This document shows, piece after piece, positions 1-64,000 of a stretch of 64,000 nucleotides of DNA. Positions within the stretch are counted from its first letter, which is position 1; each line of letters starts with the position of its first letter. A model generated the notes under the pieces. It was not told where the DNA came from. It saw nothing but the letters and a program-made list of their open reading frames with translations, and did not search any database. Origin of the DNA: an uncultured delta proteobacterium (GTDB lineage Bacteria > Desulfobacterota > Binatia > Binatales > Binataceae); assembly GCA_963755705.1 (NCBI GenBank), contig CAVWKW010000001.1:165884-229883 (forward strand), in the 5' to 3' direction. A program made the translations under genes and the position numbers.

Positions 1-817
1 AAGAACGCCGGGGGCTAACCGCTTGTAAACAAGATTGTTTGTAATGTGCCCCAATACTGAGGGCTTTCCGCAATTCTCGTGGTAGTCCCATCCGTAGAGT
101 CGGAATATCTGTTTGTAGAACTCTGCCGGGAATGTCCTAACGTATGGTTGAAGTTCCTTAGCAACAAACCGCTCTATGATTTTTGCAAGCGCATCGCGCG
201 CTCGAAAATCTTGATAGCCCGTCGCTTCGTCCACGAGGGCGATGATTCCGACGGTTGCAAACCCATGTTGCAGAAGCGCGCATTGTTCGGCGAGACGCGC
301 TTGCTGCTTTTGAAGTAACCCGCGCCTGCCAGCTTCAATAATAACTGCGCAAATGTCCGGCAGGATGGTAGCTTCATATCCATCCGCAGGGTTTCCACCA
401 TGTGGCGGGATGAACCGAATTGGCGAAGTGCTTCGCGCGATTAAGTCCCCGGTATTTAAGCCTTTTTCAGCCAAACTGGCCATCAAAACCGTTAATCGCC
501 TCGCGCCGCGTCGGCCACCAGCTTCGGACAGTCCTATCCCGCCCTGAAGACCTCGCTGAGAGAGCACGCGGCGACCGTCCATGAGCACGTAGCAGGGAAT
601 CTCAATTGGTCCTATTCGGAGTGGCCGATCTGGCGATCCGTATTCGGCGAATACGGGCGGTTCTTTTCCTTCTTTCATCCATCGCGCCACTGCCGCCTGA
701 CGGGCGAGATTGCTGCGCTGCTGAGCAGTCATAGATGCAACGCGCGCCTTACCACCCTTCGATGCGCCAATCGCGGCTAGCGCCCTTCCGTGCTCACTTG
801 ATCCAATTTTACTCATG
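1..817 (-). CDS. Phage-related hypothetical protein (possibly P63C-like); runs off the left window edge
   Basis: Manual reverse-complement translation from ATG at 817-815 gives an uninterrupted frame of about 270 aa to position 1 (MSKIGSSEHGRALAAIGASKGG...GWDYHENCGKPSVLGH). It is absent from the ORF track, presumably because there is no stop inside the window. The phage-like assignment is from motif memory only. Confidence 0.4.
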
Positions 818-852
818 GCAATATGTCTAGCAGCGTTCGCATTTAGTTGCAA

Positions 853-894
853 TACCAGCACGTGCTAGCATTTGACTTCTAACACGTGCTGGCA
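853..894. promoter_or_regulatory. 12-bp inverted repeat (TACCAGCACGTG / CACGTGCTGGCA, two CACGTG palindromes) bracketing a TTGACT -35-like hexamer; TACAAC lies 17 nt downstream
   Basis: Read directly from the sequence at 853-864 and 883-894. TTGACT is at 872-877 and TACAAC at 895-900. This looks like an operator over a promoter between the phage-like gene and the IS. Confidence 0.35.
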
Positions 895-1099
895 TACAAC
901 ATATTTCATGAGAACCACATTAGCCCCGACACCCGCGCTCACCGATGCGAGGGGCCACAACGGAAAGGGCCGCCCTGTCAGCGTGGCTGCGACAGGCGCG
1001 ACCCATGGTGAGCATTCCCAAAAACCGACCGGCGCGAGTGTTGATAGCACCCGCGCCAGTCTCACTTTAACGCATCCGGGTAAGCGGACACGCCAAAGC

Positions 1100-2160
1100 T
1101 GGCAAGCTCTATTGTCGCTTCGCTCGCCCGGTAGGTCAACCCACGGAGCGAGCCATGAACGTCCTACCAATCGAAAAGCAAGTCCAAGTAATTTCCGCTC
1201 TGACCGAAGGCTGTTCGATCCGCTCGACTGAGCGCCTGACTGACGTAAACCGCAACACGATCATGAGCCTGAGCCTTCGCGTCGGCGATGGCTGTGAACA
1301 CTTGCATGACGGCATGATGCGCGATCTGCAAGTGAACCAGATCGAGCTTGATGAACAGTGGGACTTCATCCAGAAAAAGCAGAAGCGCGTGCAGACTGGC
1401 GATCCTAGCGAGTTTGGCGACGTGTGGTTGTTCGTCGCGCTCGCGGCCACACAGAAGGCCGTCCTGAGCTATCTGATTGGGAAGCGCTCGACCGCGAACA
1501 CCCATGCGCTCGCGCGCGATCTGCGCGCCCGGATCGTGAATCGCCCACAGATCACGTCAGACGGATACGCGCCATATGTGGGCGCGGTTGAATCCGCGTT
1601 CGGTTGGGACGTGGACTACGCGATGCTCACGAAAGAGTACGTCGGCGATTCCAATCTGCCCGATGCGGCGCATCGCTACTCGCCCGGTCACGTCGCGGGA
1701 ATCGAAAAGACCGTGATAAGAGGACGCCCAAACGAGGATTTGATCAGCACGTCTTACGTCGAACGCTTCAATCTTTCGAGCCGGATGCAGATGCGCCGGT
1801 TCACGCGGTTGAGCAACGGATTTTCAAAGAAGCTCGAAAGCCATCGCGCGGCAGTCGCGCTTTGGGTCAGCTTCTACAACCTGTGCCGCGTGCATGAAAC
1901 GATGCGCTGCACGCCCGCGATGGCGCTTGGCGTGAGCGATCACATCTGGACGATTGGAGAGCTTGTACAGGCTGCGCTTGCGCCGCAGAACGTACCGCCA
2001 TTGCCGCAGCCGACTCCGCAAACGACGCTGCGACCGGGATACAGGCCGCTCAGACTGATCATCGGACGTGGCGGTAAGGGGGCGAACAAACCCCGCTGAA
2101 AAGGGTTTGCCTCGCGTGTTGCAACAGGTAGTATGGAATTGGTACACACCTCCCAGCGGT
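1100..2160 (+). mobile_element. IS1595/IS1-like insertion sequence (approximate bounds; terminal repeats not resolved)
   Basis: Single transposase ORF. Flanked by a phage-like gene and a small HicB-like ORF, next to housekeeping genes. Confidence 0.45.
1155..2099 (+). CDS. IS1/IS1595-family DDE transposase
   Basis: The C-terminal segment VERFNLSSRMQMRRFTRLSNGFSKKLESHRAAVALWVSFYNLCRVHETM matches the IS1 InsB / IS1595 signature (ERxNLxxRxxxxRLxRKxxxFSKSxExH...YN). N-terminal HTH-like region. One 314-aa ORF, typical for this IS family. Confidence 0.8.
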   Translation: MNVLPIEKQVQVISALTEGCSIRSTERLTDVNRNTIMSLSLRVGDGCEHLHDGMMRDLQVNQIELDEQWDFIQKKQKRVQTGDPSEFGDVWLFVALAATQKAVLSYLIGKRSTANTHALARDLRARIVNRPQITSDGYAPYVGAVESAFGWDVDYAMLTKEYVGDSNLPDAAHRYSPGHVAGIEKTVIRGRPNEDLISTSYVERFNLSSRMQMRRFTRLSNGFSKKLESHRAAVALWVSFYNLCRVHETMRCTPAMALGVSDHIWTIGELVQAALAPQNVPPLPQPTPQTTLRPGYRPLRLIIGRGGKGANKPR

Positions 2161-2193
2161 TCCGCGCTGGTATTAGCCGAGGGAGGATGCCAG

Positions 2194-2514
2194 ATGGAAG
2201 CTCACGAACGCCTCAAAATCCTTCTATTCACTGAAGGCTCAACCTGGATCGCGCAGTGCTTGCAGATTGATATTACTGCGCAGGCCCATTCGCATACGAA
2301 GGCTCTTGACCGTCTCTCGATTCTCTTTTGGGCACAGCACTATCTTGATCAACAGGCGAATCGGCTGCCGTTCTCAGCAATCCAAAAAGCGCCAAAGCGC
2401 TACTGGGATATGTTCAAACAAGGCACCGAAGTTACAATTCATCTGGACCTGCCACCGATTCCAACGGACGACGTAATTCAAGAAGCGGACGTAAAACTGG
2501 CGACGGCGGCATAG
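2194..2514 (+). CDS. Hypothetical protein, HicB-like (antitoxin-fold) small protein
   Basis: GGAGG RBS before ATG at 2194. The segment KILLFTEGSTWIAQCLQIDITAQAHS resembles the HicB N-terminal fold. Weak. Confidence 0.3.
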   Translation: MEAHERLKILLFTEGSTWIAQCLQIDITAQAHSHTKALDRLSILFWAQHYLDQQANRLPFSAIQKAPKRYWDMFKQGTEVTIHLDLPPIPTDDVIQEADVKLATAA

Positions 2515-2888
2515 CCGACCGCCAGTGAACGCGCCCGCTCCGCTCTACCCGACGTTTGCGCAATTCCGGCAAATTCTCATCGACAGATTTCGTTGCACGG
2601 TAGATCCGCCGATTCCTAATCTTGTTTACAGTCCGACGACGATCACTACGTTCAGGCGGAATGTAGGCAATGCGGACTGTGATTGGACGGCGTACATGGA
2701 CGACGATGAAACTATCACGCGGGAAATAGCGCTTGCCGCCTGCCGACACTTGCGCATTTATCCGGGCTATCTGAATTTCCTGCCCAATCCGCCAGTTCCT
2801 TGACTGTCTTAATTTCCCGCCCCGAGTGGCTTAATTCAGACAGTACCCCGGGCTCTTGAATCGGCCATCGGCGACTCGAGGGTTGCTC

Positions 2889-3422
2889 CTATCCGCGCTT
2901 AACGTCGCTTGCTGATCGCCCGATCGCATCGCTGATGTATTCGAACGTCTCGTCGAGTTCCATCCAATGCGAGATTCTGAGGCGACTGCCCTCTTCGAGA
3001 TCCTTGTAATGGTTGAAGAAGTGGCTGATCTGTTCATGCAGAATTGGCGGAAGATCGGACAGCGTCTGAACGGCAATGTAGTAAGGGTTTAATCTGTCCA
3101 CGGGAACCGCGATGATCTTCTGATCGCCGTCTTCCATCGCAAGGCCGCCGATTGGCCGGCATCGAATGACCGCGAGCGGGATGATGGGGACTTGTGAAAC
3201 AACCAGCACGTCACATGGATCCCCGTCCCGACACAGGGTGTGCGGAATGAGTCCGTAGTTGGCAGGATAGGACATGGGAGTATGCAGAAAGCGGTTAACG
3301 AAGAGGCAACCCGAGGCCGGATCGAACTCGTATTTGATCGGCGCTCCGCCCTGAGGAATCTCAATTATGACATTGACCTCGGACGGAGGATTGTCTCCCG
3401 CTGAAATCTTTCTGATATCCAT
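2889..3422 (-). CDS. ppa: Inorganic pyrophosphatase (family I)
   Basis: NVIIEIPQGGAPIKYEFDPASGCLFVNRFLHTPMSYPANYGLIPHTL...DGDPCDVLVV is a canonical Ppa signature. 177 aa. Confidence 0.95.
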   Translation of the reverse strand: MDIRKISAGDNPPSEVNVIIEIPQGGAPIKYEFDPASGCLFVNRFLHTPMSYPANYGLIPHTLCRDGDPCDVLVVSQVPIIPLAVIRCRPIGGLAMEDGDQKIIAVPVDRLNPYYIAVQTLSDLPPILHEQISHFFNHYKDLEEGSRLRISHWMELDETFEYISDAIGRSASDVKRG

Positions 3423-3502
3423 TTTTAAGTCCTCTCAACGTTAGGCCGGCATGATTCCACTGCACGAGATCGAACACTCAGAGGTCGCCGGACCAATGAC
3501 AT

Positions 3503-3533
3503 AAAAAAACTCCTGCGGCGCGTACCGCAGGAG
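3503..3533 (-). terminator. Rho-independent terminator (minus strand) after the eno-hypothetical genes
   Basis: Hairpin CTCCTGCGG-cgcgta-CCGCAGGAG preceded on + by AAAAAAA, which is a T-run on the minus strand. Confidence 0.6.
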
Positions 3534-3627
3534 TCATCGGCCGCTCGCTGAGAGCGGCAATTTTGGTGGACTCCACCACCTTCGAGATCAACCTAGCAGA
3601 GCGATCGGTTCCCCCGCCAGCTTTGAT

Positions 3628-3963
3628 TTACTCCAAAAGATCGGGGAAACGGACGTGGCGAAATGCGATCGCGAAGTCGTAAATGATGTCCGGCATAGTC
3701 ACCGACATCAGGAGAGTATCGGCGAAGGGAACTCGCCAGACCTTGGCAGCGGCTGACGCGTACCAGGGGTAGCAAAAGACGACGCGACGCTCCTCCGGCA
3801 AGATCAAGGCGCCTAATGCCTTTGCTATTGGACACTCGGCATTGGCCGAGTGTATCGAGCCGCGTGGAAGGACCGTCAATGCAGGTTCACGGACCTCGCT
3901 TCTAACGGCGTTGATCAGTTGTAGCGCATTTGAGGCAAGTTGTGACGCGAATACTGCGTCCAC
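3628..3963 (-). CDS. Hypothetical protein (111 aa) co-oriented between eno and ppa
   Basis: Intact ORF with appropriate spacing. No recognisable motif. Confidence 0.4.
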   Translation of the reverse strand: MDAVFASQLASNALQLINAVRSEVREPALTVLPRGSIHSANAECPIAKALGALILPEERRVVFCYPWYASAAAKVWRVPFADTLLMSVTMPDIIYDFAIAFRHVRFPDLLE

Positions 3964-4084
3964 GGAGGACCCCGCCCTGCAGGAGTCATTGGCGTGCCGA
4001 CCAGCAGCAGCGTTTCAGCGGACTCCACCGCGTTCCCGCGCATCGTCATGCGCGGGCGAATTTGCCATTTCCCGGCGCGGCAGC

Positions 4085-5386
<1,302 letters not shown>

Positions 5387-5431
5387 TCATAAGACGAGGA
5401 GAATGCAAGCGTGCCTGTGCGAGAAAGATCT

Positions 5432-5460
5432 TGACTAGCGCGCTCGTCAGTTGTCTTATG
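5432..5460 (+). promoter_or_regulatory. Candidate sigma70-type promoter for riboswitch 1 (TTGACT-17-TCTTAT)
   Basis: TTGACT at 5432-5437. Weak -10. Positioned about 10 nt upstream of the riboswitch start. Confidence 0.3.
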
Positions 5461-5469
5461 GTACTCGCG

Positions 5470-5560
5470 AACGGTGATGGGGTTCCACCGACAACCGCTC
5501 CCGCTTGAGTGAGCTGATGACCCCTACTGATGTTGAACATGGTAGGGGCTTTTCTTTTGA
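5470..5560 (+). promoter_or_regulatory. Fluoride riboswitch (crcB RNA motif) with terminator-type expression platform
   Basis: GGTGATGGGGTTCCACCGACAACCGCTCCCGCTTGAGTGAGCTGATGACCCCTACTG aligns with the T. petrophila fluoride aptamer GGGCGAUGAGGCCCGCCCAAACUGCCCUGAAAAGGGCUGAUGGCCUCUACUG. Shared elements are GAUGG, AACCGC and CUGAUG..CCUAC. The 3' CCCCTAC is re-used in the hairpin CCCCTAC-N14-GTAGGGG followed by CTTTTCTTTT. Confidence 0.85.
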
Positions 5561-5685
5561 AAGGGCTCTGCCGCAAGAGACGGAGTCCTTTGTGACCGTT
5601 CATATTCCGAACATGACAGCCTTCTGAGAGAACGCTTCGGCGCGGGTGTGCCTGCGACTCAATCCGGTTGGGAGGGCAATGATCT

Positions 5686-6990
5686 ATGTTCACAGGCAGA
5701 GGTAAGCAGCTGACTCTCTTCGTGACCGAAACCGATCACTATCGCCATCAATCGTTGTACATGGCGATTATCGAGATGCTCCGACGCGAGGGATGCAGCG
5801 GCGCGACCGCCATCCGCGGGATCGCCGGGTTTGGGGCATCCAGCCTGATACATACTGCCGCAATTCTGAGGCTGTCATTGGATCAGCCGTTGATGATTAC
5901 TGTTGTGGACCGGGCCGAGCGAATCGAGCGAGTTCTGCAGCCGCTGCGCGAAATGGCCCCCGCCGCCTTGATCACCATTCTGGACGTGGAAGTTGTTCAA
6001 TCCGGGGCGCCCTTTAAGGAGGGTCTGCCCGACGTGAAGGTCGTCGAGGTAATGCGTCGCGAAGTTGCGACGGTGCATCCCGACAGTCCCGTTACAGAGG
6101 TCGTTGAGTTGCTTTTACAGAAGGATTTTACCGCCGTACCAGTCGTGGATGACGAGGGAAAGGTCGTCGGCATGGTCAGCGACAGCGATCTACTGACGCG
6201 CGGCGGCATGAACGTGACGATCAGTCTTAAGAAAGCGACCGATCTGGACTTCGTACGCGGGATTCATGAATCGCTGGAGAATCCGGCACGCAAAGTTTCA
6301 GAAGTCATGACACGCGAAGTAGTAACCGTCGATCCCGAAATGATTCTTGGCCGGGCCGCGCGAGTGATGGTGGAAAAGCACCTGAAGCGACTGCCGGTAG
6401 TCGACGACGCCGGCAAGCTCGTCGGAATCCTGGGCCGGCTCGATATTTTGAATACAATCGCCGCCGTTCATCTGCCCGAATGGCACCCGGAAGCCCGGAG
6501 CATCGGCGCACAAGCCACAGTTGGCGAGGTGATGACGCGTGAGGTTCCAGTCTTACACGAATCCGCAACCGTGGAAGAAATTTTTGAGCTGCTGGTCTCG
6601 TCCTCTCACAAACGGGTGGTCGTAGTCAACGCGAAAAGGCATGTGGTTGGAATCGTCGCTGATTCAGACCTGATATCGAAGGTGAGCCGTGAACATTGGC
6701 CGGGGCTGATGGAACTCCTGGTCTCGAAAGTCCCGATCGAAAGAATCAGCGGCGTCGCTCGAAAGCACGTCCAGCAACTGCGCGCGCGTTCAGCGAAAGA
6801 GCTGATGACGCGAGGCGTGATCACGGTCCGGGAGAAAATGCCCGTCGCCAGCGCTCTCGCGCTTTCAGCGGAAAAACGTGTAAAGCGCCTCCCCGTTGTG
6901 GACGCCGAAAATGAACTGGTCGGGATCGTCGGACGCACCGAAATGATGAGAGCGCTTCTGGCCGGCGGCGCGCCGACGAAAGGTTCGTAG
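5686..6990 (+). CDS. DUF190 (PII-like) N-terminal domain fused to four CBS domains; fluoride-riboswitch-associated protein
   Basis: N-terminal ~100 aa (LTLFVTETDHYRHQSLYMAIIEMLRREGCSGATAIRGIAGFG) is a DUF190-type domain, which commonly neighbours crcB. It is followed by repeated CBS units (VxEVMTREVxTV...). Immediately upstream of crcB. Confidence 0.8.
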   Translation: MFTGRGKQLTLFVTETDHYRHQSLYMAIIEMLRREGCSGATAIRGIAGFGASSLIHTAAILRLSLDQPLMITVVDRAERIERVLQPLREMAPAALITILDVEVVQSGAPFKEGLPDVKVVEVMRREVATVHPDSPVTEVVELLLQKDFTAVPVVDDEGKVVGMVSDSDLLTRGGMNVTISLKKATDLDFVRGIHESLENPARKVSEVMTREVVTVDPEMILGRAARVMVEKHLKRLPVVDDAGKLVGILGRLDILNTIAAVHLPEWHPEARSIGAQATVGEVMTREVPVLHESATVEEIFELLVSSSHKRVVVVNAKRHVVGIVADSDLISKVSREHWPGLMELLVSKVPIERISGVARKHVQQLRARSAKELMTRGVITVREKMPVASALALSAEKRVKRLPVVDAENELVGIVGRTEMMRALLAGGAPTKGS

Positions 6991-6991
6991 C

Positions 6992-7366
6992 GTGGAGAGA
7001 GTCCTTCTGGTGGGGTCTGGCGGAGCTATCGGATCGGTCACTCGCTATCTGGTTGGTGGATGGTTCGCTGCTCGTTTCGGAAGCGCTTTTCCCTATGGAA
7101 CTTATGTAATCAACGGTACCGCGAGCTTCATCATCGGTTTTTTCCTGGCGCTCGCTCAGGTGCGCGCAGGGATCGGTCCCTACTGGCGATTGTTTGTGGC
7201 GACCGGTTTCGTCGGCGGTTATTCCACCTTTTCGACCTTCGAATACGAGTCAATGAGACTGCTCCAGGATGGCGAGATGCTATATGGGATGCTCTACCTG
7301 ATCGGAAGTATGGTGACGGGTCTCGGAGGTGCTCTCGCGGGCATTGCACTTGGCGGTTGGATTTGA
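6992..7366 (+). CDS. crcB: Fluoride ion channel CrcB/Fluc
   Basis: 124 aa, four TM helices. GSGGAIGSVTRYLV...YGTYVINGTASFIIGFF and GGYSTFSTF motifs are typical of CrcB. Directly downstream of the riboswitch-controlled gene. Confidence 0.85.
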   Translation: MERVLLVGSGGAIGSVTRYLVGGWFAARFGSAFPYGTYVINGTASFIIGFFLALAQVRAGIGPYWRLFVATGFVGGYSTFSTFEYESMRLLQDGEMLYGMLYLIGSMVTGLGGALAGIALGGWI

Positions 7367-7369
7367 GTT

Positions 7370-7398
7370 GACTGCAACGAATCCCTTGCTAGACTTCT
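7370..7398 (+). promoter_or_regulatory. Candidate promoter for riboswitch 2 (TTGACT-16-TAGACT)
   Basis: TTGACT at 7370-7375. TAGACT begins 16 nt downstream and lies about 7 nt before the riboswitch. Confidence 0.3.
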
Positions 7399-7407
7399 TC
7401 GAGCAGA

Positions 7408-7500
7408 GTTGGTGATGGGGTTCACCGCTACAACCGCCCTTTCCTGAGCTGGGCTGATGACCCCTACCGAGGTGTAAGCCGGTAGGGGTTGGCTTTCTCA
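7408..7500 (+). promoter_or_regulatory. Second fluoride riboswitch (crcB motif) with terminator-type expression platform
   Basis: GGTGATGGGGTTCACCGCTACAACCGCCCTTTCCTGAGCTGGGCTGATGACCCCTACC is a near-copy of the riboswitch-1 aptamer core. It is followed by the hairpin CCCCTACC-N12-GGTAGGGG and TTGGCTTTCTC. Confidence 0.85.
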
Positions 7501-7593
7501 GGTTCCCTACCTGGTCATTCGAGATCTCTCGCAAATCGGCGCCGCCTCGCGCCGAGGGACGAGACTTAACGCCGCATGGAACGAGCGTAGCGG

Positions 7594-8547
7594 ATGATGG
7601 CGCGTTCGATCGGGTTCAACCTGCTTCAAGTGCTGTTCGTTGTCGCACTGGCCCCGCTGGTCTCGGGCGTGTTGTCGCGGCTTAAGGAGATCGTTCAATC
7701 GCGGCGCGGTCCCAGCGTTCTTCAGCCCTATCGCGACCTACGAAAGCTGTTCAACAAAGACGAAGTTGTGTCCGAGTATGCTTCCTGGGTTTTTCGGGTG
7801 ACTCCTTACGTTGTTTTTGTTGCGCCGATCTTCGTAACCACGCTGATTCCGGTGCTCACCAGCTATCCGCTCTTTTTCGCTTTCATGGGCGACATGCTGG
7901 GAGCCGGTTTCGTGCTGGCGCTAGGCGGTTTCTTTGCCACGCTTGCGGCGGTTGATACTGCCAATCCCTACGGCCCGATGGGCGCCAGTCGAACCCGGAT
8001 GGTTGGCTTCCTGGCGGAACCCGTTTTCATGATAGTTTTTTTTACAGTCTCATTCGTGGCCGGCTCGACAATCCCTTACGTCGTTCAGCAGCACTGGGTG
8101 ACGCCGTTTTCGAATTTTCTTGCACCTTCGCACGTGCTGTTGGTGATCGCGTTCATCATGCTCATCATCGCCGAGGCTGGCCGGATTCCGGTGGACAATC
8201 CGACTGGCCATTTCGAACTCGCGATGATCGACGAGTCGAAGAGTCTCGAGTACTCGGGCACCGGTATGGCGCTGATGAAATGGGGCGGGCAGATGAAGCT
8301 GCTGGTGCTGATGTGCATCCTGCTCAACGTATTGGTAACGCCATGGGGACTTGCCATCGGCCAGAACACTGCCGAGGTCCTGCTGGCGGCACCGCTGGTG
8401 CTCTTCAAAGTAGCGATTTTTATACTGGTGGTGGTAGTGATCGAATCCTCACTCTCGAAATTGCGGCTCTTTCGCGTCAGTGAATTTCTGGGCGCGGCCT
8501 TCGTAACCTCGGTGGTAGCAATGATCACCGGGCTACTGAGCTTTTAG
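7594..8547 (+). CDS. Ehr/Hyf-type complex membrane subunit, NuoH/HycD-like (EhrB-like)
   Basis: 317 aa polytopic. LQPYRDLRKLFNKDEV corresponds to the NuoH QPxADxxKLxxKE signature. Confidence 0.8.
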   Translation: MMARSIGFNLLQVLFVVALAPLVSGVLSRLKEIVQSRRGPSVLQPYRDLRKLFNKDEVVSEYASWVFRVTPYVVFVAPIFVTTLIPVLTSYPLFFAFMGDMLGAGFVLALGGFFATLAAVDTANPYGPMGASRTRMVGFLAEPVFMIVFFTVSFVAGSTIPYVVQQHWVTPFSNFLAPSHVLLVIAFIMLIIAEAGRIPVDNPTGHFELAMIDESKSLEYSGTGMALMKWGGQMKLLVLMCILLNVLVTPWGLAIGQNTAEVLLAAPLVLFKVAIFILVVVVIESSLSKLRLFRVSEFLGAAFVTSVVAMITGLLSF

Positions 8548-8559
8548 CCAAAGACTCCA

Positions 8560-9240
8560 ATGGCGAATTACTACGCATTCATGAGCTCGCTGAATGGCCT
8601 GGCCGCGGGACTGTTCCTGATGAGTTCGTTCGGGCTCGCGGCGACGCGCCAGATGCAGGGATGCCAGCGATTCTATATTACTCAGTCTTTGTGCCTGGTG
8701 GTGTCGGCGCTGTTGCTCGGCCTCGGTTTGCACGCACCCGACCTGTTGGCGGTCGCCGCGCTTGACGTGGTGGTAAAGCCGATTGTAATTCCACGGCTGC
8801 TCCGACGCATGGTGCCTGAAGCCATTTTCAGAAGACGCGAGATCGATCAGGTATTGAATATTCCCAGCTCGCTGCTGATCGCGCTCGCGTTGACGCTGCT
8901 GGCCTATTTTCTTAGTGGATATCTGCCACCGGCGGCCGGCAGTTTGGCAAGAATCAACCTTCCTATTGGCCTCGCGGGGATATTCATAGGCATTTACACG
9001 CTCACGGTTCGGCGCGAGGCGGTGCCTCAACTGATTGGCATCTTTGGCATCGAGAATGGCGCCTTGCTTTGTGGCTTCGCGATTGCGCCGACGCTGCCAC
9101 TGGTAATCGAGATGGTCTTCCCGTTCGATATGCTGATCATCGCGCTGGTTATCGGAATCCTCACTCGAATGACGCATGAACGGGTCGGAACGACCGAGGT
9201 GGGTGGCTTCAGGACTCTGCGAGAAGGTTCCGGGAAATGA
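8560..9240 (+). CDS. Ehr/Hyf-type small membrane subunit, HyfE-like (EhrC-like)
   Basis: 226-aa hydrophobic protein in the position and of the size of HyfE. No catalytic motifs expected. Confidence 0.6.
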   Translation: MANYYAFMSSLNGLAAGLFLMSSFGLAATRQMQGCQRFYITQSLCLVVSALLLGLGLHAPDLLAVAALDVVVKPIVIPRLLRRMVPEAIFRRREIDQVLNIPSSLLIALALTLLAYFLSGYLPPAAGSLARINLPIGLAGIFIGIYTLTVRREAVPQLIGIFGIENGALLCGFAIAPTLPLVIEMVFPFDMLIIALVIGILTRMTHERVGTTEVGGFRTLREGSGK

Positions 9241-10685
9241 TCCTCTTCGTGATTCTCGCGCTTCCGCTGATTGCCGCGTCAATATCGGCAATCCCGCTCG
9301 GTCGCCGCGTCGCTCCTGCGGTTACGCTTGCGTCGTGTGTGGCAGTACTGGAGTTGACGGTCGCGGCAGCGCTGCGCGTCGTCGCGGGAGAATCGGTGGT
9401 TGCGATACGTAACTGGATCGCCATTGACGGACTAAGCACGTTGGTATTGTTGCTGGTCGCGACGGTGGGAAGTACCGCGGCGCTCTTTTCGTGGGGCTAC
9501 ATCGCTCGGGAAAAGAATTCACGCCATCTGCGCCGCTATTATGCCAATTACAATTTGTTTGTGTTCGCGATGCTCTCGGTGCCCATGCTTATCGAGCCGA
9601 ACCTGGTGTGGACCGGAGTGGAGTTGACCACGATTCTTTCCGTTTACCTGGTCGCATTCGAAAATACTGGCGAAGCTCTGGAAGCCGCGTGGAAGTACTC
9701 AGTGCTCACGATTATGGGGGGAGCGATAGCTCTGCTCGGATTTCTGGCCCTGTATGCCGCGACGCGGGGCAGGTACCCGGGAGTGCCTTACACCTGGCAT
9801 ACGCTGATCGTGCTTGCGCCCAAAGTTTCGCCGGGTGTGCTTGAGACCGCGTTCGTCTTGATTCTCGTTGGGTTTGGCGCCAAGGCCGGTTTGGTTCCCC
9901 TGCACACGTGGCTGCCCGACGCGCACAGCCAGGCGCCGAGCCCGATATGCGCGCTGCTCTCAGGGATCAAGACCACGGTGATTTTATACGTGATATTGCG
10001 TCTCATTCCGGTGTTGAACGCTTCTGGAAAGATCGATATCGACGCTTGGGCGATGGTCGTAGGTTTGTTCTCGGTAGGTATTGCCGCATTTCTGATTATT
10101 CAGGTGACTGACTATAAGCGGCTGTTCGCATTCTCCACGGTCGAGCATATGGGAATCATTTTGGCCGCCGCTGGGATTGGTGGTGCCGCCGGTCATTATG
10201 GCGCCGTATATCAAATACTAAACCATGCGCTGACCAAATCGTTTTGTTTTTTTGCGGCCGGCGCGACCTTACTCGCAGTGGACACGCGGCAAATCGCGGA
10301 AGTGCGGGGATTGATACGGACCTCGCCCCCCGCGGGTGTGGCTCTGCTGTTCGGCGGAATCGCGATCGCCGGTGCACCACCGCTGGCGGTCTTTTTGAGT
10401 GAGTTCTCGATCCTGCGCTCAGGAATCGCTGCGCAACACTATCTTGCAACCGGTCTGCTCGCTGGATTCGTAATAGTTGCATTCTTCGGGATTCTTTATC
10501 ACCTCAACCGGATGGTTTTCGGGAAACCGCAATCGACCACCGAAAATATAGTACCGGTAAAACTGCCGGTGAGCTGTATCCTGACGCTAATTCTGGCCGC
10601 GATACCGATCATCATTCTCGGAGTCTATATGCCGCAGTCGCTGCATACTCTTCTTCGGATGGCTGCCGACGGCCTGACGAGGTGA
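9237..10685 (+). CDS. Ehr/Hyf-type antiporter-like subunit, NuoN/NuoM/HyfF-like (EhrD-like)
   Basis: 482 aa, about 14 TM. Mrp/NuoLMN-family pattern (WTGVELTTILSVYLVAFE..., GFGAKAGLVPLHTWLPDAHSQAP). Confidence 0.8.
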   Translation: MILFVILALPLIAASISAIPLGRRVAPAVTLASCVAVLELTVAAALRVVAGESVVAIRNWIAIDGLSTLVLLLVATVGSTAALFSWGYIAREKNSRHLRRYYANYNLFVFAMLSVPMLIEPNLVWTGVELTTILSVYLVAFENTGEALEAAWKYSVLTIMGGAIALLGFLALYAATRGRYPGVPYTWHTLIVLAPKVSPGVLETAFVLILVGFGAKAGLVPLHTWLPDAHSQAPSPICALLSGIKTTVILYVILRLIPVLNASGKIDIDAWAMVVGLFSVGIAAFLIIQVTDYKRLFAFSTVEHMGIILAAAGIGGAAGHYGAVYQILNHALTKSFCFFAAGATLLAVDTRQIAEVRGLIRTSPPAGVALLFGGIAIAGAPPLAVFLSEFSILRSGIAAQHYLATGLLAGFVIVAFFGILYHLNRMVFGKPQSTTENIVPVKLPVSCILTLILAAIPIIILGVYMPQSLHTLLRMAADGLTR

Positions 10686-10688
10686 TCG

Positions 10689-12278
10689 ATGCCCCCGGGA
10701 CTCCGACAAGTACTCGAAGAGGCTACCGCGCGATGGAACAGCAACGTTCGCCCGAGCCCCGAAGACGGCGCCGAATCGGCTTATCGGTTGGAGTGCGAGC
10801 CTCGTGCACTGCCGGAGATTTGCGACTGGCTATTCTCTGAGATGAATTACAGCTTCGGCGGCCTTGTCGTCGAGCAGCTAGCGCAATGGGAGCTGCGCTA
10901 TTTATTTTACGGGGGCTCGGACGCAGGCTGGCTGCACGTTCTTACTCATCTATCCCCTTCCGAAGATCGAGTACCCAGCATCAGCAGGCTGGTGCATGCC
11001 GCCGACTGGCACGAACGCGAGGTCGAGGATCTGTTCGGGCTGTTCTTCGAGGGGCACCCTCGCCTTGGTGACTTCGTGCTTCACGACGACGTTTGGCATG
11101 AGGGCATCGCTCCGATGCGTAAAAGCTTCGTTGCAAGCGAGCCCGTACTTCATCGTGAGCCTGACCTGACGTGGAAGCCCCGCCAGATCGTCGAGGAAGC
11201 GGGCGCTTTTTCGATGCCAGTAGGGCCCATCTATTCGGCGGCCACTGGGCCGGTGCACTTTCAGCTTGAAACCGTGGGTGAGGACGTGATTCGCGCGCAG
11301 CCGCGTCTCTTCTACGCCTATCGAGGGCTGGAAAAAATCGCGGAGGGACGTCAGGCCGAAGACGTGCTGCTGATCGCGGAGCGGATCAGCGGAACTTCGG
11401 CATTCGCTCATTCACTCGCGGTTTGTCAGTCCGTCGAGCACGTCAGCCAAATCGAAGTGCCGCCGCGAGGCCGCGCGCTGAGAATATTTGCCGCCGAGCT
11501 CGAACGCCTGCGGCATCATGCGTCGGTGATCGAAGGTATCTGTGAATCCACCGCCCTTGCTGTGGCTGCTGCGCAGGCCGCGATCCTCGAAGAAGACTTG
11601 CTCCGGATTTCCGGCGCTCTTACCGGCCATCGATATCTGTTCGGCCTGAGCACCTTCGGCGGCGTGACGATAGACCTTGATGGCGCAGCCTGCCGGGGAG
11701 CGGCGGCGCAGGTGCGAGATATAGGTGAAAAGCTCTCAACTCTGGAGCGGATGCTTAGCACCTCGAGCAGCTTCCTCGACCGCCTCGAGCAGGTTGGTGA
11801 TGTCTCGGCGAACGATGCCCGCGAGTTTGGGCTGGTCGGACCTATCGCTCGCGCCTCCGGCGTTTCGCGGGATCTGAGGAAGGCGCAGCCATATTCCGGC
11901 TATGAGGCGGTTGAGTTTGAAGTTCCACGTGAAACCGAGGGGGATGGCTTCGCGCGGCTGCGCCTGTTCTTTCGGGAGGCTACGCAATCAGTGCGGATTA
12001 TTTCGAAGATCGCCGAACGGATTCCAGATGGCCGGTTTCGCGCGCCGGAAGTCTGGTTGCGGCCCGGTGCCGCGCTGGGCTGGGTTGAAGCGCCACGCGG
12101 AGCCGCTCTGCATTGGCTTCGTTTGCGCGAGGACGGCGTGGTCGATCGATACCGAATTATCACGCCGTCGTTCGCTAACTGGCACGGGTTCAGGCTTGCG
12201 GCCGAAAGATTTGCGTTCCAGGACTTTCCAATAATCCTCGCGACGTTCGCGCTCTCAGTTCACGAGAACGATCGCTAG
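10689..12278 (+). CDS. Ehr-type large subunit (NuoC-NuoD/HycE-like fusion) lacking the [NiFe]-binding cysteines
   Basis: NuoD/HycE core (FSMPVGPIYSAATGPVHFQLETVGE). At the L1 motif position the sequence is ERISGTSAFAHS, i.e. RxCGxCxxxH with both Cys replaced by Ser. The C-terminus ...ALSVHENDR has no DPCxxCxxH motif and resembles the NuoD end. Confidence 0.8.
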   Translation: MPPGLRQVLEEATARWNSNVRPSPEDGAESAYRLECEPRALPEICDWLFSEMNYSFGGLVVEQLAQWELRYLFYGGSDAGWLHVLTHLSPSEDRVPSISRLVHAADWHEREVEDLFGLFFEGHPRLGDFVLHDDVWHEGIAPMRKSFVASEPVLHREPDLTWKPRQIVEEAGAFSMPVGPIYSAATGPVHFQLETVGEDVIRAQPRLFYAYRGLEKIAEGRQAEDVLLIAERISGTSAFAHSLAVCQSVEHVSQIEVPPRGRALRIFAAELERLRHHASVIEGICESTALAVAAAQAAILEEDLLRISGALTGHRYLFGLSTFGGVTIDLDGAACRGAAAQVRDIGEKLSTLERMLSTSSSFLDRLEQVGDVSANDAREFGLVGPIARASGVSRDLRKAQPYSGYEAVEFEVPRETEGDGFARLRLFFREATQSVRIISKIAERIPDGRFRAPEVWLRPGAALGWVEAPRGAALHWLRLREDGVVDRYRIITPSFANWHGFRLAAERFAFQDFPIILATFALSVHENDR

Positions 12279-12293
12279 ACGGCGGGAACAGCC

Positions 12294-13064
12294 ATGAGCC
12301 AATGGTTGATCAAGGGTCTCAGAACCGGCATCAAGAGCACGCCCTATCCGCGCGCCACGGAAACTGCGGCTGGAACGTCCCCAGGCCTGCCCGCCGCTAC
12401 CAGACTCGCCGCGGAGCAGGCGCAATCGGTGGTGGCTCGGTGTCCTACAGGTGCGCTTGAACTCGCGCCGGCTGGTGTGGACGTGAACGTGCGCCAGTGT
12501 ATCCACTGCATGCGGTGCGCGCGTGATACGGACAGACCGATGGATTGGGAACGCGGCTACGAGTGGGCGAGCGAAGTCTCGGCGGTTGATGACCGAACCC
12601 GGCACTTCGGTCCCGCGTTTGCTCGGTCGGTTCAGATTCTCGTGGTCGATACAGGCGACTGCGGTGCGTGCCTGAATGAAGTCCGACAGCTCAACAATCC
12701 CTACTACAACCTGCATCGCCTCGGATTCTTTCTCACTCCAACTCCGCGGCATGCGGACGTGTTGCTCGTAGTCGGAGCGCTGACCGAGCACATGCGCGCG
12801 CCCCTGCTCAAGGCTTACAACGCGATGCCTGGTCCAAAGCGCATCGTTGCCGTAGGCGCGTGCGCGTTATCGGGAGGAATTTTTGGCCGGAGCTTCATGT
12901 GCGCAGGCGGAGTAAGCGAACTGCTCCCGGTCGATGTCGAGGTGCCGGGTAATCCGCCGCCGCCACTAGCTATCCTGCACGGACTATTGGTTGCGGTGGG
13001 CCGTAAAACCTCTGCCAGTTTGCATCGCGCGGTAGGTGGCTCCACGGGGAAAGCGTCGGGATGA
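12294..13064 (+). CDS. Ehr-type small subunit (NuoB/HycG-like) with degenerate N-terminal ferredoxin-like region
   Basis: DTGDCGACLNE (CxxC..E), VGACALSGG (GxCxxxGG) and VPGNPPPP (where CPGCPP/VPGCPP is expected; Cys replaced by Asn). The N-terminus has a single CIHCMRC (CxxCxxC) plus CPTG remnant. Confidence 0.75.
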   Translation: MSQWLIKGLRTGIKSTPYPRATETAAGTSPGLPAATRLAAEQAQSVVARCPTGALELAPAGVDVNVRQCIHCMRCARDTDRPMDWERGYEWASEVSAVDDRTRHFGPAFARSVQILVVDTGDCGACLNEVRQLNNPYYNLHRLGFFLTPTPRHADVLLVVGALTEHMRAPLLKAYNAMPGPKRIVAVGACALSGGIFGRSFMCAGGVSELLPVDVEVPGNPPPPLAILHGLLVAVGRKTSASLHRAVGGSTGKASG

Positions 13065-15211
13065 CCGCGATGGGCTTGCTGCTGATCATCATCCTGGGGT
13101 TGTGCGTCGTCGGGATATTGTTGCCGCTGGCGGTTGATGAACGATTAACGCCGGCGATTGTGGGATGGCTCGGAGCGTGCGCGGCCGCCGTCTTACTCTG
13201 CTTCAGCGGAGCCTCTCTGTTTGCCGACGTGCCGTTTCACTCGACGTTGTGGAGCATTCCCTCGCTGGCGACGCTCACGCTCTCGCTCGATCGGCTGTCG
13301 GCGCTGTTTCTTTTTGTCTCGGGCTTGATCCTCCTTCCCGGATCGATTTTCGCCGCCGGCAATCTCCGTCGATACGCGGGCCGGTACAGTCTCGGGGCCT
13401 TTAGCGTTCCATATTTCGCGCTCTTCGCAACGCTGGTGTTGATTCCTTTATCGGCCGACGCGGTCTCCTTCCTGATGCTGTGGGAGTCGATGTCGATCCT
13501 GATCTATCTGCTGGTGAACTACGAAGACGAAGATGAGGAGCATATCCGGTCGGGATTCCTGATGCTCGCGGTGGGCGAGGCCGGCACGCTCCTCATCGCG
13601 CTCGCGTTCATCGTGCTCGCCAAAAATGGCTCGCTCGAGTTCGCCGCGATGAAGGATGGCTCAGGTACGTTGACCGAGTACACGCGATGGGCCGTTTTTC
13701 TGCTCGCGTTTTTTGGCTTCGGCGTGAAGGCCGGTCTCATCCCGGTGAACTTTTGGCTCCCGCAGGCTTATGCCGCTGCGCCGGACGCCTTCGTTCCGGT
13801 GCTGGCTGGAGCGACCTTGAACCTCGGAATTTACGGAATCGTCAGAGTCAATGGCGATCTGCTGCCGGTTGCGATGATCGGCCCCGGCATCGTCGCGCTG
13901 ATAATAGGCAGTGTTACCGCATTGCTCGGGATACTTTACGCGACAACCCAGAACGATCTTAAAACTATGCTCGCGCACAGCTCGATCGAGAACGCGGGCA
14001 TCATCACGGCGGCTCTTGGCGCGGGGTTCATCTTCGTGGCGTCGAATCGCCCATCGCTCGCAGCGATTGCGTTCGCGGCGGCCTTCTACCACACAGCGAA
14101 TCACTCGATCTATAAGGCCCTGCTGTTCTTCGCGACCGGTGCGGTTGATTCAAATACCGGGACGCGAAGCATCGACCGGCTCGGAGGCTTGATAAAGGCG
14201 ATGCCTCTCACCGCATTGTTCTTTCTGGTTGGCGCGCTGTCGATCGCGGCGCTGCCGCCGTTCAACGGATTCGTCAGCGAATGGCTCACGCTGCAGACGA
14301 TGCTGCAAAGCGCGGGGCTCGCTTCGACTGGCGTGAAAATCGTCTTTGCGCTTTGTGGCGCGATCCTCGCCCTGACCGCAGCGCTCGCGGTGACCTGCTT
14401 CGTGAAGGCGTTTGCGATGAGCTTCCTCGGAATGCCGCGCTCCGAATCTGCCGCGCAGAGTCGGCCTGCGCGAGCCTCTGCGACCCTTCCGATGGCGTTC
14501 CTCGCGGTGCTCTGCCTCGTGCTCGGAGTGACTCCGACCTATGTGATTCCGGTGCTCGACGGAGCGATAGCGCCGATCGCGGGGCAAGCTCGCGCTGCCG
14601 ACGCACTGGTGCCGCCATTCTTCGCCGGCAACGTTCATCACGGCGAGTTGCCCGCATCCTTCGTCGCGGACTTTCACGCGATCGGCGCGCAAGTTGGACA
14701 GAGTATCTTGCCGGGACGCGGGCTGGTCGTGATGCATCGCGGCGGCAAAGCCAATCCGATCGTGTTCGCAATGTCCACTTCGTACATGGCGGTGGTCTTA
14801 GCGTTGATGCTGCTGATGACTTACGTTGTTTTTCGAGTAGTGATTGCTCGAAGCCGCGCCATCGAGCGGCGCGCGGTCTGGGATGGAGGTATCCGGAGGT
14901 TGCTCCCGGAAATGACCTACACTGGTACGGGATTCTCGAATCCGGTGCGAGTTATCTTTGAGGCGATCTTCAGGCCTACCACCGTGGAGGACACCAGAGA
15001 GACGGTAGGAAAGCATTTCCGGGCGGCGATTCGCCGCACGCGCGGAGAAAATCACGTACTCGACCGTCTGATTCTCAATCCGATCGCGGATGCCGCCTTG
15101 TGGGTATCAAAAGGTTTCGCGCGGATGCATCACGGCATTCTCAACGCGTACGTTCTCTACGGGCTCGGCGCGCTAATCCTGGCGCTTTTGATCGCGAGAT
15201 TTTCCTCATGA
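13061..15211 (+). CDS. Ehr/Hyf-type antiporter-like subunit, NuoL/HyfB-like (EhrA-like)
   Basis: 716 aa, many TM. NuoL/MrpA-like motifs (GVKAGLIPVNFWLPQAYAAAPDAFVPVLAGATL). Start overlaps the small-subunit stop. Confidence 0.8.
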   Translation: MTAMGLLLIIILGLCVVGILLPLAVDERLTPAIVGWLGACAAAVLLCFSGASLFADVPFHSTLWSIPSLATLTLSLDRLSALFLFVSGLILLPGSIFAAGNLRRYAGRYSLGAFSVPYFALFATLVLIPLSADAVSFLMLWESMSILIYLLVNYEDEDEEHIRSGFLMLAVGEAGTLLIALAFIVLAKNGSLEFAAMKDGSGTLTEYTRWAVFLLAFFGFGVKAGLIPVNFWLPQAYAAAPDAFVPVLAGATLNLGIYGIVRVNGDLLPVAMIGPGIVALIIGSVTALLGILYATTQNDLKTMLAHSSIENAGIITAALGAGFIFVASNRPSLAAIAFAAAFYHTANHSIYKALLFFATGAVDSNTGTRSIDRLGGLIKAMPLTALFFLVGALSIAALPPFNGFVSEWLTLQTMLQSAGLASTGVKIVFALCGAILALTAALAVTCFVKAFAMSFLGMPRSESAAQSRPARASATLPMAFLAVLCLVLGVTPTYVIPVLDGAIAPIAGQARAADALVPPFFAGNVHHGELPASFVADFHAIGAQVGQSILPGRGLVVMHRGGKANPIVFAMSTSYMAVVLALMLLMTYVVFRVVIARSRAIERRAVWDGGIRRLLPEMTYTGTGFSNPVRVIFEAIFRPTTVEDTRETVGKHFRAAIRRTRGENHVLDRLILNPIADAALWVSKGFARMHHGILNAYVLYGLGALILALLIARFSS

Positions 15212-15384
15212 AGCTTGACCGGCGTTAAACGGAGTCTTAATTTTGAACTGTAGGCGGTGGAGTCCGCCGATATCTGCCATCCGGCCAATGACTCCTGCAA
15301 GCGGGTAGAGACCCGTGGCAGGAGTTTCCACTCCAGAAGCTGGGTCTCGAGACCGCTCCGACGATTGCTGATCGGAGGCCGCAA

Positions 15385-16212
15385 GTGCTCGAGCGCCTGA
15401 CAAAAAATTTCCGGGAACTACTCAAGAAGTTCGAGGGCGCGTCGTGCCCGCTGTGTTCTGTACTAAAATGGCGGGAACAACAGCGGCTTGAGCGGCTGCG
15501 CGCAAGCGGCGTTTCGACGCGTGTCCTGTGCGGCCCGCATCTCGAAATGGCTCTGGCCGCGCTTGCTATCCGGACGGCAAGGGCGCGACTGACTCGTAGC
15601 GCGATCGAATCCGTCCTCGCCGGCCGTCCCGATTGCGAAGTGTGCTCATGGCTGTGCCAAATCGAGCTTCGGCTAGTGCGAGCGATTCGTCGTTTGGACG
15701 GCGGGATGCGCTTCCAGAAGGCTCTCGAATCGGCGCCGCTGTTCTGCCGCAAGCATGCGAGGGCGATCGGTGAACAAAATGCAGCGGTTAATTTTGCACA
15801 CGTCCAGAAGGCGAGGCTGCTTCGCTTGCGTAACGCGCTGGCTCAAGCAGAGTTGCGCAACAGCGCGGAGTTGGAATCGCTGATATCCAAGACGCTTGCG
15901 TACTTGGCTGCCCCAGTCGAGCAAGAGCCGGCATCAGAAGTCCTCGATTCCTCCGATAGCACGGAGAGTGACGCCGCGGAATTCGGGCGATGGGAGGATG
16001 CGCGTCAGCTCAAACATCTATCTGACCTCGAGAGCGAAGCGGCAAGCCTGCGCTATCGCAACGCAACGCTCGCCGAGGAAAACCGCAGACTCAAGCTCGC
16101 GCATGCTGCGGGCGAGGCTTTGAGGCGCGACCTCGAACACGATCGAGAGCAGTTTATTGCCGCGGCAAAAGCACAGGATCCAAATTCCGTAAAATCTTCA
16201 AACCGGAATTGA
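15385..16212 (+). CDS. Hypothetical protein with two C2CH zinc-ribbon-like modules and a C-terminal coiled-coil/acidic tail (GTG start)
   Basis: GGAGG RBS 6 nt before GTG at 15385. Modules CPLC-x24-LCGPH and CEVC-x33-FCRKH. C-terminal heptad-like ESEAASLRYRNATLAEENRRLKLAHAAGEALRRDLE. Confidence 0.55.
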   Translation: MLERLTKNFRELLKKFEGASCPLCSVLKWREQQRLERLRASGVSTRVLCGPHLEMALAALAIRTARARLTRSAIESVLAGRPDCEVCSWLCQIELRLVRAIRRLDGGMRFQKALESAPLFCRKHARAIGEQNAAVNFAHVQKARLLRLRNALAQAELRNSAELESLISKTLAYLAAPVEQEPASEVLDSSDSTESDAAEFGRWEDARQLKHLSDLESEAASLRYRNATLAEENRRLKLAHAAGEALRRDLEHDREQFIAAAKAQDPNSVKSSNRN

Positions 16213-16926
16213 ATGGAGCGAATCATCCCCATGCGAATCTGCATCATCTCTGACCTGCATGCGAACCTCGAGGCTCTTGCAGCGTTGCCGAGCGACTATG
16301 ACGAGTTATGGGTATTGGGCGACCTGGTCGATTATGGTCCCGATCCGGCTGAAACGATCGAATTCGTCCGATCTCACGCGTTGACCGTGATTCGAGGCAA
16401 CCATGACAACGCGGTCGGATTCGGAACGGACTGCGGATGCTCTCCCCGATTCACCGCGATGGCGGAGGCAACACGCAAGTACACTACCTCAGTCTTGAGT
16501 GCGAGCGACAAGCAGTTTCTCCGCGACCTCCCGACGTGCGCGTGCCGCCAACTAGACGGTCGAGTATTTTTTCTCTGCCACGCGACCCCGTCGGATCTTT
16601 TGTACGAATACCGTCCGCCAGACTCTCCTCTGTGGGCCCGAGATGAGGAGTCCAGTTCAGGAGCGGACGTTCTGCTGGCGGGCCATACGCACCTGCCGTT
16701 CGTACGCGTCTTCGGCGAGCGCGTCGTAGCTAATCCGGGAAGTCTCGGACAATCGAAAGTTGGAGGTGCGCGTGCCCGCTATGCGGTCTGGCAGGATGAC
16801 CATATCGAGCTAAAGGACTACGAATATCCCGTCAATAAAACTATACACAAAATTCTGACACTGCCATTGCCCGAGGAAGTAAAGCACGATCTCGTCTGTG
16901 TGCTTCGCACGGGGACGGCGCCGTGA
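16213..16926 (+). CDS. Calcineurin-like metallophosphoesterase (YfcE/MJ0936/Vps29-fold family)
   Basis: Motifs ISDLHAN, VLGDLVDYGPDP, RGNHDN and GHTH, in canonical order. Confidence 0.8.
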   Translation: MERIIPMRICIISDLHANLEALAALPSDYDELWVLGDLVDYGPDPAETIEFVRSHALTVIRGNHDNAVGFGTDCGCSPRFTAMAEATRKYTTSVLSASDKQFLRDLPTCACRQLDGRVFFLCHATPSDLLYEYRPPDSPLWARDEESSSGADVLLAGHTHLPFVRVFGERVVANPGSLGQSKVGGARARYAVWQDDHIELKDYEYPVNKTIHKILTLPLPEEVKHDLVCVLRTGTAP

Positions 16927-17918
16927 GTACTAATAGTCATCGAGACGCCGCGCCGGCGCCGATTGCGATCACGGCGGACTCCGCAAAACTCACTGCTCTG
17001 GGACGTCACCTGCGATCTCTGCACGACGGGGACGGCGCGGTGATTGAGGCAATCGGCATCGGTGCTCCAGCGGTTCCGATCCTGCGGGCACTTCTGTCTG
17101 AGCGAGACTTCACGGGGATTTTCGAACCGCGGATGCGGGCCGTTCAGGCGCTGGCCGCGCTCAGAGCCACGAGCGAATTGAAAGAGTACGTTCGGGGGTG
17201 GCAATCGGCCTCAGACCCCGTCGAGCGATTCGGAGACGAGGCAGTGCTGGGGACGGCCGCCAGATTTTTGGGCGCGACTAAAGACGAAGACGCTTATCAG
17301 ATCTTGATCGCGGTGGCCCGAAAGCATCCGGTGCCTGGCGTCATCGAAGCATTGGGAAGCTGTGGCCGCAAGGAATCGATTCCGATCGTAATCAAAGCCC
17401 TTGCCGACGACGTCAGCCGTAGCGCCGCGGAACAGGCGTTAAGAATCCTCGGAGAGGTCGGCGCACCTGCACTCATCGAAGCCGCCCTGCGACCCGTAGC
17501 GAACTTTTGGGGCAGTGAAATTCCATCCAGTGTGCGGCGGCGCCGCAGCGCACTGATGCTGCTGTTCGAATTTGGCGTCACCCGCGACATTTGGGACCGC
17601 GTCCGCGGGTTGGCAGCGGATTCAGACGACGAGATCGCGGTCCACGCGTGCGCGATTGGCCTGACCGCCGGGACCTATCCCGACCAGCGCGATTGCGCGC
17701 GCCGAATGGTGGCACTGCTGCGTCAGGTGGCGTGGCCGCTTCATCGTGAAGTCGAGGACTGTCTGATAGTTCATTTCGCAATCGCGCGCGAGTTCGTCGA
17801 ACAGGCGATCAAAAGCCCGATGGACCTGATCGCGAATGACTTCGCGCGTGCCCGCTTCAAACGATCCCTGCGCCGGATCGCGGCGCGAGCATCAACCAGC
17901 CAGGCGCCCAGGAGTTGA
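16923..17918 (+). CDS. HEAT/PBS-lyase-type alpha-solenoid repeat protein
   Basis: Repeated ~30-aa units (AVxALGxIGxPAVPxLxxLLxD...) typical of HEAT-like repeats. Start overlaps the upstream stop. Confidence 0.7.
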   Translation: MSTNSHRDAAPAPIAITADSAKLTALGRHLRSLHDGDGAVIEAIGIGAPAVPILRALLSERDFTGIFEPRMRAVQALAALRATSELKEYVRGWQSASDPVERFGDEAVLGTAARFLGATKDEDAYQILIAVARKHPVPGVIEALGSCGRKESIPIVIKALADDVSRSAAEQALRILGEVGAPALIEAALRPVANFWGSEIPSSVRRRRSALMLLFEFGVTRDIWDRVRGLAADSDDEIAVHACAIGLTAGTYPDQRDCARRMVALLRQVAWPLHREVEDCLIVHFAIAREFVEQAIKSPMDLIANDFARARFKRSLRRIAARASTSQAPRS

Positions 17919-20380
17919 CCTCGATGCCGCAAGCAGCGTCGCAGATCTCGGATATCGCGAGCGATGCTGTCCGCCGCTATGACGATCTCAAGCTTGAGAT
18001 CGCGGCGATCGGACAGACCGCGATGCTCACCTGCACCAAAGATAAAGATGAGGAAGGTGAGCGAGCGTTCCAGTCGGTGCTGGCGCGGCTCGCTGAAGAT
18101 CACTTCAATCTCGCCGTTATCGGTCCCTTCAGTCGCGGTAAGAGCAGCCTGATGAACGCGATCCTCGGTTTTCAGGGCCTGCCCACCGGCCTCCTGCCGC
18201 ACACCTCCGTCATCACGACCGTCAGTTACGCGCCACACGAACGCGTTCTCGTTCGGTGCGCGGGATGGCCGCTTCCGCAGGAGGTTCGACTCGATCAACT
18301 CGCTGAGTATGTAACCGAACGGGGAAATCCCGGCAATCGGCGGGGCGTGGCGCTCGCGGAGATCCAGTTGCCGGCCGAGATCCTTCGCCACGGCCTCTAC
18401 TTTATCGATACTCCGGGCGTTGGTTCCGCGATCGTCGCCAACACAAAAACCACGGAACGGTTCCTTCCCGAGATCGATGCCGCGGTCTTCGTCTCCAGTT
18501 TCGATTTCGCCGTAAGCGAGGCGGATATCGAGTTCTTGCGTACCGTTACCGCGACGGTGGGCAAGGTATTTTTCGTCCTGAACAAACTCGACCTCACGTC
18601 GAAGTCCGAGGCCGAAGAAGTCATCAGATTCGTCCGCGACCGGCTCGACCGCGAACCGGGTATTGGGCGCTACTCTTTGTTCGCTGTGTCGGCCAAGCGC
18701 GCGCTCGAAGCAAAACTACATGGAGATTCGGGTGCGCTAGCCCAGTCCGGGCTGATTGAACTGGAGGATGCGCTGGCGGCATTCACGGCCTCGGACAAGA
18801 CGCACCAATTGTCCGTGCGCGTAATGGACCGCCTGGTCGCTCTGCTGCAACGCGAACGCGCACACGCCGGTTTTGCTGTAGCTTCAAAGCGATCTTCTTC
18901 GCAGGTCTCCGAAGCACTCGTCGGGTTCGATGAAAAGGCCGCCGTCCTCAAAGTGCGATGCGCGGCACTCGTAAACCGCCTTGGAGCGCTGGGCAATGAT
19001 GCGCTGCGCGCCTCTCAACGGCGCCTCGACTTCGCGTTCACCAGCCTCAAGCAAAGCGCGACTTTGAAATTCGCGCCGAACTTTCTTACCGGCAGGATAT
19101 TTTCCAGGCCGAATACGCTCGATACTTTCACGCGCAACGTGTCCGTGTTTTGTGCCGGCGCGCTCACGCGCGATTTACAAGTTTACGAGGCCGCACTGAA
19201 CGAGCATTTGGACCGGACAGCCGGTCCGGTCCGCACCGAACTTCTCGCTCTACCCTATGAAGTCTTCGACATCGCGATGAATGATGAGGGCAACACTCGC
19301 GAGCTTTCAAAGCTCTCTGCGGAAGAGCCCGAGGCAGCGCCGCCTTCTGTGGGGCTCGGGGGGATCGCGCGCATCGAGTGGAGACCGCGATTGCCGTGGT
19401 GGATATACGTGGCTCCCCGGCGCTGGTTTCCCGCGGCGATGAAGAGACAGTTTGCCGTCGCGCTCGGCGACCTGCTCGCCCAATACCGGTCCCGTGTCGA
19501 TGCGATGATCCGCGTCGTCCTGAAGGAATATGCAGAGAAACTGAATCGCGAAACTGAGAAGGCAATCGACGTTCAAGTGGCTCGCGTGAAAAAACTTCTC
19601 GCATCGGGAGGAATCGAAAAAAGTCGTCAGGTGTTCGAGACGCTTCTGGAACGAGCTAGAGAGCTAAGACGACGACTTGGTGACAACCCTGACCGTGGAT
19701 CACTGCCTGAGAATAGCGCCGCGGCTTCCGTCAGGGTGCGAGCGTGTCCTGTCTGCCGCACAGTTCTGCGCGCAGTCTTCGACTACTTAAGCAAGCTGCA
19801 ATATGAGTTGAGCATCGACGCTGACGCTCAACACCGACACGCGAAGAACGGCGGCTTTTGTTCGATGCACACGTGGATTTACGCCAGCATGACCTCGCCG
19901 GTTGCGATCGCGCGGGCCTATCCCGCGCTGCTAGACGCGCTTGCGGCTCGTCTGGAACGTGCTGCGGGAGAGGCGGTATCGATCGCGGAGCTGGCTCACG
20001 ACATTGACGATCTGGCGCCGTCGAAAGAGACTTGCGGAGCGTGCGCAATCGCCCGTGACGGAACGGAGCAGTCGGTCGCGGAGGTCCTTCGGCGCCTCGA
20101 TTCAGACGGGCGCAGCGAGGTTCCGGCCTTATGCCTGCCGCATTTGGCGATCGCACTTCACCTCGGATCGGAATTGAACGGCGCCCGTTTGCTGACCTCA
20201 CGATGCGCGAGCGCGCTGCTACGGGCTGCCGAAGACATGCGCCATCACGCGCTGAAGCACGACGCGATCCGGCGCGGCCTTATGTCGGGGGATGAGCGCG
20301 ATGCGCATCACACCGGCCTCAGAAAATTAACCGGCGACATGCTGCTGACACTCCCGCCTCGAGGGGACGACCGCCTCTAA
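17915..20380 (+). CDS. Dynamin-like GTPase (bacterial DLP family) with C-terminal double C2CH zinc modules
   Basis: G1 GPFSRGKSS, G3 DTPG and G4 NKLD in dynamin order, followed by a long helical region. The C-terminus carries CPVC-x35-FCSMH and CGAC-x28-LCLPH. Confidence 0.8.
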   Translation: MTSMPQAASQISDIASDAVRRYDDLKLEIAAIGQTAMLTCTKDKDEEGERAFQSVLARLAEDHFNLAVIGPFSRGKSSLMNAILGFQGLPTGLLPHTSVITTVSYAPHERVLVRCAGWPLPQEVRLDQLAEYVTERGNPGNRRGVALAEIQLPAEILRHGLYFIDTPGVGSAIVANTKTTERFLPEIDAAVFVSSFDFAVSEADIEFLRTVTATVGKVFFVLNKLDLTSKSEAEEVIRFVRDRLDREPGIGRYSLFAVSAKRALEAKLHGDSGALAQSGLIELEDALAAFTASDKTHQLSVRVMDRLVALLQRERAHAGFAVASKRSSSQVSEALVGFDEKAAVLKVRCAALVNRLGALGNDALRASQRRLDFAFTSLKQSATLKFAPNFLTGRIFSRPNTLDTFTRNVSVFCAGALTRDLQVYEAALNEHLDRTAGPVRTELLALPYEVFDIAMNDEGNTRELSKLSAEEPEAAPPSVGLGGIARIEWRPRLPWWIYVAPRRWFPAAMKRQFAVALGDLLAQYRSRVDAMIRVVLKEYAEKLNRETEKAIDVQVARVKKLLASGGIEKSRQVFETLLERARELRRRLGDNPDRGSLPENSAAASVRVRACPVCRTVLRAVFDYLSKLQYELSIDADAQHRHAKNGGFCSMHTWIYASMTSPVAIARAYPALLDALAARLERAAGEAVSIAELAHDIDDLAPSKETCGACAIARDGTEQSVAEVLRRLDSDGRSEVPALCLPHLAIALHLGSELNGARLLTSRCASALLRAAEDMRHHALKHDAIRRGLMSGDERDAHHTGLRKLTGDMLLTLPPRGDDRL

Positions 20381-20426
20381 GCGTCTGCAAGCCGCCTATG
20401 CAAATGCGGAACGAGATTACTCGCGA

Positions 20427-21635
20427 ATGGATCGACAATCAGAGCCTGTAATTCGCGGAGTTGAGGACCTCGATTCCGGCACGCGGTTGTTCAACCGGAA
20501 CATCGCGGGCATGTGTTTGGCAAGTCTACTCTCCGATCTCGGGCATGAAATGGCGACCTCGATCCTGCCGCTGTTCCTGATCGCGATTGGAGCATCGCCC
20601 TCGGCGCTAGGAATTATTGAGGGCGCATCCGACGGAGCCGCGACGTTCGCCAAACTGCTTGGCGGCAGGATCGCGGACCACAAGGGTTTGCGCCAAAAGG
20701 TCGCAAGCCTCGGATATTTGGTGACGGGTCTTGCAACCGGATCGTTTGCTGCAGCGACGACCTGGATCGAGTTGCTGATTGCACGGACAGTCGGATGGTT
20801 CGGCAGAGGAACGCGGGGACCATCACGCGACAATCTGCTGGTCGATTCAGTGCCACGCGCGAGGATCGGCGCGGCCCTTGGGATCCATCGGACCGCCGAT
20901 ACTCTGGGAGCGATCCTGGGTCCGCTGGCCGCGATGTTCCTGCTCCATCGAATCGGGTTCCGTAACATCTTTCTGCTGAGCCTCGTGCCGGGTGTGCTTG
21001 CGGCTGCGGCTTTTTACTTCTTTGTCCGCGAACCCAATGGCGAGGCCGTGGCGCAAGGGCAGACGATTCAGGGTTGGGATGTGGCCCTGCCATCCCGCTT
21101 CCGAATGTTTCTCGCCACAATTTTGCTGTTTGGAGTCGGAGATTTCGCCCACAGCATGCTGGTGCTCAGGGCCGCACAACTGCTCGGATCAACACCCAAG
21201 GCGATGAGCATCGCCGTTGGTCTGTACGTCATCCACAACACGGCGCACGCCGCGTTGTCTTATCCAATCGGAGTCATAGGCGACCGGATCGAGCGCCGGC
21301 GCCTTCTTGCTGCCGCCTACGTGATCGCTGCGATCGCCGCGGCCGGTTTCGCCATCGGACCACACAGCGTGGGCGCATTGGCGGTGCTCTTTATTCTCGA
21401 GGGCGCGGTGATGGCGGCGCAGGAGACGCTCGATTCAGCCGTCGCGACCGATATGTTGCCAGCCGACTCGCGCGGGGCGGGATTTGGCGTATTGAATGCG
21501 ACGAGCGGAGTCGGCGACTTCGTGTCGAGCATCGTGGTCGGATTTCTTTGGACCGGCTTCTCTGGCCACATAGCCTTCGCGTATAGCGCAATCTTAAGCG
21601 CACTGGCGGCGGTAATGATGACTTGGGCGATCTGA
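20427..21635 (+). CDS. MFS transporter
   Basis: 402 aa, 12 predicted TM. G-R-(I)-xD-(R/H)-xG-R-(R/K)-type loop (GGRIADHKGLRQK). Confidence 0.8.
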   Translation: MDRQSEPVIRGVEDLDSGTRLFNRNIAGMCLASLLSDLGHEMATSILPLFLIAIGASPSALGIIEGASDGAATFAKLLGGRIADHKGLRQKVASLGYLVTGLATGSFAAATTWIELLIARTVGWFGRGTRGPSRDNLLVDSVPRARIGAALGIHRTADTLGAILGPLAAMFLLHRIGFRNIFLLSLVPGVLAAAAFYFFVREPNGEAVAQGQTIQGWDVALPSRFRMFLATILLFGVGDFAHSMLVLRAAQLLGSTPKAMSIAVGLYVIHNTAHAALSYPIGVIGDRIERRRLLAAAYVIAAIAAAGFAIGPHSVGALAVLFILEGAVMAAQETLDSAVATDMLPADSRGAGFGVLNATSGVGDFVSSIVVGFLWTGFSGHIAFAYSAILSALAAVMMTWAI

Positions 21636-22150
21636 GAGAAATAGCTGGGCCTGGTGACGAGGATGATGGATTCCTTTTGCGGAGCAGCCGCGCAAACCAG
21701 CACGGCAAAAAGCGATCGTCTGGGTCGCTGTCCATGAACTATTCGCACACGTTAAGACTTTCGATCGTGATGCGCGCGGTTGAGGACGCGGTAATCGAGA
21801 TCGAGCGCGCGCTTGAACCCGCATCGAAAGCTCCCCAGCGCGTGATGACCGATTATCAGAACGATCTCCCCGAATCCGCAAGGTTTGAGATGCGCAGGAA
21901 GCTTGAGGAGATTCGTAAAGCAATCCAGGATGCGAAAGATTGCTATGACTTGAACGTCGAAACCGTCTCTAATCGCCGGCGTCTCTCGACCAAATTGTCG
22001 ATTCTCGCGATCGATGTGACTGAATGCAGACCTGAGTATATGCGCGGCTACGGTGAGGTGGCGCACGAAGAGCACGAGCCGCTTGACCAGCGGATGTTAC
22101 AGTTAGAGGCTCTATTAAGCGACCTGAACAAACTTGCAAGCCAAGTCTAA
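21623..22150 (+). CDS. Hypothetical protein (true start probably internal, near 21734)
   Basis: ORF only. No recognisable motif. Confidence 0.3.
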   Translation: MGDLREIAGPGDEDDGFLLRSSRANQHGKKRSSGSLSMNYSHTLRLSIVMRAVEDAVIEIERALEPASKAPQRVMTDYQNDLPESARFEMRRKLEEIRKAIQDAKDCYDLNVETVSNRRRLSTKLSILAIDVTECRPEYMRGYGEVAHEEHEPLDQRMLQLEALLSDLNKLASQV

Positions 22151-22483
22151 AGCAGTCCCTTCTCAGGATTCACGCAGCGCAACGTGCATTCCGGCGCCCT
22201 GTTCGCTCCATCGAACGAACCGCATGCCCCTGCCGTGCCGTTGGTTAGGTTCTCTCATTTCCTCATTTCCGGATGGTGGGCGCACAGACAGATTGCCGCT
22301 CAGCACGGACGATCGATGGGTAATTCGTTGCCGGCGTCGGCGACGTGCACGAGGGGCTCGCAAGATATCTACTGACAGCCAGCAAGGAACCGCCGTCCCG
22401 TCGAGGTGCGGGTGGCCTCGCGTCGTTGTCCAACTTCGCAGGCGGTTGCTCGGAGCCCAACCGCTTCCGGCAAGCATGCTGAT

Positions 22484-22825
22484 ATGCTAAATAGCTCAGA
22501 GATGAAAACCTTGGGACAGTTTATCGTTGAGCGGCGCAAGGAGCTGGGGCTGGCGGGACGCGAGTTGGTGGCGGAGGTGCGCAACTCCGATGGCAAACCG
22601 ATCTCGATTCCGTTCCTGGTTGACCTCGAACACGATCGCCGCAAGCCTTCCGACGAAGTCCTTGAACAACTCGCCAAGGTTCTCAAGGTCGATTCGGATG
22701 TGCTCTACTTTTTGGCAGGGCGGTTTCCAGCCGACCTCAGCGCGACGACCGTCAACAGCGCGCAGGAACTCGCCGCGGGCTGGAAGGCGTTTCGGCGAGA
22801 AGTAAGGCGCAAGAAGAAGCCGTGA
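22484..22825 (+). CDS. XRE-family helix-turn-helix transcriptional regulator
   Basis: MKTLGQFIVERRKELGLAGRELVAEV has an HTH_XRE-like layout. Immediately upstream of an ImmA-like gene. Confidence 0.7.
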   Translation: MLNSSEMKTLGQFIVERRKELGLAGRELVAEVRNSDGKPISIPFLVDLEHDRRKPSDEVLEQLAKVLKVDSDVLYFLAGRFPADLSATTVNSAQELAAGWKAFRREVRRKKKP

Positions 22826-22894
22826 AGATGATACCGGACAGGACCGGGCGCTTTCCGGAGCGTCCGCACTGGGAGATTCCGCGAGCTTGAGCAG

Positions 22895-23489
22895 ATGTGC
22901 GAGGAGACGATTACCTCCTTTCTGCGCCAGCACTTCGGGTTTGAGCGCATCCCGGTTCCGACCGAAGCGGTCACGATGTTGATCGAGCGTGACGCCGCCG
23001 ACCTCGATTTGGCGACGAATCTGTCCGATGATATTCACGAGGTGTTTGGTTCACCCAGTTTCGAGCGCGGCGAAAAGCCGCGTGGTCAAAATCGCGCGGG
23101 AGCTGTGGGAGCAACGGCATCGTAACAATCGCTTGCGCACGACGCTGACCCACGAATATGGCCACGTGATGCTGCACACGTGGCTGTACGACAAGTACGG
23201 CGCTGCCCGCGGTCCCGACCGCTGTTACTGGCAGAGCCTGCTTCCGACCGAGCGGGTGGTGGACTGGTTTGAGTGGCAGGCGGGTTACGCCTCGGGTGCC
23301 TTGCTGATGCCGGAGAGCTTCGCGCGGCGCACGGTCGAGGCGTATTTCCAGAATCGCTCTGAGCGTCCGCCGGTCGCCAAGGGCTCGCCGGAAGCGTCAG
23401 CACTCTGCCAGCGTATATCCCTCGCGTTCGATGTCTCCGTCGAAGCCGCCACCGTGCGGCTCAAGCAACTCGGCTATCTGACCGAGTAG
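22895..23489 (+). pseudogene. ImmA/IrrE-family HExxH metallopeptidase gene with an apparent frameshift around 23050-23075
   Basis: Frame A (22895..) reads naturally to ...NLSDDIHEVFGSPSFERGE. Frame B continues ...KSRVVKIARELWEQRHRNNRLRTTLTHEYGHVMLH (HExxH) to 23489. The two ORFs overlap in different frames. Confidence 0.55.
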
Positions 23490-23764
23490 CTCCAACAACA
23501 AGCTCCCGACCATTTCGCGCCGACCGATCTTCGCGCTTGACACTCGCCCGATATCTCGCTACATAGCGAGTTAGTCACGTAGCCAAACATCGGCAGATTG
23601 CCCATGATCCAAGCCGCAATAGAGCAAGCGCCGAAATCGAACGTCAGATGGCTCATCGCCGCCTGCGCCGCCGCCCTGTTCACGCTTCGAGCCGAGCCGT
23701 CGCTGGGCCGCACCGATACGCAGGTGCCCTGCCGTGGGATCAGACGCTTGGCGCGATTCAAGAC

Positions 23765-23935
23765 ATGCTGGTCGGTCCCGTGGCTCACGCCGTAATAGTG
23801 CTGAACTTCGCCTTGTCGGCAATCCTATACGCGATCGGCAGCTACCCACGAGCAGGGCGCCTGCTGGCTGGCGGAGTAGCGGCTTGGGCCGCCCTGATCG
23901 CCGTCCAATTGCTGACTTACCTCGCGCCCTTCTGA
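23765..23935 (+). CDS. Small two-TM membrane protein (hypothetical)
   Basis: MLVGPVAHAVIVLNFALSAILYAIGSYPRAGRLLAGGVAAWAALIAVQLLTYLAPF. Lies inside the mobile-element region. Confidence 0.3.
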   Translation: MLVGPVAHAVIVLNFALSAILYAIGSYPRAGRLLAGGVAAWAALIAVQLLTYLAPF

Positions 23936-23972
23936 GCAGTCCTTTCCAAGCAACCATTGGTGGAGGTCCGAT

Positions 23973-24245
23973 ATGAAACTCGCACGCATCGCAAAGCCGC
24001 TTCGTTCCATACAGGTACGCGTGACGCTGGCCGGCGACCTGAATGCCGCCCTCGAAAGTTACGCGCGCTACTACGAGCACGTTCACGGCGACGCTGTGGA
24101 TTCGAAGGCGCTGATTCCGGAGATTCTCAGTGCCTTCCTCCAAGCTGACCGTGAGTTCCAGATTTGGTCACATTCCAGCGGTGGCAGTCATCATCGCCGC
24201 CCCAGTTCGTCTTCGTCCAACGGCAGCGCCAAGGGCCAATCGTGA
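23973..24245 (+). CDS. DUF2274-like protein (ICE/conjugative-element associated)
   Basis: MKLARIAKPLRSIQVRVTLAGDLNAALESYARYYEHVHGDAVDSKALIPEILSAFLQADREF resembles DUF2274 proteins found at the end of ICE transfer operons. From memory. Confidence 0.45.
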   Translation: MKLARIAKPLRSIQVRVTLAGDLNAALESYARYYEHVHGDAVDSKALIPEILSAFLQADREFQIWSHSSGGSHHRRPSSSSSNGSAKGQS

Positions 24246-24269
24246 CTGCCATCAGCGGAAAGTCGGCTG

Positions 24270-24440
24270 ACGTGCTTCGCACGTGTTTGGGATTGACACG
24301 TCACTCATCGCCTGGATGAACGCGATTCGTGCAAGTGCCCGTAAACATTGAGCAGACGCTGTCTACAGGAACACGTGCGAAGCCGTCTAAACCCCCGCCA
24401 AATCAGCGTAAACACCCGTCTACAGGCGGCTTTGGAGAAA
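24270..24440. promoter_or_regulatory. Candidate oriT/regulatory region: 12-bp inverted repeat GCTTCGCACGTG / CACGTGCGAAGC plus direct repeats (CGTAAACA x2, GTCTACAGG x2)
   Basis: Read from the sequence upstream of the RHH gene and the coupling-protein/relaxase genes. Confidence 0.3.
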
Positions 24441-24445
24441 CAGCC

Positions 24446-24790
24446 ATGAGCACCCGATCGATCTCAACCCGAGTCCCGGAAGAAATTGCCGATCAGCTCG
24501 CGGCCGAAGCGCGCCGCCGAAGCGTCACCGAGAGCGACCTCATTCGCGAGATTCTCGCCGCGCGCTATCTCGGCGCCGCTCTGTCAGCGATGGAACCTCG
24601 GCCAAAAATCCAATCGTTGGATGAGTACGCGCAGCTCATCTTCGAGATCGCCAAGACTCGCTCCGTGATCCTGCATTCGCTGGACCACACGCTGGGAGCG
24701 GAGGTGGTCAACGAGATCATCGACGCCGCCGAGCAGACCGCCAAGGAGCACGTCGCACAGGTGCTCAAGAGCAAGGAGACTTCGTCATGA
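24446..24790 (+). CDS. Ribbon-helix-helix (CopG/MobC-like) protein, possible relaxosome accessory factor
   Basis: MSTRSISTRVPEEIADQLAAEARRRSVTESDLIREIL has an RHH beta-strand-helix pattern. Directly precedes the T4CP. Confidence 0.5.
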   Translation: MSTRSISTRVPEEIADQLAAEARRRSVTESDLIREILAARYLGAALSAMEPRPKIQSLDEYAQLIFEIAKTRSVILHSLDHTLGAEVVNEIIDAAEQTAKEHVAQVLKSKETSS

Positions 24791-25060
24791 CGCCCATCAT
24801 TCGTCAGGCAATCCACGAACACGCCCTTTATGCTTCGCTGGAGTTCAGACTCAGAGAGGCGCTCCGTTACCTTCTCGTGACCGCGGCGCTTTGGGTCGAG
24901 ATGACCGTGTGCCTGGTCTGGCACTGGAGCGGGCCATTACGGCGGTCCGGCCGCGCATCGCTACTTCATCCGCTGGGTTCTGGCGTGGTTCCTGACCCAG
25001 GAGATTCCGCTGAGCTTCGCCTCGCTTCCCTATCGCGGCGGGCGCTACACCATCGCCAGC

Positions 25061-26581
25061 ATGTACGCCTTTCTCAATTACAAGTATTACCTCGGCGGTT
25101 CGTTCGCTGCATGGTACTGGCACTACGCACCATGGGGAGCGGCGCTCACCGGTCTGATCGAAGCCGCCGCCGTAGCGGTTCTCTTGGTGCGCCGCGGTCC
25201 GGGCGAAGCCAGACATATTCGCGGCGTCACTCTCGTTCCAGCGCGCAAACTCGCCCGCAGGCTGGGCGGCCGCGCGGGCATTCGGCTCGCTGGCGTTCGC
25301 ATACCGCGCGCGCTGGAGTGCCAACACTTTCTGGTCACCGGCTCGACCGGGTCCGGCAAGTCGGTCGCGATACGTTCGCTGCTTCGGCAGATTGAGCAGC
25401 GCGGTGAAACCGCGGTCGTGGTCAACCCGGAGTGCGAGTTCGTCTCGGAGTTCTATCAACCCGGGCGCGGTGACTTCATCCTCAATCCGCTCGATGCCCG
25501 TTGCCCGCGCTGGTCACCGTGGCGCGAGCTGCGCGATGAAAGTCACGACGCCGACTGCGAGGCGCTGGCCGCCTCGCTGCTCCCTGACCCACCGGACGCG
25601 TATCACGAGGGCGGAGCGAGCTTCTTTTTCCGTCAGAGCAGCCGGACGCTGCTGACCAGCATCTTCCGGATCGCCGAGCCCAGGGAAGCGTCGTCGATCC
25701 CGCGCCTGCTCACGCTGCCGCGGGCCGAACTCAGACGGGCGCTGGCAGGAACGCCAGCCGAAGCGCTGATCGATCCCGGAGCGCACGAGCAGGGCGCCGG
25801 CATCGTCGCTACCGCGGCAAACGCGACCAAGGCCTTTCACTACCTGCCTGAGAACGCGCCGCGAAGTTGGAGTGCACTCGATTGGTCGGCGAAGCGGTCG
25901 GGCTGGCTGTTTCTGACCTCGTCCGAGGAATCCAAAGACGCGGCGCTTCAGTTGCAGAGCGTGTGGCTGGATTGCATCATCCACCGGCTGCTGAGCCGGG
26001 AACTTATGCCGCGCCGACGGGAACAGGTCTGGATCGTTGCAGACGAGCTTCCGGTCCTGAGACGGCAAGCGAAGCTCGAGGATCTGGTCGTCCGCGGACG
26101 CAAGCGCGGGTTGGCGGTCGTGCTCGGCTTTCAGGCTATTACGCAACTGCGGACCATCTACGGCGTCAACCAGGCCGCCACCTTGGTCGCCTCGCCCGCC
26201 ACCAAGCTGATTCTCAGAACCGGCGAACCTGAGACCGCCCAATGGTGCAGCGCGCAGATCGGCGAGCGCGAGGTTGAGCGCGGCCACCTGAGCGCCAACG
26301 CGAGTCATCGAGAGCAATACTCGTTCGGTATCCGCGAACAGCGAACGACGGAACCGGCGGTGATGGCCGCCGAGATGCAGCTGCTCCAGCCGCTGTCGGG
26401 CTACCTCTGCGTCACCGGTCATCACCGCTCGTTGGTGCGCCTCGACTGTCTCGCACCACAAGTCCGACAGGAAGCTTTCATCCCGCGCGTCAATCCGCCC
26501 GCGCTGGTGAAGCCAGCGCGGCGATCGCAGGTGATCGCGCTTGGTCCCGCAGCGGCGTGCAAACGCAGGAAACGGATCTGA
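25061..26581 (+). CDS. Type IV coupling protein (TraD/VirD4/TrwB family)
   Basis: Walker A FLVTGSTGSGKS and N-terminal hydrophobic segment. An overlapping ORF 24787..25395 in another frame may be a frameshifted N-terminal extension. Confidence 0.8.
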   Translation: MYAFLNYKYYLGGSFAAWYWHYAPWGAALTGLIEAAAVAVLLVRRGPGEARHIRGVTLVPARKLARRLGGRAGIRLAGVRIPRALECQHFLVTGSTGSGKSVAIRSLLRQIEQRGETAVVVNPECEFVSEFYQPGRGDFILNPLDARCPRWSPWRELRDESHDADCEALAASLLPDPPDAYHEGGASFFFRQSSRTLLTSIFRIAEPREASSIPRLLTLPRAELRRALAGTPAEALIDPGAHEQGAGIVATAANATKAFHYLPENAPRSWSALDWSAKRSGWLFLTSSEESKDAALQLQSVWLDCIIHRLLSRELMPRRREQVWIVADELPVLRRQAKLEDLVVRGRKRGLAVVLGFQAITQLRTIYGVNQAATLVASPATKLILRTGEPETAQWCSAQIGEREVERGHLSANASHREQYSFGIREQRTTEPAVMAAEMQLLQPLSGYLCVTGHHRSLVRLDCLAPQVRQEAFIPRVNPPALVKPARRSQVIALGPAAACKRRKRI

Positions 26582-26584
26582 GCC

Positions 26585-29344
26585 ATGCTGGTAATGTCGA
26601 AAGGCGCGCTCAGTGTAGGCCAGGCCGAGACCTACTATCAGGAGAAATACTCCGAGGACGACTACTATACCGAGTCCCACCGTGTCACCGGCCAGTGGTA
26701 TGGAAGAGCTGCGGAGACTCTCGGGCTGAGCGGAGCAGTCAGCGAAGAAGATTTTCGGGCCGTGCTGCGCGGAACCAGACCCGGTAGCGGCGAAGTCCTG
26801 GTCAGTGCTGCCGCTGGCCGTGACGACCGCCGCGCAGGTTGGGACGCGACGTTCAATGCGCCCAAGTCAGTCAGTATCCAGGCGCTGGTTGGCGAAGATT
26901 CGCGACTGGTAGAGGCGCATCGGCGCGCGGTCGAGCGCGCACTCTCGGAACTTGAGCAGTTCGCCCAGGCGCGCCGCCACCGCGGACAGGAGTGGGTTAC
27001 CACCGGCAACTTCGTTGCGGCCCGCTTCGAGCACATCGCCGCGCGGCCATCGGAGACCGGGACCCGGGACGGCTACGGCCCTGACCCACACCTACATACC
27101 CACGTCGTAATCGCCAACCTGACGCTGCGGCCGGACGGCAGGTGGCGGAGTCTCGACCCGATCGAGATCTATCGCAGCCAGAGCTTTGCGACCGCGGTTT
27201 ACCGCTCGGAACTTGGCCGCGAAGTCCAAGCGCTCGGATATCGAATCAGCGTGACCGCGGCCGACGGACGCTGGGAGCTGCAAGAATACACACGCGAACA
27301 GGTAATGGCGTTTTCGCGCAGACGCCAGGACATCGAAGCACTTCTTTCCCGCCAAAACTCAACCGGAGCGGCAGCCGCCCAGATCGCCGCCCATCAGAGC
27401 CGGCTGGCCAAAGAAAAGCGCAACGAAAACGAGCTTCGCGCGGAATGGAAGGCGCGCGCCCATGACAATCGAATCGCTCTCGCCGAGATTTCGGAACGCG
27501 CGCTCGCACGCGGCCCCTCGCAGGCGGTTTCTCCGGCTGGGACAGAGGAAGCGGTCAGATTCAGCGTAGCTCACAACACCGAACGCGAAGCCGTTACCGA
27601 CCGGCGCGCTCTGGAGCGCACCGCTCTTCAGTACGCGATGGGAGTCGCCGATCTCGACGGCGTGCGGCGGGAGACCGGCGTGCGGGAATCACGTGGCGAT
27701 CTAATCGCCCTTGCTGTCTCCTCTTCGTTTCCGGGAGTCGTCTACACCACCCCGGAGATGGTGGCGGCGGAGGCCGAAAACCTTGAACTTATGCGCGCCG
27801 ACAGAGGGCACGCCCAGGCGATCACCACTGAACCAGAGGCGCGCAGTTGGGCAGCCGAGCGCTCGCTATCGGCCGAGCAGACACAGGCCGCAGTGCTGAC
27901 GCTGACTGCCACCGATTGGCTTACCTCGATCGAAGGGCGCGCGGGCGCAGCGAAGACTACTACGGTCGGAGCGCTCAACGACTTCGCTGAGAGCGCTGGC
28001 TACGCGGTACGCGGTTTCGCTCCGACCACGCGCGCCGTAAAGGCGCTCTCCGAAGCGGGAATCGAATCCCGGACTGTCGCGAGCCTGCTCGCAAGCCCGC
28101 TTCCCGATCGCGCCCCGAAGGAACTGTGGATTATCGATGAGTCGAGTCTGCTCGGCACTCGCCAGATGAATGCCCTGCTACACCAGGCGCGCGAGGCCGG
28201 GGCCGGTCGCGTCGTCTTCGTCGGCGACCAGCGCCAGCACCACGCCATCGAGGCTGGCCGACCCATCCAACAGATGCAGCAGGCGGGCATGCCGGTCGCG
28301 CGATTGGAGACTATCCGTCGCCAACTCGATCCCGGATTGCGCGAGGCGGTCACGCTCGCTTCGCGCGGAGAGGTTGGACAGGCAATCGCACTCCTCGAGC
28401 TGCAGGGCCGCATCCGGGAGATTGTCGATCCGAATGAGCGCCACGCAGCGATTGCGCGCGAATACCTCGCCGCGCACGAAGCAGGTGAAAAGGTTCTCGT
28501 CGTCAGCCCCGCCAACGACGAGCGCCGCCAGTTGAACGCCGCTATTCGCGCAGCGCTCAAGGAACGCGGGCACCTCGCCTCCGACGGACGAGAACAGCTC
28601 GTGCTCGTAAACCGCGCGCTGACCCGGCCTCAGCGTAAACGAGCGCAGAGTTACGAGGTCGGCGACGTGCTCCGATTCCGGCGTGGAAGCTCGCGGCTCG
28701 GTATCGACCGCGGCAGCTATGCCCACATCGAAGCAATCACCCCGGAACGGAACCAAATCGTGGCGCGCGATGAAAGAGGAAAAGCTGTCAGCTACGATCC
28801 TTCGCGTCTGTCTGGCGTCGAGGTCTTCCATCAGGAGCGCCGCGTGCTCGGCGCTGGCGATCGGATTCAATTTCGCGCTCCGGATCGTGCGCTCGGGGTC
28901 GCCAATGGAGAGTTTGCGACCGTCATCGCCATCGACGATCGCAAAGCACGCCTGCGCCGCGACAACGGGCGCGAGATCAGCGCGGCAATCGAGCGTCTGA
29001 AGCACATCGATTACGGCTACGCTTCTACTTCTCACTCAAGCCAGGGCGCTACGGTTGATCGTGTGATCGCTAATATCGATACCGCTCGCTCGGCTGAACT
29101 CGTCAACCGCAAACAGTTTTACGTCTCGATCAGCCGCGCGCGGTATGCGATGAGCCTGTACACCGACGACCGTGCCAGACTCGACTCAGCCGTGGGGCGC
29201 AATCGCGAAAAGTCGATTGCCCTGGAACGGCTCAATCTGAACCTCGGGCGAAGGCTTCAAGATCGTTCCAGAACCGCCGCGCCGCAACTTCACTCCCGCC
29301 CACGGCATCCGAAGGTGACTGGTCTTGCCGAACCCTGCGGTTGA
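26585..29344 (+). CDS. MobF-family conjugative relaxase with C-terminal RecD-like helicase (TrwC/TraI-like)
   Basis: N-terminal relaxase domain with His triad HLHTHVVIAN. Helicase Walker A GRAGAAKTT. 919 aa. Confidence 0.85.
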   Translation: MLVMSKGALSVGQAETYYQEKYSEDDYYTESHRVTGQWYGRAAETLGLSGAVSEEDFRAVLRGTRPGSGEVLVSAAAGRDDRRAGWDATFNAPKSVSIQALVGEDSRLVEAHRRAVERALSELEQFAQARRHRGQEWVTTGNFVAARFEHIAARPSETGTRDGYGPDPHLHTHVVIANLTLRPDGRWRSLDPIEIYRSQSFATAVYRSELGREVQALGYRISVTAADGRWELQEYTREQVMAFSRRRQDIEALLSRQNSTGAAAAQIAAHQSRLAKEKRNENELRAEWKARAHDNRIALAEISERALARGPSQAVSPAGTEEAVRFSVAHNTEREAVTDRRALERTALQYAMGVADLDGVRRETGVRESRGDLIALAVSSSFPGVVYTTPEMVAAEAENLELMRADRGHAQAITTEPEARSWAAERSLSAEQTQAAVLTLTATDWLTSIEGRAGAAKTTTVGALNDFAESAGYAVRGFAPTTRAVKALSEAGIESRTVASLLASPLPDRAPKELWIIDESSLLGTRQMNALLHQAREAGAGRVVFVGDQRQHHAIEAGRPIQQMQQAGMPVARLETIRRQLDPGLREAVTLASRGEVGQAIALLELQGRIREIVDPNERHAAIAREYLAAHEAGEKVLVVSPANDERRQLNAAIRAALKERGHLASDGREQLVLVNRALTRPQRKRAQSYEVGDVLRFRRGSSRLGIDRGSYAHIEAITPERNQIVARDERGKAVSYDPSRLSGVEVFHQERRVLGAGDRIQFRAPDRALGVANGEFATVIAIDDRKARLRRDNGREISAAIERLKHIDYGYASTSHSSQGATVDRVIANIDTARSAELVNRKQFYVSISRARYAMSLYTDDRARLDSAVGRNREKSIALERLNLNLGRRLQDRSRTAAPQLHSRPRHPKVTGLAEPCG

Positions 29345-29747
29345 AACATTTTTTCATCGGCGCTTCGCTGTGAGCGCGGACGCTCGGGCTGCGCAAGCTT
29401 CGCCGCGAGGCCACGCGGCCCATCGCGCCGCTCGCGCTCCGCTGCGCGCCGCTGTGATGGTGGCGCGCGCTCCGCGGGCAACCGCGCCGAGCGCAGCGCC
29501 CGGCACGGTTGCTACGCTCCGCCACGCGCATCTCAGAATCCTGCGCCGCCCTCCAGATTCGGTCGAGAGGGCGGCGCTTTCGAAATGCTGCGCTCTCAAA
29601 CAGGCATCGGAGCGCCCTTCCCTGCGGGACGCGGGCGCGGAGATGAAGAAGGTGCGAGAGCGTTGGTGTACTTGACTTGCGGCGGATATATAGCTAAGTA
29701 GCTACTATTACCTTGAGGGCTGGCGGACAAAGCCAACCATTTGTTCG

Positions 29748-30086
29748 ATGATGACAACCTTCAAATTCGCGCGCGAGGCAGGCTCGGGGCTCAATCGATT
29801 CCCCAATGCGGACGAGATCGCCGCCATGACGCCCGAGCAAGCGGAAGCCACCCTCGTTGCCGCAACTTCAGTGTTGCCGCTACTCGTCGCCAGGGCGAAG
29901 GAGACGCGGCCGGCCGACGCTCCTGAGTGGATCACGGTCGGCGACGCTGCGGCGCTCTCGGGGATGAGTCGCTTTTTCTTCTATGACCACTGGAAAGAGC
30001 TTCCTTTCTGCCGGAAGATTGGACGTTCGGTAAAGCTCAATCACAGGGGGCTTCGACAGTGGCTAGAAACGAAAAAGGCAGCGTGA
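29748..30086 (+). CDS. AlpA/excisionase-like HTH DNA-binding protein
   Basis: WITVGDAAALSGMSRFFFYDHWKELPF resembles the excisionase/AlpA-type HTH. Overlaps the integrase start. Confidence 0.55.
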   Translation: MMTTFKFAREAGSGLNRFPNADEIAAMTPEQAEATLVAATSVLPLLVARAKETRPADAPEWITVGDAAALSGMSRFFFYDHWKELPFCRKIGRSVKLNHRGLRQWLETKKAA

Positions 30087-31237
30087 AAGTCGCGGACAAC
30101 CTTTATCGCCGACCCGACAGCCCCAATCTCTACATCGTTTGGCACCAAGGGGGCCGCAAGCGCTGGCAGTCCACCAAGACCAGCTTAGTCAAGGAGGCGA
30201 AGCGTCTGCGAGATGAGTTTCTTGCTCGCATCAGAGCCTCCGGATTGACGCGCGATGAGCGCGTCACATACGAGCAGATTCGGCAGGTCTACATCGATCA
30301 CTGCTCGATTCACGGTCGAATCGCGTCGCTCGAAGGTTTCCTTGACACCAGGGCGAAACACCTTGACGCGTTTTTCAGCAGTCTGCGCGCTATCGAAATT
30401 TCGCAGAGCGGTGCGATCGGACGATACGTCGCGCTGCGCAAACGCGAGGGCGCTTCTAACGCCAGCGTGAACCGCGAGACACAAGTTCTGGGGCAGATGT
30501 TCCGGCTTGCCGCCGATGATGAACATCGCCTGATTGGTCGTGGACTGGTGCCGCAGATTAGAAAACTCGAAGAGCCGCCGCCGCGGCAGGGGATCGTGAC
30601 CGAGAAGCAGTTTGCCGAGATTCTCGTCAAACTTCCCACGTGGGCCATCGCGCCAATCGAAGCGATAAACATTACCGGGTGGAGGGTCCGTGCGGTTTTG
30701 AGCCGACGTAAGATAGACGCTGACCTTGAAAACGGCTTTCTGGTGCTTGATCGCGAGTCGTCCAAGAATCGCACCGCGTATAAGTGGCCGTTGGTTGGAG
30801 AATTGGGTGAACTCGTGCGCGGACAACTTGAGCTGATCGCTCGAGATGAACACAAACTGAGGCGGCTGATTCCTTGGCTCTTCCATCGCGACGGCAGACC
30901 GATTCCGTACGGCACGCTCTATGACGCCTGGCGCGAAGCTGCGAAGGCTGCGGGTTATCCCGGAAAGCTGATGCACGACTTCAGGCGCACGGCTGCAACG
31001 CGCTTGGATTCGGCGCCGGGAATTTCGCGCTCTGTCGCGATGACATTGCTCGGGCACAAGACCGACATCATGTTCCGCAGGTACATACAGCGCCCTGATG
31101 AGCGCTTGATCGAGGCTGCAAAGGCGCTGGCTGACTTCCGAGCCTCACAACTCGCCAACGGCAAATCGGAAGCAAAACGGTCACAATTCCGTAGCAGAGG
31201 GCCTGAAATTACGATGCTAGATTCAAAGAAAATGTAA
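30059..31237 (+). CDS. Tyrosine site-specific integrase (phage integrase family)
   Basis: C-terminal catalytic region HDFRRTAATRLDSAPG...LLGHKTDIMFRRYIQ (R..H-x-x-R..Y). Confidence 0.85.
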   Translation: MARNEKGSVKVADNLYRRPDSPNLYIVWHQGGRKRWQSTKTSLVKEAKRLRDEFLARIRASGLTRDERVTYEQIRQVYIDHCSIHGRIASLEGFLDTRAKHLDAFFSSLRAIEISQSGAIGRYVALRKREGASNASVNRETQVLGQMFRLAADDEHRLIGRGLVPQIRKLEEPPPRQGIVTEKQFAEILVKLPTWAIAPIEAINITGWRVRAVLSRRKIDADLENGFLVLDRESSKNRTAYKWPLVGELGELVRGQLELIARDEHKLRRLIPWLFHRDGRPIPYGTLYDAWREAAKAAGYPGKLMHDFRRTAATRLDSAPGISRSVAMTLLGHKTDIMFRRYIQRPDERLIEAAKALADFRASQLANGKSEAKRSQFRSRGPEITMLDSKKM

Positions 31238-31252
31238 TTAAATCAAGGAATT

Positions 31253-31348
31253 GGAGGAGGAAGGGGCCCGGTGGCCCCACCGGTCTTCAAAACCGGCCTG
31301 GCGGCTAATATTGTTGCCGGAGGGTTCGACTCCCTCCCCCCTCCGCCA
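31253..31348 (+). tRNA. selC: tRNA-Sec (selenocysteine, anticodon UCA)
   Basis: 8-bp acceptor stem GGAGGAGG/CCCCCTCC with one A-C mismatch. 6-bp D-stem GGGGCC/GGCCCC with 4-nt loop CGGT. Anticodon stem CCGGT/ACCGG with loop CTTCAAA (U33, anticodon TCA, A37). Long variable arm. T-arm GAGGG-TTCGACT-CCCTC. Discriminator G then CCA. The 8/6-bp architecture is diagnostic of bacterial tRNA-Sec. Confidence 0.8.
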
Positions 31349-31370
31349 TCGAAATGGATCGGAGGACATG

Positions 31371-31871
31371 CAGATGCGGGAACTTATACCGGTCGCGGAA
31401 AAAATCGGAGCGATGCTCAAGAGCAGAAGTGAAAGCGTGGCCGTGGCGGAATCGACCACCGGAGGATTGATCTCGGCGTCGATTCTTAGCATCGCCGGCG
31501 CGTCCGCATATTTTATCGGCGGCGGTGTCGTCTACACCCTGAAGGGTCGCCGCGCCTTCGGCATTCCGGATGAAGACTTCAAGGGCTTTCGTTCGGTGAC
31601 GGAGCAATATTCGATTGCGCTTGCACGTCGAGCGCGCGAGCGGTTCGGCGCCACCTGGGCTATCGCCGAAATCGGCGCGAGCGGTCCCACCGGCAATCGC
31701 TACGGCGACAAGGCAGGGCATAGCTGCGTAGCGGTCGCCGGTCCTGTCGAGCGCTCGCTTACGATCGAGACTGGCAGCCCCGACCGGGTCGCGAATATGT
31801 ACACATTCGCGACCAAGGCGCTGGACCTGCTCGCGCAGAGTCTCTCTGCCGCTTCATCCGGCAGTGCATAA
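31371..31871 (+). CDS. CinA C-terminal domain protein (PncC-like nicotinamide-nucleotide amidohydrolase family)
   Basis: ESTTGGLISASILSIAGASAYFIGGGVVYTLKGRR is typical of the CinA_C domain. Confidence 0.75.
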   Translation, partial: QMRELIPVAEKIGAMLKSRSESVAVAESTTGGLISASILSIAGASAYFIGGGVVYTLKGRRAFGIPDEDFKGFRSVTEQYSIALARRARERFGATWAIAEIGASGPTGNRYGDKAGHSCVAVAGPVERSLTIETGSPDRVANMYTFATKALDLLAQSLSAASSGSA

Positions 31872-31904
31872 CGGAAAAGTGTAGCGCGACGGAGCAGACC
31901 CGCT

Positions 31905-32342
31905 TCACCCCGCGGTCCCGAACAGGGGCGCGAACGTAGCGCTATGCCGCCACGCGAGAAATAGTTCGAAGATCACTACTATGATCGCCAGCGGCAGTCC
32001 TTCCGGCGCCAGAAACAGGTGAAAGAAAAATATATTGACGATGACCGGAGCGAGAATGATTAACGCGAAGGGAACGAAAACTCCGATGATCAGAAGAATT
32101 CCGCCGATCACCTGCGTTGCAAACAAGAGCGGAATCATATAGCCAGTCGCGAATATAGCACCGAAAAAATGCACTGCGGCATCGGGCATGGCCGGGTTCG
32201 GCAGAAAGTGCAGAAAGCCATTCAGTCCAAAGATAGTGAATATCAAGCCAAGCAGGATTCTGACGATCAGAGTAGCTATTCTCACGATTTTCTCCTCCGG
32301 GAAAATGTTGTCACATTCTACTGCCGGACGGAGCAGTAGCAA
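31905..32342 (-). CDS. DoxX-family membrane protein
   Basis: Small 4-TM protein. LLGLIFTIFGLNGFLHFL is DoxX-like. Confidence 0.55.
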   Translation of the reverse strand: MLLLRPAVECDNIFPEEKIVRIATLIVRILLGLIFTIFGLNGFLHFLPNPAMPDAAVHFFGAIFATGYMIPLLFATQVIGGILLIIGVFVPFALIILAPVIVNIFFFHLFLAPEGLPLAIIVVIFELFLAWRHSATFAPLFGTAG

Positions 32343-32345
32343 TAC

Positions 32346-33233
32346 CTACTTATCGAGCGTGCGGCGCAGCCACGCGACTGTATCACGCATCACTTCGGCG
32401 CGATTGGTCTCGTTAAGCATCTCGTGGCGTCCGTCCGGGTAAAACTTCTCGGCGACATTCGAGATTCCGGCGGCGCGATAGCGCTCGCCAAGCGGCCGGA
32501 GCCATTCGAGATGATGATTCACCGGGTCCCGGTCTCCAGCGAATATGTAGATCGGCAGAGTCGTGCGGATCCGCGCGGTCTCGGCCGGATCGACGGTTCG
32601 CGCACCTCCAGCCGCCATCGAGGCACGGGCTTTTGCGTCGATACTGAAGCCGCACAGCGGATCGGCGACGTATTTGTCGACCTCCGCGGGGTCGCGGCTC
32701 AGCCAATCGAAAGGAGTCCGGGCGGGCTCAAAATCGCGATTGAGCGCGGTCAGATCCGCTGGCTTCGAAGAATCCTCCGGCAAAGCGGCGCTGGCGAAAA
32801 GCCGGTCGAGCGAAGCGGATCCGGAGAGAATCACACCGGTTATAAGCCCGCTGTGATCGAGGATATACTGCTGCGCGGCGAACGAACCCATGCTGTGGCC
32901 TAGCAGGACGATCGGCACGGCGCGATGTGTGGCGTGCGCATGGCGCGTAAGCTGCGCCATGTCGGCGACCAGCCCGTTCCATCCGGCCGCACCGAAATCG
33001 CCGAGCACCTTCTTGTTTGCGGCGGTGCGGCCGTGACCGCGATGGTCGTTGGCATAGACGTGAAAACCTGCGCGATTTAGATATTCAGCGAAGGGCGCGT
33101 AGCGTAACGCATGCTCGCCCATCCCGTGGGCAATCTGAACCACTCCGACCGCAGGCTCGGGCGCGAGCCATCGATAACACGCGAGCGTGATTCCATCGGC
33201 GGCGCTATTGAGCGAAAATTCCTCACGCATCAT
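32346..33233 (-). CDS. Alpha/beta hydrolase (lysophospholipase/monoacylglycerol-lipase-like)
   Basis: HGMGEH and nucleophile elbow GHSMGS. Start taken at the internal MMREEF; the track ORF extends to 33311. Confidence 0.75.
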   Translation of the reverse strand: MMREEFSLNSAADGITLACYRWLAPEPAVGVVQIAHGMGEHALRYAPFAEYLNRAGFHVYANDHRGHGRTAANKKVLGDFGAAGWNGLVADMAQLTRHAHATHRAVPIVLLGHSMGSFAAQQYILDHSGLITGVILSGSASLDRLFASAALPEDSSKPADLTALNRDFEPARTPFDWLSRDPAEVDKYVADPLCGFSIDAKARASMAAGGARTVDPAETARIRTTLPIYIFAGDRDPVNHHLEWLRPLGERYRAAGISNVAEKFYPDGRHEMLNETNRAEVMRDTVAWLRRTLDK

Positions 33234-33278
33234 CGGTCTATGGATATCGCGGACCAGGCCGCATCGCAAAGAGAAAAC

Positions 33279-33854
33279 ATGCCCCGGCTTCAGGACATCC
33301 TGATTGATCACCCGCGCATTTTACTGGTGGGAATAAATCCCAGCCCTCGGTCCGCATCTAGCGGCCATCATTTTGCCGGACCGGCCAATCCGTTCTGGCG
33401 CTTGATGCACGCGTCGGGGCTGGTGCCGATCGCGCTGACGCATGAAGAGGACGGCAGGCTCGCGGAGTTTGGATTTGCGATCACCAATGTATGTTCGCGC
33501 GCGACTCGTGCGGCGTCGGAGCTCAAGCGCGAAGAGCTGGATCGCGGCGAGCGCGTGCTGACGCGGAAGATTCGCAAGCTCGGGCCGCGCGTGGTTGCGT
33601 TCGTGGGGGTCAGCATCTACCGGCGCTACTTCGGTCCCTCGGCGGCTTCAGGAGCAGGCGTCAAGCCCGAGACGATCGCGGGGGCTCGGGTTTTCGCGCT
33701 GCCAAATCCAAGCGGCCTCAACGCCAGCTTTCCAGGCTTCAAGGACAAGCTGATTTGGTACGAAGCGCTGCGCGAATTTTCGGACGAGCTGGAAGCGCAA
33801 GCCGCGGCGGCGAAGATCAAGCGCGCGGCCGCAACACCATCTGGGTCTGCGTGA
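33279..33854 (+). CDS. mug: G/U mismatch-specific DNA glycosylase (Mug/TDG family)
   Basis: ILLVGINPSPRSASSGHHFAGPANPFWRL and GFAITNVCSRAT correspond to Mug motifs. Confidence 0.75.
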   Translation: MPRLQDILIDHPRILLVGINPSPRSASSGHHFAGPANPFWRLMHASGLVPIALTHEEDGRLAEFGFAITNVCSRATRAASELKREELDRGERVLTRKIRKLGPRVVAFVGVSIYRRYFGPSAASGAGVKPETIAGARVFALPNPSGLNASFPGFKDKLIWYEALREFSDELEAQAAAAKIKRAAATPSGSA

Positions 33855-34224
33855 CAATCGCGCACAGCTTGCCGCTTTCCAGAGTGATCCGCGTCTGCCA
33901 GACCATCGTGCTGTGTCCGCGATGAATCGGAGTGCACTCGCCGATCACCTTGTTTCCGACCGGAGCGGCCGCCAGGAAGTTCGTTTTCGATTCGAGCGTG
34001 GTGGTGCCCGCCCCCTTGGGCAGGTTGAGCATCGTCGCGCACGCGCCGAGCGTGTCCGCGAAGGCCATGATCGCGCCGCCGTGCAGAATGGCAGGAACGG
34101 TGCAGACCTCCGCGCGGACGGCCAGCTCCGCGGTCACGCGATCAGGCTCGGCGGCAAGAAAGCGGATCCCGAGCAGTTCCGCGAGCGGGATGTGCTGATC
34201 CTCGAGCATCTTGCGGTAGTCCAT
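33817..34224 (-). CDS. PaaI-family hotdog-fold thioesterase
   Basis: HGGAIMAFADTLGACA is a hotdog thioesterase signature. 135 aa. Confidence 0.7.
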   Translation of the reverse strand: MDYRKMLEDQHIPLAELLGIRFLAAEPDRVTAELAVRAEVCTVPAILHGGAIMAFADTLGACATMLNLPKGAGTTTLESKTNFLAAAPVGNKVIGECTPIHRGHSTMVWQTRITLESGKLCAIVTQTQMVLRPRA

Positions 34225-34379
34225 TTTGTTTCCTTATTCAGTCGCAATTGAGATTCGGCCCTCGATAGCACTTCGATATCACGCTAAGACCCCGCGCGCA
34301 CCGAAATGTGAGGTAATGGAAAAAAAAGGGCGCGAACGTTGATCACGCTCGCGCCCCGATGGGTTCGATTGAATTGCGG

Positions 34380-36101
34380 TTAGGCGCTCGCGCCGGCCTG
34401 CGGACCGCGAATCAATTTTCCCGGCATCGCTCCAGTCGCCTCGCCACTTTCGAAGGTGACCTCGCCGCTGACGACGGTGTGCCGATAGCCCTCGGCGCGC
34501 TGAATCAATCGGCGGCCGCCGGCGGGCAGATCGAAAACCATCTTCGGGGCATGCAGCCGCATCCCGTCGAGATCAATCACGTTCACGTCAGCCTTCATGC
34601 CAGCCTCGAGTGTGCCGCGATCCTTAAGCCCGTACATCCGCGCGGTATCTTGCGTTTGGCGCTTGACCACGAACTCGACCGGCAGGCGTTCGCCGCGGCT
34701 ACGGTCGCGCACCCAATGCGTCAGCAGATAGGTCGGCATGCTCGCGTCGCAGATGAGGCCGCAATGCGCGCCGCCGTCGCTCAGGCCGAGCATCGTGACG
34801 GGGTCCATCATCATCTCGCGCACCGCGTCGAGGTTGTAGGCGGCGTAGTTTGAAAACGGCATGTAGAGCAACTCGCGGCCCTCGCGCTCGAGCATGAGAT
34901 CGTAAGTGACCTCGACCGGGCTACGGCCCTCGCGTTCGGCGCGCGCCGCGACGCTGGCTTCCTTTGCGGGCTCGTAGTCGGGCGGATCGCCGAGCGGAAA
35001 ATAGCGCGAGAAATTGGTCACCAGGTAGCGCGTCACCCGCTCGTGCGTGCCGGGCTCTTCGGCGATCAGGCGCGCGCGGAGTTCAGGGTTGCGCATCCGC
35101 GCGACGCGCTCGGCCAGCGGCAGATGCGCGAGCTCGCGGTGATAGGTCGGATGGGTGATGAACGGATGCAGCGAACTTTCGAGGCCCATCAGCATCCCGG
35201 TAGGCCGTGGCGAGATTTGCGGCGCGAGGTTGGCGCCGCCCGCGTTGTAACCGCGCACCCGATCGAGCATCACGCGCCATCCGTCAGGATTGAAGTCGAC
35301 CTGCGCCATCGCAAAGGTGATCGGAAGGCGCGTTGCTGAAGACAGCTTGATCATCCACTCCATCGTCGCGTCGGGTCCCGCCATATCCGACGCCATCTCG
35401 AACACGCCGTGGCCGACTTCGCCCAGCACGCGTCCGATTCCAAGCAGCTCGGCCTCGCTGGCGTAGGTGCCGGGAACAACTTCCTTGTTCTTCGCGCGAT
35501 GCAGCATCGTGCGCGAGGTGCTGAATCCCAGCGCCCCTGCGCGCAGCCCTTCCCGAACCACGGCCGCCATCCCGCGGATGTCGTCGGCAGTAGCTTCTTC
35601 GTTATGCGCGCCGCGCTCGCCCATTACATAGGCGCGCACCGCGCCGTGCGGCACCTGCGCGCCAACATCGAGCACCCGCGGCATCGCGGCGACCGCGTCC
35701 ATATATTCGGGAAAGCTTTCCCATCCCCATTTAATTCCCTCGGCCAGCGCGGAGCCCGGAATGTCCTCGACACCTTCCATCAGGCCGATCAAAAATTCGT
35801 GCTTGCCCGGTTGGACGGGCGCGAAGCCGACGCCGCAATTGCCCATCACCAGAGTGGTGACGCCGTGCCATGAAGAGGGAGTGAGATACGGATCCCAGGT
35901 GACCTGTCCGTCGTAGTGGGTGTGGATATCGACGAAGCCCGGCGTCACCAGCATCCCGTCGGCGTCGATTTCGCGCCGCCCGGCGCCGGCCTTTGCGCCG
36001 ACACTCGAGATTCTGCCGCCATCGATCGCGACGTCGCCGGAAAAGGCGGGTGCGCCGGTGCCATCGACAATTTTTCCGTTCCGGATTACCAGGTCATGCA
36101 T
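34380..36101 (-). CDS. N-acyl-D-amino-acid deacylase (D-aminoacylase) / amidohydrolase-family protein
   Basis: [16 protein letters not shown]..., [12 protein letters not shown] and [11 protein letters not shown]. Start chosen at MHDLV; the track ORF extends to 36212. Confidence 0.8.
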
Positions 36102-36365
36102 CGCACCGTCTCCTTTGCGAATGGTTCGGCTGGGCGCGTTCATTAACCGAGCGCGGGTAACATACCGACCGTTCAAGAGGCAAGTATCGCGCAAGTGCGC
36201 GGCCACGATCAAGCATTTTCGGCCGCTAGCCTAACAGTCGTTCGGCGACGATCGCCGGGAGCGATTGTCCGGAATTCCGCGCTCTGGTGAATCCGGCCAC
36301 GCCGATCTATAAGCGAAGCGGGCCGCACTGGATCCAACTTTCAACTTGACGATGGAGCGTAAGCG

Positions 36366-36917
36366 ATGAATTCACGCAAGCAGCGTCTTCCGTTTCGCGA
36401 TCTATCCACCCTGACCGGAGAGGATCGCGAGACCGCCGACAAGAATCAAATCAACGGCCAGGTCATCAACATCTTTCGCGTGCTGATGAATCATCCGGCC
36501 CTCGCGCGGCGCTGGATGGTGTTCGCGGCGCATGTACTGGGCAAATCGACGCTGCCGGCGCGCGAACGCGAACTCGCGATCCTTCGGATCGGATGGCTCA
36601 ACCAAGCGCCCTACGAATGGGAGCAGCACGTGATTATCGGCAAGCGCTCGGGAATCTCCGACGCGGAGATCGAGCAGATCCAAAAAGGACCGAAGGCGGG
36701 ATGGAACCGGCACGAGGCCGCGATACTCCAGGCCGCCGACGATCTGTTCGAGAACTCGGTCGTGTCGGACCAGACCTGGGCCACGCTCGCCGAGAAATAC
36801 AATACCGAGCAGATGATGGACGTGGTCTTTGCGATCGGCCAGTACAACCTGGTCTCGTGGGCGCTCAACAGCTTCGGCGTCCCGCTCGACGATTTTCTGC
36901 CCGGCGCGAAGAAATAG
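36366..36917 (+). CDS. Carboxymuconolactone decarboxylase (AhpD-like) family protein
   Basis: CMD-family fold pattern (ERELAILRIGWLNQAPYEWEQHV). Confidence 0.7.
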   Translation: MNSRKQRLPFRDLSTLTGEDRETADKNQINGQVINIFRVLMNHPALARRWMVFAAHVLGKSTLPARERELAILRIGWLNQAPYEWEQHVIIGKRSGISDAEIEQIQKGPKAGWNRHEAAILQAADDLFENSVVSDQTWATLAEKYNTEQMMDVVFAIGQYNLVSWALNSFGVPLDDFLPGAKK

Positions 36918-36984
36918 AGCGCCGCGGGTCGAAAGGGTTGTCCGACGCGCAGCACGGCTCGGCGTCGTCCATTGAATATGAACG

Positions 36985-38094
36985 CTAGGAGGATTTTCGG
37001 GGCAAGCGTACGGTGAAACTGGTACCGGCGTCTTCGGTCGAGGTCACAGTGACCGTTCCATGGTGCGCGGCGACTATTTCGCTAACTATGAACAGACCTA
37101 GTCCGAGACTCGTATCGTTGTGAGCCGGATCGCCGCCGCGAACCAAGGGGTCGAAAATAGTCGGAAGCAGCTCGGGGGATATCGGCGAACCCTGGTTGTG
37201 CACTTCGAGCGATACCTGGTCGTTGTCGCTCCTGGCTGAGATTGTGACGGTTTGCCCGCTGCCGTGTTTGATCGCGTTGAGCAGAAGATTGGCGATCACC
37301 TGTTTGAAGCGGTCGATGTCCCAATTGCCCGCCAAATCGCCACTCGACTCGAAAACGATTGGGGAGCCCGGGTTGGTGGATTGGACTTCGCCGACAATTT
37401 CGCGAACGAGCGTTCCGAGATCCGTGGGTGCGGGGGTAATCGGCATCGGACTGCCGAGCCGGCCGCGCGCAAAATCGAGCAGGTCAGTAACCATGCCGGA
37501 TAACCGATGCGCGCTGCTGAGAATACGCGAGACCGATCGAGATTGCTGCTCACTCGATGCGTCCGGGGCCAGCGACGTCGCACTCAGGATAATAGCGTTC
37601 AGCGGGTTGCGTAGGTCGTGGCCCAAAATGCCAAGAAATCGATCGCGGTATTGCATTTCACGGGTTTTGTAATAGGACACCGCCGCCGCCACTTGGTCGT
37701 CGATCACTTGAGCAAACCTCGTGATCTCGTCCGCGCCATTGGTAAAACTGCTTGGGTCGGCGTTGCGCCATAAACGCAGGACGCAAGCGCGTAGCGCGAA
37801 ATACTCGGCCATTATCTGGAGAAGATCGAATCCCGACTCGATTCGAAGCTCGACATGAGCTGGAGTGGGATACTTTGCGGCATCCGTTGATGATTGGTCA
37901 TTCGGTCTGTCGCCACCCCTGCGGTCCGCTTCCGATGTCTCAACTGCGGTAGCGATTTGCCCAATGATAGAATTGGCATGATCGCGCAAAAGCCACTTGG
38001 GTAGCGAAACTTCCCCCGCGAGCTTTCTTGCAAAATCTTCCCACTCTCGAAGAATTTGCTCCGTATTAGCCCTTATGAATTCAGATAGATGCAT
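36985..38094 (-). CDS. Sensor histidine kinase (HisKA + HATPase_c)
   Basis: H-box HDLRNPLNAI. N/G boxes LLLNAIKHGSG and GLGLGLFIVSEIV. Start at MHLSEF (38094). Confidence 0.8.
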   Translation of the reverse strand: MHLSEFIRANTEQILREWEDFARKLAGEVSLPKWLLRDHANSIIGQIATAVETSEADRRGGDRPNDQSSTDAAKYPTPAHVELRIESGFDLLQIMAEYFALRACVLRLWRNADPSSFTNGADEITRFAQVIDDQVAAAVSYYKTREMQYRDRFLGILGHDLRNPLNAIILSATSLAPDASSEQQSRSVSRILSSAHRLSGMVTDLLDFARGRLGSPMPITPAPTDLGTLVREIVGEVQSTNPGSPIVFESSGDLAGNWDIDRFKQVIANLLLNAIKHGSGQTVTISARSDNDQVSLEVHNQGSPISPELLPTIFDPLVRGGDPAHNDTSLGLGLFIVSEIVAAHHGTVTVTSTEDAGTSFTVRLPRKSS

Positions 38095-38344
38095 TGCCTG
38101 GTCATGGTTATAGGAAGTAATGCCGCCTCGGGTTGAACGTTGCGGAGGGGCAATCGTCAATCCGGGGATGTTCTCGGCGATCGTGGCTCGCATTCAATAT
38201 TGCACGCCTGATTCCACACGGTTGTCGGGACTCGATGGCGCGGACTGTCGTTACCGCATTTGCGCCTTCCGGACTCTTCAAAGTGAACCCCCAGGTAACG
38301 TTTCATCGAGTGATATCATAAATTGGGGTCTGTCTGAAAAAGGA

Positions 38345-38375
38345 AGGGCAGCGCTGAGGCGCTGCCCTTCGGGTT
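38345..38375 (-). terminator. Hairpin terminator after the LLM oxidoreductase gene
   Basis: GGGCAGCGC-tgag-GCGCTGCCC flanked by an A-run (+) and TTCCTTTTT (minus-strand sense). Confidence 0.45.
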
Positions 38376-38404
38376 CCGTGGCGATTAGAAAACGATCGCG
38401 CTCG

Positions 38405-39490
38405 TCAGGCGGCCTCGGCCTTGAGGCCGTTGAGTTTCTTCAACTCCGGCATCACTTCGGCGGCGAACAGGCGCAGGCTCTTTTCCGCGTCGTCAATCGG
38501 CATGCCCGCGTAACTGAACACGCCAGTATAATGATCCGCATTTACCTTCTTGCGGATTTCATCGATCTTGTTGAAGCAGTCTTCGGGCGTCCCCCACACT
38601 TGCAGGTTGAGGAAATACTCGATCGACGCGTCCTTGTTCTCGCCCTGCAGCGCTTTGGAGGCCTGTGCGTAATACTCGTAGCCCTTGGCCTTGCCGAAAT
38701 GGTCGCTCGCCATCTCGTAGTGGCGCAGCGCGGTCTGCCAATAGCCGCCGATATATTTGACCGCCATCTCGCGCGCGCGGTCGCGGTTCTTGTCGCAGTA
38801 CGTCCATCCCGCCGCGATCGTCGGCAGCGGTTCGCCGCCGTTCACCTGCTTGTAGATCGTTCGGTACTCGGCCAGCTCCTGCGCGACAGCTTCCCATGGC
38901 TTTTGCGGGATGATCAGGATACCGATGCCGAGCTTGGCCATGATTCGCGCCGACTCGGGCGAGACTGCGGCGGCGTAGGTGCGGCCCTTGAACGACTTGA
39001 ACGGCTTGGGACGAATATCGCGCCGCGGCTGCTTCAGATAGGTGCCGTCGTACTCCATGTACCCGCGCTCGAGCGCTTCGAGAATCGCGGTCGAATACTC
39101 GATAAAGCGCTCGCGCGACTCGCCCATCTCGAGCCGGAAGCCGTCGTACTCGATCCGCGCAAGCCCGCGGCCCAGTCCCAGGATCATGCGGCCGTTGGAT
39201 TGATGGTCAACCACCGAGACCTGTTCGGCCACGCGTATCGGATCGTGCCACGGCACCACCACGACCATCGAGCCAAGCTGGATGTTCTTGGTGCGGCCGG
39301 CGTAATAGCTCAGGAACTGCAGCACGTCGGGGCACATCGTGTAGTCGTCGAAATGATGTTCGACGCTCCAGATCGAATCGAATCCGAGCGGTTCGTACAG
39401 GTCTCCGATCCGGAGATCCTCGCGATAGACGTCGCGGTCCGAACGAACATTCATCGGGTTTTGGAAAATTACTGCACCGCCAACTTTCAT
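38405..39490 (-). CDS. LLM-class flavin-dependent oxidoreductase (luciferase-like monooxygenase)
   Basis: MKVGGAVIFQNP...LGFDSIWSVEHHF is typical of LLM proteins. GGAGG RBS before ATG at 39490. Confidence 0.8.
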   Translation of the reverse strand: MKVGGAVIFQNPMNVRSDRDVYREDLRIGDLYEPLGFDSIWSVEHHFDDYTMCPDVLQFLSYYAGRTKNIQLGSMVVVVPWHDPIRVAEQVSVVDHQSNGRMILGLGRGLARIEYDGFRLEMGESRERFIEYSTAILEALERGYMEYDGTYLKQPRRDIRPKPFKSFKGRTYAAAVSPESARIMAKLGIGILIIPQKPWEAVAQELAEYRTIYKQVNGGEPLPTIAAGWTYCDKNRDRAREMAVKYIGGYWQTALRHYEMASDHFGKAKGYEYYAQASKALQGENKDASIEYFLNLQVWGTPEDCFNKIDEIRKKVNADHYTGVFSYAGMPIDDAEKSLRLFAAEVMPELKKLNGLKAEAA

Positions 39491-39711
39491 GCGTTTTCCT
39501 CCAAGGAGCTTCCGGCGCGTCGGCGCCGCGCAAGGCAAATCTTCAAAGCTGCTACCACGTCCCGCTCGGCATTGCAAAAGCCACAAACTAAACGGTCGGT
39601 ATGTCAGCCTCGGGCGAATCCTTTACGCATCGTTTACCTATCAGCTCGCCGCTCTCGCTTGCCTTCACGATGCCCGCGCGCGATTACTATTTCAGCATTA
39701 AGGAGCCGGAT

Positions 39712-40869
39712 ATGCGACGGGAAATTTTCACCGAAGAGCATGAGCTGTTTCGCGCCCAGGTGCGCAGGTTTGTCGAAAAGGAGATCGAACCCAAAGTGGA
39801 GCAGTGGAATCGCGCCGGAATCAGCGACCGCGACTCATGGCGCAAGCTCGGCGCCGCGGGCTACCTGGGCGCGAATGCTCCGGCCGAGTTCGGGGGAGCC
39901 GGCGCCGATTTCCTCTACGACGCGATCGTGATCGAGGAGCTTGCGAGGGTGCGCGCCCACGGCCTCATGATGGGGCTGCATTCGGACATCTGCATGCCCT
40001 ACATCAACACCTACGGCAGCGCCGAACAGAAGCATCGCTATTTAACCGGCGCGATCAGCGGCGAGCTGATCCTTGCGATCGCGATGACCGAGCCGGGCAC
40101 CGGCTCCGACCTGGCCGCGGTCCGCACCACCGCGCGCCGCGACGGCGACAGCTACGTTATCAACGGCTCGAAGATCTTCATCTCGAACGGACAGCTCGCG
40201 GATCTGATGATCGTCGTGGCGAAGACCGATCCGAACGCGAACCCTCCGCATCGCGGAATCAGCCTCCTTCTGGTCGAGGGCAACGCACCCGGCTTCGTAC
40301 GCGGGCGCAAGCTCGACAAGCTTGGGCTGAAAGGCCAGGACACCAGCGAGCTGTTTTTCGAGGATTGCCGCGTTCCGATCCAGAACCTGCTCGGCAAAGA
40401 GGGGCAGGGATTCAAGATGCTGATGGAGAAGCTGCAGCAGGAACGACTGGTGGCCGCGATCGGCGCGGTCGAGAGCTCGCGCCGATGCCTCGACGACACG
40501 ATCGCGTACACCAAGGAGCGCCGCGCCTTCGGCCAGCCAATCTCGTCGTTCCAGAACACGCAGTTCCGGCTGGCCGAGATGGCGACCGAGGTGGAAGTCG
40601 GGCGCGTATTCGTCGATCGCCTGATGGCGGCGCACGTGCGCGGCGAGGAGCTGGTCACCGAGGTCAGCATGGCGAAGTGGTGGACGACGGACCTGCTGAA
40701 GCGCGTATCGAGCAGTTGCCTGCAACTCTTCGGCGGCTACGGCTTCATGATGGAGTATCCGGTAGCGACCGACTACGCCGACGCGGCGGTGCAATCGATC
40801 TACGCGGGCACCAACGAAATCATGAAGGTAATAATCGCCCGCCGCATGGGCCTGGATAATCGCAACTAG
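39712..40869 (+). CDS. Acyl-CoA dehydrogenase
   Basis: AAGGAG RBS. MRREIFTEEHELFR..., ILAIAMTEPGTGSDL, and C-terminal FGGYGFMMEYPV motifs. Confidence 0.85.
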   Translation: MRREIFTEEHELFRAQVRRFVEKEIEPKVEQWNRAGISDRDSWRKLGAAGYLGANAPAEFGGAGADFLYDAIVIEELARVRAHGLMMGLHSDICMPYINTYGSAEQKHRYLTGAISGELILAIAMTEPGTGSDLAAVRTTARRDGDSYVINGSKIFISNGQLADLMIVVAKTDPNANPPHRGISLLLVEGNAPGFVRGRKLDKLGLKGQDTSELFFEDCRVPIQNLLGKEGQGFKMLMEKLQQERLVAAIGAVESSRRCLDDTIAYTKERRAFGQPISSFQNTQFRLAEMATEVEVGRVFVDRLMAAHVRGEELVTEVSMAKWWTTDLLKRVSSSCLQLFGGYGFMMEYPVATDYADAAVQSIYAGTNEIMKVIIARRMGLDNRN

Positions 40870-40893
40870 CGCGAATCACAGCTGGCGTCTGAC

Positions 40894-41637
40894 GTGAAAC
40901 GCTTCATCGGGTGCATATTCTCGCTTCTCTGCATCGCCGCGATCTGTACGCCGCAATTGACGCCTTCATTCGCCGCCGAGCCCGCCGGGAGCCATTCGCG
41001 TGTGGTCCATCACGAGTCAGAGAACGGCGCTGCCGCGCTCACGTATCCTATCGACCTCGGGGAGGATTTTGTTTTTAGCGCAAATCTGACGCTGCCCAAA
41101 GTTCGCAATAATAGGGGGTGGTACTGTGTTTGGCTTATGGTCAGCGACTTAAAGAACACGACCCAGCATCCATCGATGCTACAAGTCGGGTTGATGCGCT
41201 GGGACCAGAGCAACTTTCAGGCACAGCCGTTCATCACAACGGAGGAATCGGCCCACGAGTTCAAGTTCAGAGCAATCCCGAGGAATCTATCCACTCACCA
41301 CAGGTTTTCAATAGCCGCTGATCATTCAACCCTAACCCTGGCAATGGACGGCAACGCGCTCATGTCCGCGCCACGCGTTGAGTTCTTCAAGGACGACTCG
41401 CGAATTTATTTGAAGATAGCAGCGGAGGTTTTTGCGGTCGGCGACACGGCGTCAGGATTGGTGAACAATGTCACACTCGGCCGAGGCGCCGCAAAAAAGG
41501 ACCCGCCGATTTCCAACGCGGCGTTCGAAGATCGCGGTCTCAAGTTTCTGTGCAAAGGCAACGGTCAATGGGAAGCGACGGGAGAATTCGATCCAAAAAT
41601 AGGCTTTGTGCAATATGTTCCTCCGGAGTGCGGTTAA
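40894..41637 (+). CDS. Secreted hypothetical protein (signal peptide MKRFIGCIFSLLCIAAICTP)
   Basis: Clear signal peptide. No known motifs. Locally lower GC than surroundings. Confidence 0.5.
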   Translation: MKRFIGCIFSLLCIAAICTPQLTPSFAAEPAGSHSRVVHHESENGAAALTYPIDLGEDFVFSANLTLPKVRNNRGWYCVWLMVSDLKNTTQHPSMLQVGLMRWDQSNFQAQPFITTEESAHEFKFRAIPRNLSTHHRFSIAADHSTLTLAMDGNALMSAPRVEFFKDDSRIYLKIAAEVFAVGDTASGLVNNVTLGRGAAKKDPPISNAAFEDRGLKFLCKGNGQWEATGEFDPKIGFVQYVPPECG

Positions 41638-41818
41638 AGGGATTGACCTTGGATCTCATTTCAAATCATCGATGGACGATCCGGGCGCCGCGAAACTCAA
41701 CGAGGAGGACTAGGGCGCGCGCATAGAGAACGCTGCGCAAAAGCCGCTTCGAGCGGTACAATCACGCCCGGATCGGTTTGCCACCATCCATTCGCGTGAA
41801 ACGCCAGAGGTTACAGCA

Positions 41819-43042
41819 GTGAACAAAAGTAATTCGCAGGATGAAAGCGGTTCGGCCTACTACCTTTCCCAGCCCCAAGCCGATCTCGATTTGGTATCAG
41901 TCGTCAGGGCCACGCCAAGCGGTGAGCTACTGCGCCGCTATTGGCATCCGATCGCGGTTGCATCGGAAGTCGGCGAGCTTCCGGTCGCGATGCGCGCGCT
42001 CGGCGAGGATCTGATTCTGTTCAAGACGCCAACGGGTGAATTTGGCCTCGTCTATCCGCGATGCTGTCATCGGGGCACCACTTTGTACTACGGGAAAGTT
42101 GAAGAACGCGGCATTCGATGTTGCTATCACGGATGGCTATTCAGCCCGGACGGCCGATGCCTCGATCAGCCCTGCGAACCGGGCGGCGGCGACAAGCGCG
42201 ACAACTATCGGCAGCCATGGTATCCGGTACGCGAACGTTACGGCCTCGTGTTCGCCTATCTCGGCCCATCGGATCGCATACCTATACTTCCCCGATATGA
42301 GGCGCTGGAGGTCTTACAGCCCGATGAATGGATCGAACCGGACGGCAGGAGCCTCGGATCAGGCGGCGATGTGATCGCGCCCTGCAACTGGTTTCAGCAT
42401 TGGGAAAACGTGATGGACCCTTATCACGTCGCGATCCTTCATTCGGCATTTAGTGGAATCCAGTTTATTCCCGAGATGGCTCAGATGCCCGATGTTTCCT
42501 TCGAGCCTTCGCCAATTGGCGTTACCAGCACGCAGATCAGAAACCTCGAGGGCAAAGTATTCCGGCGCGTCACCGAAGTGGCGATGCCGACGCTGCGCGT
42601 GGTTCCGAACCCGTGGGCGACGGGGTTCAATAGGCCCGTTGAATCGATTGGTTGGACGCTTCCTATCGACGACACGCACTACCGAATTTTCACTGCCGGC
42701 CGTGCCACGAAATCCGGACCTCTTTATTATCCGCCGAAAGGTCTCATGAGTGGGAATCGGCGCTGGCAGGACATGTCCGAAGAGGAGCGGCAGCGCAAGC
42801 CAGGCGATTGGGAGGCGCAAACCGGACAGGGAGCAATCACGTATCACTCCGAAGAGCATCTTGCGTCTTCAGACCGCGGTATCGCGATGCTGCGGCGGTT
42901 TTTTCGCAAACAGATCGAGACGGTGGCCGCCGGCGGCAACCCTGCAGGCACGATCTTCGAGGAAGGCGATGGACCAGTGAAATTCGCCGCCGGTAACTAT
43001 CTGGAAGAACCCGCCAACATGCCGTCGTCAACGGCCCGATAA
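41819..43042 (+). CDS. Rieske [2Fe-2S] non-heme iron oxygenase, alpha subunit-like
   Basis: Rieske ligands CCHRG...CCYHGW (CxH-x17-CxxH), followed by a catalytic domain with His/Asp-rich segments. Confidence 0.8.
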   Translation: MNKSNSQDESGSAYYLSQPQADLDLVSVVRATPSGELLRRYWHPIAVASEVGELPVAMRALGEDLILFKTPTGEFGLVYPRCCHRGTTLYYGKVEERGIRCCYHGWLFSPDGRCLDQPCEPGGGDKRDNYRQPWYPVRERYGLVFAYLGPSDRIPILPRYEALEVLQPDEWIEPDGRSLGSGGDVIAPCNWFQHWENVMDPYHVAILHSAFSGIQFIPEMAQMPDVSFEPSPIGVTSTQIRNLEGKVFRRVTEVAMPTLRVVPNPWATGFNRPVESIGWTLPIDDTHYRIFTAGRATKSGPLYYPPKGLMSGNRRWQDMSEEERQRKPGDWEAQTGQGAITYHSEEHLASSDRGIAMLRRFFRKQIETVAAGGNPAGTIFEEGDGPVKFAAGNYLEEPANMPSSTAR

Positions 43043-43075
43043 AAGAAAAGGCGGTCCGGCTGGACCGCCTTTTTT
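43041..43075. terminator. Bidirectional rho-independent terminator between convergent genes
   Basis: AAAAGAAAA-GGCGGTCC-ggct-GGACCGCC-TTTTTT. Confidence 0.7.
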
Positions 43076-43094
43076 GGATAGTAGAAACTATCAC

Positions 43095-44279
43095 TCAGCC
43101 GATTTCGCGGCCTACTACCGATACGAAGCTGACGCAGCGGCCCGGGGCGCCGCCGAGGTTGTGCGTAAGTCCGAGCTTGGGGTCGTTGATTTGGCGCTTG
43201 CCGGCTTCGCCGCGGAATTGGAGCCACATCTCGTACATCATGCGCAGGCCCGAGGCGCCGATCGGATGGCCGAATGACTTGAGGCCGCCGTCCGGATTCA
43301 CCGGGAGCTTGCCGTCGAGGTCGAAGTATCCGTCCATCACGTCCTGCCATGCGGTCCCGCGCCTGCTGAAGCCGAGATCCTCGTAGAGCACGAGCTCGGT
43401 CGGAGTAAAGCAGTCATGGACTTCGGCCATGCTGATCTGCGCGCGAGCGTCGGTGATTCCCGCTTGCGAGTACGCGTCTTTCGCCGAGGCGACGACTTCG
43501 CGGAAGGTCGTGAAGTCATAGTCCTGCGACAGCGGCCCCTCCGCCGGTCCCGCGACGAACGACAGCGCCTTGATGTAGATCGGATTCTTGCAGTACTTGT
43601 GCGCGTCTTCGGCGCGAACGATTATCGCCGCCGCCGAGCCGTCCGACACGCCAGAGCAATCCATGATCCCGAGCGGGTCGGCGATCTTGGGCGAGTTCTT
43701 GATCGTCTCGATCGGCACTTCTTTCTGGAACTGCGCCTTGGGATTTTTTGCGCCGTTCTTGTGATTCTTCCACGCGATACGCGAAAGGACGTCCTTGCCC
43801 TTGTCGGGATCGAGTCCGTACTTCTTGAAGTACGCGGGTGCGAGCAGCGAGAAGGACGCCGGCGCCGTCATGTTCCCGTCGGTGCCGTCGTTGGGCGGCG
43901 CGGACATCACAAGGCCCGAGTAGCCCGAGTCCTTGAGCTTCTCGACTCCTATCGCCATCACGATATCGAACGCACCCGACGCAACCGCGTAACACGCCTG
44001 GCGCATCGCTTCGGACCCGGTCGCGCACATGTTCTCGACCCGGGTAACCGGCTTGTACTGAATCTTGAGCGGCTCAGAGAGTGTCAGTCCCGAGATTCCC
44101 GAGCCCATCGTGCCGAGCCAGTAGGCGTCGATGTCGTCCGGGTTCACTCCAGCCGAGGCGTAGGCCTCATAGGCGGCTTCGCAGAGCAAATCTTCGGGTC
44201 CTTTGTCCCAATGCTCGCCGAACTTGGTGCATCCCATTCCGATGATCGCGACGCGATCCTTGATTCCTCTGCTTGCCAT
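43095..44279 (-). CDS. Thiolase-like protein (acetoacetyl-CoA thiolase / SCP-x-type)
   Basis: VAIIGMGCTKFGE, NMCATGSEAM (active-site Cys) and the C-terminal thiolase region. Confidence 0.8.
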   Translation of the reverse strand: MASRGIKDRVAIIGMGCTKFGEHWDKGPEDLLCEAAYEAYASAGVNPDDIDAYWLGTMGSGISGLTLSEPLKIQYKPVTRVENMCATGSEAMRQACYAVASGAFDIVMAIGVEKLKDSGYSGLVMSAPPNDGTDGNMTAPASFSLLAPAYFKKYGLDPDKGKDVLSRIAWKNHKNGAKNPKAQFQKEVPIETIKNSPKIADPLGIMDCSGVSDGSAAAIIVRAEDAHKYCKNPIYIKALSFVAGPAEGPLSQDYDFTTFREVVASAKDAYSQAGITDARAQISMAEVHDCFTPTELVLYEDLGFSRRGTAWQDVMDGYFDLDGKLPVNPDGGLKSFGHPIGASGLRMMYEMWLQFRGEAGKRQINDPKLGLTHNLGGAPGRCVSFVSVVGREIG

Positions 44280-44297
44280 GAACCGTTCTCCTCGCGC

Positions 44298-45713
44298 CTA
44301 GCGCTTAGGCCGTGCCTTCCAGAAATAGTTATGAACGCCGTCGGCAGTAAACAGGCGGCGGAATGTCATTTCCACTTCGTCACCGATCGCAACTTTCTCG
44401 GGCTCGCAATCCGTCATCTCGCACAGAAAGCGTCCGCCGCCCTCGAAGTCTATCACAACATTGACCGTGGGGGGATTGAGCGAGAATGCCAGCCGGTCGA
44501 TTGCGTAGGTCGCGATTTTTGCGGTGCGATCCGCAAACGCGTACGGCTCCATCTTGTCGAACGCGCGGCACTTGAAGCATACCCGCTGGGGCGGAAGCTG
44601 CGGAGTTCCGCACGCAGTGCACTTCGAGCCGACGAAGCCAAACTTCCACTGCTGCGACCGGAGCATCGGAGGACCGGCGGGACGTTCCGGATCAGGACGC
44701 CGGGGAGGTTCCGTCGGCAGGATCTCGCGCCACTTGAGGTAGCTGCCGTAGGTCACGTCACCCTTGGATTCGATCTGCATCCCGACCGACCGGATCGGTT
44801 TGAAGCTCGCGATCGCCGGCGTCGCGCGCAGCAGGATCGCGTCGGCGCCGTCGGCGACGGAGGCGACCAGTACGCGCTCGCCCGGCTTAAGAGAAGGCAG
44901 CACGCCCGCGAGCATCAACCCCGGATGCGCGGCGCCGGTCTGACCGACGGTAAGCGCGAAGTTGTCGCCGAGCTTCGGCGGGTCGAGTTTCATCCCGCGG
45001 ATAATCTCGTCAGCCGCGCGCGGATTAGGCGCGTCGAGGATGACTTTGGTCAGATCGCCGGGTGCGACCTTCGCCTTGGCCAGAACGTCGGCAATCGCTT
45101 TACCCAAAAGGGGAGAGTACGCCTGCGTTAGCGTGAAGCGCTCTTCCCACGAATGCCCAAAGCGCTCGCCGGGTGCGCGCCAGGTGTCCATGAACTCGCG
45201 GGTGAGCGATGCGGTGGCTTCGATTTCCGCGATGACGTGTTCGGTCCCGAGCACGAAGGCTACCGCACCGTCGCCATTTTGCTGCTCGGCCTTGCCCTCG
45301 GGTGCGCCCAGGCGCGCGTCGCCGATCGCGACGATTGCGTTGGTCTTCGAGCCGGACGCGGCGTCCGCACCCTGCAGAATCGCGGAGATTCCCGCGCGGA
45401 CTGAGCCGGTCAGATCGACCGCGCGGATATTGGGCGGCATCCGGGTGGCGGCGGCCACAATCGCGGCATTGAGCTTTTCACCATAAGGCGGCGTCGTGGT
45501 TGCGAAGATCAGTGCTCCGATCGGCGCGGACGCCGCAGGAGCCGCCTTCAGCGCGTCGCGCACCGCTTCGACCGCCATCGAAGCCGAATCCTCATCGAAG
45601 CTGGCGACAGAGCGCTCGCCCTTTGAAGCGGCAACTCCCAGCATCTGCGCAATCGCGGCGCGTTTGAGCCGCCGATAGGGGATATATGAGCCGTATGAAA
45701 CAATTCCAGCCAT
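44298..45713 (-). CDS. HMG-CoA synthase-like condensing enzyme fused to a C-terminal DUF35 (Zn-ribbon + OB-fold) domain
   Basis: N-terminus MAGIVSYGSYIPYRRLKRAAIA matches the archaeal-type HMG-CoA synthase start. The C-terminal ~120 aa (KCTACGTPQLPPQRVCFKCRAF...VVIDFEGGGRF...) is a DUF35/ChsH2-like rubredoxin ribbon + OB fold. Confidence 0.7.
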   Translation of the reverse strand: MAGIVSYGSYIPYRRLKRAAIAQMLGVAASKGERSVASFDEDSASMAVEAVRDALKAAPAASAPIGALIFATTTPPYGEKLNAAIVAAATRMPPNIRAVDLTGSVRAGISAILQGADAASGSKTNAIVAIGDARLGAPEGKAEQQNGDGAVAFVLGTEHVIAEIEATASLTREFMDTWRAPGERFGHSWEERFTLTQAYSPLLGKAIADVLAKAKVAPGDLTKVILDAPNPRAADEIIRGMKLDPPKLGDNFALTVGQTGAAHPGLMLAGVLPSLKPGERVLVASVADGADAILLRATPAIASFKPIRSVGMQIESKGDVTYGSYLKWREILPTEPPRRPDPERPAGPPMLRSQQWKFGFVGSKCTACGTPQLPPQRVCFKCRAFDKMEPYAFADRTAKIATYAIDRLAFSLNPPTVNVVIDFEGGGRFLCEMTDCEPEKVAIGDEVEMTFRRLFTADGVHNYFWKARPKR

Positions 45714-45982
45714 GGGCGCATTAAAGGCCGTGCCGATTCATCCGTCAACCCGAGGCTTCATTACGTCGGCGCGGGGTGCGCACGCGCCGCTTACCGAAGG
45801 CGGCCGAAATCCGCGCGTTTGTTGAGGTTCCGGCGGTTTCGTGAATTGGCCTCTATCCTCACGCGCAGAAAAAACCTATCATTAAGGCATAACGCTCGGA
45901 TGCCTTCCTGTACTCAGACCCGGGATGGTCCCGGGGTCTCTGTTCGATTGCTTCCCGGCATTTACTGATGGAGGGGCACTTA

Positions 45983-46345
45983 ATGCCCAGCAAATTGTAT
46001 GTAGGCAACCTTGCCTACTCGGTTACTAGCCACGATCTGGAAGACCTGTTCGCGCAGGCCGGCGCGGTTCAGAGCGCTGCGGTCATCACGGACAAGTTCT
46101 CGGGTCAGTCAAAGGGATTCGGATTCGTCGAGATGTCGACGCCGGAGGAAGCTGCAAAGGCAATCCAGCTCCTGAACGAGACCGAGCTCAAGGGACGCAA
46201 CATCCGCGTCAACGAAGCCAAGCCGCGTGAATCCGGCTTTGGCGGAGGCGGCGGTGGTGGAGGCGGCGGACAGCGTCGTGGTGGTGGCGGCGGCGGTGGT
46301 GGAGGCGGAGAGCGCCGAGGTGGCGGCGGCGGAAACCGCTGGTAA
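45983..46345 (+). CDS. RRM-type RNA-binding protein with Gly/Arg-rich C-terminal tail
   Basis: RNP2 LYVGNL and RNP1 KGFGFVEM, followed by GGGGGGGGGQRRGGGGGGGGGGERRGGGGG. Confidence 0.8.
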   Translation: MPSKLYVGNLAYSVTSHDLEDLFAQAGAVQSAAVITDKFSGQSKGFGFVEMSTPEEAAKAIQLLNETELKGRNIRVNEAKPRESGFGGGGGGGGGGQRRGGGGGGGGGGERRGGGGGNRW

Positions 46346-46358
46346 TATCATAACCAAG

Positions 46359-46393
46359 CTGGGCGGGCAGGCGATGCCCGCCCAGTCATTTTC
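46359..46393 (+). terminator. Rho-independent terminator after RRM gene 1
   Basis: CTGGGCGGGCA-ggcga-TGCCCGCCCAG followed by TCATTTTC. Confidence 0.65.
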
Positions 46394-46478
46394 GAGAAAG
46401 GGGACGCGGACGCGGTGTTTTTAGCCGCATGAAATGGTTCCGCGCGTCCACGTTCCGTTCATCCATGGAGGTTACGAC

Positions 46479-46760
46479 GTGCCCAGAGTCTATGTTGGTA
46501 ATCTGGCCGAATCGGTTACGCGCGATGATTTGACCACGCTGTTTTCGCGCGTTGGCAAAGTCGGCGGAGCGTTGGTTATCACCGACAAGCTTTCGGGCGT
46601 GTCGCGCGGGTTTGGTTTCGTCGAGATGATCGAGGTTGACGACGCGATCAATGCGGCGCATTTCTTTCATGACACCGAACTCTCCGGCAGAAAGCTGCAA
46701 GTCGATCAATATCGGCCCAAAGACGAACCTGCCACCAAGGGTTCCCGCAAGCGTCGTTAA
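46479..46760 (+). CDS. Second RRM-type RNA-binding protein (GTG start; no Gly tail)
   Basis: RNP2 VYVGNL and RNP1 RGFGFVEM. GGAGG RBS 7 nt before GTG at 46479. Confidence 0.7.
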   Translation: MPRVYVGNLAESVTRDDLTTLFSRVGKVGGALVITDKLSGVSRGFGFVEMIEVDDAINAAHFFHDTELSGRKLQVDQYRPKDEPATKGSRKRR

Positions 46761-46876
46761 TCACAAAACGCCGGACCTGCGGCAAGGCCCGCTCGGCCGT
46801 CACGCAGGGCTGACAGAAAGCGCCCCCGAAAATCGCGCGCTCGAAAAACTTTGTAACCATCGCCCGTGGAGGCAAT

Positions 46877-47173
46877 ATGCAGTCGGAACCGATCTCAGCC
46901 TGGCGGACCCACGAATGGAGAGTCAGGACGCTTGAATCGATCGTTGCCGGCGGCGGCTCACGGCTCGGTTTCACCTGCCGCGGATGCGGCAAAACCTTCA
47001 ATCACAACACCATTAATCGCCGCACCTGGGCAGTGGACGCGCAGGGCGTCGCGCTCAGCGACGACGTAACGAATCGTTGGCTCAAGGGCGAATGCCTGCG
47101 CCATCCGATCCTCGCCGACGACGACGACCGCAAGCTGACCAAGTATCCCCCAGGCTCCGCGCCGCACCCGTAG
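46877..47173 (+). CDS. Hypothetical small protein with CxxC pair
   Basis: ORF only. TCRGCGKTFNHN could be a zinc-ribbon remnant. Confidence 0.2.
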   Translation: MQSEPISAWRTHEWRVRTLESIVAGGGSRLGFTCRGCGKTFNHNTINRRTWAVDAQGVALSDDVTNRWLKGECLRHPILADDDDRKLTKYPPGSAPHP

Positions 47174-47515
47174 CCGAACGCGAAAAAAAGACCTTCGCTA
47201 AGACAAGTCTGAATCGAGGGCTTTGGCCGAAGCGCGAAGGGTATCGACGCCAGAGACCACGCTCAACTTCTCGAGCAGCTCGTCGGAGTCTTTCAGATCG
47301 AGCGGTGTCGAAGCCCCTCGGTGAACCAGTTGTGTCGAGACCTTAGTGTCGGGCGCGCACTGCGTGAACTGCGATCTCGCGCTCGATGCCCTTTACGTGG
47401 ACGGTCTGCGTGTCGCACTGCGTGGCCGCCAACATTGGATTTGACGGGAGGAGATATCGACCCTCGTATGCCACCCCGCGCCTTGGAAGGACCAGCAGAC
47501 TACGCGCGGACGGTC

Positions 47516-49846
47516 CTAAATGCGGGTCGGCGCCGCGAGCGAGCGCGCATTGCTTCCTGCAGCCGCGACGCGAGCGAGTACGTCGTCAAGGTCCCAGAAC
47601 AGTTGCGCCAAACGCCGCAGCGACGCGATCTCTGACATTAGCTGAAGCCGCATCGGCGTTTGCCATTGGGCAATTTGCGCAAAGCCGTTCGCGCCGACGC
47701 CTTGGGTGAAGTCGTTCAAGGGAGCCTCGATGTCGTCGGCCACGCGGTTGCCCGAAATCGCACGCGCGGCGCGGCTGCTGAGGCAGTTCGGTCCGTCAAA
47801 ATGGTCGCGCCATGATTCCAGCCGCGCGCGCATCGCAGCTAATAGCCGGTCGCGCGCAGCTTCGGTTTGTGCCGATAGCGGGGGCAGCGGCGCTTGGATG
47901 CGCTCTCTGCTGATCGCGCTCAGGCGATGCGCGATGCGGCGCAGGGTGCCCGAAGCGTTGACAGTAGCGTCGGGATCGATTCGGCTCGAACGCCCCTCGA
48001 TCCGCGCATCGTCTGCGATCCCGAGCAGGTCTGCGAGCTCGCGCGTAATACCCTCGCTGGTCTCGTGGAGTTTCCTTACCGATAACGAGTCCGCACCGCC
48101 CGGCATCAGGTCGAGCGTGGCGTGCAGAATCTTCCGCAGCCGCGGCAGCAGCGAGTCGCCTGCATATTCCGGCCAGATCAGGATGAACACCGCGGTCAGC
48201 ACCAGCATCGCGAGGATAATTCCCCATACCCGATAGAGCGGCGTCGTGATGGCTTCGCTCGGGCTGATTCCTGCCCATGTGAATACGAATGCGCCGCCCA
48301 TCTGGCGGCCTGCATATGCGAATTGTCCGTTGCCGAGTCCAAGGTAAGCGGCCGTGAACAACCCGAGGAACGCGACCATCATGTAGATCGGAAGGGTCTC
48401 GAAGTTGGGCGTCACGATAATAATTGCGAGCAGCCCGATCGCGCCGCCCAGCGCATTGCCCAGTAGCCGCAACAGCATTTTACCGAGCGTCGCGCCGTAG
48501 GTGGGCAATCCGGCGATGATTACCGTGGTGATAATCACCGACAGGTCGGCGCGCTGGGTCGTGATGCCGATGACGAACCCAATCACGATCGCGAGCGCCA
48601 CCTTGAGCGAGTAGCGGACCAGCGCCGGGTCGCGTCCATGGCGCCGCGTCGGGCCGGTGACCTCATTGGATAGCCATGGTTCTTCCAGACCGTGGATCAG
48701 CAGTTCCCCGATCTGCCGCAGTCCGTTTGCGAAAGAACCCAGGTTGGCGGCCTCGACCGTGGTTGACTGTGCGAGCAAGGCCGGGCGAACTATCGCGATC
48801 CGCGCCTCGAGCGCGGCGATTGCGGGCTGCACGGCGCCGACGGCGATCGCGGTGCGGTTCTCACCATAGGATATTTCGCCACGCGCGCGTTCGGCCGCGC
48901 GCTCGGCAAGTGCCGCGTCGAGCGCACGAACCAGCACTTCCACTTCGGGCCGCACCATCGTGCGCGCAACCCGCGGCAGCGGATCGATCGCGGCGATAAT
49001 CAGGTTATCGACCGCGATATGCAGCCGCTCGGCCAGTGTGATCGCGCCCAGCAGCACGGCCCGCCGCTCGGGCGTCGCGCCCTCCTGCGCCGCGCGTTCG
49101 AGGAGCGCCAGATGCGCGGGTATGTCAGAGAGGAATCCCGGAATTCGCACGCCCGAGTCTCCCGGCGGCGCGAAAAAGGCGGCCGCCGCTACGTCGAGCC
49201 GCGCGCGCGTGCGGCTAAGGTTATGCCCCAGCATCGCGATCAGCTCCGCGTCGGCAGGGTTCGGCCACAGCACCATATCGAATAGCGAGATCAGGATAAC
49301 GCTGATGACCACGCCGCCGAACGTCGAAGCCGCTTCGACTCCGAAACCCTGCGGGTCGAATACCACCAGATAGAACGAGGTCAGAAAGGTTATCTCGACG
49401 ATCACCCACGCATATGGAAGCCGAAACGCTGACAGGACGTAGCGAAAAACGAACGCGGCCACAAACAGGAACGGAAGCATCAGCCACGGCGTCTCCGAGA
49501 GCTGCCCCGCCAGTGGCACCGACAGCGCCAGCATCGCACCGGTAACGACGACGAAGCGCAGCCCCTTAAACGGTGTGATCCTCACGCCGCCTGCTGACGC
49601 GACGGTCCACAACACGTATGGCCCGAGGAGCGCATCGACATGCGCCGCCGCCATCAGGCCGAATCCGATTGCGCAGATTATCCCGGTGCGAAAGGCCGAG
49701 ACGGTGCGCCGAGGATGCGGCTCGAGATCGAGCGCGAGGGCGCCGAATAGCGAGTCCACGCCATCCGTGATTCGACGCACACCGGCGGCCGCGAGTCCTT
49801 TTAGTCGCCGGCGTGAGCGTAGTTCGATCCCCGGCGCGGCCGCCAT
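47516..49846 (-). CDS. FUSC-family (AaeB/YccS-like) efflux transporter
   Basis: 776 aa with two separate hydrophobic multi-TM regions, the FUSC architecture. Operon with HlyD and DUF1656-like genes. Confidence 0.75.
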   Translation of the reverse strand: MAAAPGIELRSRRRLKGLAAAGVRRITDGVDSLFGALALDLEPHPRRTVSAFRTGIICAIGFGLMAAAHVDALLGPYVLWTVASAGGVRITPFKGLRFVVVTGAMLALSVPLAGQLSETPWLMLPFLFVAAFVFRYVLSAFRLPYAWVIVEITFLTSFYLVVFDPQGFGVEAASTFGGVVISVILISLFDMVLWPNPADAELIAMLGHNLSRTRARLDVAAAAFFAPPGDSGVRIPGFLSDIPAHLALLERAAQEGATPERRAVLLGAITLAERLHIAVDNLIIAAIDPLPRVARTMVRPEVEVLVRALDAALAERAAERARGEISYGENRTAIAVGAVQPAIAALEARIAIVRPALLAQSTTVEAANLGSFANGLRQIGELLIHGLEEPWLSNEVTGPTRRHGRDPALVRYSLKVALAIVIGFVIGITTQRADLSVIITTVIIAGLPTYGATLGKMLLRLLGNALGGAIGLLAIIIVTPNFETLPIYMMVAFLGLFTAAYLGLGNGQFAYAGRQMGGAFVFTWAGISPSEAITTPLYRVWGIILAMLVLTAVFILIWPEYAGDSLLPRLRKILHATLDLMPGGADSLSVRKLHETSEGITRELADLLGIADDARIEGRSSRIDPDATVNASGTLRRIAHRLSAISRERIQAPLPPLSAQTEAARDRLLAAMRARLESWRDHFDGPNCLSSRAARAISGNRVADDIEAPLNDFTQGVGANGFAQIAQWQTPMRLQLMSEIASLRRLAQLFWDLDDVLARVAAAGSNARSLAAPTRI

Positions 49847-49850
49847 CGGA

Positions 49851-50900
49851 CTAGCGGAAACCCTGAATCGTCACGACCGCGGTCTGACCAGTGCGCAGCG
49901 GAAATTCCGGATTGCCGGGGTCGAGTGTGATCCGCACCGGGAAGCGCTGCGACAAACGAACCCAATTGAGCGTCGGCTCGACTTGAGGAAGCCCTTCAAC
50001 GCTGGCTCCGTTTTGCTGGTACAGCGCCCATCCGACGCCCTGCACGGTTCCTCGAAACGGATGATCGGGATAGCTGAGCAGATAGATCTGCGCGGTCATT
50101 CCGGGGCGGATATTGCCGAGAAAATTCTCGCGAAAATTCGCGACCACGTACCAGACCCGGTTATCGATCAGATTCAGCACGTCCCTGCCCTCGTTGGCGT
50201 ACTGTCCGACTGCGATATTGAGATTGGTGACGTAACCGTCGAACGGGGCGCTCACGTAGCAATAGTTAACATTCAGGCGTGCGTTGGTGACGTCGGCCTC
50301 GGCCTGCTTGCGGCGCGCGTTGATATCGCCGTACTGGCCAAGCTCGCTTTGTGCCTGGCTGACGGTCGCACGCGAATTTTCCACCGCGGCTTCCGCCGCA
50401 CGCAGCTTGCTGCGCGCATCGAAGACGTCGTTGGCGGTGACGTAATGCTTGGCAAGCAGCGGCTCGATGCGATGCAGATACTGGCGCGCGTATGCCAGGT
50501 CGGCCTCGCGGCGCTTCTGCTCGGAGCCTGCGGCGCGAATCGCGTCGTCGAGCCCGCTTATCTGCAGGTTGGTCAGTTGCAGCTTGGCAATGAGCGAATC
50601 GAGTGTTGCCTGGTATGGTCGCGGATCGACGATGAACAGCATATCGCCCTTGTGGACGTGCTGGTTGTCGACGATTGGGAGCTTGATTATGGGCCCGCTG
50701 ACGTGCGGCGCGACGCCGATTAGATTGGCGCGGACGTAGGCGTCGTCGGTGCGCGGATAGATGTAATAGAGCCGCGTCACCAGCAGGATCGCGACGATCG
50801 CGGCCACGATAATCGTGAGGCTGAGCAATCTTCCGATCGCCTTCAGCGCTGGATTATCCGCCGCTACTTCGTTTCCAGGAGCCACTGCGCCGCCCTTCAC
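49851..50900 (-). CDS. HlyD-family membrane-fusion/periplasmic adaptor protein (AaeA/EmrA-like)
   Basis: N-terminal TM anchor, coiled-coil segment, then beta-barrel region (GTVQGVGWALYQ...). Confidence 0.85.
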   Translation of the reverse strand: MKGGAVAPGNEVAADNPALKAIGRLLSLTIIVAAIVAILLVTRLYYIYPRTDDAYVRANLIGVAPHVSGPIIKLPIVDNQHVHKGDMLFIVDPRPYQATLDSLIAKLQLTNLQISGLDDAIRAAGSEQKRREADLAYARQYLHRIEPLLAKHYVTANDVFDARSKLRAAEAAVENSRATVSQAQSELGQYGDINARRKQAEADVTNARLNVNYCYVSAPFDGYVTNLNIAVGQYANEGRDVLNLIDNRVWYVVANFRENFLGNIRPGMTAQIYLLSYPDHPFRGTVQGVGWALYQQNGASVEGLPQVEPTLNWVRLSQRFPVRITLDPGNPEFPLRTGQTAVVTIQGFR

Positions 50901-51208
50901 ACCCGGTTAAAAAAGATTATCCAGAAGATGCATCCGAGCAGAATCGCCAGGCTCGCGTAAACCGCCGGCAGCGGCCACATATAGCGCTCGAGCCCGGAAG
51001 CGGCGAAGACCGGCCGCAGCAAAGCGGTGAGCGCCGCACCCACGATCGCGGCGACGAGCCAGCTCGGGAAATTTGCGCCCGCGATATTGACGATTGGATC
51101 GCATCCCGGCGCCGCGCACAGCGCGAATACCGCGATCCCCAGCCGCAGCGGGGTCGATGGTGCCCGATGAATCATGCCGGAAGATTCTACGCGTCGGATC
51201 GCGCGCAA
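50897..51208 (-). CDS. DUF1656-like small membrane protein (AaeX-like)
   Basis: Position upstream of HlyD/FUSC. The hydrophobic C-terminus LAILLGCIFWIIFFNRV resembles AaeX. Confidence 0.4.
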   Translation of the reverse strand: MRAIRRVESSGMIHRAPSTPLRLGIAVFALCAAPGCDPIVNIAGANFPSWLVAAIVGAALTALLRPVFAASGLERYMWPLPAVYASLAILLGCIFWIIFFNRV

Positions 51209-51433
51209 GCATCATCCTGGGGCGAGGAAAATTTTCTTCGATCGGCGCGATTTCGGAGCGCAGCCGGGTTAGGCTTGTGCCGGCCGCGGCCCGGATGAAC
51301 CGGACCGACGGACTTGGCAAGCACCATCTTGGGGGCCTTTATGCACCTGAAAACGATCACAAACTGCAACCCTCGCACGGTCGCCCGTAAGCGGCGCAAA
51401 CTGCGGCGTGCGGGAATTCCGAAGCGCGCGGTG

Positions 51434-52882
51434 ATGCTGATTCTTGCCGCCTCGATCGCGGGATGCGCCAGCTACGCCGAGCGGCCCGAGATCACGCCTG
51501 ATCTGTACTCGCCGGCCGCGGCCGATCAGCAGTGGAGTCCGGTCGCGCAACAGCAGCCGCAGTATCACGTGGCCGCGGTGACGCAGGAGATTGCGCAGGC
51601 AGCCTCTCAGGATCATTCGACGGTGACCGGATCGCACTATGACCTGCCGCGGCTGATCGATCTGGCGCTGCGGCTAAATCCGAGCACGCGCCAGTCGTGG
51701 CAAGCGGCGCGGTCGGCGGCCGCGTCTTATGGAATCGCTCAGGCGCCTTATTATCCGCGGGTTGGCTTTGAGACTGACGCCGGCTACAACCGCCTGCTGT
51801 TTCAGGTCGTTCCCGGACCTGCGGTAATCAAGCAATGGTCCGTCTCGCCGATGGGAGAGTTGACCTATACCCTGCTGGATTTCGGCCGGCGCAGTGCGGA
51901 CTCCGAATTGGCGCGCCAGGAACTCGCGGCCGCGAACTTTGGCTTTAATCGAACGATGCAGACCGTAGTGTACCAGGTACAGAGCAACTACTACTCGCTG
52001 GCCGCCGCGCAGGCTGCCGTGCAAGCCGCGACCGAGAACGTCGATCTCGCGCGCACCGACCTGGAAGCGGTCTCCCGCCGCGTAAACCTGGGACTCGCGA
52101 CCGAGCCCGCGCTGCTGCTCGCGCGCGAGACTGAGGCGCAGGCCGAGTTCCAGCTCGAAAGCGCGCACACTCTAGTGAACGATTCGCGCGCGGGACTCGC
52201 GGTCGCGGTCGGAGTGGCGGCCGATGAGCCGCTCGAGATTCAGAGCCTCGACAATCAGCCGGTGCCGAAGACGCTCGGCAAGGAAGTCCAGCAGTTGATC
52301 ACTGAGGCGGTTCGCGAGCGTCCCGACCTGGAGGCCGAAGCGGCGAAGTATCGCGCCAGCGAAGCCGCGGTGAAGCGCTCGCATGCCGAATGGTTTCCAG
52401 TGTTGACGGCGGACGCCAACTATGGCGAGCAGGCGTGGTGGTACACGTTTTCGAACTCGAACACGATCAAGAGTGCGTCGCCGCAATACGAGGCGTTGCT
52501 CACGCTGCGCTGGGACATCTTTACCGGCTTCAGCCGTCTCGACGACGATCGCCGCACAGAGGCCAATCGCAAAGCCGAGCGCGAAAGCGTGAAGTCGCTC
52601 GAAATCGAAACCATCGCGGAAGTATGGCGTTCGTACTACGACTTTCAGACCGCGGTGAAGAAATATCAGTTCGCGCAGGCGCTGCTCGCCGCCGCGCAGG
52701 AGTCATACAACGACAACCTCGATACCTATCGGCAGGGGCTCAGCACGATCGTCGAGCTTTTGACCGCCGACACCGCGCTCGCGAACGCGCGCCTGACGAT
52801 GGTCCAATCCACGGCCGAGCTACTGACCTCATCCGCGACGGTCGCATACGCGGTAGGCGCGGTGGATATGCCCAGGAGATGA
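51434..52882 (+). CDS. Outer-membrane efflux lipoprotein (NodT/TolC family)
   Basis: Lipobox LAASIAGC. Paired coiled-coil/beta-barrel repeats typical of TolC-like outer membrane factors. An alternative earlier start at 51341 is possible. Confidence 0.8.
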   Translation: MLILAASIAGCASYAERPEITPDLYSPAAADQQWSPVAQQQPQYHVAAVTQEIAQAASQDHSTVTGSHYDLPRLIDLALRLNPSTRQSWQAARSAAASYGIAQAPYYPRVGFETDAGYNRLLFQVVPGPAVIKQWSVSPMGELTYTLLDFGRRSADSELARQELAAANFGFNRTMQTVVYQVQSNYYSLAAAQAAVQAATENVDLARTDLEAVSRRVNLGLATEPALLLARETEAQAEFQLESAHTLVNDSRAGLAVAVGVAADEPLEIQSLDNQPVPKTLGKEVQQLITEAVRERPDLEAEAAKYRASEAAVKRSHAEWFPVLTADANYGEQAWWYTFSNSNTIKSASPQYEALLTLRWDIFTGFSRLDDDRRTEANRKAERESVKSLEIETIAEVWRSYYDFQTAVKKYQFAQALLAAAQESYNDNLDTYRQGLSTIVELLTADTALANARLTMVQSTAELLTSSATVAYAVGAVDMPRR

Positions 52883-52921
52883 GCAAAGCTGATAGCGTCT
52901 ATGTGATAAATCTGGATCGGC

Positions 52922-53104
52922 ATGAGAACCGCGATGAACAGACGACAGGCCGGTGAAACCGGTTCATTGACAGATTGGATTGATCGCCGGATCGATCGCG
53001 AAGGGTTGCGGCGGGAAGTCGATGAACTGGTCGATCAGATGATGATTCAGCAGCGGCTGACCGAAATGCGTCAGCGGGCCGGTATGACTCAGCGCGAGTT
53101 TTAA
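52922..53104 (+). pseudogene. HigA/XRE-family antitoxin-like N-terminal fragment (60 aa) ending at the MITE junction
   Basis: ...LTEMRQRAGMTQREF* stops where an HTH helix would begin. Downstream frames carry only degenerate remnants (e.g. PAVPRSAVKP). Confidence 0.4.
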
Positions 53105-53274
53105 GTGGCACAGGCTTTAGCCTGTGTCTTCGGCTCTTCGCCGCCTCTTCAAACTTTTCAGGGATCGGTAAAGTGTTGAGGATCTGAGTCTGGAATTTCC
53201 ATCCGGCTCATGAAAACTCTCTGAACTCAGATGATGACACCCATATTCTGAGGTCCTAAGAACACAGGCTAAAG
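53105..53274. mobile_element. MITE-like ~170-bp element with 24-bp terminal inverted repeats, each end itself a hairpin palindrome
   Basis: Left GTGGCACAGGCTTTAGCCTGTGTC (53105-53128) matches right AACACAGGCTAAAGCCTGTGCCAC (53251-53274) at 23/24. CACAGGCT..AGCCTGTG is internally palindromic. Flanks are TTAA and CTAA (TAA/TA-type duplication). Confidence 0.6.
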
Positions 53275-53595
53275 CCTGTGCCACCTAAGAACCAGCCGTG
53301 CCGCGTTCAGCAGTCAAGCCCTGCGGCGGAAGCTCGCGATTTGCTGCGCGGCGGAAGGAGGCGCGGCGCGGCGATTGATCTTTTCAGCAATCGCCGTGAC
53401 GCGCGGGTGAGGGTTCTGCTCTGCATCTTTCGCTGCGAAACGCCGTAAGTCGTCGTCCCGACGAAGCTCTGGCGGCAAATTTCCTCCTGCTTAATCCGGA
53501 TGCTGTTCGCACCATGCTCTCATGGCGCGACATACTTGATCTCGGCTTCGGCGACCGTTCGTCCGCGGAAATATTTGCTCAGAAATAACGAGGCC

Positions 53596-54384
53596 TCACT
53601 CGATTTTTACCAACAGCCCCTTGTTGCGGGCCGAGGCGAAAATCCAGTTGAAGAACAGGATCGCGGCCGCGAAGTAGCTCGCGTTCAGGCCGATGCCCCA
53701 CCAGAAGTGGACGCGCGAGAATCCGCCGCCGGCCAGTATCTGGCGCATCCCTTCGAACGCATGCGTCGTCGGCAGCATCCAGGCGATCGCGCGCAGCACG
53801 CGCGGCAGCGATTTGATCGGATAGAACACGCACGAGACCGGCTGCAGCAGTCCCGCGAAGCTCCACGCCAGCGTCTGGATTCGCGTCGTGTAGCGCACGA
53901 TCAGCCCGGCCATGATGATCCCGATCGCGAAGGCGAACAGGATCAGGTTCAGCATGTAGGGCAGGAACGCGCCGAGCAGCGGCACGATATTGAACCTGTA
54001 GGCTACGATCGCGATCGCGCTGGCGCACGCAAAACCGACGATCACCTTGACCACGTTCACGCAGATGAGCCCCGTGATGTATTCCCACACGCCCAGCGGC
54101 GAGGAGAACAGGTTGATCATGTTGCGCGCCCATAGCTCGTCGAGAAAACCAACCGTCATGTCGCGCTGGAACGCGAAAAATATTCCCCACAGGATCGCCG
54201 CGCCGAGCAGAAAGCTCACCAGGTCCGGGCGCAGGCGATTGCCCTGGCTCAAATAGATCGTGAAGAAGCCCCACAGGATGATATCCAGTACCGGCCAGTA
54301 AACCATGTCCATGAAGCGATCAATGTTGCGCCGTGCCTCATAGCAGTGGCGAACGATTACCGCCATTACGCGATGTAGTTTCAT
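53596..54384 (-). CDS. ABC-2 family transporter permease
   Basis: 262 aa, 6 TM. Start overlaps the ATPase stop. Confidence 0.75.
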   Translation of the reverse strand: MKLHRVMAVIVRHCYEARRNIDRFMDMVYWPVLDIILWGFFTIYLSQGNRLRPDLVSFLLGAAILWGIFFAFQRDMTVGFLDELWARNMINLFSSPLGVWEYITGLICVNVVKVIVGFACASAIAIVAYRFNIVPLLGAFLPYMLNLILFAFAIGIIMAGLIVRYTTRIQTLAWSFAGLLQPVSCVFYPIKSLPRVLRAIAWMLPTTHAFEGMRQILAGGGFSRVHFWWGIGLNASYFAAAILFFNWIFASARNKGLLVKIE

Positions 54385-55124
54385 GCACTAATCCTTTCCC
54401 GCACGATGCGCAGGAAGACTTCCTCGAGCGCGGGTTCGTCGCGTTCTTCTTTGAGAATCGCCTGCGTGATTTCGATCGGGCTGCCCTGAGCGATCACGCG
54501 GCCGTGATTAAGAAACACGATCCTGCTGCACATCTGCTCGACCTCGGCCATGTTGTGCGAGGTGTACAGGATGGTGGTGCCCTGCTCGCGCTGCACCCGC
54601 ATCATCATTTCCTTCACCTGCCACGCGATCTCCGGGTCGAGGTACGCGGTCGGCTCGTCGAGCAGCAACAGCCGCGGATCATTGAGCATCGCCTTGGCGA
54701 GCCCGACGCGCGTGTTTTCGCCCGACGACAGCCGCGCCACGGGTTTATTGCGCAGATCGGTGATGCCGAAGGTTTCGAGCAGTGCGTCGATCTTTTCGCG
54801 CCGGCGCGGCACGTTATATAGCCGCGCGAACACCAGCAGGTTCTCCAGCACCGTCAGCCGGTACGGAAAGGCCACATACGGCGAAGTGAAGTTGATCGCT
54901 TGCAAAATTTCCTCGCGATGCGTCCGGATGTCGTGGCCGAAAATCCGCACCTCGCCCTCGCTCGGCGTGATGAGGCCGAGAATCATGTGGATGGTCGTGG
55001 TCTTGCCCGCGCCATTGGGCCCGAGCATCCCGATGATCTCGCCGGGTTCGATTCCAAAGCTCACGTCATCGACGGCGGTGAAATTTCCGAAGCGTTTGGT
55101 CAGATGATTTACTTCAACCAGCAT
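54381..55124 (-). CDS. ABC transporter ATP-binding protein
   Basis: Walker A GPNGAGKTT, signature LSSGENTR-type, Walker B LLLLDEPT. Confidence 0.9.
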   Translation of the reverse strand: MLVEVNHLTKRFGNFTAVDDVSFGIEPGEIIGMLGPNGAGKTTTIHMILGLITPSEGEVRIFGHDIRTHREEILQAINFTSPYVAFPYRLTVLENLLVFARLYNVPRRREKIDALLETFGITDLRNKPVARLSSGENTRVGLAKAMLNDPRLLLLDEPTAYLDPEIAWQVKEMMMRVQREQGTTILYTSHNMAEVEQMCSRIVFLNHGRVIAQGSPIEITQAILKEERDEPALEEVFLRIVRERISA

Positions 55125-55448
55125 TTGAACTGTCTCCTGTCGTCCGTCGATTTGAGAGCCGGAAAGAAGAGCCGCAAAGCGAAAATGAAAAAGGCGGCTC
55201 TGGATGCTCGATGCACCCGGGGCCGCCTTTTATTTCCTGTTTCTGATACTACCTAATGGGCAGGAAGCAGGAGGAACGCGCACCCACGGGCCGATACCGC
55301 TTTATTTCGTTCGATGGCCAACATGGGTTTTTGCGCGAGCGCCTCCGGAAAACTCATTCAGACGCAGAGATGCTAGCATACGCGCCAAGGGCTGACTATC
55401 CTCGTGGGTACCGCTCGCGGCCCCTCAGGACCGCACCGTGGACCCATC

Positions 55449-56768
55449 ATGCGAACCGACCTTCGAACCGACCTGCGCGGCCTTCCGATCACGGCAAGCT
55501 CCGACGAAGCAATCGCCGCGATCGATCGCTACACCGACGCCGCGGTCGCGCTTAAGTCCGGCATGGATGCGATCGTCGCCGCCGCCGACGCGCATCGCGA
55601 CTGCGCGATGCTGCAAGCGTGCGCGGCTTCTCTGTTCGCCCTTTCGCAATCGACCGTGCAAGCGCGCCGCGGGAATCAGTATCTGGCGCGGGCGCGCGAG
55701 CGGATTGACGATCTGACCGAGCGCGAGCGGATTTTTATCGACGCGGTCAGTGCGGGATGCGAGGGCGACTTTATGCGCGCACTCGGATCGTACGAGCAGA
55801 TCGCCGAAAGGTGGCCGCGCGACCTGCTCGCGGCCAAGATCGCGGAGTTTCATTTTTTTGAAACCGGTCTTGCCGCGCGCCAGCTCGGCTTCATGGAAAA
55901 GATCGCGCCCGCCAATCGTGATTCGAGCCACGCGCAGGCGATGCTCGCGTTCGCGTGCGAGCTCAATGCGATGCGCCCGCGGGCTGAAGAGCTGGCGGTC
56001 CAGGCCCTGGAGCAGGAGCCGCTAACGATGTGGGCTCAGCATTGCCTGGCGCACGTCTTTGCAGGCGACTCGCGAGTAGCCGAAGGGGTTGCGGCGCTGG
56101 AACGCTATGCGTCATCGTGGGATCGCTTCGGGCAATACATCCAGTCGCACAATACGTTCCATCTGGCGACGCTCTATCGGACCAGGCTCGAGTTCGGCCG
56201 CGTGCTCGACGCGTACCGCCGGCATATCTGGGGTTTTCAGCCGGACGCGGTCGTCGAGCATACCGACGCGATCCTGCTCTTGTGGTACGTCGAGCTGGCG
56301 GGCGGTGACGTTGGCGGACGCTGGAGTGAGATCGCGCCGCACGTGCGCGCCAAAGTGCACGAGCAGGTCTTTCCGTTCCTGAACTCTATCTATCTGTATG
56401 CGCTCGAGCGGGCAGGCGAGTCGGCGGAGGTCGATCGCGCGCTCGATGAAATGCGCCGCTATGCCGAGCGCCAGAATGGCGCCACGGCGCGAGTTTGGAA
56501 CCAGGTCGGGATGGCCCAGGCGCGCGGATGCGTTGCGTACGCGCGCGGCGACTTCGATCGCGCGGCCGACGCGCTCGGCGCGATCCTGCCGGAGATCGCG
56601 ATTTGCGGCGGCAGCGACGAGCAGCGCGGTGTCTTCCACGAAGCACACTTCATGAGCCTGATTAAGACGGGGCGCAAGCGCGAGGCCGCAGGCGCGCTCA
56701 CCGGCTATGTTGGCGCGAGTCCGACTACGAAACTCGATCGCCGATGGTTCGAGATGGCCGGCGTCTGA
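55449..56768 (+). CDS. Tetratricopeptide-repeat protein (TTC38-like family)
   Basis: Helical repeat architecture over ~440 aa. Family assignment from memory. Confidence 0.55.
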   Translation: MRTDLRTDLRGLPITASSDEAIAAIDRYTDAAVALKSGMDAIVAAADAHRDCAMLQACAASLFALSQSTVQARRGNQYLARARERIDDLTERERIFIDAVSAGCEGDFMRALGSYEQIAERWPRDLLAAKIAEFHFFETGLAARQLGFMEKIAPANRDSSHAQAMLAFACELNAMRPRAEELAVQALEQEPLTMWAQHCLAHVFAGDSRVAEGVAALERYASSWDRFGQYIQSHNTFHLATLYRTRLEFGRVLDAYRRHIWGFQPDAVVEHTDAILLLWYVELAGGDVGGRWSEIAPHVRAKVHEQVFPFLNSIYLYALERAGESAEVDRALDEMRRYAERQNGATARVWNQVGMAQARGCVAYARGDFDRAADALGAILPEIAICGGSDEQRGVFHEAHFMSLIKTGRKREAAGALTGYVGASPTTKLDRRWFEMAGV

Positions 56769-56781
56769 CGGCCAATTCGCT

Positions 56782-58416
56782 TTGCGCAATTCGAAAACTG
56801 CGATCGTCTGTATCTCTCTGGTGGCCACCATCATTCTCGCGGCGATGACGCGATCCGCACGCGCCGCGCAGTCGCCTCCGGCTGGCGATCCGGCGCTCGC
56901 CGCCGCCGATCGGATCGAGCAGCTCGCCACTGAGCGCTTTGGCGCTCTGAGTGCGGCCGAGCGGATGACGGTGCGGGCGGCGCCGCAGCGCCAACTCAAG
57001 TGGCTCGGCCCCGCAGCCGGTCCGGACAATCCGGTCAACGACCTGGCGCTGGCCGGTAAGTGGGGACCCGAGCGCACGGTTCGCGCCGACATTGTGCGCT
57101 GGCTCTATGCTGATCCGCAGGTTTACGCGCTGATGGATCAGAGCGGACTTGGAATTGCCGGCGCGCGAATCTCCGGCGAACTGGATTTTTCATATCTTGG
57201 AATCGACAAGCCGATCACGATTTTCCAATGCTACATTCCCGATGGAGTCAACGCGTCAAACTCGAACCTGCGCAGTCTCGATCTGCGCGCCAGCCGCACC
57301 GGGACAGTAAACGCCGACGTGGCGACGATCGACGGCGACCTCGATCTGCAATTTGGCCGCTACGCGACGTTAAGCATCTTCCGGACGAAGATCACCGGCA
57401 GCCTCGATTTGTCGGGCGCGCACGTGAGCGGCGCGGATACGGACGCGATCTCGGCGCAGGAGGCAAGAATCGGCGACGACGCGGAATTCGATCAGGGGTT
57501 CACGACCGACGGAACGGTCGATTTCAGGCTGGCGCGAATCGGCCAGTCGCTGAGCTTCAAGGATGCGAAGTTTTCGGGAACTGGCGCAAACGGGCTCGAC
57601 GCCGACCGCGCACAAATCTCCGGTCCTCTCTATTGGGACGGTATCAAGCACACGCCGCAGACGATTCTTGATCTTGCAGACACTACCGCGCAGGAACTCT
57701 ACGACGATCGCGAGAGTTGGCCCGCGCCCGGAAACCTGGACGTCAATGGGTTCGTTTACAACTCGATTATCGGCGGTCCCGCTACCGGCGCCGAACGGTT
57801 GCAATGGCTCGCGTTGCAGCCCGCTGGATATCGCCCGCGTCCCTTCCGCCAGCTTGCGAAAGTGCTGCGAGAGGAAGGGCGCGACGACGGCGCGGTCGAG
57901 GTGCTGATCGCCCAGCGTGTCGCGCAGCGCCGCTTCGGGCATCTGAGCGCATCCGAACGCGCGTGGAACCTGATGCTCGAGGCGACCATCGGCTACGGCT
58001 ACAAGCCGCTGCGCGCGCTGTGGTGGATCGGAGGATTCGTGATCCTGGGCGCGCTTTTGTTCGGCGCCGGATATCGAATGCGCGTGATCACGCCTACCGA
58101 CGCGGCCGCCTACGAAGTCTTCGAGCGCTCGGGCGATACGCCGCGGCATTATCCGCCGTTCAACGCGCTAGTTTATTCGTTGGAAAATTTTTTGCCGGTG
58201 GTCGATCTGCATCAGGGAATGTTCTGGCGCCCGAACCCGCGCCATCCCGCGCGCTCACGCGCCGCGCAGGCGCGTAATACGGCTTCAGATTCCGCTGGCT
58301 CGGGGACTCTCAGCGCAACGCTTCTGCGGTGGTACCTGTGGCTGCATATTCTGGCCGGATGGATCCTGACGCCGCTGCTGTTCGCGGGACTGTCGGGATT
58401 GATTCGGCCGGACTGA
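56782..58416 (+). CDS. Secreted/membrane protein with pentapeptide-like repeats and C-terminal TM segments (TTG start proposed)
   Basis: Signal peptide (M)RNSKTAIVCISLVATIILAAMTRSARAAQ. Central A(D/N)LxG-type repeats. Hydrophobic C-terminus. Confidence 0.45.
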   Translation: MRNSKTAIVCISLVATIILAAMTRSARAAQSPPAGDPALAAADRIEQLATERFGALSAAERMTVRAAPQRQLKWLGPAAGPDNPVNDLALAGKWGPERTVRADIVRWLYADPQVYALMDQSGLGIAGARISGELDFSYLGIDKPITIFQCYIPDGVNASNSNLRSLDLRASRTGTVNADVATIDGDLDLQFGRYATLSIFRTKITGSLDLSGAHVSGADTDAISAQEARIGDDAEFDQGFTTDGTVDFRLARIGQSLSFKDAKFSGTGANGLDADRAQISGPLYWDGIKHTPQTILDLADTTAQELYDDRESWPAPGNLDVNGFVYNSIIGGPATGAERLQWLALQPAGYRPRPFRQLAKVLREEGRDDGAVEVLIAQRVAQRRFGHLSASERAWNLMLEATIGYGYKPLRALWWIGGFVILGALLFGAGYRMRVITPTDAAAYEVFERSGDTPRHYPPFNALVYSLENFLPVVDLHQGMFWRPNPRHPARSRAAQARNTASDSAGSGTLSATLLRWYLWLHILAGWILTPLLFAGLSGLIRPD

Positions 58417-58633
58417 TTAGACCTTGAGGCTTCGTTTGCGGCCGACAGCTCCCCCGATCACCAGCCCAACCGCCGCGCCGATTGCGAGCCAGACTCCAAG
58501 ATTCTGGAGAGCGAAGCCGACGGCGGCGCCAATCGCGGCTCCGAGAATTATCCCGGAGCAAATGGAAGAGCTTTGTTTCATACCCTCAGGATATCAGGCG
58601 TTCCGCGTTAATCGATCGAGAAATTTTCGAGGC

Positions 58634-59324
58634 TCAGTCGTCGCGTGAGAACGCCGAAGCCATCGCCATGAAGCGCTCGTGGCCAACGGCGATGAACACA
58701 CCCTCGGCCTCGGCGGTCAGCTTGCCTTCGCATGAGACGGTCCCGAGCGTGAAAATCTTGCGTCCTTCGACTCGGTCAACCCGCGCGTCGAACACCAGCT
58801 CCTTGAGCAGGGGGGTCGGACGCCGATAGCGCACGGTGAGCGTGCCGGTCATGCCGGGATTCCCGGTCAGCGACTGCGCCATCCCGAGCACCTCGTCGAA
58901 CGCGGCGGCCAGATAACCGCCGTGGACGTGGCCGGGCGGGCCTTCGTATGCGACGCCGAAAGTCGCGCGGCCCTCGACCCGATCGCCAACTACCGCGAGC
59001 CGAATTGGCGGCGCCAGCGGATTCGCCATCCCGATAAGTGGACTGTGATCGAAAAATACGTGCGTGTCGCCTGCGTTGGCGGCTTCCGCCCATCCTTCGT
59101 ACACCCGCGTAGTTGGATATTTCGCCAGGCGATCGGCATATTTCTCCAGCGCGTCGGCGGCGGTGCGCAGGTCCTCTTCGGGCGCGGCGACCTGCACCAG
59201 GTGATCGATCACGCGGCGCATCGCGTTCGCGATCCGCTGCGCTTGGGCGCGCCGGCCGGTCGCGGGGACCTGCGACTGAGACCATATGGTTTCGAAATCG
59301 AAATTGTACGGCTTTTCATTCATG
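58634..59324 (-). CDS. PaaI-family thioesterase (hotdog fold)
   Basis: GHVHGGYLAAAFDEVLGMAQ. Start at MASSMNEKPYNF; upstream part of the track ORF is antisense noise. Confidence 0.7.
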
Positions 59325-59338
59325 GATGACGCCATCGG

Positions 59339-60118
59339 GTGCGGATGCCAGAATCGTACATGCGCACTATTCGCGGGTCTATGCGGGTTACACTGCGGAT
59401 TGTGGCCGCGGCGGGGTTGAGCCTCGCCTTCACGGCTAATGGAGCGGTTGCACAAAGTATAATGCAGGCGCCTTCTCCCGGCGGCGAGCAGAACGCGCCC
59501 CGATTCGCGCCGCCGCCGCAATCGACAGCCACGCCCGCGCTGCCCGAAGGCGCCACCTTGCAAATCGCGCCCGCGCCGCAGCCGTCCGCCCCGGCGCCAA
59601 TATCCGCGCCGCCCGCCGCACCGAGCGTGGCGCCGCCGCCCCCGATGATGACGCAAACGGCTCCGGTTTTGCCCGCAGTGTTTCGCGGATGCTGGGAAGG
59701 CGAGGTCACACTGCTCGATACGCTCGAGCGCATGCCGGGCGGGCACAAGGTCGGCTACTGGACCCCAAAAACCTATAGGCTCTGCTACCGCAGGGTCGGC
59801 GACGGACCGTTCACGCTGACCTTCAGCGAAACCGGAATCGAGCCGACCGACAAGATCATCCATGCGCACGGCCAGGTCGATACGCTGGCGACCGACGGGA
59901 GAGTATACGCGCGCCTGCGCTCGCAGCTTGGGTTCGACGAGTTCCGGGTCGAGCCGGGCCAAAATGGCGGCACGTTTCATGTCGATGAGACCACGATGCT
60001 CGACTGCCGGATCCAGAACGGTGCAATGACTGTCGCGGCCAGCGTGTACGGCACTCGCGACGGAGCGCCGTGGTTTCGCGCGCGATGGCGCGCGCTGTTC
60101 CGCCCGGTGGCGCAATAA
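59339..60118 (+). CDS. Secreted hypothetical protein with Pro/Ala-rich linker
   Basis: Signal peptide MRVTLRIVAAAGLSLAFTANGAVAQS, PAPQPSAPAPISAPPAAPSVAPPPP linker, and C-terminal globular domain with two Cys. Confidence 0.45.
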   Translation: MRMPESYMRTIRGSMRVTLRIVAAAGLSLAFTANGAVAQSIMQAPSPGGEQNAPRFAPPPQSTATPALPEGATLQIAPAPQPSAPAPISAPPAAPSVAPPPPMMTQTAPVLPAVFRGCWEGEVTLLDTLERMPGGHKVGYWTPKTYRLCYRRVGDGPFTLTFSETGIEPTDKIIHAHGQVDTLATDGRVYARLRSQLGFDEFRVEPGQNGGTFHVDETTMLDCRIQNGAMTVAASVYGTRDGAPWFRARWRALFRPVAQ

Positions 60119-60130
60119 CGATTCGCGGGT

Positions 60131-60628
60131 TCAGTTGACGCCGCCGATGCCGCTCGCACGCGAAGCCCCGCGCGCGATCGCGTCGAAGAGCCGCGCGTAA
60201 TTCAGAAACCAGACAGTCAATAATCCGGTCCCGATAGCGACCGAGAACGGATAAAAGATCGTAGGATGATCCATCACCAGCGGCAGCAGCGCGATCGCCA
60301 GCGCGGGCGGAATGTGCAAATCAAAGGACCGCAGAACCACGATACCCCACACCATCGCGGCCGCCGCCGCACCCGCATTCGCTCCGAACGCGCGCAGGCA
60401 GATTAAGCCTCCCGCCGCGGTAAGAAAGCACGCGATTGGCAGCGACAGCGGACGCCGCGCCCACGGACAGATGTTAGGATGCCCGAGCATCTCGTATGCG
60501 ATCACCACCAGCGGCGGGAACAGAATAAAGCGCAGCCCGGTGAGATCGACCGCGACCATCGCTATCGCGACGAACAGCAGCAGCGCCCATAGCCATCGCG
60601 ATCCCGACGGCGCCGATTCAAGCATGTT
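60131..60628 (-). CDS. Hypothetical membrane protein (possible HPP family), paralog 1
   Basis: 4-5 TM. LHIPPALAIALLPLV. Similar architecture to the upstream neighbour. Confidence 0.4.
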   Translation of the reverse strand, partial: NMLESAPSGSRWLWALLLFVAIAMVAVDLTGLRFILFPPLVVIAYEMLGHPNICPWARRPLSLPIACFLTAAGGLICLRAFGANAGAAAAAMVWGIVVLRSFDLHIPPALAIALLPLVMDHPTIFYPFSVAIGTGLLTVWFLNYARLFDAIARGASRASGIGGVN

Positions 60629-61157
60629 GTTCAACGGCGTCTTCGCCCGCCGCCGGTTCCCGGTTGCGCCGCGCGAGCAGACGACCAGAATCCAGATAGC
60701 TCCATCCAATCGAAAGCGCGGCGAGAAGTGTAGTGCCGAAGAGGATGCCCGGCGGATACCACCAGCTCTTGACGCCGAGCACCAGTGGCAGCAACCCCGC
60801 CGAGATCGCCGGAGCGATCGGCGAGCGCATCGCAGCGATCACAATCAGCGCGCCGCCCACCGTCAGCATCACGGAGAAAAATCCGTAGAGCAAAGTTCGG
60901 GTCACGATTATACCGATGATCGCGGTGAGTATCGGTGTCACGACCAGCGCGACCGGTGCGCGCGCCCAGCTTCCGCGCGGCCGCGTCAGGACATCGTGCG
61001 ACAGCGCCCCGAGCTCCGGAAACATCACGTAAACCGCGCCGGTCGCGAAAGCCACTTGCGCAACAATCGCGATGTAAACCAGCGCGCCGATTTCCGCGGC
61101 GAGCCGTGAGCGACGCTGTGACGAGCCTTCGGGAGCGATATCTTCGGCCATGTTCAA
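60618..61157 (-). CDS. Hypothetical membrane protein (possible HPP family), paralog 2
   Basis: AISAGLLPLVLGVKSWWYPPGILFGTTLLAALSIGW parallels ALAIALLPLVMDHPTIFYPFSVAIGTGLLTVWFLNY in paralog 1. Confidence 0.4.
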   Translation of the reverse strand: MNMAEDIAPEGSSQRRSRLAAEIGALVYIAIVAQVAFATGAVYVMFPELGALSHDVLTRPRGSWARAPVALVVTPILTAIIGIIVTRTLLYGFFSVMLTVGGALIVIAAMRSPIAPAISAGLLPLVLGVKSWWYPPGILFGTTLLAALSIGWSYLDSGRLLARRNREPAAGEDAVEQHA

Positions 61158-61474
61158 GCGAGGAACCGGTCGAGGGTCACGACTAGTTCCTTGATCTTTG
61201 CCTGCGCGCCGCGGCGCATGATCGCATCGCTCACGCAGCTTTCGAGATGATCGCGAACTATAAGCAGCGCGAGCCGGTCCAGCGCGCGGCGCACGGCCGA
61301 GATTTGCTGCAAGACATCGATACAGTACGCATTGTCACCAAGCATCCGCTTGATCCCGCGTAACTGGCCCTCGGCGCGTTCCAGGCGCGCAGCCAGGTCC
61401 AGCCGCAAACGCTCGGGACGGGCGTGGGATTTCTTCTTCGCCTGCGCGGAGATTAACTCTTTGCCTTCAGGCAT
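61154..61474 (-). CDS. csoR: CsoR/RcnR-family metal-sensing transcriptional repressor
   Basis: RLERAEGQLRGIKRMLGDNAYCIDVLQQISAVRRALD (x-Y-C...H/C ligand pattern). Divergent from the P-type ATPase. Confidence 0.8.
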   Translation of the reverse strand: MPEGKELISAQAKKKSHARPERLRLDLAARLERAEGQLRGIKRMLGDNAYCIDVLQQISAVRRALDRLALLIVRDHLESCVSDAIMRRGAQAKIKELVVTLDRFLA

Positions 61475-61498
61475 TTGCCTTTGCTCCTCTTTCACCAG

Positions 61499-61533
61499 AT
61501 ACTCCCGGAGAGTACCATACTGATGGGGGGTAT
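61499..61533. promoter_or_regulatory. CsoR-box-like operator in the csoR-copA divergent intergenic region
   Basis: ATACTCCCGGAGAGTACCATACTGATGGGGGGTAT. The reverse complement ATACCCCCCATCAGTATGGTA resembles the B. subtilis copZA operator ATACCCTACGGGGGTATGGTA. Confidence 0.45.
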
Positions 61534-61559
61534 TACAGCTTTTTCTCCAGAGGCGCCTT

Positions 61560-63935
61560 TTGATGGACCACTCGCATCACGGATCGCACCCTCACGCCGG
61601 ACCCGCGGGCGCGGCCGCCGTTCCGCCCGCGGTCGGAATCGATCCGGTCTGCGGTATGGAAGTTGATACCGCCGCGACCGATCGCGTCATCGTGCATGAG
61701 GGGATCTCCTACCACTTCTGTAGCGACAAGTGCGTGGCGCGCTTCAAGGCGAATCCGCAGGAGTTCGTCTCCGAGGCGGCGGCGTCCGCCGAACAGAAAT
61801 CCGCCGTACGCGCCGCCGCGGCGCCGCCCGGAACGAAGTACATCTGCCCGATGCATCCGGAGATCGTCCGCGACGCGCCCGGAGCCTGCCCCATTTGCGG
61901 GATGGCGCTCGAACCGATGTCTCCGCTTGCGGCTGGTGAGGAAGAGAGTCCCGAGCTCGCCTACATGACGAAACGCTTTTGGGCCGCGCTAGTGCTGACG
62001 ATCCCGGTCCTCGCGCTCGGGATGCTGCCTCAGGCGTGGGTCGCGCGCGTGGTCCCGATGACGGTCGCGCCGTGGCTGATGCTCGCACTTGCGACTCCGG
62101 TCGTGATTTGGGCTGGCGCGGCGTTCTTCGAGCGCGGCTATGCCTCGCTCAAGTCGATGAATCTCAACATGTTCACGCTGATCGCAAGCGGCGTTGGCGT
62201 GGCTTACGGGTACAGCGTAGTCGCAACGGTATTTCCGGAGATCTTTCCACCCGCGATGCGCGATGCGTACGGAATGATTCCGACCTACTTCGAGGCGGCG
62301 GCGTCGATCACCGTGCTGGTGCTGCTCGGCCAGGTGCTCGAATTGCGCGCGCGCAGCCGCACCAGCGGCGCGATTCGGGCGCTGCTCGGCCTGGCGCCGC
62401 GGACCGCGCGTCGGCTCGCGGATGACGGTACGGAATCCGACGTGCCGCTCGACGCGGTGCATCCGGGCGATCGTCTGCGCGTTCGTCCGGGAGAAAAGGT
62501 CCCCGTCGATGGAGTCGTGCTCGAGGGCACGAGCGCGATCGACGAGGCGATGATCACCGGAGAGCCGATTACGGTCGAAAAGAAACCCGGCGACCGGGTA
62601 ATCGGCGCGACCGTGAACGCCACCGGCGGCTTCGTGATGCGGGCCGAGCGCGTCGGCGCTGAAACGCTGCTCGCGCAAATAGTCGCGATGGTGTCTGCGG
62701 CGCAGCGCAGCCGCGCGCCGATTCAGCGTCTCGCCGACCGCGTAGCGGCGTGGTTCGTACCGAGTGTCGCCGCTGCGGCGATTGTTACCTTCGTCGTTTG
62801 GCTCGCCGCGGGGTTCGGGCTGGGCCATGCGGTCGTCAATGCGGTCGCGGTGCTGATTATCGCCTGCCCGTGCGCGCTCGGTCTCGCAACTCCGATGGCG
62901 ATCATGGTCGGCACCGGACGCGGCGCAAGCGAAGGCGTGCTGGTGCGCAACGCGGAGGCGCTCGAGATTTTAGAAAAAGTCGACACGCTTTTGATCGACA
63001 AGACCGGCACGCTGACCGAGGGCCGTCCGCGGCTTGCGCAGGTGATGACACTGGACTCTGCCGATCAGAACGAGATGCTGCGGCTTGCCGCGAGCCTCGA
63101 GCGCGGCAGTGAGCATCCTCTTGCCGCGGCAATTTTCGCAGGAGCGTCTGAACGCGGACTCGCGCTCGACGAAGCGGCAGGCTTTCGCGCGATTGCCGGC
63201 AAGGGCGTGACCGGTGTTGTCTCGGGACGCAGCGTTGCACTCGGCAACGCCGCCCTGTTCGCAGAGCTTAAGATCGATGCTTCCGCGCTCGAGGCGCGCG
63301 CTGACGCGCTTCGGCGCGACGGACAGACCGTGATGCTGATCGCGATCGACGGACACGCCGCCGGTGCGATCGGCGTAAGCGACCCGCTCAAGTCCTCGAC
63401 CGCCGAGGCGGTTCGCGCGCTGCACGGCGAGGGGCTGCGGATCGTGATGCTGACGGGGGACAATCGCGCGACAGCCGCCGTGGTCGCGGCGAAGGCGGGC
63501 GTCGATGATTTTCGCGCAGAGGTCTTGCCTGACGCGAAAGCGGCCGAGGTCAGGCGGCTTCAATCCGAGGGACATGTCGTCGCGATGGCGGGCGACGGAA
63601 TCAACGACGCGCCCGCTTTGGCGCAAGCGCAGGTCGGAATCGCGATGGGCACCGGCACCGATGTCGCGATGGAGAGCGCCGGCGTGACGCTGGTGCGCGG
63701 TGATTTGCGCGGGATCGTGAAGGCGCGGCGGCTCTCGCGCGCGACCATGCGCAATATCCGGCAGAACCTGTTCTTCGCGTTTATCTACAACGTGCTCGGT
63801 GTGCCAATTGCGGCGGGGGTGCTTTACCCGTTCTTCGGATTGCTGCTGAGTCCGATTATCGCGAGCGCTGCGATGAGCCTCAGCTCCGTCTCCGTGATCG
63901 GAAACGCGCTGCGGCTGCGCCGCGTCCAGCTGTGA
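61560..63935 (+). CDS. copA: Copper-translocating P1B-type ATPase
   Basis: His-rich N-terminus, TRASH/YHS-like CGMEVD...FCSDKC, and metal-binding CPICGM. CPC in [25 protein letters not shown]. Confidence 0.9.
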
Positions 63936-63940
63936 GCGAT

Positions 63941-63961
63941 TGTTTCACGTGAAACATTTTT
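63941..63961 (+). terminator. Rho-independent terminator after copA
   Basis: TGTTTCAC-GTGAAACA palindrome followed by TTTT. Confidence 0.6.
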
Positions 63962-64000
63962 CATTCATGGGTTCGTTTGATTATCGCGGCGTTGTCCGAG

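Follow-up and report, generated by a model that had tools for sequence, protein, structure and literature searches.

What do four adjacent, co-directional genes (g1–g4) for a double Cys/His-module protein, a metallophosphoesterase (MPE), a HEAT-repeat protein and a dynamin-like GTPase do together in a Binataceae-type genome? We addressed this question in a 64,000-nt stretch of DNA, hereafter the window, whose relevant features are listed in Table 1. The initial annotation, which considered phage defence, mobile-element cargo and a retromer-like coat, had the domain calls right but missed a fluoride riboswitch upstream of g1. The predicted control by this riboswitch and the location in a cluster of fluoride genes point to an undescribed part of the fluoride response rather than to phage defence or a mobile element.

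Table 1. Features of the operon and its surroundings (nucleotide positions in the window; residue numbers for the domains of g4)
Feature	Position	Strand	Description
Inorganic pyrophosphatase (PPase)	2889-3422	-	Pfam
Fluoride riboswitch	3521-3589	-	Rfam, 39.0 bits
Weak extra riboswitch match	3973-4040	-	R1, 27.2 bits
Enolase	4085-5371	-	Pfam
Fluoride riboswitch	5464-5533	+	Rfam, 54.1 bits
DUF190 with four CBS domains	5686-6990	+	Pfam
CrcB/Fluc	6992-7366	+	Pfam
Fluoride riboswitch	7402-7473	+	Rfam, 51.5 bits
Ehr/Hyf-like membrane complex, six genes	7594-15211	+	Complex-I/hydrogenase-type subunits (Pfam); directly 5' of the operon
Fluoride riboswitch aptamer (RF01734)	15244-15304	+	81 nt 5' of g1; Rfam
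Expression-platform hairpin, terminator-like	15290-15326	+	GACUCCUGC...GCAGGAGUU, then UCC
g1	15385-16212	+	275 aa; stand-alone DUF6062-like double CxxC...CxxH domain and conserved C-terminal coiled coil
g2	16213-16926	+	237 aa; calcineurin-like MPE, active-site motifs intact
g3	16923-17918	+	331 aa; HEAT-repeat protein
g4	17915-20380	+	821 aa as called; BDLP/IniA-class dynamin-like GTPase fused to DUF6062-like double Cys/His domain
Domains of g4 (residues)	66-290; ~300-590; 486-505; ~605-760		G domain; helical stalk; Trp/Arg-rich tip; DUF6062-like domain
MFS transporter, probable fifth operon gene	20427-21635	+	MFS_1, 145 bits (Pfam)
Small conserved ORF, probable sixth operon gene	~21734-22150	+	~138 aa

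Gene content and extent of the operon

Database homologues exist for all four proteins, so g1–g4 are real genes, and the ORFs and domains initially called are borne out. The genes are tightly packed: the g1/g2 junction reads TGAATG and the g2/g3 junction GTGA, so that the MPE and HEAT genes share 4 nt. The overlap also claimed for g3/g4 (TTGA as called) probably does not exist, since the true start of g4, judged from the sequence, is more likely the ATG at 17924, which has AGGAG 9 nt 5' of it and fits the 818-aa database entry P0001; this start would leave a 5-nt gap.

The operon had been taken to end with g4, at 20380. The MFS gene starts 46 nt further on, and it and the small ORF are found 3' of g4 in all close relatives. 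MFS orthologues (37–90% identity) adjoin dynamin or HEAT genes in Binatia, Bryobacterales, Terriglobia, Syntrophobacter and Anaerolineae loci, and homologues of the small ORF (31–89% identity) lie 3' of the operon in more than 12 related, mostly Binatia-type loci. The small ORF (21623-22150 in the mechanical ORF call) has no match in a Pfam search. The operon probably comprises six genes and the riboswitch, from 15244 to 22150.

Fluoride riboswitch and fluoride island

The aptamer upstream of g1 scores 35.1 bits with Rfam (E 5e-6), a margin of only 1 bit over the gathering score of 34, and 55.5 bits with R1, our own covariance model trained on fluoride riboswitch aptamers of this lineage, with this copy in the training set. 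In 11 orthologous aptamers that occupy this position in Binatia loci, 100% of the P1, P2 and pseudoknot cells are paired, compared with 29–54% with slid partners, and one P1 pair switches from C-G to U-A. The downstream hairpin, present in both the MFE and centroid folds, sequesters the 3' pseudoknot strand of the aptamer; 84% of its cells are paired in the 11 orthologues (38–49% when slid), with changes on both sides in three pairs. The U tract after the hairpin is weak in the window itself; a run of six U follows it in the closest relative (L006). With rising cytoplasmic fluoride, F- together with Mg2+ would stabilise the pseudoknot, its 3' strand ACUCCUGC would be barred from the hairpin, and transcription would read through to g1–g4 and the two genes 3' of them. 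On this evidence, induction of the operon by fluoride through the riboswitch is very probable.

The operon forms the final part of a ~19-kb fluoride-response island, and its riboswitch is the fourth there, Rfam finding three more within the same 15 kb. Fluoride riboswitch regulons (crcB motif, RF01734) include CrcB/Fluc and CLC-F. The operon shares their RNA class and expression-platform logic, and classic regulon members surround it in the window and in relatives; the neighbours are fluoride-resistance genes under fluoride riboswitches and not the defence genes that a phage-defence reading would lead one to expect. According to a 2024 review, typical riboswitch-controlled genes encode enolase, PPase, Na+/H+ antiporters, HAD phosphatases and formate-hydrogenlyase-type complexes; dynamin-like GTPases, HEAT proteins, metallophosphoesterases and DUF6062 are not among its riboswitch-associated classes (PMC11139923). 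No paper in the searchable literature, which excludes Baker et al. 2012 and its supplement, joins a fluoride riboswitch with these gene types. As the initial annotation had supposed, the gene combination itself is linked to nothing in the searchable literature, and a fluoride-induced dynamin system is not described there.

Distribution across bacterial lineages

Loci of dynamin relatives were fetched from 80 other species of Binatia, Acidobacteriota, Syntrophobacteraceae, Chloroflexota, Actinomycetota, Paraburkholderia and Mesorhizobium. R1 gives at least one riboswitch match in 72 of the 80 loci and 200 matches in all at E<=0.01; at >=30 bits the density is about 111 per Mb. Controls were limited to the positional profile and to the 42 kb of the window that carry no riboswitch. 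Same-strand matches are densest from -3 to 0 kb of the dynamin (13–26 per 100 kb vs 2–6 distally), and of the 59 ZZ-dynamins whose upstream sequence is long enough, 46 have such a match within 3.5 kb. Rfam's own model confirmed 40 riboswitches (23 + 16 + 1) in the 12–13 loci checked, which include cultured Paraburkholderia sp. J63, P. caffeinitolerans, Mesorhizobium composti and a Lichenicola plasmid. On this plasmid CrcB adjoins the dynamin, and the sole riboswitch points to CrcB, not to the dynamin.

Recurrent partners include the HEAT protein, with homologues no more than 1.5 kb from the dynamin in 34/80 loci, as well as the phosphoesterase, additional dynamin paralogues, enolase and CrcB; PPase, DUF190 and Na+/H+ antiporters also recur, and some operons have the order RS-dynamin-CrcB-DUF6062-DUF190. 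MPE-HEAT-dynamin is found, whole or in subsets, across several phyla, linked there to fluoride riboswitches and regulon genes. The quartet or parts of it co-occur outside this genome, in many soil bacteria, and the initial view of a compact, conserved gene set with a shared function is supported.

Concerning the Ehr genes, g1–g4 might be an accessory, assembly or quality-control module of the upstream complex, with fluoride control merely inherited from the Ehr operon. They lie directly 3' of Ehr genes in all Binatia loci, and in two loci (L001 and L009) the Ehr riboswitch and complex lead straight into MPE-HEAT-dynamin without a second riboswitch, so a single transcript may span them all. Ehr-type genes are present somewhere in 25/80 loci, but 55/80 have none within 10 kb, and the dynamins of Terriglobia, Bryobacterales and Proteobacteria come with riboswitches of their own, their neighbours being enolase, CrcB or DUF190 instead. 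Even in 10 of 11 Binatia-type loci, Ehr and g1 are separated by a dedicated riboswitch, and we consider the accessory role improbable.

The proposal that the operon is cargo of an integrative element beside tRNA-Sec has in its favour genes for a T4CP, a TrwC relaxase and an integrase 4.7–10.9 kb downstream; in addition, the module in locus L004 has an integrase and a primase at its flanks. Collinearity with the closest relatives (~90% and ~81% DNA identity) extends from the Ehr genes as far as ~22.1 kb (22134 for L006), short of the conjugation genes. In none of the 85 other loci is there a counterpart of the T4CP or the integrase, and the relaxase has a single weak match there, in L060, about 10 kb away from the dynamin. 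The conjugation genes accompany the operon in no relative, which argues against the cargo claim.

Conserved domains of the encoded proteins

Among 25 homologues, the two CxxC...CxxH modules of g1 are fully or almost fully conserved. The initial annotation recognised them and overlooked the same double module at the C-terminus of g4, where all eight residues (C611/C614/C649/H652 and C707/C710/C740/H743) are invariant in 30 homologues and would bind metal at two Cys3His sites. Both DUF6062-like domains of the window are under the Pfam threshold (13.6 and 17.7 bits vs 27), whereas short-form and stand-alone relatives pass it with 29–83 bits; all align to the same region of the PF19538 profile. 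For this uncharacterised family, the searchable literature holds no function, structure or paper. g1 is a free copy of the domain with a coiled coil that would dimerise.

Concerning g4, Dynamin_N is matched with 79.1 bits and the GTPase motifs (G70-S78, DTPG 165-168, NKLD 223-226) are invariant in 30 homologues. The best profile matches in the PDB are BDLP (2j68, 1.4e-30) and IniA (8e-22), and the AF2 model (pLDDT 78) has BDLP (2j69) and IniA (6j72) as top Foldseek matches. BDLP of Nostoc punctiforme, IniA/IniC of Mycobacterium and DynA of Bacillus subtilis act in the fusion, fission and repair of membranes under envelope stress. g4 shares with BDLP and IniA the complete G domain and a helical neck/trunk, its predicted stress induction recalls the iniBAC operon, and the grouping of two or three dynamin paralogues in many loci recalls known dynamin pairs. 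The Trp/Arg-rich tip, whose motif is conserved and which lies in a loop that the model predicts with low confidence, may bind membranes. Unlike all solved dynamin-like proteins, g4 carries the additional C-terminal domain with its two putative metal sites; it also differs from BDLP, IniA and DynA in its predicted induction via a fluoride riboswitch, in its fixed partners (HEAT, MPE and MFS transporter) and in the existence of stalk-less family members. These short forms (~585 aa, about half of the family) join the G domain straight to DUF6062, without dynamin stalk and paddle, so the conserved core need not act on membranes.

LeoABC/Eleos ('Dynamins') anti-phage systems also contain a dynamin-family GTPase, and PADLOC gives weak matches to LeoA (44.6 bits), LeoBC (19.7 bits) and, for the Cys/His domain, PDC-S70 (18.7 bits). 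The LeoA match is limited to residues 22-85 and to sub-family level, there is one dynamin gene only and no LeoBC partner, and LeoA ranks 38th in the fold search, after BDLP, IniA and mitofusins; in structure the modelled g4 is nearer to BDLP and IniA than to LeoA. Given also the riboswitch control and fluoride-regulon surroundings in ~70 species, a defence system, whether or not element-borne, is very unlikely.

g2 matches Metallophos_2 (77.3 bits), and among solved chains 3rqz is the nearest (E 1.3e-22). Like YfcE/MJ0936-type and ApaH/PrpE-type enzymes it has this fold and the full metal-ligand set: DxH (13-18), GD (36), GNHD (62), H (123) and GHTH (157). It scores 52.9 bits against TIGR00040 (YfcE), under the 56.25 cut-off, and differs from both types in its translational coupling to a HEAT gene and its predicted fluoride regulation. 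g3 matches HEAT_2 (37.1 bits).

Metallophos_2 also holds YfcE, MJ0936 and Vps29, and the initial annotation likened the MPE fold, alpha-solenoid and dynamin to eukaryotic retromer-type machinery (Vps29 and Vps35); on this reading they would form a prokaryotic precursor of a membrane coat. The overlapping MPE and HEAT genes indeed stay together apart from the dynamin, as in locus L002. However, g2 retains all catalytic motifs, unlike Vps29, g3 is a short PBS-lyase-type HEAT protein in which a search detected no similarity to Vps35, and no arrestin-like (Vps26-type) domain was found among the proteins scanned. The analogy is weakened to the point where we give it hardly any credence.

Proposed function of the probably fluoride-induced dynamin system

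We propose, with about even confidence, that g1–g4 are the core of a six-gene fluoride-switched operon whose products preserve membrane and bioenergetic integrity. They would form a membrane-associated machine built on the BDLP/IniA-type GTPase, with its stalk tip and putatively metal-binding C-terminal domain, together with the free copy of that domain (g1), a HEAT scaffold (g3), an MPE predicted from its motifs to be catalytically competent (g2) and the MFS transporter. This machine would work alongside fluoride export by CrcB and ion pumping by the Ehr-type complex under fluoride and weak-acid stress, in parallel to IniA and DynA under envelope stress. Membrane maintenance as the specific role of the dynamin is more tentative.

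A rather unlikely alternative is that the G domain and DUF6062 form a GTP-driven factor reactivating or re-metallating fluoride-poisoned Mg/Mn phosphoryl-transfer enzymes (enolase, pyrophosphatase and the co-encoded phosphoesterase), with HEAT as adaptor and no membrane remodelling. Enolase and PPase are inhibited by fluoride through metal-fluoride complexes (PMC11139923). In 10/41 short-form loci enolase is no more than 300 nt away, in 16/80 loci overall no more than 1.5 kb, and Terriglobia have the order RS-MPE-enolase-G-ZZ; the direct joining of the two domains in the short forms and the eight invariant Cys/His residues also fit. To our knowledge, no dynamin-family GTPase is a metallochaperone or reactivase. 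Against this alternative also stand the full BDLP-like stalk of g4, the stalk-bearing paralogues beside short forms in 17/41 loci, and other operons that pair dynamins with the membrane channel CrcB and with MFS transporters.

Extent of the operon and its place in a fluoride-response island

The four co-directional ORFs described in the initial annotation (g1, a protein with two CxxC...CxxH modules; g2, a metallophosphoesterase; g3, a HEAT-repeat protein; g4, a dynamin-like GTPase) are confirmed at the positions shown in the table, with the junction sequences TGAATG (g1/g2), GTGA (g2/g3) and TTGA (g3/g4). As all four have many database homologues, they are regarded as real genes. Pfam agrees with the earlier domain calls for g2 (Metallophos_2, 77.3 bits vs a threshold of 27; calcineurin-like phosphoesterase), g3 (HEAT_2, 37.1 bits) and g4 (Dynamin_N, 79.1 bits vs a threshold of 27; dynamin-family GTPase). 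The GTG start of g1 is preceded by GGAGG. For g4 the start is probably the ATG at 17924, which has AGGAG 9 nt upstream; a database entry of identical sequence (P0001) has 818 aa. The operon had been taken to end at 20380, but it continues with an MFS gene and a small ORF. The MFS gene is a true orthologue across loci and not a generic MFS gene (37–90% identity), being found in Binatia, Bryobacterales, Terriglobia, Syntrophobacter and Anaerolineae loci, and the small ORF follows it in most Binatia-type loci. A promoter and terminator consensus scan of 15.1–21.8 kb was uninformative, the sites being no commoner than in shuffled sequence.

The fluoride riboswitches of the locus had been missed. 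In a search of the whole window with Rfam, four fluoride riboswitches (RF01734) reach the gathering score, all of them within the first 15.3 kb; the other 48.7 kb has none. Because of these riboswitches and the enolase, pyrophosphatase, CrcB, DUF190 and Ehr genes, we regard 2.9–22.1 kb as a fluoride-response island, of which the g1–g4 operon is the last transcription unit. The enolase gene is located between the first two riboswitches. The segment 2889–15304 is dense, with the four Rfam riboswitches within 12 kb, and the Ehr-like complex is under a fluoride riboswitch of its own. An additional aptamer-like match, found with our covariance model between the enolase and the pyrophosphatase riboswitch, scores below the Rfam threshold; it may represent a fluoride aptamer that is degenerate or part of a tandem.

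Features of the fluoride-response island, the operon and the adjoining element (window positions)
Feature	Position	Strand	Following genes or remarks
IS1-like transposase ORF	1155–2099		left edge of the fluoride island
Fluoride riboswitch	3521–3589	-	inorganic pyrophosphatase
Aptamer-like match	3973–4040	-	27.2 bits (our covariance model)
Fluoride riboswitch	5464–5533	+	DUF190 with four CBS domains, then CrcB
CrcB	6992–7366		
Fluoride riboswitch	7402–7473	+	six-gene Ehr/Hyf-like complex
Fluoride riboswitch	15244–15304	+	g1, 81 nt downstream
Hairpin	15290–15326		
g1, double Cys/His protein	15385–16212		
g2, phosphoesterase	16213–16926		
g3, HEAT-repeat protein	16923–17918		
g4, dynamin-like GTPase	17915–20380		
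Small ORF	~21734–22150		after the MFS gene
Remnant integrative, mobilisable element	22989–31348		absent from the closest relatives

The aptamer upstream of g1 is marginal by score (35.1 bits vs a gathering score of 34, E 5.4e-6 over the whole window). It is supported by its kept position, its kept pairing and a kept competing hairpin: an aptamer is present at the matching position in ten other Binatia-type loci, and the orthologous copies in relatives score 43–61 bits with our covariance model. In the 11 orthologous copies all 132 of 132 cells of P1, P2 and the pseudoknot pair, compared with 29–54% for slid partners. One P1 pair changes from C-G to U-A among these copies, and the pseudoknot, in which GGAGU of the P1 loop pairs with ACUCC of the 3' tail, is invariant. 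The 5' arm of the hairpin is the 3' pseudoknot strand of the aptamer in both the MFE and the centroid folds, and the hairpin is itself conserved (84% of cells paired, with three compensatory pairs, in the 11 copies). It is followed by a U run which is short and weak in the window (UUUCC) and long in L006, the closest relative. As predicted from sequence, aptamer and competing hairpin have the usual layout of a fluoride ON switch, and they precede six tightly packed genes.

Fluoride riboswitches beside the dynamin in other species

More than 600 relatives of the dynamin are found in a metagenome protein collection. The nearest relative of the window (89% protein identity) is a Binatia-type MAG, which places the window in that lineage. 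A scan of one genome per species gave 329 dynamin relatives, of which 80 loci were kept. These include Binataceae, Bryobacterales, Terriglobia, Syntrophobacteraceae, Solirubrobacteraceae, Humibacter, Anaerolineae, Limnocylindrales, Verrucomicrobiae, Sporomusaceae, Paraburkholderia, Mesorhizobium and others; the loci were chosen via the dynamin itself, and most of the genomes are MAGs. A covariance model built from 11 Rfam-validated aptamers was run on the 1.32 Mb of these loci and gave 200 matches at E≤0.01 and 147 at 30 bits or more (about 111 per Mb); the model is lineage-biased and under-calls in Proteobacteria. At least one match is present in 72 of the 80 loci. The other eight are mostly short contigs, and in one of them (L082) Rfam then detected a riboswitch.

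The association is one of position as well as presence and spans phyla. For 59 of the Cys/His dynamins the sequence extends 3.5 kb or more upstream, and 46 of these have a same-strand riboswitch within 3.5 kb. The density of same-strand riboswitches is 13–26 per 100 kb within 3 kb upstream of the dynamin and 2–6 in distal bins, and in this profile none falls within the dynamin gene body. With Rfam's own model, six loci yielded 23 riboswitches; another six, of which only L062 had none, yielded 16, and a plasmid locus yielded one more. In the cultured Paraburkholderia sp. J63, Rfam places a riboswitch directly upstream of the dynamin. Ten riboswitches at the Rfam threshold are found within 21.6 kb in the cultured Mesorhizobium composti CC-YTH430 (L073, NZ_SSNY01000003.1, 27764–49383). 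This array is exceptionally dense and surrounds a pyrophosphatase gene, a short dynamin–DUF6062 gene, a HEAT gene and Ehr-type genes.

The plasmid collection gave a single match, on the Lichenicola cladoniae plasmid NZ_CP053712.1 (L086). Here the genes annotated as 'dynamin family protein' and 'fluoride efflux transporter CrcB' stand back-to-back, and the riboswitch faces CrcB and not the dynamin. The annotated crcB (L086 7545–8774) encodes 409 aa, about three times the usual length, and the protein may be fused or extended. It is under a 59.7-bit fluoride riboswitch, and a universal stress protein is next.

Partner genes

The arrangements found in relatives, for three single loci and then as the typical layouts of three lineages, are presented in the second table. 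By labels from crude ORF calling and iterated HMMs, a HEAT protein lies within 1.5 kb of the dynamin in 34 of the 80 loci, a phosphoesterase within 5 kb in 32, a second or third dynamin paralogue within 5 kb in 34 and an enolase within 1.5 kb in 16. CrcB is present in 17 loci, DUF190 in 21 and Ehr-type genes in 25. These counts bear on one alternative, that the operon serves only the adjacent Ehr complex: since most loci lack Ehr, such a confined role is improbable.

Gene order in relatives (RS, fluoride riboswitch; MPE, metallophosphoesterase; lengths in aa)
Locus or lineage	Arrangement
L001 (Binatia MAG)	RS, Ehr, MPE, HEAT, dynamin
L002	RS, DUF6062, dynamin, HEAT, MFS; divergent: RS, MPE, HEAT
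L004	RS, dynamin, HEAT, dynamin; beside CrcB, DUF190, Usp, Na+/H+ exchanger, MPE, RS-controlled enolase
Binatia	[Ehr]-RS-g1-MPE-HEAT-dynamin(820)-MFS-small ORF
Bryobacterales	RS-dynamin(~700)-[MFS]-HEAT-dynamin(~810), or RS-HEAT-MPE-dynamin(~790)
Terriglobia, first	RS-[DUF190]-MPE-enolase-dynamin(~585)
Terriglobia, second	RS-dynamin(~720)-CrcB-DUF6062(201)-DUF190-DUF190-dynamin(~635)

The second Terriglobia arrangement is conserved, with a DUF6062 protein of ~200 aa, in six Acidiferrales and Terriglobia loci (L046, L050, L054, L064, L068 and L069). This operon joins dynamins, a stand-alone DUF6062 protein and a fluoride channel in one transcription unit.

Domain organisation of the dynamin and the Cys/His proteins

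The P-loop GxxxxGKS (70–78), DTPG (165–168) and NKLD (223–226) of g4 are invariant in 30 homologues. Against PDB, the profile of these homologues matches Nostoc BDLP (2j68, 1.4e-30, positions 64–466) and also the Campylobacter DLP pair, IniA (8e-22) and mitofusins. The AF2 model of g4 (pLDDT 78.3) has BDLP 2j69 (E 1.5e-16, 687 columns) and IniA 6j72 as its top Foldseek matches, LeoA ranking only 38th. In the model the G domain is followed by a predicted helical neck/trunk bundle, as in the BDLP/IniA/mitofusin class. The membrane paddle of BDLP is located at the loop that joins the two long stalk helices; the corresponding loop of g4 (486–505) carries a conserved Trp/Arg/Pro-rich motif, RIEWRPRLPWWIYVAPRRWF, and we infer that it may be the membrane-binding tip, a cautious assignment because model confidence is low there.

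An extra helical domain (~605–760) with eight invariant residues and two CxxC...CxxH sets (C611, C614, C649, H652 and C707, C710, C740, H743) is found near the C-terminus of g4. The g1 protein gives nothing above threshold in Pfam and NCBIfam, but hhalign aligns it with the g4 C-terminus (probability 88.7%, E 2.6e-6). It shares the invariant residues of the domain, has a strongly conserved C-terminal coiled coil, and is a free copy of the extra domain of g4. Both score below the gathering threshold of 27 for DUF6062 (PF19538; g1 13.6 bits, g4 C-terminus 17.7). A short relative (P0069) with 38% identity to g4 592–814 itself scores 30.5 bits, and the stand-alone relatives P0175 and P0176 score 80–83 bits. 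These comparisons indicate that the Cys/His domains of the window are homologous to DUF6062 through intermediate sequences.

A word-indexed search with the C-terminal domain of g4 gave only five proteins, and the family was sized by an exhaustive search of representatives: 889 cluster representatives (clusters at 50% identity) contain a DUF6062-type domain, which is at or near the C-terminus in every match listed. Three size classes are present: ~800–885, ~530–620 and ~200–330 aa. In the ~585-aa class the stalk is missing and the protein consists of the G domain and DUF6062; to our knowledge this direct fusion has not been described for dynamin-family GTPases. Stalk-less proteins (P0069 and the ~585-aa genes of L039–L052) make up about half of the family and are often encoded directly after enolase. 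This position favours the main rival to a membrane role, in which the core of G domain and DUF6062 would rescue fluoride-poisoned metal-dependent enzymes, a reading that we consider rather unlikely overall.

The metal-ligand set of g2 is complete (DxH / GD / GNH(D/E) / H / GHxH, aligned with 3rqz). Its nearest counterparts are the structural-genomics protein 3rqz and enzymes that resemble Ap4A hydrolase; assignment to the YfcE subfamily (TIGR00040) was rejected, the score of 52.9 bits being below the NCBIfam cut-off of 56.25. The completeness of this site also bears on the likeness to retromer proposed earlier. In retromer (Vps29–Vps35–Vps26) the active site of the phosphoesterase-fold subunit is degenerate, and this subunit is joined by a large solenoid of the Vps35 type and a subunit with an arrestin fold, whereas g2 has intact catalytic motifs, g3 is only 331 aa long with PBS-lyase-type repeats alone, and a Vps26-type domain was not detected: Pfam scans of g1–g4, the MFS protein and the small ORF gave no arrestin-like domain. 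A retromer-like coat was therefore discarded.

Possible function

Fluoride riboswitches switch on genes which mitigate fluoride toxicity, and the classes known to be controlled by them are exporters, Na+/H+ antiporters, pyrophosphatase, enolase, HAD phosphatases and hydrogenlyase-type complexes (2024 review, PMC11139923); dynamins and DUF6062 are not among the classes in that review. The literature searched contains no paper in which dynamins or DUF6062 are tied to the fluoride riboswitch or to crcB, although the supplement to the 2012 survey may list a case. Two types of system that are each known, the fluoride regulon unit and the dynamin systems of bacteria, come together at this locus. In seven or more phyla of bacteria, members of a putative clade of dynamin-like GTPases are found under fluoride riboswitches, and HEAT, phosphoesterase and MFS proteins are their fixed partners.

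Fluoride very probably induces the six-gene operon, and its products would act together. The BDLP-type dynamin would work at the membrane, as IniA and DynA do under envelope stress; beyond envelope-stress repair, the roles of bacterial dynamins are poorly understood. That the dynamin maintains membrane and bioenergetic integrity amid HF influx, F- export and proton pumping is a proposal to which we would give a little less than an even chance. The forms of fluoride resistance known so far are exporters, the homeostasis of pH and ions, and additional copies of the enzymes that fluoride inhibits. More tentatively, dynamin, DUF6062, HEAT protein and phosphoesterase may make up a machine, powered by GTP and dedicated to the response to fluoride damage, that is widespread among bacteria of acid soils. 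It would add a third kind of resistance to export and the over-production of enzymes, and would act by remodelling or repair of the membrane or by rescue of metalloenzymes poisoned by fluoride. The G domain might also be a direct target of fluoride in the form of a metal–fluoride transition-state analogue (MgF3-/AlF4-), in which case the ion would be both transcriptional inducer and allosteric effector of dynamin assembly.

The association is widespread and unexpected for both the fluoride and the dynamin fields. For bacterial dynamins it would provide an inducer that is defined and can be titrated, together with a selectable phenotype for tests, and for DUF6062 a first functional context; it also hints at a missing piece of fluoride toxicity, either membrane damage or the poisoning of GTPases and metalloenzymes. 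As cultured carriers exist (Paraburkholderia sp. J63, P. caffeinitolerans LMG 28688, M. composti CC-YTH430 and L. cladoniae PAMC 26569), these proposals are directly testable, and they are relevant to engineering fluoride tolerance for organofluorine biodegradation.

Defence systems and the neighbouring mobile element

A phage-defence function had been suggested for g1–g4 and was rejected because the PADLOC matches are only weak and partial: LeoA gives 44.6 bits, with the best stretch limited to g4 residues 22–85, LeoBC 19.7 bits, and PDC-S70 18.7 bits on the Cys/His domain. LeoABC/Eleos was likewise dismissed, as the operon has one dynamin gene and the LeoA match does not extend over the model length.

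The operon was also suspected to be cargo of the adjacent mobile element. The coupling protein (T4CP), TrwC relaxase and integrase at 25–31 kb are real, but they are not co-inherited with the operon: among the 85 other loci no T4CP or integrase homologue was found, and the relaxase has one weak match, ~10 kb from the dynamin in L060. DNA collinearity with the two closest relatives (L006 and L007) covers the Ehr genes and what follows them up to ~22.1 kb, where it ends. A tRNA scan of six relatives found no tRNA-Sec near the operon, so tRNA-Sec and the element neighbourhood are specific to this genome. The element encodes an IrrE/M78-like peptidase, an RHH protein, a TrwB-type coupling protein, a TrwC relaxase-helicase and a tyrosine integrase. 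The integrase gene ends 16 nt before the 5' end of tRNA-Sec; it is unusual for an integrase to lie 5' of its tRNA.

Follow-up and report, generated by a model that had tools for sequence, protein, structure and literature searches.

A divergent DUF6062 domain shared by a small Cys/His protein and a dynamin-like GTPase in a fluoride-riboswitch operon

Few physiological triggers are known for bacterial dynamin-like proteins (DLPs), and the fluoride regulon beyond its exporters is only partly understood. The locus considered here touches on both subjects, as in a 64,000-nucleotide stretch of DNA from an uncultured bacterium of the Binataceae (the window) a small protein with two paired Cys/His modules is encoded upstream of a dynamin-like GTPase that bears two such modules at its C-terminus. 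An earlier note on this DNA took the four modules to be homologous copies of an undescribed zinc-binding domain and, from their presence in both free and GTPase-fused form, suggested either heteromeric assembly, in the manner of paired bacterial dynamins, or recognition of a shared target. Here, we use profile comparison, structure prediction and the genomic context of related loci to ask what this domain is, and what a free copy and a dynamin-fused copy might be doing side by side.

The small protein, gene 1, is encoded on the forward strand at 15385-16212, a confirmed open reading frame of 275 amino acids that opens with GTG and is preceded by a GGAGG Shine-Dalgarno sequence (15374-15378). 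It consists of a divergent DUF6062-like domain (residues ~7-174), an acidic linker and a long, conserved C-terminal helix (192-264). The two modules are C21-P-L-C24, x24, C49-G-P-H52 (15445-15540, forward strand) and C84-E-V-C87, x33, C121-R-K-H124 (15634-15756, forward strand), and a recount of their spacings reproduced exactly the CPLC-x24-LCGPH and CEVC-x33-FCRKH motifs described previously. Six of the seven cysteines in the protein belong to these motifs, and across 28 homologues, which are 40-94% identical and have a mean column identity of 57%, the ligands C24, C49, H52, C84, C87, C121 and H124 are invariant, with C21 kept in at least 90%.

The GTPase, gene 4 (17915-20380, forward strand; 821 residues), matches Dynamin_N (PF00350) at 5.3e-22, scoring 79.1 bits against a threshold of 27, and contains the G1 (GPFSRGKS, residues 70-77), G3 (DTPG, 165-168) and G4 (NKLD, 223-226) motifs. 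As regards a membrane-binding paddle, an aromatic-rich stretch, RLPWWIYVAPRRWFPAAM, occupies residues ~491-508. The C-terminal DUF6062-like domain (residues ~596-821; 19700-20380, forward strand) comprises C611-P-V-C614, x34, C649-S-M-H652 (nucleotides 19745-19870, forward strand) and C707-G-A-C710, x29, C740-L-P-H743 (20033-20143, forward strand); the two modules reported for this region are thus present, with each spacing one residue away from the x35 and x28 first given. Again, six of the seven cysteines in the last 226 residues sit within the motifs. Across 11 DLP C-termini of 32-86% identity, H652, C707, C710, C740 and H743 are invariant, C614 and C649 are kept in at least 90%, and C611 is present in every row covering that position except the frameshifted L016.

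Direct BLASTP comparison of gene 1 with the DLP is marginal (E 0.026, pairing module 1 of gene 1 with module 2 of the DLP), and the case for homology therefore rests on comparisons of profiles. At this level, module-by-module and whole-domain hhalign runs agree (E 1e-6 to 1e-10), and the similarity extends past the Cys/His spacing over 45-148 columns, the kind of alignment that had been called for, which supports the proposed homology of all four modules. The gene 1 family (alignment A1) aligns collinearly with alignment A2 (92%, E 6.5e-7) and, over 148 columns, with canonical DUF6062 proteins (A5; 95.1%, E 3.2e-8), while the DLP tails (A3) align with the same set at 100% and E 5.9e-46, A5 containing one row from the window. 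Relatives of the DLP tail were taken from an exhaustive profile search together with locus-derived orthologues, a word-indexed search having given at least five, and phmmer with the DLP tail as query finds true DUF6062 proteins such as P0055 (E 4.5e-9). Taken singly, the DLP modules give hhalign module matches of 7e-26 and 7e-15; module 1 of gene 1 is nearest the second-module type of DUF6062 and the DLP (94-97%, E 1e-7 to 1e-10), and module 2 matches DUF6062 modules at 73-82% (E 1e-5 to 3e-5). The two modules of DUF6062 match each other at 94.6% (E 7e-8), pointing to an internal duplication, and within gene 1 the match between modules 1 and 2 is weak (19%).

The domain is not, therefore, undescribed: the DLP, over its final ~225 residues, and gene 1 both contain a divergent copy of DUF6062 (PF19538, named 'DUF6062 family protein' at NCBI), a catalogued Pfam family of unknown function. 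Both window copies score below the Pfam gathering threshold of 27 bits, at 13.6 bits for gene 1 and 13.9 (full length) or 17.7 (tail alone) for the DLP; matches at E<=0.01 occur in 23 of the 28 gene 1 family members, and several DLP fusions match at Pfam's own threshold, the match being carried also by two gene 1 homologues. Both copies resemble the family in their two CxxC...CxxH modules, their eight conserved ligands and their all-helical prediction. The DLP tail appears to retain in addition a C-terminal motif of the RKHDYRF...G-x-E type, with which its end (LKHDAIRR...GDERDA) aligns, the variant LKHDAIRRGLMSGDERDA being aligned to the (I/L)RK(H/N)DYRF...G-x-E form of DUF6062. Gene 1, in contrast, lacks this motif and has instead the acidic linker and a conserved helix of ~70 residues (a coiled-coil tail), and its first module is of the second-module type. 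A DUF6062-type profile finds ~4,500 matching representatives (50%-identity clusters), which are free, in tandem or fused to dynamin GTPases, and the coexistence of free and GTPase-fused forms noted in the window extends to many other lineages.

AF2 models of gene 1 (pLDDT 84.9) and of the DLP tail (pLDDT 81.5) predict an all-helical domain made of a duplicated module in which the CxxC and CxxH pairs each N-cap a helix; throughout the four modules, the helix is immediately preceded by the first ligand and has the second within its initial turn. No resemblance to the DUF6062-type domain was found among solved structures. Given these conserved Cys3His sets at predicted helix N-caps, each set would hold one structural metal ion, most likely Zn(II).

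Gene 1 is followed by a calcineurin-like, YfcE-like metallophosphoesterase (gene 2; 16213-16926, forward strand; PF12850 at 1.7e-21), whose start abuts the gene 1 stop, then by a HEAT-repeat protein (gene 3; 16923-17918, forward strand; PF13646 at 3.9e-9), which overlaps its neighbours by 4 nt, and by the DLP, the four forming one tightly packed operon. An MFS transporter (gene 5; 20427-21635, forward strand; PF07690 at 2.9e-42) and a small conserved protein (gene 6; 21623-22150, forward strand) probably belong to it as well. Among 16 orthologous loci of the Binataceae type, gene 2 is found in 14 and gene 3 in 15, and gene 5 is conserved 3' of the DLP; beyond these, the L114 operon has a gene 2 homologue, and gene 3 homologues adjoin the DLP-DUF6062 fusion in L109 and L114. 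The window copy of gene 6 has no Pfam match, its orthologue in L106 has a HEAT_2 match, and a further relative of gene 6, 160 aa long, opens the L117 operon. Mobile-element genes (TrwB/TrwC, IS1-like) lie near the DLP operon.

The earlier note does not mention what is the most telling feature here, a fluoride riboswitch aptamer (Rfam RF01734; 15244-15304) in the 5' leader of the operon, on the same strand and 80 nt ahead of the GTG start of gene 1. Its 35.1 bits barely exceed the gathering score of 34, and it departs from the consensus at some conserved positions (GGUGG for GAUGG, AUCU for AACC); the variant GGUGGAGUCC is common to this aptamer and to the pyrophosphatase riboswitch of the window, which argues for the same ligand. 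A riboswitch of this family, equally placed, reaches or exceeds the gathering score in 11 of the 16 Binataceae-type loci, all from metagenome-assembled genomes, and our own model R1 finds it also in L001 and L010. In the aptamer alignment, 94.9% of cells are paired, compared with 35-57% when the partners are slid, and the pseudoknot is 100% paired, with compensatory pairs at three of its five positions. Downstream, a candidate expression platform hairpin (15290-15345, forward strand; ACTCCTGC...GCAGGAGT, then TTT) with a fold of -29.5 kcal/mol overlaps the 3' strand of the aptamer pseudoknot, its tail being TTT only in the window and a T6 tract in L001, and a conserved hairpin (CTCCGA...TCGGAGG; 15350-15380, forward strand) covers the Shine-Dalgarno sequence. 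From this arrangement we infer the regulatory logic of the leader: cytoplasmic fluoride would stabilise the aptamer pseudoknot and so prevent formation of the overlapping hairpin or hairpins, turning the operon on.

This operon comes last in a fluoride island of ~19 kb. On the reverse strand, the island contains an inorganic pyrophosphatase (2889-3422; PF00719 at 5.8e-48) with a riboswitch upstream (3521-3589; 39 bits) and an enolase (4085-5371) upstream of which no riboswitch was detected. On the forward strand, a riboswitch at 5464-5533 (54.1 bits) precedes a DUF190-CBS gene (5686-6990) and CrcB (~6992-7279), and another at 7402-7473 (51.5 bits) precedes a Hyf/complex-I-like membrane complex (7594-15211, from Pfam matches), which ends just ahead of the gene 1 riboswitch.

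Riboswitch, DUF6062 and DLP are found together again among several divergent types of DLP fusion. Six other loci were examined; in five of them (L108, L109, L112, L113 and L117), the fusion lies downstream of a riboswitch that passes the gathering score, either directly or past one or two small genes, and in the remaining one (L114) the riboswitch is found by R1 only. The neighbours in related loci are enolase, CrcB, Na+/H+ exchanger and MutS-like genes, together with cyclopropane-fatty-acid synthase (CMAS) genes in the L113 and L114 operons. Elsewhere, a DUF6062 gene and a HEAT_2 gene stand directly behind a riboswitch in L022, and the gene order enolase, His_Phos_1, DUF6062 is seen in riboswitch-rich loci. 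Canonical DUF6062 genes of one Chloroflexi-type clade are also preceded by a riboswitch; its weaker R1 matches, which fall under the Rfam gathering score, were counted only as probable variants because they contain the core and the covarying pseudoknot. A universal link of DUF6062 to fluoride was rejected, since a large clade of canonical DUF6062 genes from soil has no riboswitch and no fluoride genes within 5 kb (~50 loci), so the domain is not tied to fluoride in general.

How might the free and the fused copies relate to one another? In three operon types, namely the window/Binataceae type, L109 and L117, a single riboswitch stands ahead of both a DLP-DUF6062 fusion and a free protein of the DUF6062 type, which makes a functional link between the two plausible; the architecture of the free protein differs from one to the next, being coiled-coil-tailed in one, degenerate (248 aa) in another and tandem (492 aa) in a third. 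Any heteromeric assembly of the kind first proposed cannot be obligatory, since 6 of the 16 Binataceae-type loci (L006, L007, L009, L010, L012 and L015) retain gene 1 and lack the DLP, and gene 1 is kept with the HEAT protein in 15 of the 16 loci as against 10 for the DLP. The comparison with paired bacterial dynamins, for its part, better suits the second, Cys-free DLP of related loci; none is present in the window.

We consider it reasonably probable that gene 1 and the DLP, both bearing DUF6062 in an operon behind a fluoride riboswitch, serve a role in fluoride stress. In the mechanism that we propose, the DUF6062 domain would act as a metal-stabilised module for protein binding or targeting, through which the free coiled-coil protein and the GTPase may engage a common partner, or each other. 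The best candidate for a common partner would be the co-conserved HEAT-repeat protein, and the complex would steer GTP-driven membrane remodelling or repair under fluoride/HF stress. More tentatively, and here we would stop short of even odds, the DLP-DUF6062 fusion, its free paralogue and the HEAT protein may form a hitherto unrecognised effector arm of the fluoride response, a fluoride-induced machine for GTP-driven membrane remodelling or repair whose Cys3His domains serve assembly or targeting, or themselves respond to fluoride or metal-fluoride stress.

The same evidence can be read in other ways. Gene 1 and the DLP tail may be DUF6062-type paralogues that share ancestry and act independently, gene 1 being a general factor in fluoride stress whose partner is the HEAT protein or the Hyf-like complex encoded upstream, and the DLP using its own copy solely for self-regulation or targeting. 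The loci in which gene 1 occurs without the DLP, and nearly always with the HEAT protein, are consistent with this, as are its constant position just 3' of the Hyf-like complex or its replacement, the L108 fusion, near which no free DUF6062 partner was seen, and the Chloroflexi-type loci with canonical DUF6062 and no DLP; we nonetheless regard such independence as somewhat unlikely, given that three operon types join the free protein to the fusion despite the differing architectures of the former. A different view of the domain itself would fill the Cys3His sets not with structural zinc but with an Fe-S cluster or with a metal that is labile or redox-active. DUF6062 would then sense or regulate, for instance as a switch or anti-sigma-like domain from which a partner is set free once the metal site is disturbed. 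Cys3His ligation is known also from 2Fe-2S proteins, the DLP has a weak NADH_4Fe-4S match at residues 703-731 (E 0.077 in the whole protein, 0.0089 in the C-terminal segment alone), and one tandem DUF6062 protein, P0236, occupies the place where an anti-sigma factor is classically found, in translational coupling with an ECF sigma factor that bears ankyrin repeats. In combining helices with a predicted Cys/His metal site, DUF6062 does recall the ZAS anti-sigma factors. However, their H-x3-C-x2-C motif has the opposite ligand order and a different number of ligands, gene 1 and the DLP have no zf-HC2 Pfam match, the window operon contains no sigma factor, and P0236 is the single sigma-factor context seen and has no riboswitch; as the ligand spacing and helix-cap position also appear typical of structural sites, a sensor of this kind seems to us improbable.

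Two further readings concern the DLP operon as a whole and the modules themselves. The DLP operon might encode a dynamin system against phage or for membrane stress in general, resembling Eleos/LeoA-LeoBC or DynA, whose place in a fluoride island is incidental, and in favour of this one can cite the mobile-element genes close by, PADLOC matches of the DLP to LeoA (2.7e-12) and LeoBC (9.6e-5), and the PADLOC candidate PDC-S70 at residues 609-691 (2.9e-4). These matches are weak, and the anti-phage reading was rejected for that reason; those to LeoA (best stretch residues 22-85) and LeoBC (47-382) are confined to the N-terminal dynamin part and are far weaker than for true members, and the DLP falls far under every cut-off of the NCBIfam equivalog models for DynA, LeoA and CrfC (12.5 bits against 325 for the LeoA subfamily). 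Moreover, the riboswitch stands in the operon's own leader and is kept in 11-13 of the 16 orthologous loci, it precedes five of the six other fusions, and the neighbours in related loci are, CMAS apart, established fluoride-regulon genes, which together leave an incidental defence system very unlikely. As for the modules, the marginal BLASTP result and the weak mutual match within gene 1 could be taken to mean that their Cys/His spacings are alike by convergence, which we hold to be very unlikely given profiles that align well beyond the ligands, one Pfam family matched by both proteins and two independent AF2 models that show the same pattern of secondary structure.

Favouring, then, the fluoride-stress role, it is useful to set the locus against what is described for fluoride-switched genes and for bacterial dynamins. 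The window DLP resembles bacterial DLPs (BDLP of Nostoc, DynA, LeoA/B/C, IniA/IniC and CrfC) in having Dynamin_N with G1, G3 and G4 followed by a helical region, and the second, Cys-free DLP of related loci recalls their pairs, but it differs in its C-terminal Cys3His DUF6062-type domain and its predicted control by a fluoride riboswitch. To our knowledge, no characterised bacterial DLP has either feature. In its 5'-leader aptamer and its neighbours, the window matches the fluoride regulon (crcB motif), of which the available text of two reviews lists CrcB, enolase, pyrophosphatase, a formate-hydrogenlyase-like complex, the Na+/H+ exchanger and MutS-like genes (Baker et al. 2012 via PMC11139923, PMC2864571); the first four are represented in the window and the last two in related loci. 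Dynamin-like GTPases, DUF6062, HEAT-repeat and YfcE-like phosphoesterase proteins are absent from the riboswitch-associated classes in the same available text (PMC11139923, PMC2864571). Within the library searched, we found no paper on DUF6062, no link of DUF6062 or dynamins to fluoride riboswitches and nothing on fluoride riboswitches in Binatia, and a fluoride-stress role for DUF6062 and a dynamin partner is apparently unreported.

DUF6062 is a large family with no assigned function or solved structure, and the locus supplies it with a testable context, namely induction by fluoride and partners of the HEAT-repeat and dynamin types, and would give a dynamin a simple chemical inducer for experiments. 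Membrane remodelling, including the cyclopropane-fatty-acid synthase of related operons, joins the candidate defences against HF influx. If the effector-arm reading is true, a bacterial dynamin would gain a defined chemical trigger, and DUF6062 would gain a function.

The 275-aa Cys/His protein (gene 1; 15385-16212, + strand, GTG start, GGAGG Shine-Dalgarno at 15374-15378) is followed on the + strand by a calcineurin-like metallophosphoesterase (gene 2; 16213-16926; PF12850, 1.7e-21), a HEAT-repeat protein (gene 3; 16923-17918; PF13646, 3.9e-9), an 821-aa dynamin-family GTPase or dynamin-like protein (DLP) with intact G1, G3 and G4 motifs (gene 4; 17915-20380; PF00350, 5.3e-22), an MFS transporter by Pfam (gene 5; 20427-21635) and gene 6 (21623-22150). 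Because starts abut preceding stops or overlap them by 4 nt, the exceptions being a 46-nt gap ahead of gene 5 and a 13-nt overlap of genes 5 and 6, these genes most likely form one operon. The gene 1 family is restricted to Candidatus Binataceae and metagenome-assembled genomes (MAGs) that carry a delta-proteobacteria or proteobacteria label (19 loci), where the genes run in the same order (Hyf-like complex, gene 1, phosphoesterase, HEAT, DLP, MFS, gene 6) down to 38% gene 1 identity. The DLP gene is frameshift-split in two comparison loci, L004/L106 (12508-15002; called as 271 aa and 543 aa in GCA_021827495.1) and L016 (10518-12899), and in L005 (11901-13628) it lacks about 215 internal residues; either the DLP is decaying in some lineages or these MAGs are misassembled.

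Gene 1 carries two modules, C21-x2-C24-x24-C49-x2-H52 and C84-x2-C87-x33-C121-x2-H124, as does the DLP C-terminus, C611-x2-C614-x34-C649-x2-H652 and C707-x2-C710-x29-C740-x2-H743; all four motifs are thus as the earlier note described them, with the gene 1 spacings exact and those of the DLP, read as x35 and x28, each off by one. The ligands are under selection: of the eight in gene 1, seven are invariant and one is at least 90% conserved among 28 homologues (identity down to 40%), and of the eight in the DLP C-terminus, five are invariant and two at least 90% conserved across 11 sequences (identity down to 32%), with C611 retained in every row covering it save the frameshifted L016. AF2 models of both regions are all-helical (pLDDT 84.9 for gene 1 and 81.5 for the DLP tail), and each of the four modules places the leading residue of CxxC and of CxxH immediately ahead of a helix, with the motif's second ligand in the first turn of that helix; from these positions each module is predicted to be a helix pair whose N-caps could converge on one Cys3His site, which would hold a single structural metal, probably Zn. 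The first of the DLP modules is spanned by a weak match to PDC-S70, a candidate defence family in PADLOC (DLP residues 609-691, window 19739-19987; E 2.9e-4, 18.7 bits).

The proposal that the four modules are homologous is borne out by profile-profile alignment, although BLASTP by itself gives a marginal match, of E 0.026, between module 1 of gene 1 and module 2 of the DLP. The gene 1 family aligns collinearly with the DLP tail and its relatives over 129 columns (92%, E 6.5e-7), and against DLP orthologues only, gene 1 module 1 pairs best with DLP module 2 (90%, E 1.4e-6). The modules are, however, not an undescribed domain, as had been supposed, but divergent members of DUF6062 (PF19538). 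Direct PF19538 matches are weak (13.6 bits for gene 1 and 13.9 for the DLP, against a Pfam threshold of 27), with 23 of 28 gene 1 homologues matching at E<=0.01, but phmmer, run with the DLP tail against a 5.8-billion-sequence database, recovers genuine DUF6062 proteins at 4.5e-9, and 28 canonical DUF6062 sequences align with the gene 1 family at 95.1% (E 3.2e-8, 148 columns) and with DLP tails at 100% (E 5.9e-46, the canonical alignment including one window row). Module by module, profile-profile probabilities and E-values are 99.7% and 7e-26 for DLP module 1 against DUF6062 module 1, 98.4% and 7e-15 for DLP module 2 against DUF6062 module 2, 94.6% and 7e-8 for DUF6062 module 1 against module 2, 97% and 1e-10 for gene 1 module 1 against DLP module 2, 81% and 1e-5 for gene 1 module 2 against DUF6062 module 2, 73% and 3e-5 for the same module against DUF6062 module 1, and 19% and 1.3e-3 for the two gene 1 modules. 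All four therefore descend from one duplicated unit, of which gene 1 is the most diverged copy. In canonical DUF6062 the eight ligands are all kept and the C-terminus bears an RKHDYRF...G-x-E motif, a variant of which is retained in the DLP tail; in its place gene 1 has an acidic linker and a long helix that is strongly conserved.

When 1.84 billion cluster representatives were searched exhaustively with a DUF6062-type profile, 4,492 matched at E<=1e-3; the best 153 of these include 77 free DUF6062-type proteins (up to 300 aa), 28 of tandem size (about 440-530 aa, most with two matched stretches) and 36 dynamin GTPase fusions, some of them short (about 550 aa) and others long (about 820-880 aa). 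As some fusions pass Pfam's own DUF6062 threshold, the Dynamin_N-DUF6062 architecture is already visible to standard annotation, though uncharacterised, and we found no mention of DUF6062 in the literature searched.

What the earlier note did not mention is a fluoride riboswitch 5' of gene 1. An Rfam scan of the window places four RF01734 aptamers at or above the gathering score of 34: at 3521-3589 (-), 5' of an inorganic pyrophosphatase; at 5464-5533 (+), 5' of DUF190-CBS and CrcB; at 7402-7473 (+), 5' of a seven-gene Hyf/complex-I-like membrane complex; and at 15244-15304 (+), 80 nt 5' of gene 1 (35.1 bits). All fall within 12 kb, in a fluoride island at 2889-15304, with none in the other 48 kb, and an enolase gene (4085-5371, -) lies among them; pyrophosphatase, CrcB, enolase and Hyf-like genes are typical of fluoride regulons (PMC11139923, PMC2864571). 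Behind the gene 1 aptamer, a hairpin sequestering the 3' pseudoknot strand (ACTCCTGC/GCAGGAGT) is followed by TTT, its L001 counterpart ending in T6, and a conserved CTCCGA/TCGGAGG hairpin covers the Shine-Dalgarno of gene 1; these predicted hairpins fit an ON switch. Mobile-element genes (IS1-like transposase, an HTH and M78 (IrrE-like) pair, TrwB-type coupling protein and TrwC relaxase; 1155-2099, 22406-23489 and 25061-29344) lie on both sides of the island, which may be next to an integrative element; in the orthologous locus L106 the genes after the operon encode a PIN protein, integrase and DDE transposase. The window also holds a tRNA-Sec gene (31253-31344, +; RF01852, 70.4 bits).

The aptamer stands at the same place 5' of gene 1, at or above the gathering score, in 11 orthologous loci, and R1, a covariance model we built from 33 aptamers, adds those of L001 and L010. 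In the 33-sequence alignment 94.9% of cells are paired, against 35-57% with partners slid, and the pseudoknot pairs throughout (100%), three of its five pairs showing compensatory changes. One subclass, in which GGUGGAGUCC replaces GAUGGNGUUC and CCAAUGA or CCGAUGA replaces CUGAUGA, precedes gene 1 (window 15244-15304), the pyrophosphatase (3521-3589) and second DLPs (L014 2362-2433, L011 9042-9110); that the pyrophosphatase and gene 1 aptamers share the variant argues that it still senses fluoride. A further variant, AGCGAUGAGGCUCGCU ... GGCUGAUAGCCUCUGC, was found by R1 below the Rfam gathering score in L031, L038, L086, L095, L097 and L101, directly 5' of DUF6062 in the last three, and its P1 and pseudoknot covary.

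The association recurs in divergent operons, whose fusions share 31-47% identity with gene 4 in GTPase and tail segments (about 30% over full length for L117). A riboswitch precedes a 156-aa gene and the fusion in L108; a 248-aa degenerate DUF6062-like protein, the fusion and HEAT in L109/L110, where separate riboswitches stand 5' of MFS and a second DLP, of NUDIX and enolase, and of a MutS-like gene; the fusion immediately in L112; and a 97-aa gene, a cyclopropane-fatty-acid (CFA) synthase and the fusion in L113. In L117, Hyf-like genes are followed by a riboswitch, a 160-aa gene, a 492-aa tandem DUF6062, a 102-aa gene, the fusion and enolase. The L114 operon (phosphoesterase, CFA synthase, HEAT, fusion, then Na+/H+ exchanger, Usp, enolase, second DLP and CrcB) has a leader matched by R1 only, whereas the L113 riboswitch passes the gathering score; the CFA synthase (CMAS) genes of these two operons (L113 5366-6604, L114 4741-6021) hint at a membrane-permeability response to HF. 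Free DUF6062 is partly included: in L022 canonical DUF6062 and HEAT_2 come directly after a riboswitch that reaches the gathering score, and in one freshwater/sediment Chloroflexi-type clade canonical DUF6062 lies behind enolase and a His_Phos_1 phosphatase, in loci rich in riboswitches, several R1 matches falling under the Rfam threshold yet keeping the core and covarying pseudoknot. Across 80 metagenome loci (364.5 kb) R1 gave 22 matches, spread over 13 loci; of the 28 loci that reach 5 kb, 11 had a match. About 50 DUF6062 loci of a soil clade, which double as a negative control for R1, have no riboswitch and no fluoride genes within 5 kb, and L024 is alike.

Three operon types pair a free DUF6062-type protein with a fusion, each through a different free architecture (gene 1 and its coiled-coil tail here, a 248-aa protein in L109, a 492-aa tandem in L117), and this co-transcription supports a functional link between free and fused copies, of which the heteromeric assembly suggested in the earlier note would be one possible form. 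The pairing is not obligatory, since the DLP accompanies gene 1 in only 10 of the 16 Binataceae-type loci L001-L016 and L108 has the fusion without a free partner. The HEAT protein is present in 15 of these 16 (phosphoesterase in 14), and HEAT-type proteins also stand beside DUF6062 in L022, L109 and L114, which makes the HEAT protein the leading candidate for a partner bound by both copies. Some loci holding a fusion also encode a second, Cys-free DLP (about 600-700 aa), behind its own riboswitch in L011 (7207-9042, -), L014 (571-2364, -), L109 (2585-4474) and L113 (3053-4897) and behind an R1-only match in L114 (13033-15123). Fusion and Cys-free DLP would be the usual bacterial DLP pair, and the classical paired role is more likely filled by this second DLP, none of which is found in the window, than by gene 1.

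We propose that fluoride would turn the operon on and that DUF6062 would act as a protein-binding or targeting module common to the GTPase and a free adaptor, the output perhaps being membrane remodelling or repair during HF/fluoride stress, as suggested by the dynamin itself and the CFA synthase genes of two related operons, and by these only. Independent action of the gene 1 and DLP copies, with which the non-obligatory pairing could be reconciled, we regard as a possible but rather unlikely alternative given the co-transcription of free and fused copies in three operon types. An Fe-S or redox, anti-sigma-like regulatory role for DUF6062 is less probable again; it draws on one tandem protein, P0236 (516 aa; L115 4269-6712, GCA_041890195.1), which is translationally coupled to an ECF sigma factor-ankyrin fusion, overlapping its stop in a position typical of anti-sigma factors, at a locus where no fluoride riboswitch was found. 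That the DLP is an anti-phage dynamin seems very improbable, its PADLOC matches being weak, and convergence of the modules is more improbable still beside the profile matches among them.

DLP-DUF6062 operons and part of the free DUF6062 family are thus consistently found under fluoride riboswitches. We found no such link in the searchable literature, although an earlier gene-table entry in the original 2012 paper is possible, and the fusions are absent from the regulon classes listed in a 2024 review. The finding would give the fluoride regulon a new effector module and place bacterial dynamins in a new context.

Follow-up and report, generated by a model that had tools for sequence, protein, structure and literature searches.

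How can an integrase gene come to read straight into the 5' side of a tRNA gene? This question is raised by the window analysed here, a stretch of 64,000 nt from a Candidatus Binataceae genome, in which a tyrosine integrase gene is followed, 15 nt after its stop codon and on the same strand, by a complete tRNA-Sec gene. The best joint explanation is an integrative and mobilizable element (IME) that integrates in the 5' half of tRNA-Sec, donates its own copy of this half to the gene and carries a fluoride-related cargo (probability roughly 0.85). Positions 1-31252 of the window are, in all likelihood, the in-window share of this element of ~37.4 kb, the features of which are collected in Table 1.

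Table 1. Coordinates of island features in the window
Feature	Position	Strand	Basis or remark
Proposed island, in-window part	1-31252	.	attL ~6,110 nt to the left of the window
IS1-like transposase ORF	1155-2099	+	PF03400, weak match
Pyrophosphatase and enolase cargo	2889-5371	-	Pfam, Rfam
Inorganic pyrophosphatase	2889-3422	-	Pfam
Fluoride riboswitch before pyrophosphatase	3521-3589	-	RF01734, 39 bits
Enolase	4085-5371	-	Pfam
Riboswitch (5464-5533), then DUF190-CBS and CrcB fluoride channel	5464-7366	+	RF01734, 54.1 bits; Pfam
Riboswitch (7402-7473), then group-4 [NiFe]-hydrogenase/Mrp-like membrane complex	7402-15211	+	RF01734, 51.5 bits
Riboswitch (15244-15304) and four-gene operon	15244-20380	+	RF01734, 35.1 bits (gathering score 34)
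MFS transporter (20427-21635) and 138-aa hypothetical protein (21734-22150)	20427-22150	+	Pfam MFS_1; adjoins backbone
XRE-family repressor (HTH_3)	22502-22825	+	Pfam; leftmost conserved backbone gene
ImmA/IrrE-type metallopeptidase (Peptidase_M78)	22822-23489	+	PF06114 on C-terminal part
TrbC/VirB2-like small protein	23648-23935	+	PF04956, 25.2 bits, below cutoff 27.9
DUF2274 protein	23973-24245	+	PF10038, 47.7 bits
Candidate oriT region GACACGTCACTCATCGCCTG, conserved non-coding block	24295-24314	+	Upstream of RHH gene
Ribbon-helix-helix (RHH) protein	24329-24790	+	RHH_1 (Pfam), weak match; position kept in relatives
TrwB/TraD-type coupling protein (T4CP)	24787-26581	+	PF10412, 295 bits
MobF (TrwC-type) relaxase-helicase, intact	26585-29344	+	PF08751, AAA_30, NF041492
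Conserved 116-aa ORF, relaxase-xis interval	29325-29675	+	tblastn
xis-like HTH_17 protein	29748-30086	+	Pfam, weak match; overlaps int start
Tyrosine integrase, 392 aa	30059-31237	+	PF00589; stop codon 31235-31237
P arm	31179-31252	+	Putative arm-type site and -10-like hexamer
Putative arm-type site GGTCACAATTCCGTA	31179-31193	+	Within P arm
-10-like hexamer TTAAAT	31238-31243	+	Directly after int stop codon
Complete tRNA-Sec (attR)	31253-31348	+	ARAGORN; RF01852 (Rfam), 70.4 bits (gathering score 47)
Direct-repeat core, tRNA-Sec nt 1-48	31253-31300	+	Perfect copy at attL

Genes for mobilization and integration

A preliminary description of this DNA had listed XRE, ImmA, DUF2274, RHH, T4CP, MobF relaxase, xis and int genes followed by tRNA-Sec. 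Pfam, NCBIfam and ARAGORN searches confirm these genes and their layout, all on the + strand, and add an overlooked TrbC-like gene. These genes (22400-31237) very probably provide the mobilization and integration functions of the ~37.4-kb element. As already proposed, profile searches find no mating-pair-formation gene in the backbone or the remaining island, the TrbC-like gene being the sole trace of such an apparatus; its copy in a related locus (L001) matches PF04956 without being marked as weak. Therefore, with its relaxase, T4CP, integrase and xis-like genes, the element is classed as an IME. In the related locus L007, the DUF2274 gene lies downstream of genes encoding TrbI and a TraF-like peptidase, i.e. 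at the end of a Trb operon, and related full-size ICEs carrying Trb genes share the same integrase. The element would thus travel with its own integrase, excisionase, MobF relaxase, T4CP and candidate oriT while borrowing the T4SS of a helper ICE, and it is presumably mobile at the present day.

The relaxase scores 257.8 bits with the NCBIfam model NF041492 for a cutoff of 100. The RHH protein is likely a relaxosome accessory factor. The block GACACGTCACTCATCGCCTG upstream of its gene recurs at the left edge of a minimal relative (L144, 1640-1660), directly before RHH, T4CP and TrwC genes, which points to a candidate oriT region. The 116-aa ORF has matches with 50-76% identity (tblastn) in eight related loci (L006, L008-L011, L013, L020 and L085), and the xis-like gene is kept beside int in related loci. 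The integrase translation displays the R, HxxR and H..Y catalytic motifs; NCBIfam assigns it only to the generic PF00589 family, and its best match among solved structures is weak (5c6k, E = 0.005).

Some of these genes are interrupted. The ImmA gene of the window is split over three reading frames, with frameshifts at 22881 and 23053-23083 relative to L001 and L002, which represent two other assemblies of the same species; of its 1279 homologues, the named ones among the 120 matches listed are from Binataceae/Binatus. An extra G at 24929 shifts the reading frame of the T4CP gene; its removal restores a 597-aa ORF, and intact 597-aa genes are found in L001, L002 and L143. Conversely, the TrwC gene is intact in the window and displays indels in these two assemblies. 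These frameshifts and indels may be assembly errors or reflect decay of the element.

Limits of the element and attachment sites

The preliminary description placed the element on the 5' side of tRNA-Sec, gave it a span of ~9 kb starting at 22400 and sought an att repeat between 15200 and 24500. Its side is supported by attL, attR and attB, but its size has to be revised and the repeat is not in that interval. Indeed, a perfect copy of tRNA-Sec nt 1-48 (48/48) is found at 2736-2783 on the + strand of L145 and L146, which come from the two other same-species assemblies and are 100% identical to positions 1-3000 of the window. Window position 1 corresponds to L145 position 8847, so that the fragment lies about 6,110 nt further left; it is on the same contig (of which L145 and L001 are ranges) and the same strand as the complete tRNA-Sec, 37.36 kb away. 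Since the fragment was read from L145 and L146, outside the window, attL is presumed to lie upstream of this exact window. The ~150 nt that follow it are homologous to the sequence found after two stand-alone 5' fragments of tRNA-Sec, one in L078 and the other in L132.

The comparison with element-free relatives advocated in the preliminary description reveals an empty attB in two close relatives (L063 and L065), where adh_short, DLH, tRNA-Sec and CinA genes follow each other with nothing between. Their adh_short and DLH genes (97% and 94% amino acid identity; flanking DNA 89% identical) lie ~730-750 nt upstream of an intact tRNA-Sec, which is followed by CinA-DoxX (92-93% identity). As adh_short-DLH is directly beside tRNA-Sec-CinA in these relatives, the whole ~37 kb is counted as an insertion. 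The attL copy 37.4 kb upstream and these empty sites therefore give an element of ~37 kb rather than 9 kb, and positions 1-22400 of the window are element cargo.

In the alignment of the three sites, tRNA-Sec nt 1-45, the block common to the whole family, are invariant across attB, attL and attR; beyond nt 45/48, attL no longer matches the tRNA, and attR and attB differ upstream of nt 1. As the repeat is identical in attL and attR, the crossover can be placed only as closely as this block of 45-48 nt, and we infer which 5' half came from the element and which from the chromosome. The tRNA-Sec of the window would be chimeric, its 5' part coming from the element and its 3' part from the chromosome; this 3' part and the CinA gene, which begins 26 nt 3' of tRNA-Sec, are syntenic with the empty sites. 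No repeat of a tRNA-Sec segment was found downstream or elsewhere in the window.

Another complete case is provided by contig CAVTIS010000008.1, on which a full-length tRNA-Sec (L085) lies 34.8 kb from an isolated fragment carrying nt 1-45 on the same strand (L132); the integrase of L085 is 79% identical to that of the window and is accompanied by xis and TrwC genes. Furthermore, an attP-like junction is found in L036, a sister element, where the int 3' end is followed by the -10-like box, nt 1-41 of tRNA-Ser(UGA) and then the same left arm; ARAGORN calls no tRNA there.

Orientation in the integrase clade

Among 42 related loci, defined as those with an integrase or remnant and at least 120 nt of downstream DNA, 41 carry a co-oriented tRNA-Sec (27) or tRNA-Ser(UGA) (14) right after the integrase, the sole exception being the attP-like junction of L036. 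In most of them, no more than ~20 nt separate the int stop, real or projected, from the start of the tRNA; in a few truncated remnants the two overlap. Across the anticodon stem-loop, tRNA-Sec and tRNA-Ser(UGA) are identical at 19 of 20 nt. The placement of int directly upstream of the tRNA and in the same orientation is therefore a property of the integrase clade. Loci in which the same backbone is associated with other integrases serve as an internal control for this unusual polarity: they display the canonical convergent layout, with int beside the 3' end of tRNA-Glu (L150) or tRNA-Pro (L151 and L152).

Proposed integration mechanism

These data fit one of the possibilities raised in the preliminary description, the use of a 5' or anticodon-side attB, which is supported by attL, attR, attB and the attP-like junction. 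In the attP of this clade, tRNA-Sec would be represented by its initial ~45 nt, which span the acceptor stem to the anticodon stem-loop, and in that of the sister clade tRNA-Ser(UGA) by the matching part; in both cases this segment would lie directly downstream of int, following a -10-like box. The element would recombine with the tRNA gene of the chromosome within these 45 identical nt, the symmetric anticodon stem-loop being the most probable place. This would push the native 5' half and its promoter region to the far left end, giving attL, whereas the 5' half of the element and the region upstream of it would be joined to the chromosomal 3' half, giving attR. The int gene would thus read straight into the tRNA because the element's own 5' half abuts int and forms attR, a polarity that would be the mirror image of usual tRNA integration.

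The region upstream of the donated half would probably also supply a promoter. In this region, AAAT (-13 to -10) and TT (-2/-1) are conserved in 27-30 of the 30 unique sequences upstream of the tRNA. A strict scan finds no sigma-70 promoter upstream of tRNA-Sec, and no convincing -35 element accompanies the -10-like box; judging from its position and conservation, this box may nevertheless be the promoter now driving tRNA-Sec. The window and L145 each contain a single copy of GGTCACAAnnnCGTA, which forms the putative arm-type site of the P arm in the former and lies in the P' arm in the latter.

Cargo and history of the island

The cargo includes five fluoride-riboswitch operons. The hydrogenase/Mrp-like operon encodes proteins matching the Pfam families NADHdh, Proton_antipo_M, Complex1_30/49kDa, NiFeSe_Hases and Oxidored_q6. 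Two riboswitch-controlled operons encode a dynamin-like GTPase, one together with MutS_V and the other with HEAT and metallophosphoesterase proteins; in the window, the operon at 15244-20380 comprises a 275-aa ORF and genes for a metallophosphoesterase, a HEAT-repeat protein and an 821-aa dynamin-like GTPase (Pfam). The MFS transporter and hypothetical protein next to the backbone have no counterpart at any of the 101 tRNA-Sec loci from other Binatia. Enolase and pyrophosphatase genes, both present in this 28-kb cargo, are unusual on mobile elements.

The left boundary of the DNA homology with sister elements lies at ~22475, 22400 being the conserved backbone edge, and no conserved gene is found left of XRE in other loci of the family. 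For the short-form sister elements (L006, L008, L010, L143 and L144), no left end was found in the stretches examined. The cargo may have been built by secondary events, an IS1-like gene being present. It is possible, although rather doubtful, that the island is composite, i.e. that a ~9-kb IME integrated first at tRNA-Sec and IS-mediated or other recombination later placed the 28-kb fluoride block between attL and XRE, or that two elements fused; the present 37 kb would then not be the originally integrating unit. Such a history would fit the IS1-like ORF, the unrelated DNA found elsewhere to the left of the XRE-to-int backbone (CopB and IS in L006, IS30-like in L010, MutS_V in L143) and the 1-3.4% divergence of the backbone interior among same-species assemblies with identical flanks. 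However, the island has a single attL and a single attR with no internal tRNA fragment, and ICEs and IMEs normally vary in the cargo at their int-distal end. Moreover, this alternative concerns the history of the cargo and leaves the integration mechanism and present boundaries unaffected.

Much less probable is a stranded remnant of a decayed ICE, reduced to the ~9-kb backbone (22475-31252), that lost its left att and now adjoins chromosomal DNA. The end of homology at ~22475, the lack of any tRNA-Sec fragment within the window, the frameshifted ImmA and T4CP genes and the family remnants beside tRNA-Sec in seven other loci (L038, L052, L080, L096, L106, L111 and L123) would agree with it. 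They are outweighed by the perfect, co-oriented nt 1-48 fragment with the family left arm, located 37.4 kb upstream of tRNA-Sec on its contig, by the relatives with adh_short-DLH beside tRNA-Sec-CinA, which imply that all 37 kb were inserted, and by the accessory-like intervening DNA, with its five fluoride riboswitches and IS1-like gene.

The preliminary description had also considered that the tRNA-Sec copy might be element-borne; integration would then have occurred in another place, either a non-tRNA site or one lying downstream of the tRNA. No more than 15 nt indeed separate the tRNA from int, and element sequence probably drives its expression, but its 3' half is chromosomal, as is the CinA flank, and both are syntenic with relatives lacking the element, the L036 junction holds only nt 1-41, and the attL fragments stop at nt 45-48; this origin is very improbable. 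Least credible of all is the rearrangement also envisaged there, or a chance adjacency, in which an inversion or deletion would have moved a canonical 3'-end-targeting integrase beside the 5' side of tRNA-Sec: 3' fragments of tRNA-Sec do lie downstream in seven loci (L049, L050, L068, L074, L077, L112 and L139), and tRNA-Sec is also a canonical 3'-end target in this group (with a further, unrelated integrase 3' of it in L109), but the same co-oriented layout and similar spacing recur in 41 of 42 loci and with two tRNA genes, the attL and attP-like junctions hold the 5' and not the 3' half, and the downstream repeat of the tRNA 3' end that would place the element on the other side was not found in the window.

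Relationships with known islands and mobilizable elements

Enterobacter cloacae FRM carries a fluoride-resistance island, GI3, with riboswitch-controlled crcB, enolase and pyrophosphatase genes (PMC5533749). The Binataceae island resembles it in gene content, being likewise horizontally acquired and endowed with riboswitch-controlled crcB, enolase and pyrophosphatase genes. It differs from GI3 by its five riboswitches, which also precede the hydrogenase/Mrp-like complex and two dynamin-like GTPase operons, by its defined att sites and by its own relaxase and T4CP.

The succession of RHH, TrwB-type T4CP and TrwC-type relaxase-helicase genes is that of MOBF IMEs and of the TrwA/TrwB/TrwC module of R388, and, as in MOBF IMEs, it is combined with an upstream candidate oriT, an integrase and an excisionase without mating-pair-formation genes. 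Unlike the R388 module, it is chromosomal and joined to XRE-ImmA, a lone TrbC-like gene and DUF2274, and its transfer is predicted; in addition, related full-size ICEs carry P-type Trb genes, such as those of L007, instead of the Trw mating-pair-formation genes of R388.

The enterobacterial selC islands, such as LEE and SHI-2 with their P4-type integrases, are located 3' of selC, the 3' end of which they duplicate. The Binataceae island shares with them the use of tRNA-Sec as a hotspot for tyrosine-integrase islands, but it lies 5' of the gene and duplicates nt 1-45/48.

The orientation was rightly considered atypical in the preliminary description, but it had already been catalogued: in Islander, 159 of 3919 islands have a displaced 5' tDNA fragment, versus 3760 with a 3' fragment (PMC4383910; Hudson, Lau & Williams 2015). 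The element is a member of this minority, with a tyrosine integrase inside, an intact tRNA at one end, a 5' fragment upstream in the same orientation and a crossover in the part that includes the anticodon stem-loop, the Islander 'A' subsite. Whereas that class is catalogued only as a count, the family described here, from uncultured Binatia, is a coherent integrase clade that displays this polarity only, targets tRNA-Sec or tRNA-Ser(UGA) and keeps a conserved -10-like box at the 5' half that it would donate to its host.

Gene content of the element

The window comes from a Candidatus Binataceae bacterium. Its only tRNA gene, a tRNA-Sec found by ARAGORN, is full-length (70.4 bits for an Rfam gathering score of 47). 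In agreement with the Islander criteria, this intact gene lies at one end of the island and the integrase gene lies inside the island interval. The stop codon of int is separated from the first nucleotide of the tRNA by 15 nt, and the gene encoding CinA starts 26 nt downstream of the tRNA. The XRE, ImmA, DUF2274, RHH, T4CP, MobF, xis and int genes listed in the preliminary description, all on the + strand, were recovered with Pfam and NCBIfam, but that list had overlooked a small TrbC/VirB2-like gene.

Features of the island in the window and in L145/L146, loci from other assemblies of the same species
Feature	Location	Strand	Basis or downstream genes
tRNA-Sec nt 1-48 (attL fragment)	L145/L146 2736-2783	+	100% identical copy
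fluoride riboswitch	L145 8121-8190 (off-window)	-	dynamin-MutS_V-MutS_V
fluoride riboswitch	window 3521-3589	-	inorganic pyrophosphatase (ppa)
fluoride riboswitch	window 5464-5533	+	DUF190-CBS and CrcB
fluoride riboswitch	window 7402-7473	+	8-kb group-4 hydrogenase/Mrp-like complex
fluoride riboswitch	window 15244-15304	+	metallophosphoesterase-HEAT-dynamin operon
XRE	window 22502-22825	+	Pfam/NCBIfam
ImmA/M78	window 22822-23489	+	Pfam/NCBIfam
TrbC/VirB2-like small gene	window 23648-23935	+	Pfam, below threshold
DUF2274	window 23973-24245	+	Pfam/NCBIfam
candidate oriT block	window 24295-24314		common to window and L144
RHH	window 24329-24790	+	Pfam/NCBIfam
TrwB/TraD-type T4CP	window 24787-26581	+	Pfam/NCBIfam
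MobF/TrwC relaxase-helicase	window 26585-29344	+	Pfam/NCBIfam
xis-like HTH_17	window 29748-30086	+	Pfam/NCBIfam
tyrosine integrase	window 30059-31237	+	Pfam/NCBIfam
putative arm-type site	window 31179-31193		GGTCACAAnnnCGTA
putative -10 box	window 31238-31243		TTAAAT
tRNA-Sec	window 31253-31348	+	ARAGORN

The integrase matches the tyrosine integrase family PF00589 (44.8 bits for a cutoff of 27.1) and, as Islander requires, is not of the Xer or integron type, the NCBIfam XerA model giving only 30 bits for a cutoff of 220. Candidate catalytic residues of the R...K...HxxR...H/W...Y signature, read from the translation, lie in the motifs TGWRVR, KNRTAYKW, HDFRR, LLGHKT and FRRY; the sole match in the PDB is weak and limited to the core-binding region. 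The relaxase matches PF08751 (278.6 bits), AAA_30 and UvrD_C_2 in Pfam, and NF041492 (MobF) with 257.8 bits for a cutoff of 100. It displays the N-terminal TrwC domain and the C-terminal SF1B helicase of the MOBF (TrwC/TraI) family. A comparison with L001 and L002, taken from other assemblies of this species, shows frameshifts in the ImmA and T4CP genes of the window and indels in the TrwC genes of L001 and L002; these differences may reflect either decay or assembly errors.

Attachment sites and boundaries

The preliminary description proposed an ICE/IME-like backbone at 22400-31348 whose integrase reads into the 5' side of tRNA-Sec. The core of this idea holds, but the boundaries do not, as the element has four times the proposed size and extends beyond the window. 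The direct repeat that it suggested looking for on either side of the tRNA is absent from the window: no repeat of any tRNA-Sec segment, upstream or downstream, exceeds chance with blastn-short or with strict and permissive Smith-Waterman alignments. Likewise, no consistent short core is common to the XRE-side edge and the tRNA region in the window or in the related loci L006, L008 and L010, which indicates that the XRE edge (around position 22475) is not an att site. The repeat-free window suggested a stranded remnant devoid of attL, a reading overturned by the att copy present off-window.

The DNA located on the left was reached by a look-up with the leftmost ORF of the window and is taken from L145 and L146, both 100% identical to window 1-3000. 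The copy of tRNA-Sec nt 1-48 that it carries lies 6,111 nt before window position 1 and 37.36 kb upstream of the complete tRNA, in the same orientation, L145 and L001 (int-tRNA-CinA) belonging to one contig. The element is therefore about 37.4 kb long, with window 1-31252 inside it.

The comparison with element-free relatives, also called for in the preliminary description, defines both att sites. Two loci, L063 and L065, carry empty sites with the order adh_short-DLH-tRNA-Sec-CinA, and both of their flanks are syntenic with those of the element. The left flank, adh_short-DLH, which precedes the intact tRNA-Sec of these relatives by about 730-750 nt, displays 89% DNA identity and 94-97% protein identity, and the right flank, CinA-DoxX, 92-93% identity. 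In the alignment of attB, attL and attR (A3), nt 1-45 of the tRNA are invariant; attL departs into the left arm after this stretch and attR departs from attB before nt 1. The ORFs upstream of the tRNA in the empty-site relatives have no match in the window since the true left flank is located outside it, and synteny is seen only with L145; a tblastx comparison of left flanks with the window was too noisy to be informative.

Isolated fragments corresponding to tRNA-Sec nt 1-45, in which ARAGORN detects no tRNA, were found in two GTDB loci, L078 and L132. The sequences that follow them are homologous, and the left arm following the L145 fragment is 88-93% identical to both over the first 68-86 nt. 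L132 and L085 are located 34.8 kb apart on the same strand of one contig (CAVTIS010000008.1), and in L085 a complete tRNA-Sec is immediately preceded by int (79% identical), xis and TrwC; together they are a complete attL...attR pair with a displaced 5' fragment. None of the loci compared has an empty site corresponding to the left flank of L078. In a metagenome contig, L036, the 3' end of int is followed by a -10-like box, tRNA-Ser(UGA) nt 1-41 and the same left-arm sequence as in L078 and L132. This junction is built as attP should be; it could also be the junction of a tandem array.

The attL and attP-like fragments imply that the 5' part of the tRNA is carried by the element, beside int, and that the crossover takes place within nt 1-45 (nt 1-41 in the Ser clade). 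By analogy with the 'A' subsite of Islander, the crossover site is likely the symmetric anticodon stem-loop. A single copy of the motif GGTCACAAnnnCGTA is found in the window (60-74 nt upstream of the tRNA) and a single copy in L145 (89-103 nt downstream of the core); both are putative arm-type sites. Excision would generate a circle whose attP reads int 3' end, TTAAATCAAGGAATT, tRNA-Sec nt 1-45, CTGTTCGGCTAATCAGCCAAAATAGCC, and would restore an attB site where GCTAAAGCGGAGCTG precedes the complete tRNA-Sec and CinA.

Other loci show breaks or duplications around this gene. Two Logan short-read contigs, L004 and L005, end inside the tRNA at nt 28-29, which would follow if assembly stopped at the 48-nt attL/attR repeat, and an NCBI MAG contig (L003) is interrupted 81 nt before int. 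Two complete tRNA-Sec genes are found 4.2 kb apart in direct orientation on JAJYVB010000073.1 (L059, L076), and about 107 kb apart in inverted orientation on CAVXXK010000001.1 (L106, L142), the DLH gene of the left flank lying about 7 kb from the tRNA of L142. Two further candidates for a 5' fragment, nt 1-42 in L060 and nt 15-37 in L114, were discarded: the intervening genes encode a P450, an acyl-CoA dehydrogenase, a sigma factor and an NHL-repeat protein, and include no integrase.

Orientation across the integrase clade

Related loci were gathered from metagenome contigs carrying the integrase, genome contigs carrying the tRNA-Sec pattern and look-ups by protein. The counted set includes 42 loci, some of them redundant copies from the same species, that harbour the integrase or a remnant of it (34-100% identity) and at least 120 nt downstream. 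A co-oriented tRNA gene directly follows int in 41 of them (tRNA-Sec in 27, tRNA-Ser(UGA) in 14), the sole exception being L036. In most cases, no more than about 20 nt separate the start of the tRNA from the stop codon of int, actual or projected; in a few truncated remnants, the two overlap. The integrases found at tRNA-Sec are 79-96% identical to that of the window and most of those found at tRNA-Ser(UGA) 72-78%, with a maximum of 82%. The anticodon stem-loops of the two tRNAs have 19 of 20 nt in common.

As a control, the same backbone (XRE-ImmA-TrbC-DUF2274-RHH-T4CP-TrwC) associated with other integrases displays the canonical arrangement, int converging on the 3' end of tRNA-Glu (L150) or tRNA-Pro (L151 and L152); the left ends of these three loci carry no tRNA fragment within 17 kb. 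The 5' orientation is a property of the integrase clade and not an accident.

Elements using the other end of the gene are also found. Seven loci (L049, L050, L068, L074, L077, L112 and L139) harbour tRNA-Sec 3' fragments (about nt 64-96) located 0.5-3.4 kb downstream of the complete gene, and therefore tRNA-Sec is used from both ends by different elements in Binatia. In L109 (JBOHWI010000074.1), the tRNA-Sec gene (3457-3552, - strand) is flanked by integrases on both sides: upstream, a 5'-type integrase 80% identical to that of the window and, just downstream, a 29%-identical integrase on the opposite strand, in the canonical 3' position. In JGI 3300047160, a 72%-identical integrase of the clade (P0018) adjoins a block of small ORFs including Terminase_2, so that the integration module may also serve phage-like elements.

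An IME rather than an ICE

The element encodes an integrase, an Xis, a MobF relaxase and a T4CP, the last of these with a frameshift in the window copy; a candidate oriT block is inferred from sequence conservation. Among all the large ORFs of the island, the Pfam search for MPF T4SS proteins (VirB4/TrbE, VirB6, VirB8-10 and others) retrieved only the sub-threshold TrbC/VirB2-like gene, which bears out the lack of mating-pair genes first noted in the backbone. The island does not encode an MPF T4SS of its own, as an ICE does; this combination of functions fits the definition of an IME, not that of an ICE. In a relative, L007, DUF2274 is immediately preceded by genes encoding TrbI and a TraF-like peptidase; the DUF2274 gene of the window and the TrbC-like gene, which stands by itself, therefore look like vestiges of a Trb operon.

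The backbone varies within and between species. Its interior (window 22600-29260) differs by 1% from L001 and 3.4% from L002, int, xis and both flanks being 100% identical, a pattern suggestive of either a mixed population or recombination with related elements. From one species to another the element is mosaic: compared with L006 and L008, XRE, ImmA and int are 92-97% identical, T4CP 58% and TrwC 67%. L149 (751-9675), from a different genome, holds this backbone with another integrase directly beside cas3, cas1, cas2 and cas4; a 4.4-kb gap without called genes, which may be a CRISPR array, precedes its XRE gene.

Fluoride-responsive cargo

Five fluoride riboswitches (RF01734, 35.1-54.1 bits for a gathering score of 34) are carried by the island, four in the window and one in L145. 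As in a fluoride regulon, these crcB-motif RNAs lie upstream of fluoride-associated genes in the same orientation; an enolase gene is situated amid the riboswitch operons. To our knowledge, dynamin-like GTPases have not been connected with fluoride. Pyrophosphatase, enolase, Na+/H+ antiporters and formate hydrogen lyase rank among the classes most frequently associated with the fluoride riboswitch (PMC11139923), and E. cloacae is known to harbour a fluoride-resistance island (PMC5533749). In soil Binatia, fluoride regulons with additional enolase, pyrophosphatase, CrcB and a hydrogenase/Mrp-like complex could travel as a mobilizable island.

Comparison with catalogued islands

According to the textbook view, integrases targeting tRNA genes replace their 3' end and the host promoter is thereby kept. 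The filters of Islander expressly admit 5' fragments upstream of the tRNA gene, and 159 of its 3919 islands have such a fragment, versus 3760 with a 3' fragment (PMC4383910). The 5' polarity is therefore rare but known; a full-text search for islands with 5' fragments returned no match, the Islander table being the only source of numbers. Like the members of this class, the island described here displays an intact tRNA, an upstream 5' fragment in the same orientation, an integrase and, in related genomes, an empty attB. What is new is a Binatia integrase clade with an exclusive 5' polarity at tRNA-Sec and tRNA-Ser(UGA), the fluoride-response cargo and the availability of all junction types, namely attB (empty sites of relatives), attL, attR and an attP-like junction (sister element). 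Having these four types at hand makes the 5' polarity experimentally tractable. This whole clade, opposite to the textbook 3' polarity, provides a worked example of the minority polarity. It also holds a lesson for island prediction, since the element is four times larger than its recognizable backbone and its far end was found only through the 5' tRNA fragment.

Expression of the tRNA after replacement of its 5' half

The polarity raises the question of how the tRNA is expressed after the promoter swap. Two stretches hardly vary among 30 unique int-tRNA junctions: a T-A-A-A-A-T-like hexamer (-15 to -10) and a TT (-2/-1); in the window, the hexamer directly follows the stop codon of int. A strict sigma-70 consensus scan upstream of the tRNA detected no promoter, and no clear -35 element is seen. 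We infer that the conserved hexamer is a putative -10 box now driving the tRNA.

In many Binatia (L080, L111, L038/L039, L052, L096, L106 and L123), the only parts of the element that persist are fragments joined to the tRNA-Sec gene at its 5' end: the final 87 nt of int, a piece of xis or a C-terminal remnant of int. Their retention is consistent with selection keeping the donated 5' half and the upstream box.

Taken jointly, these data allow a tentative reading, to which we give a probability of about 0.3: the clade would be an obligate replacer of tRNA 5' halves and promoters that stabilizes itself, and the island the first mobilizable multi-operon fluoride regulon with att sites. If so, the near-identical anticodon stem-loops would have made possible the switch between tRNA-Sec and tRNA-Ser(UGA), and dynamin-like GTPase/MutS_V operons would, in this island, be controlled by fluoride riboswitches. 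The host tRNA-Sec, or tRNA-Ser(UGA) in the sister clade, would be under transcription signals supplied by the element. Selenoprotein synthesis would then depend on the right end of the element, a built-in stabilization or addiction device that would explain why int and xis remnants are kept at the 5' end of the tRNA.
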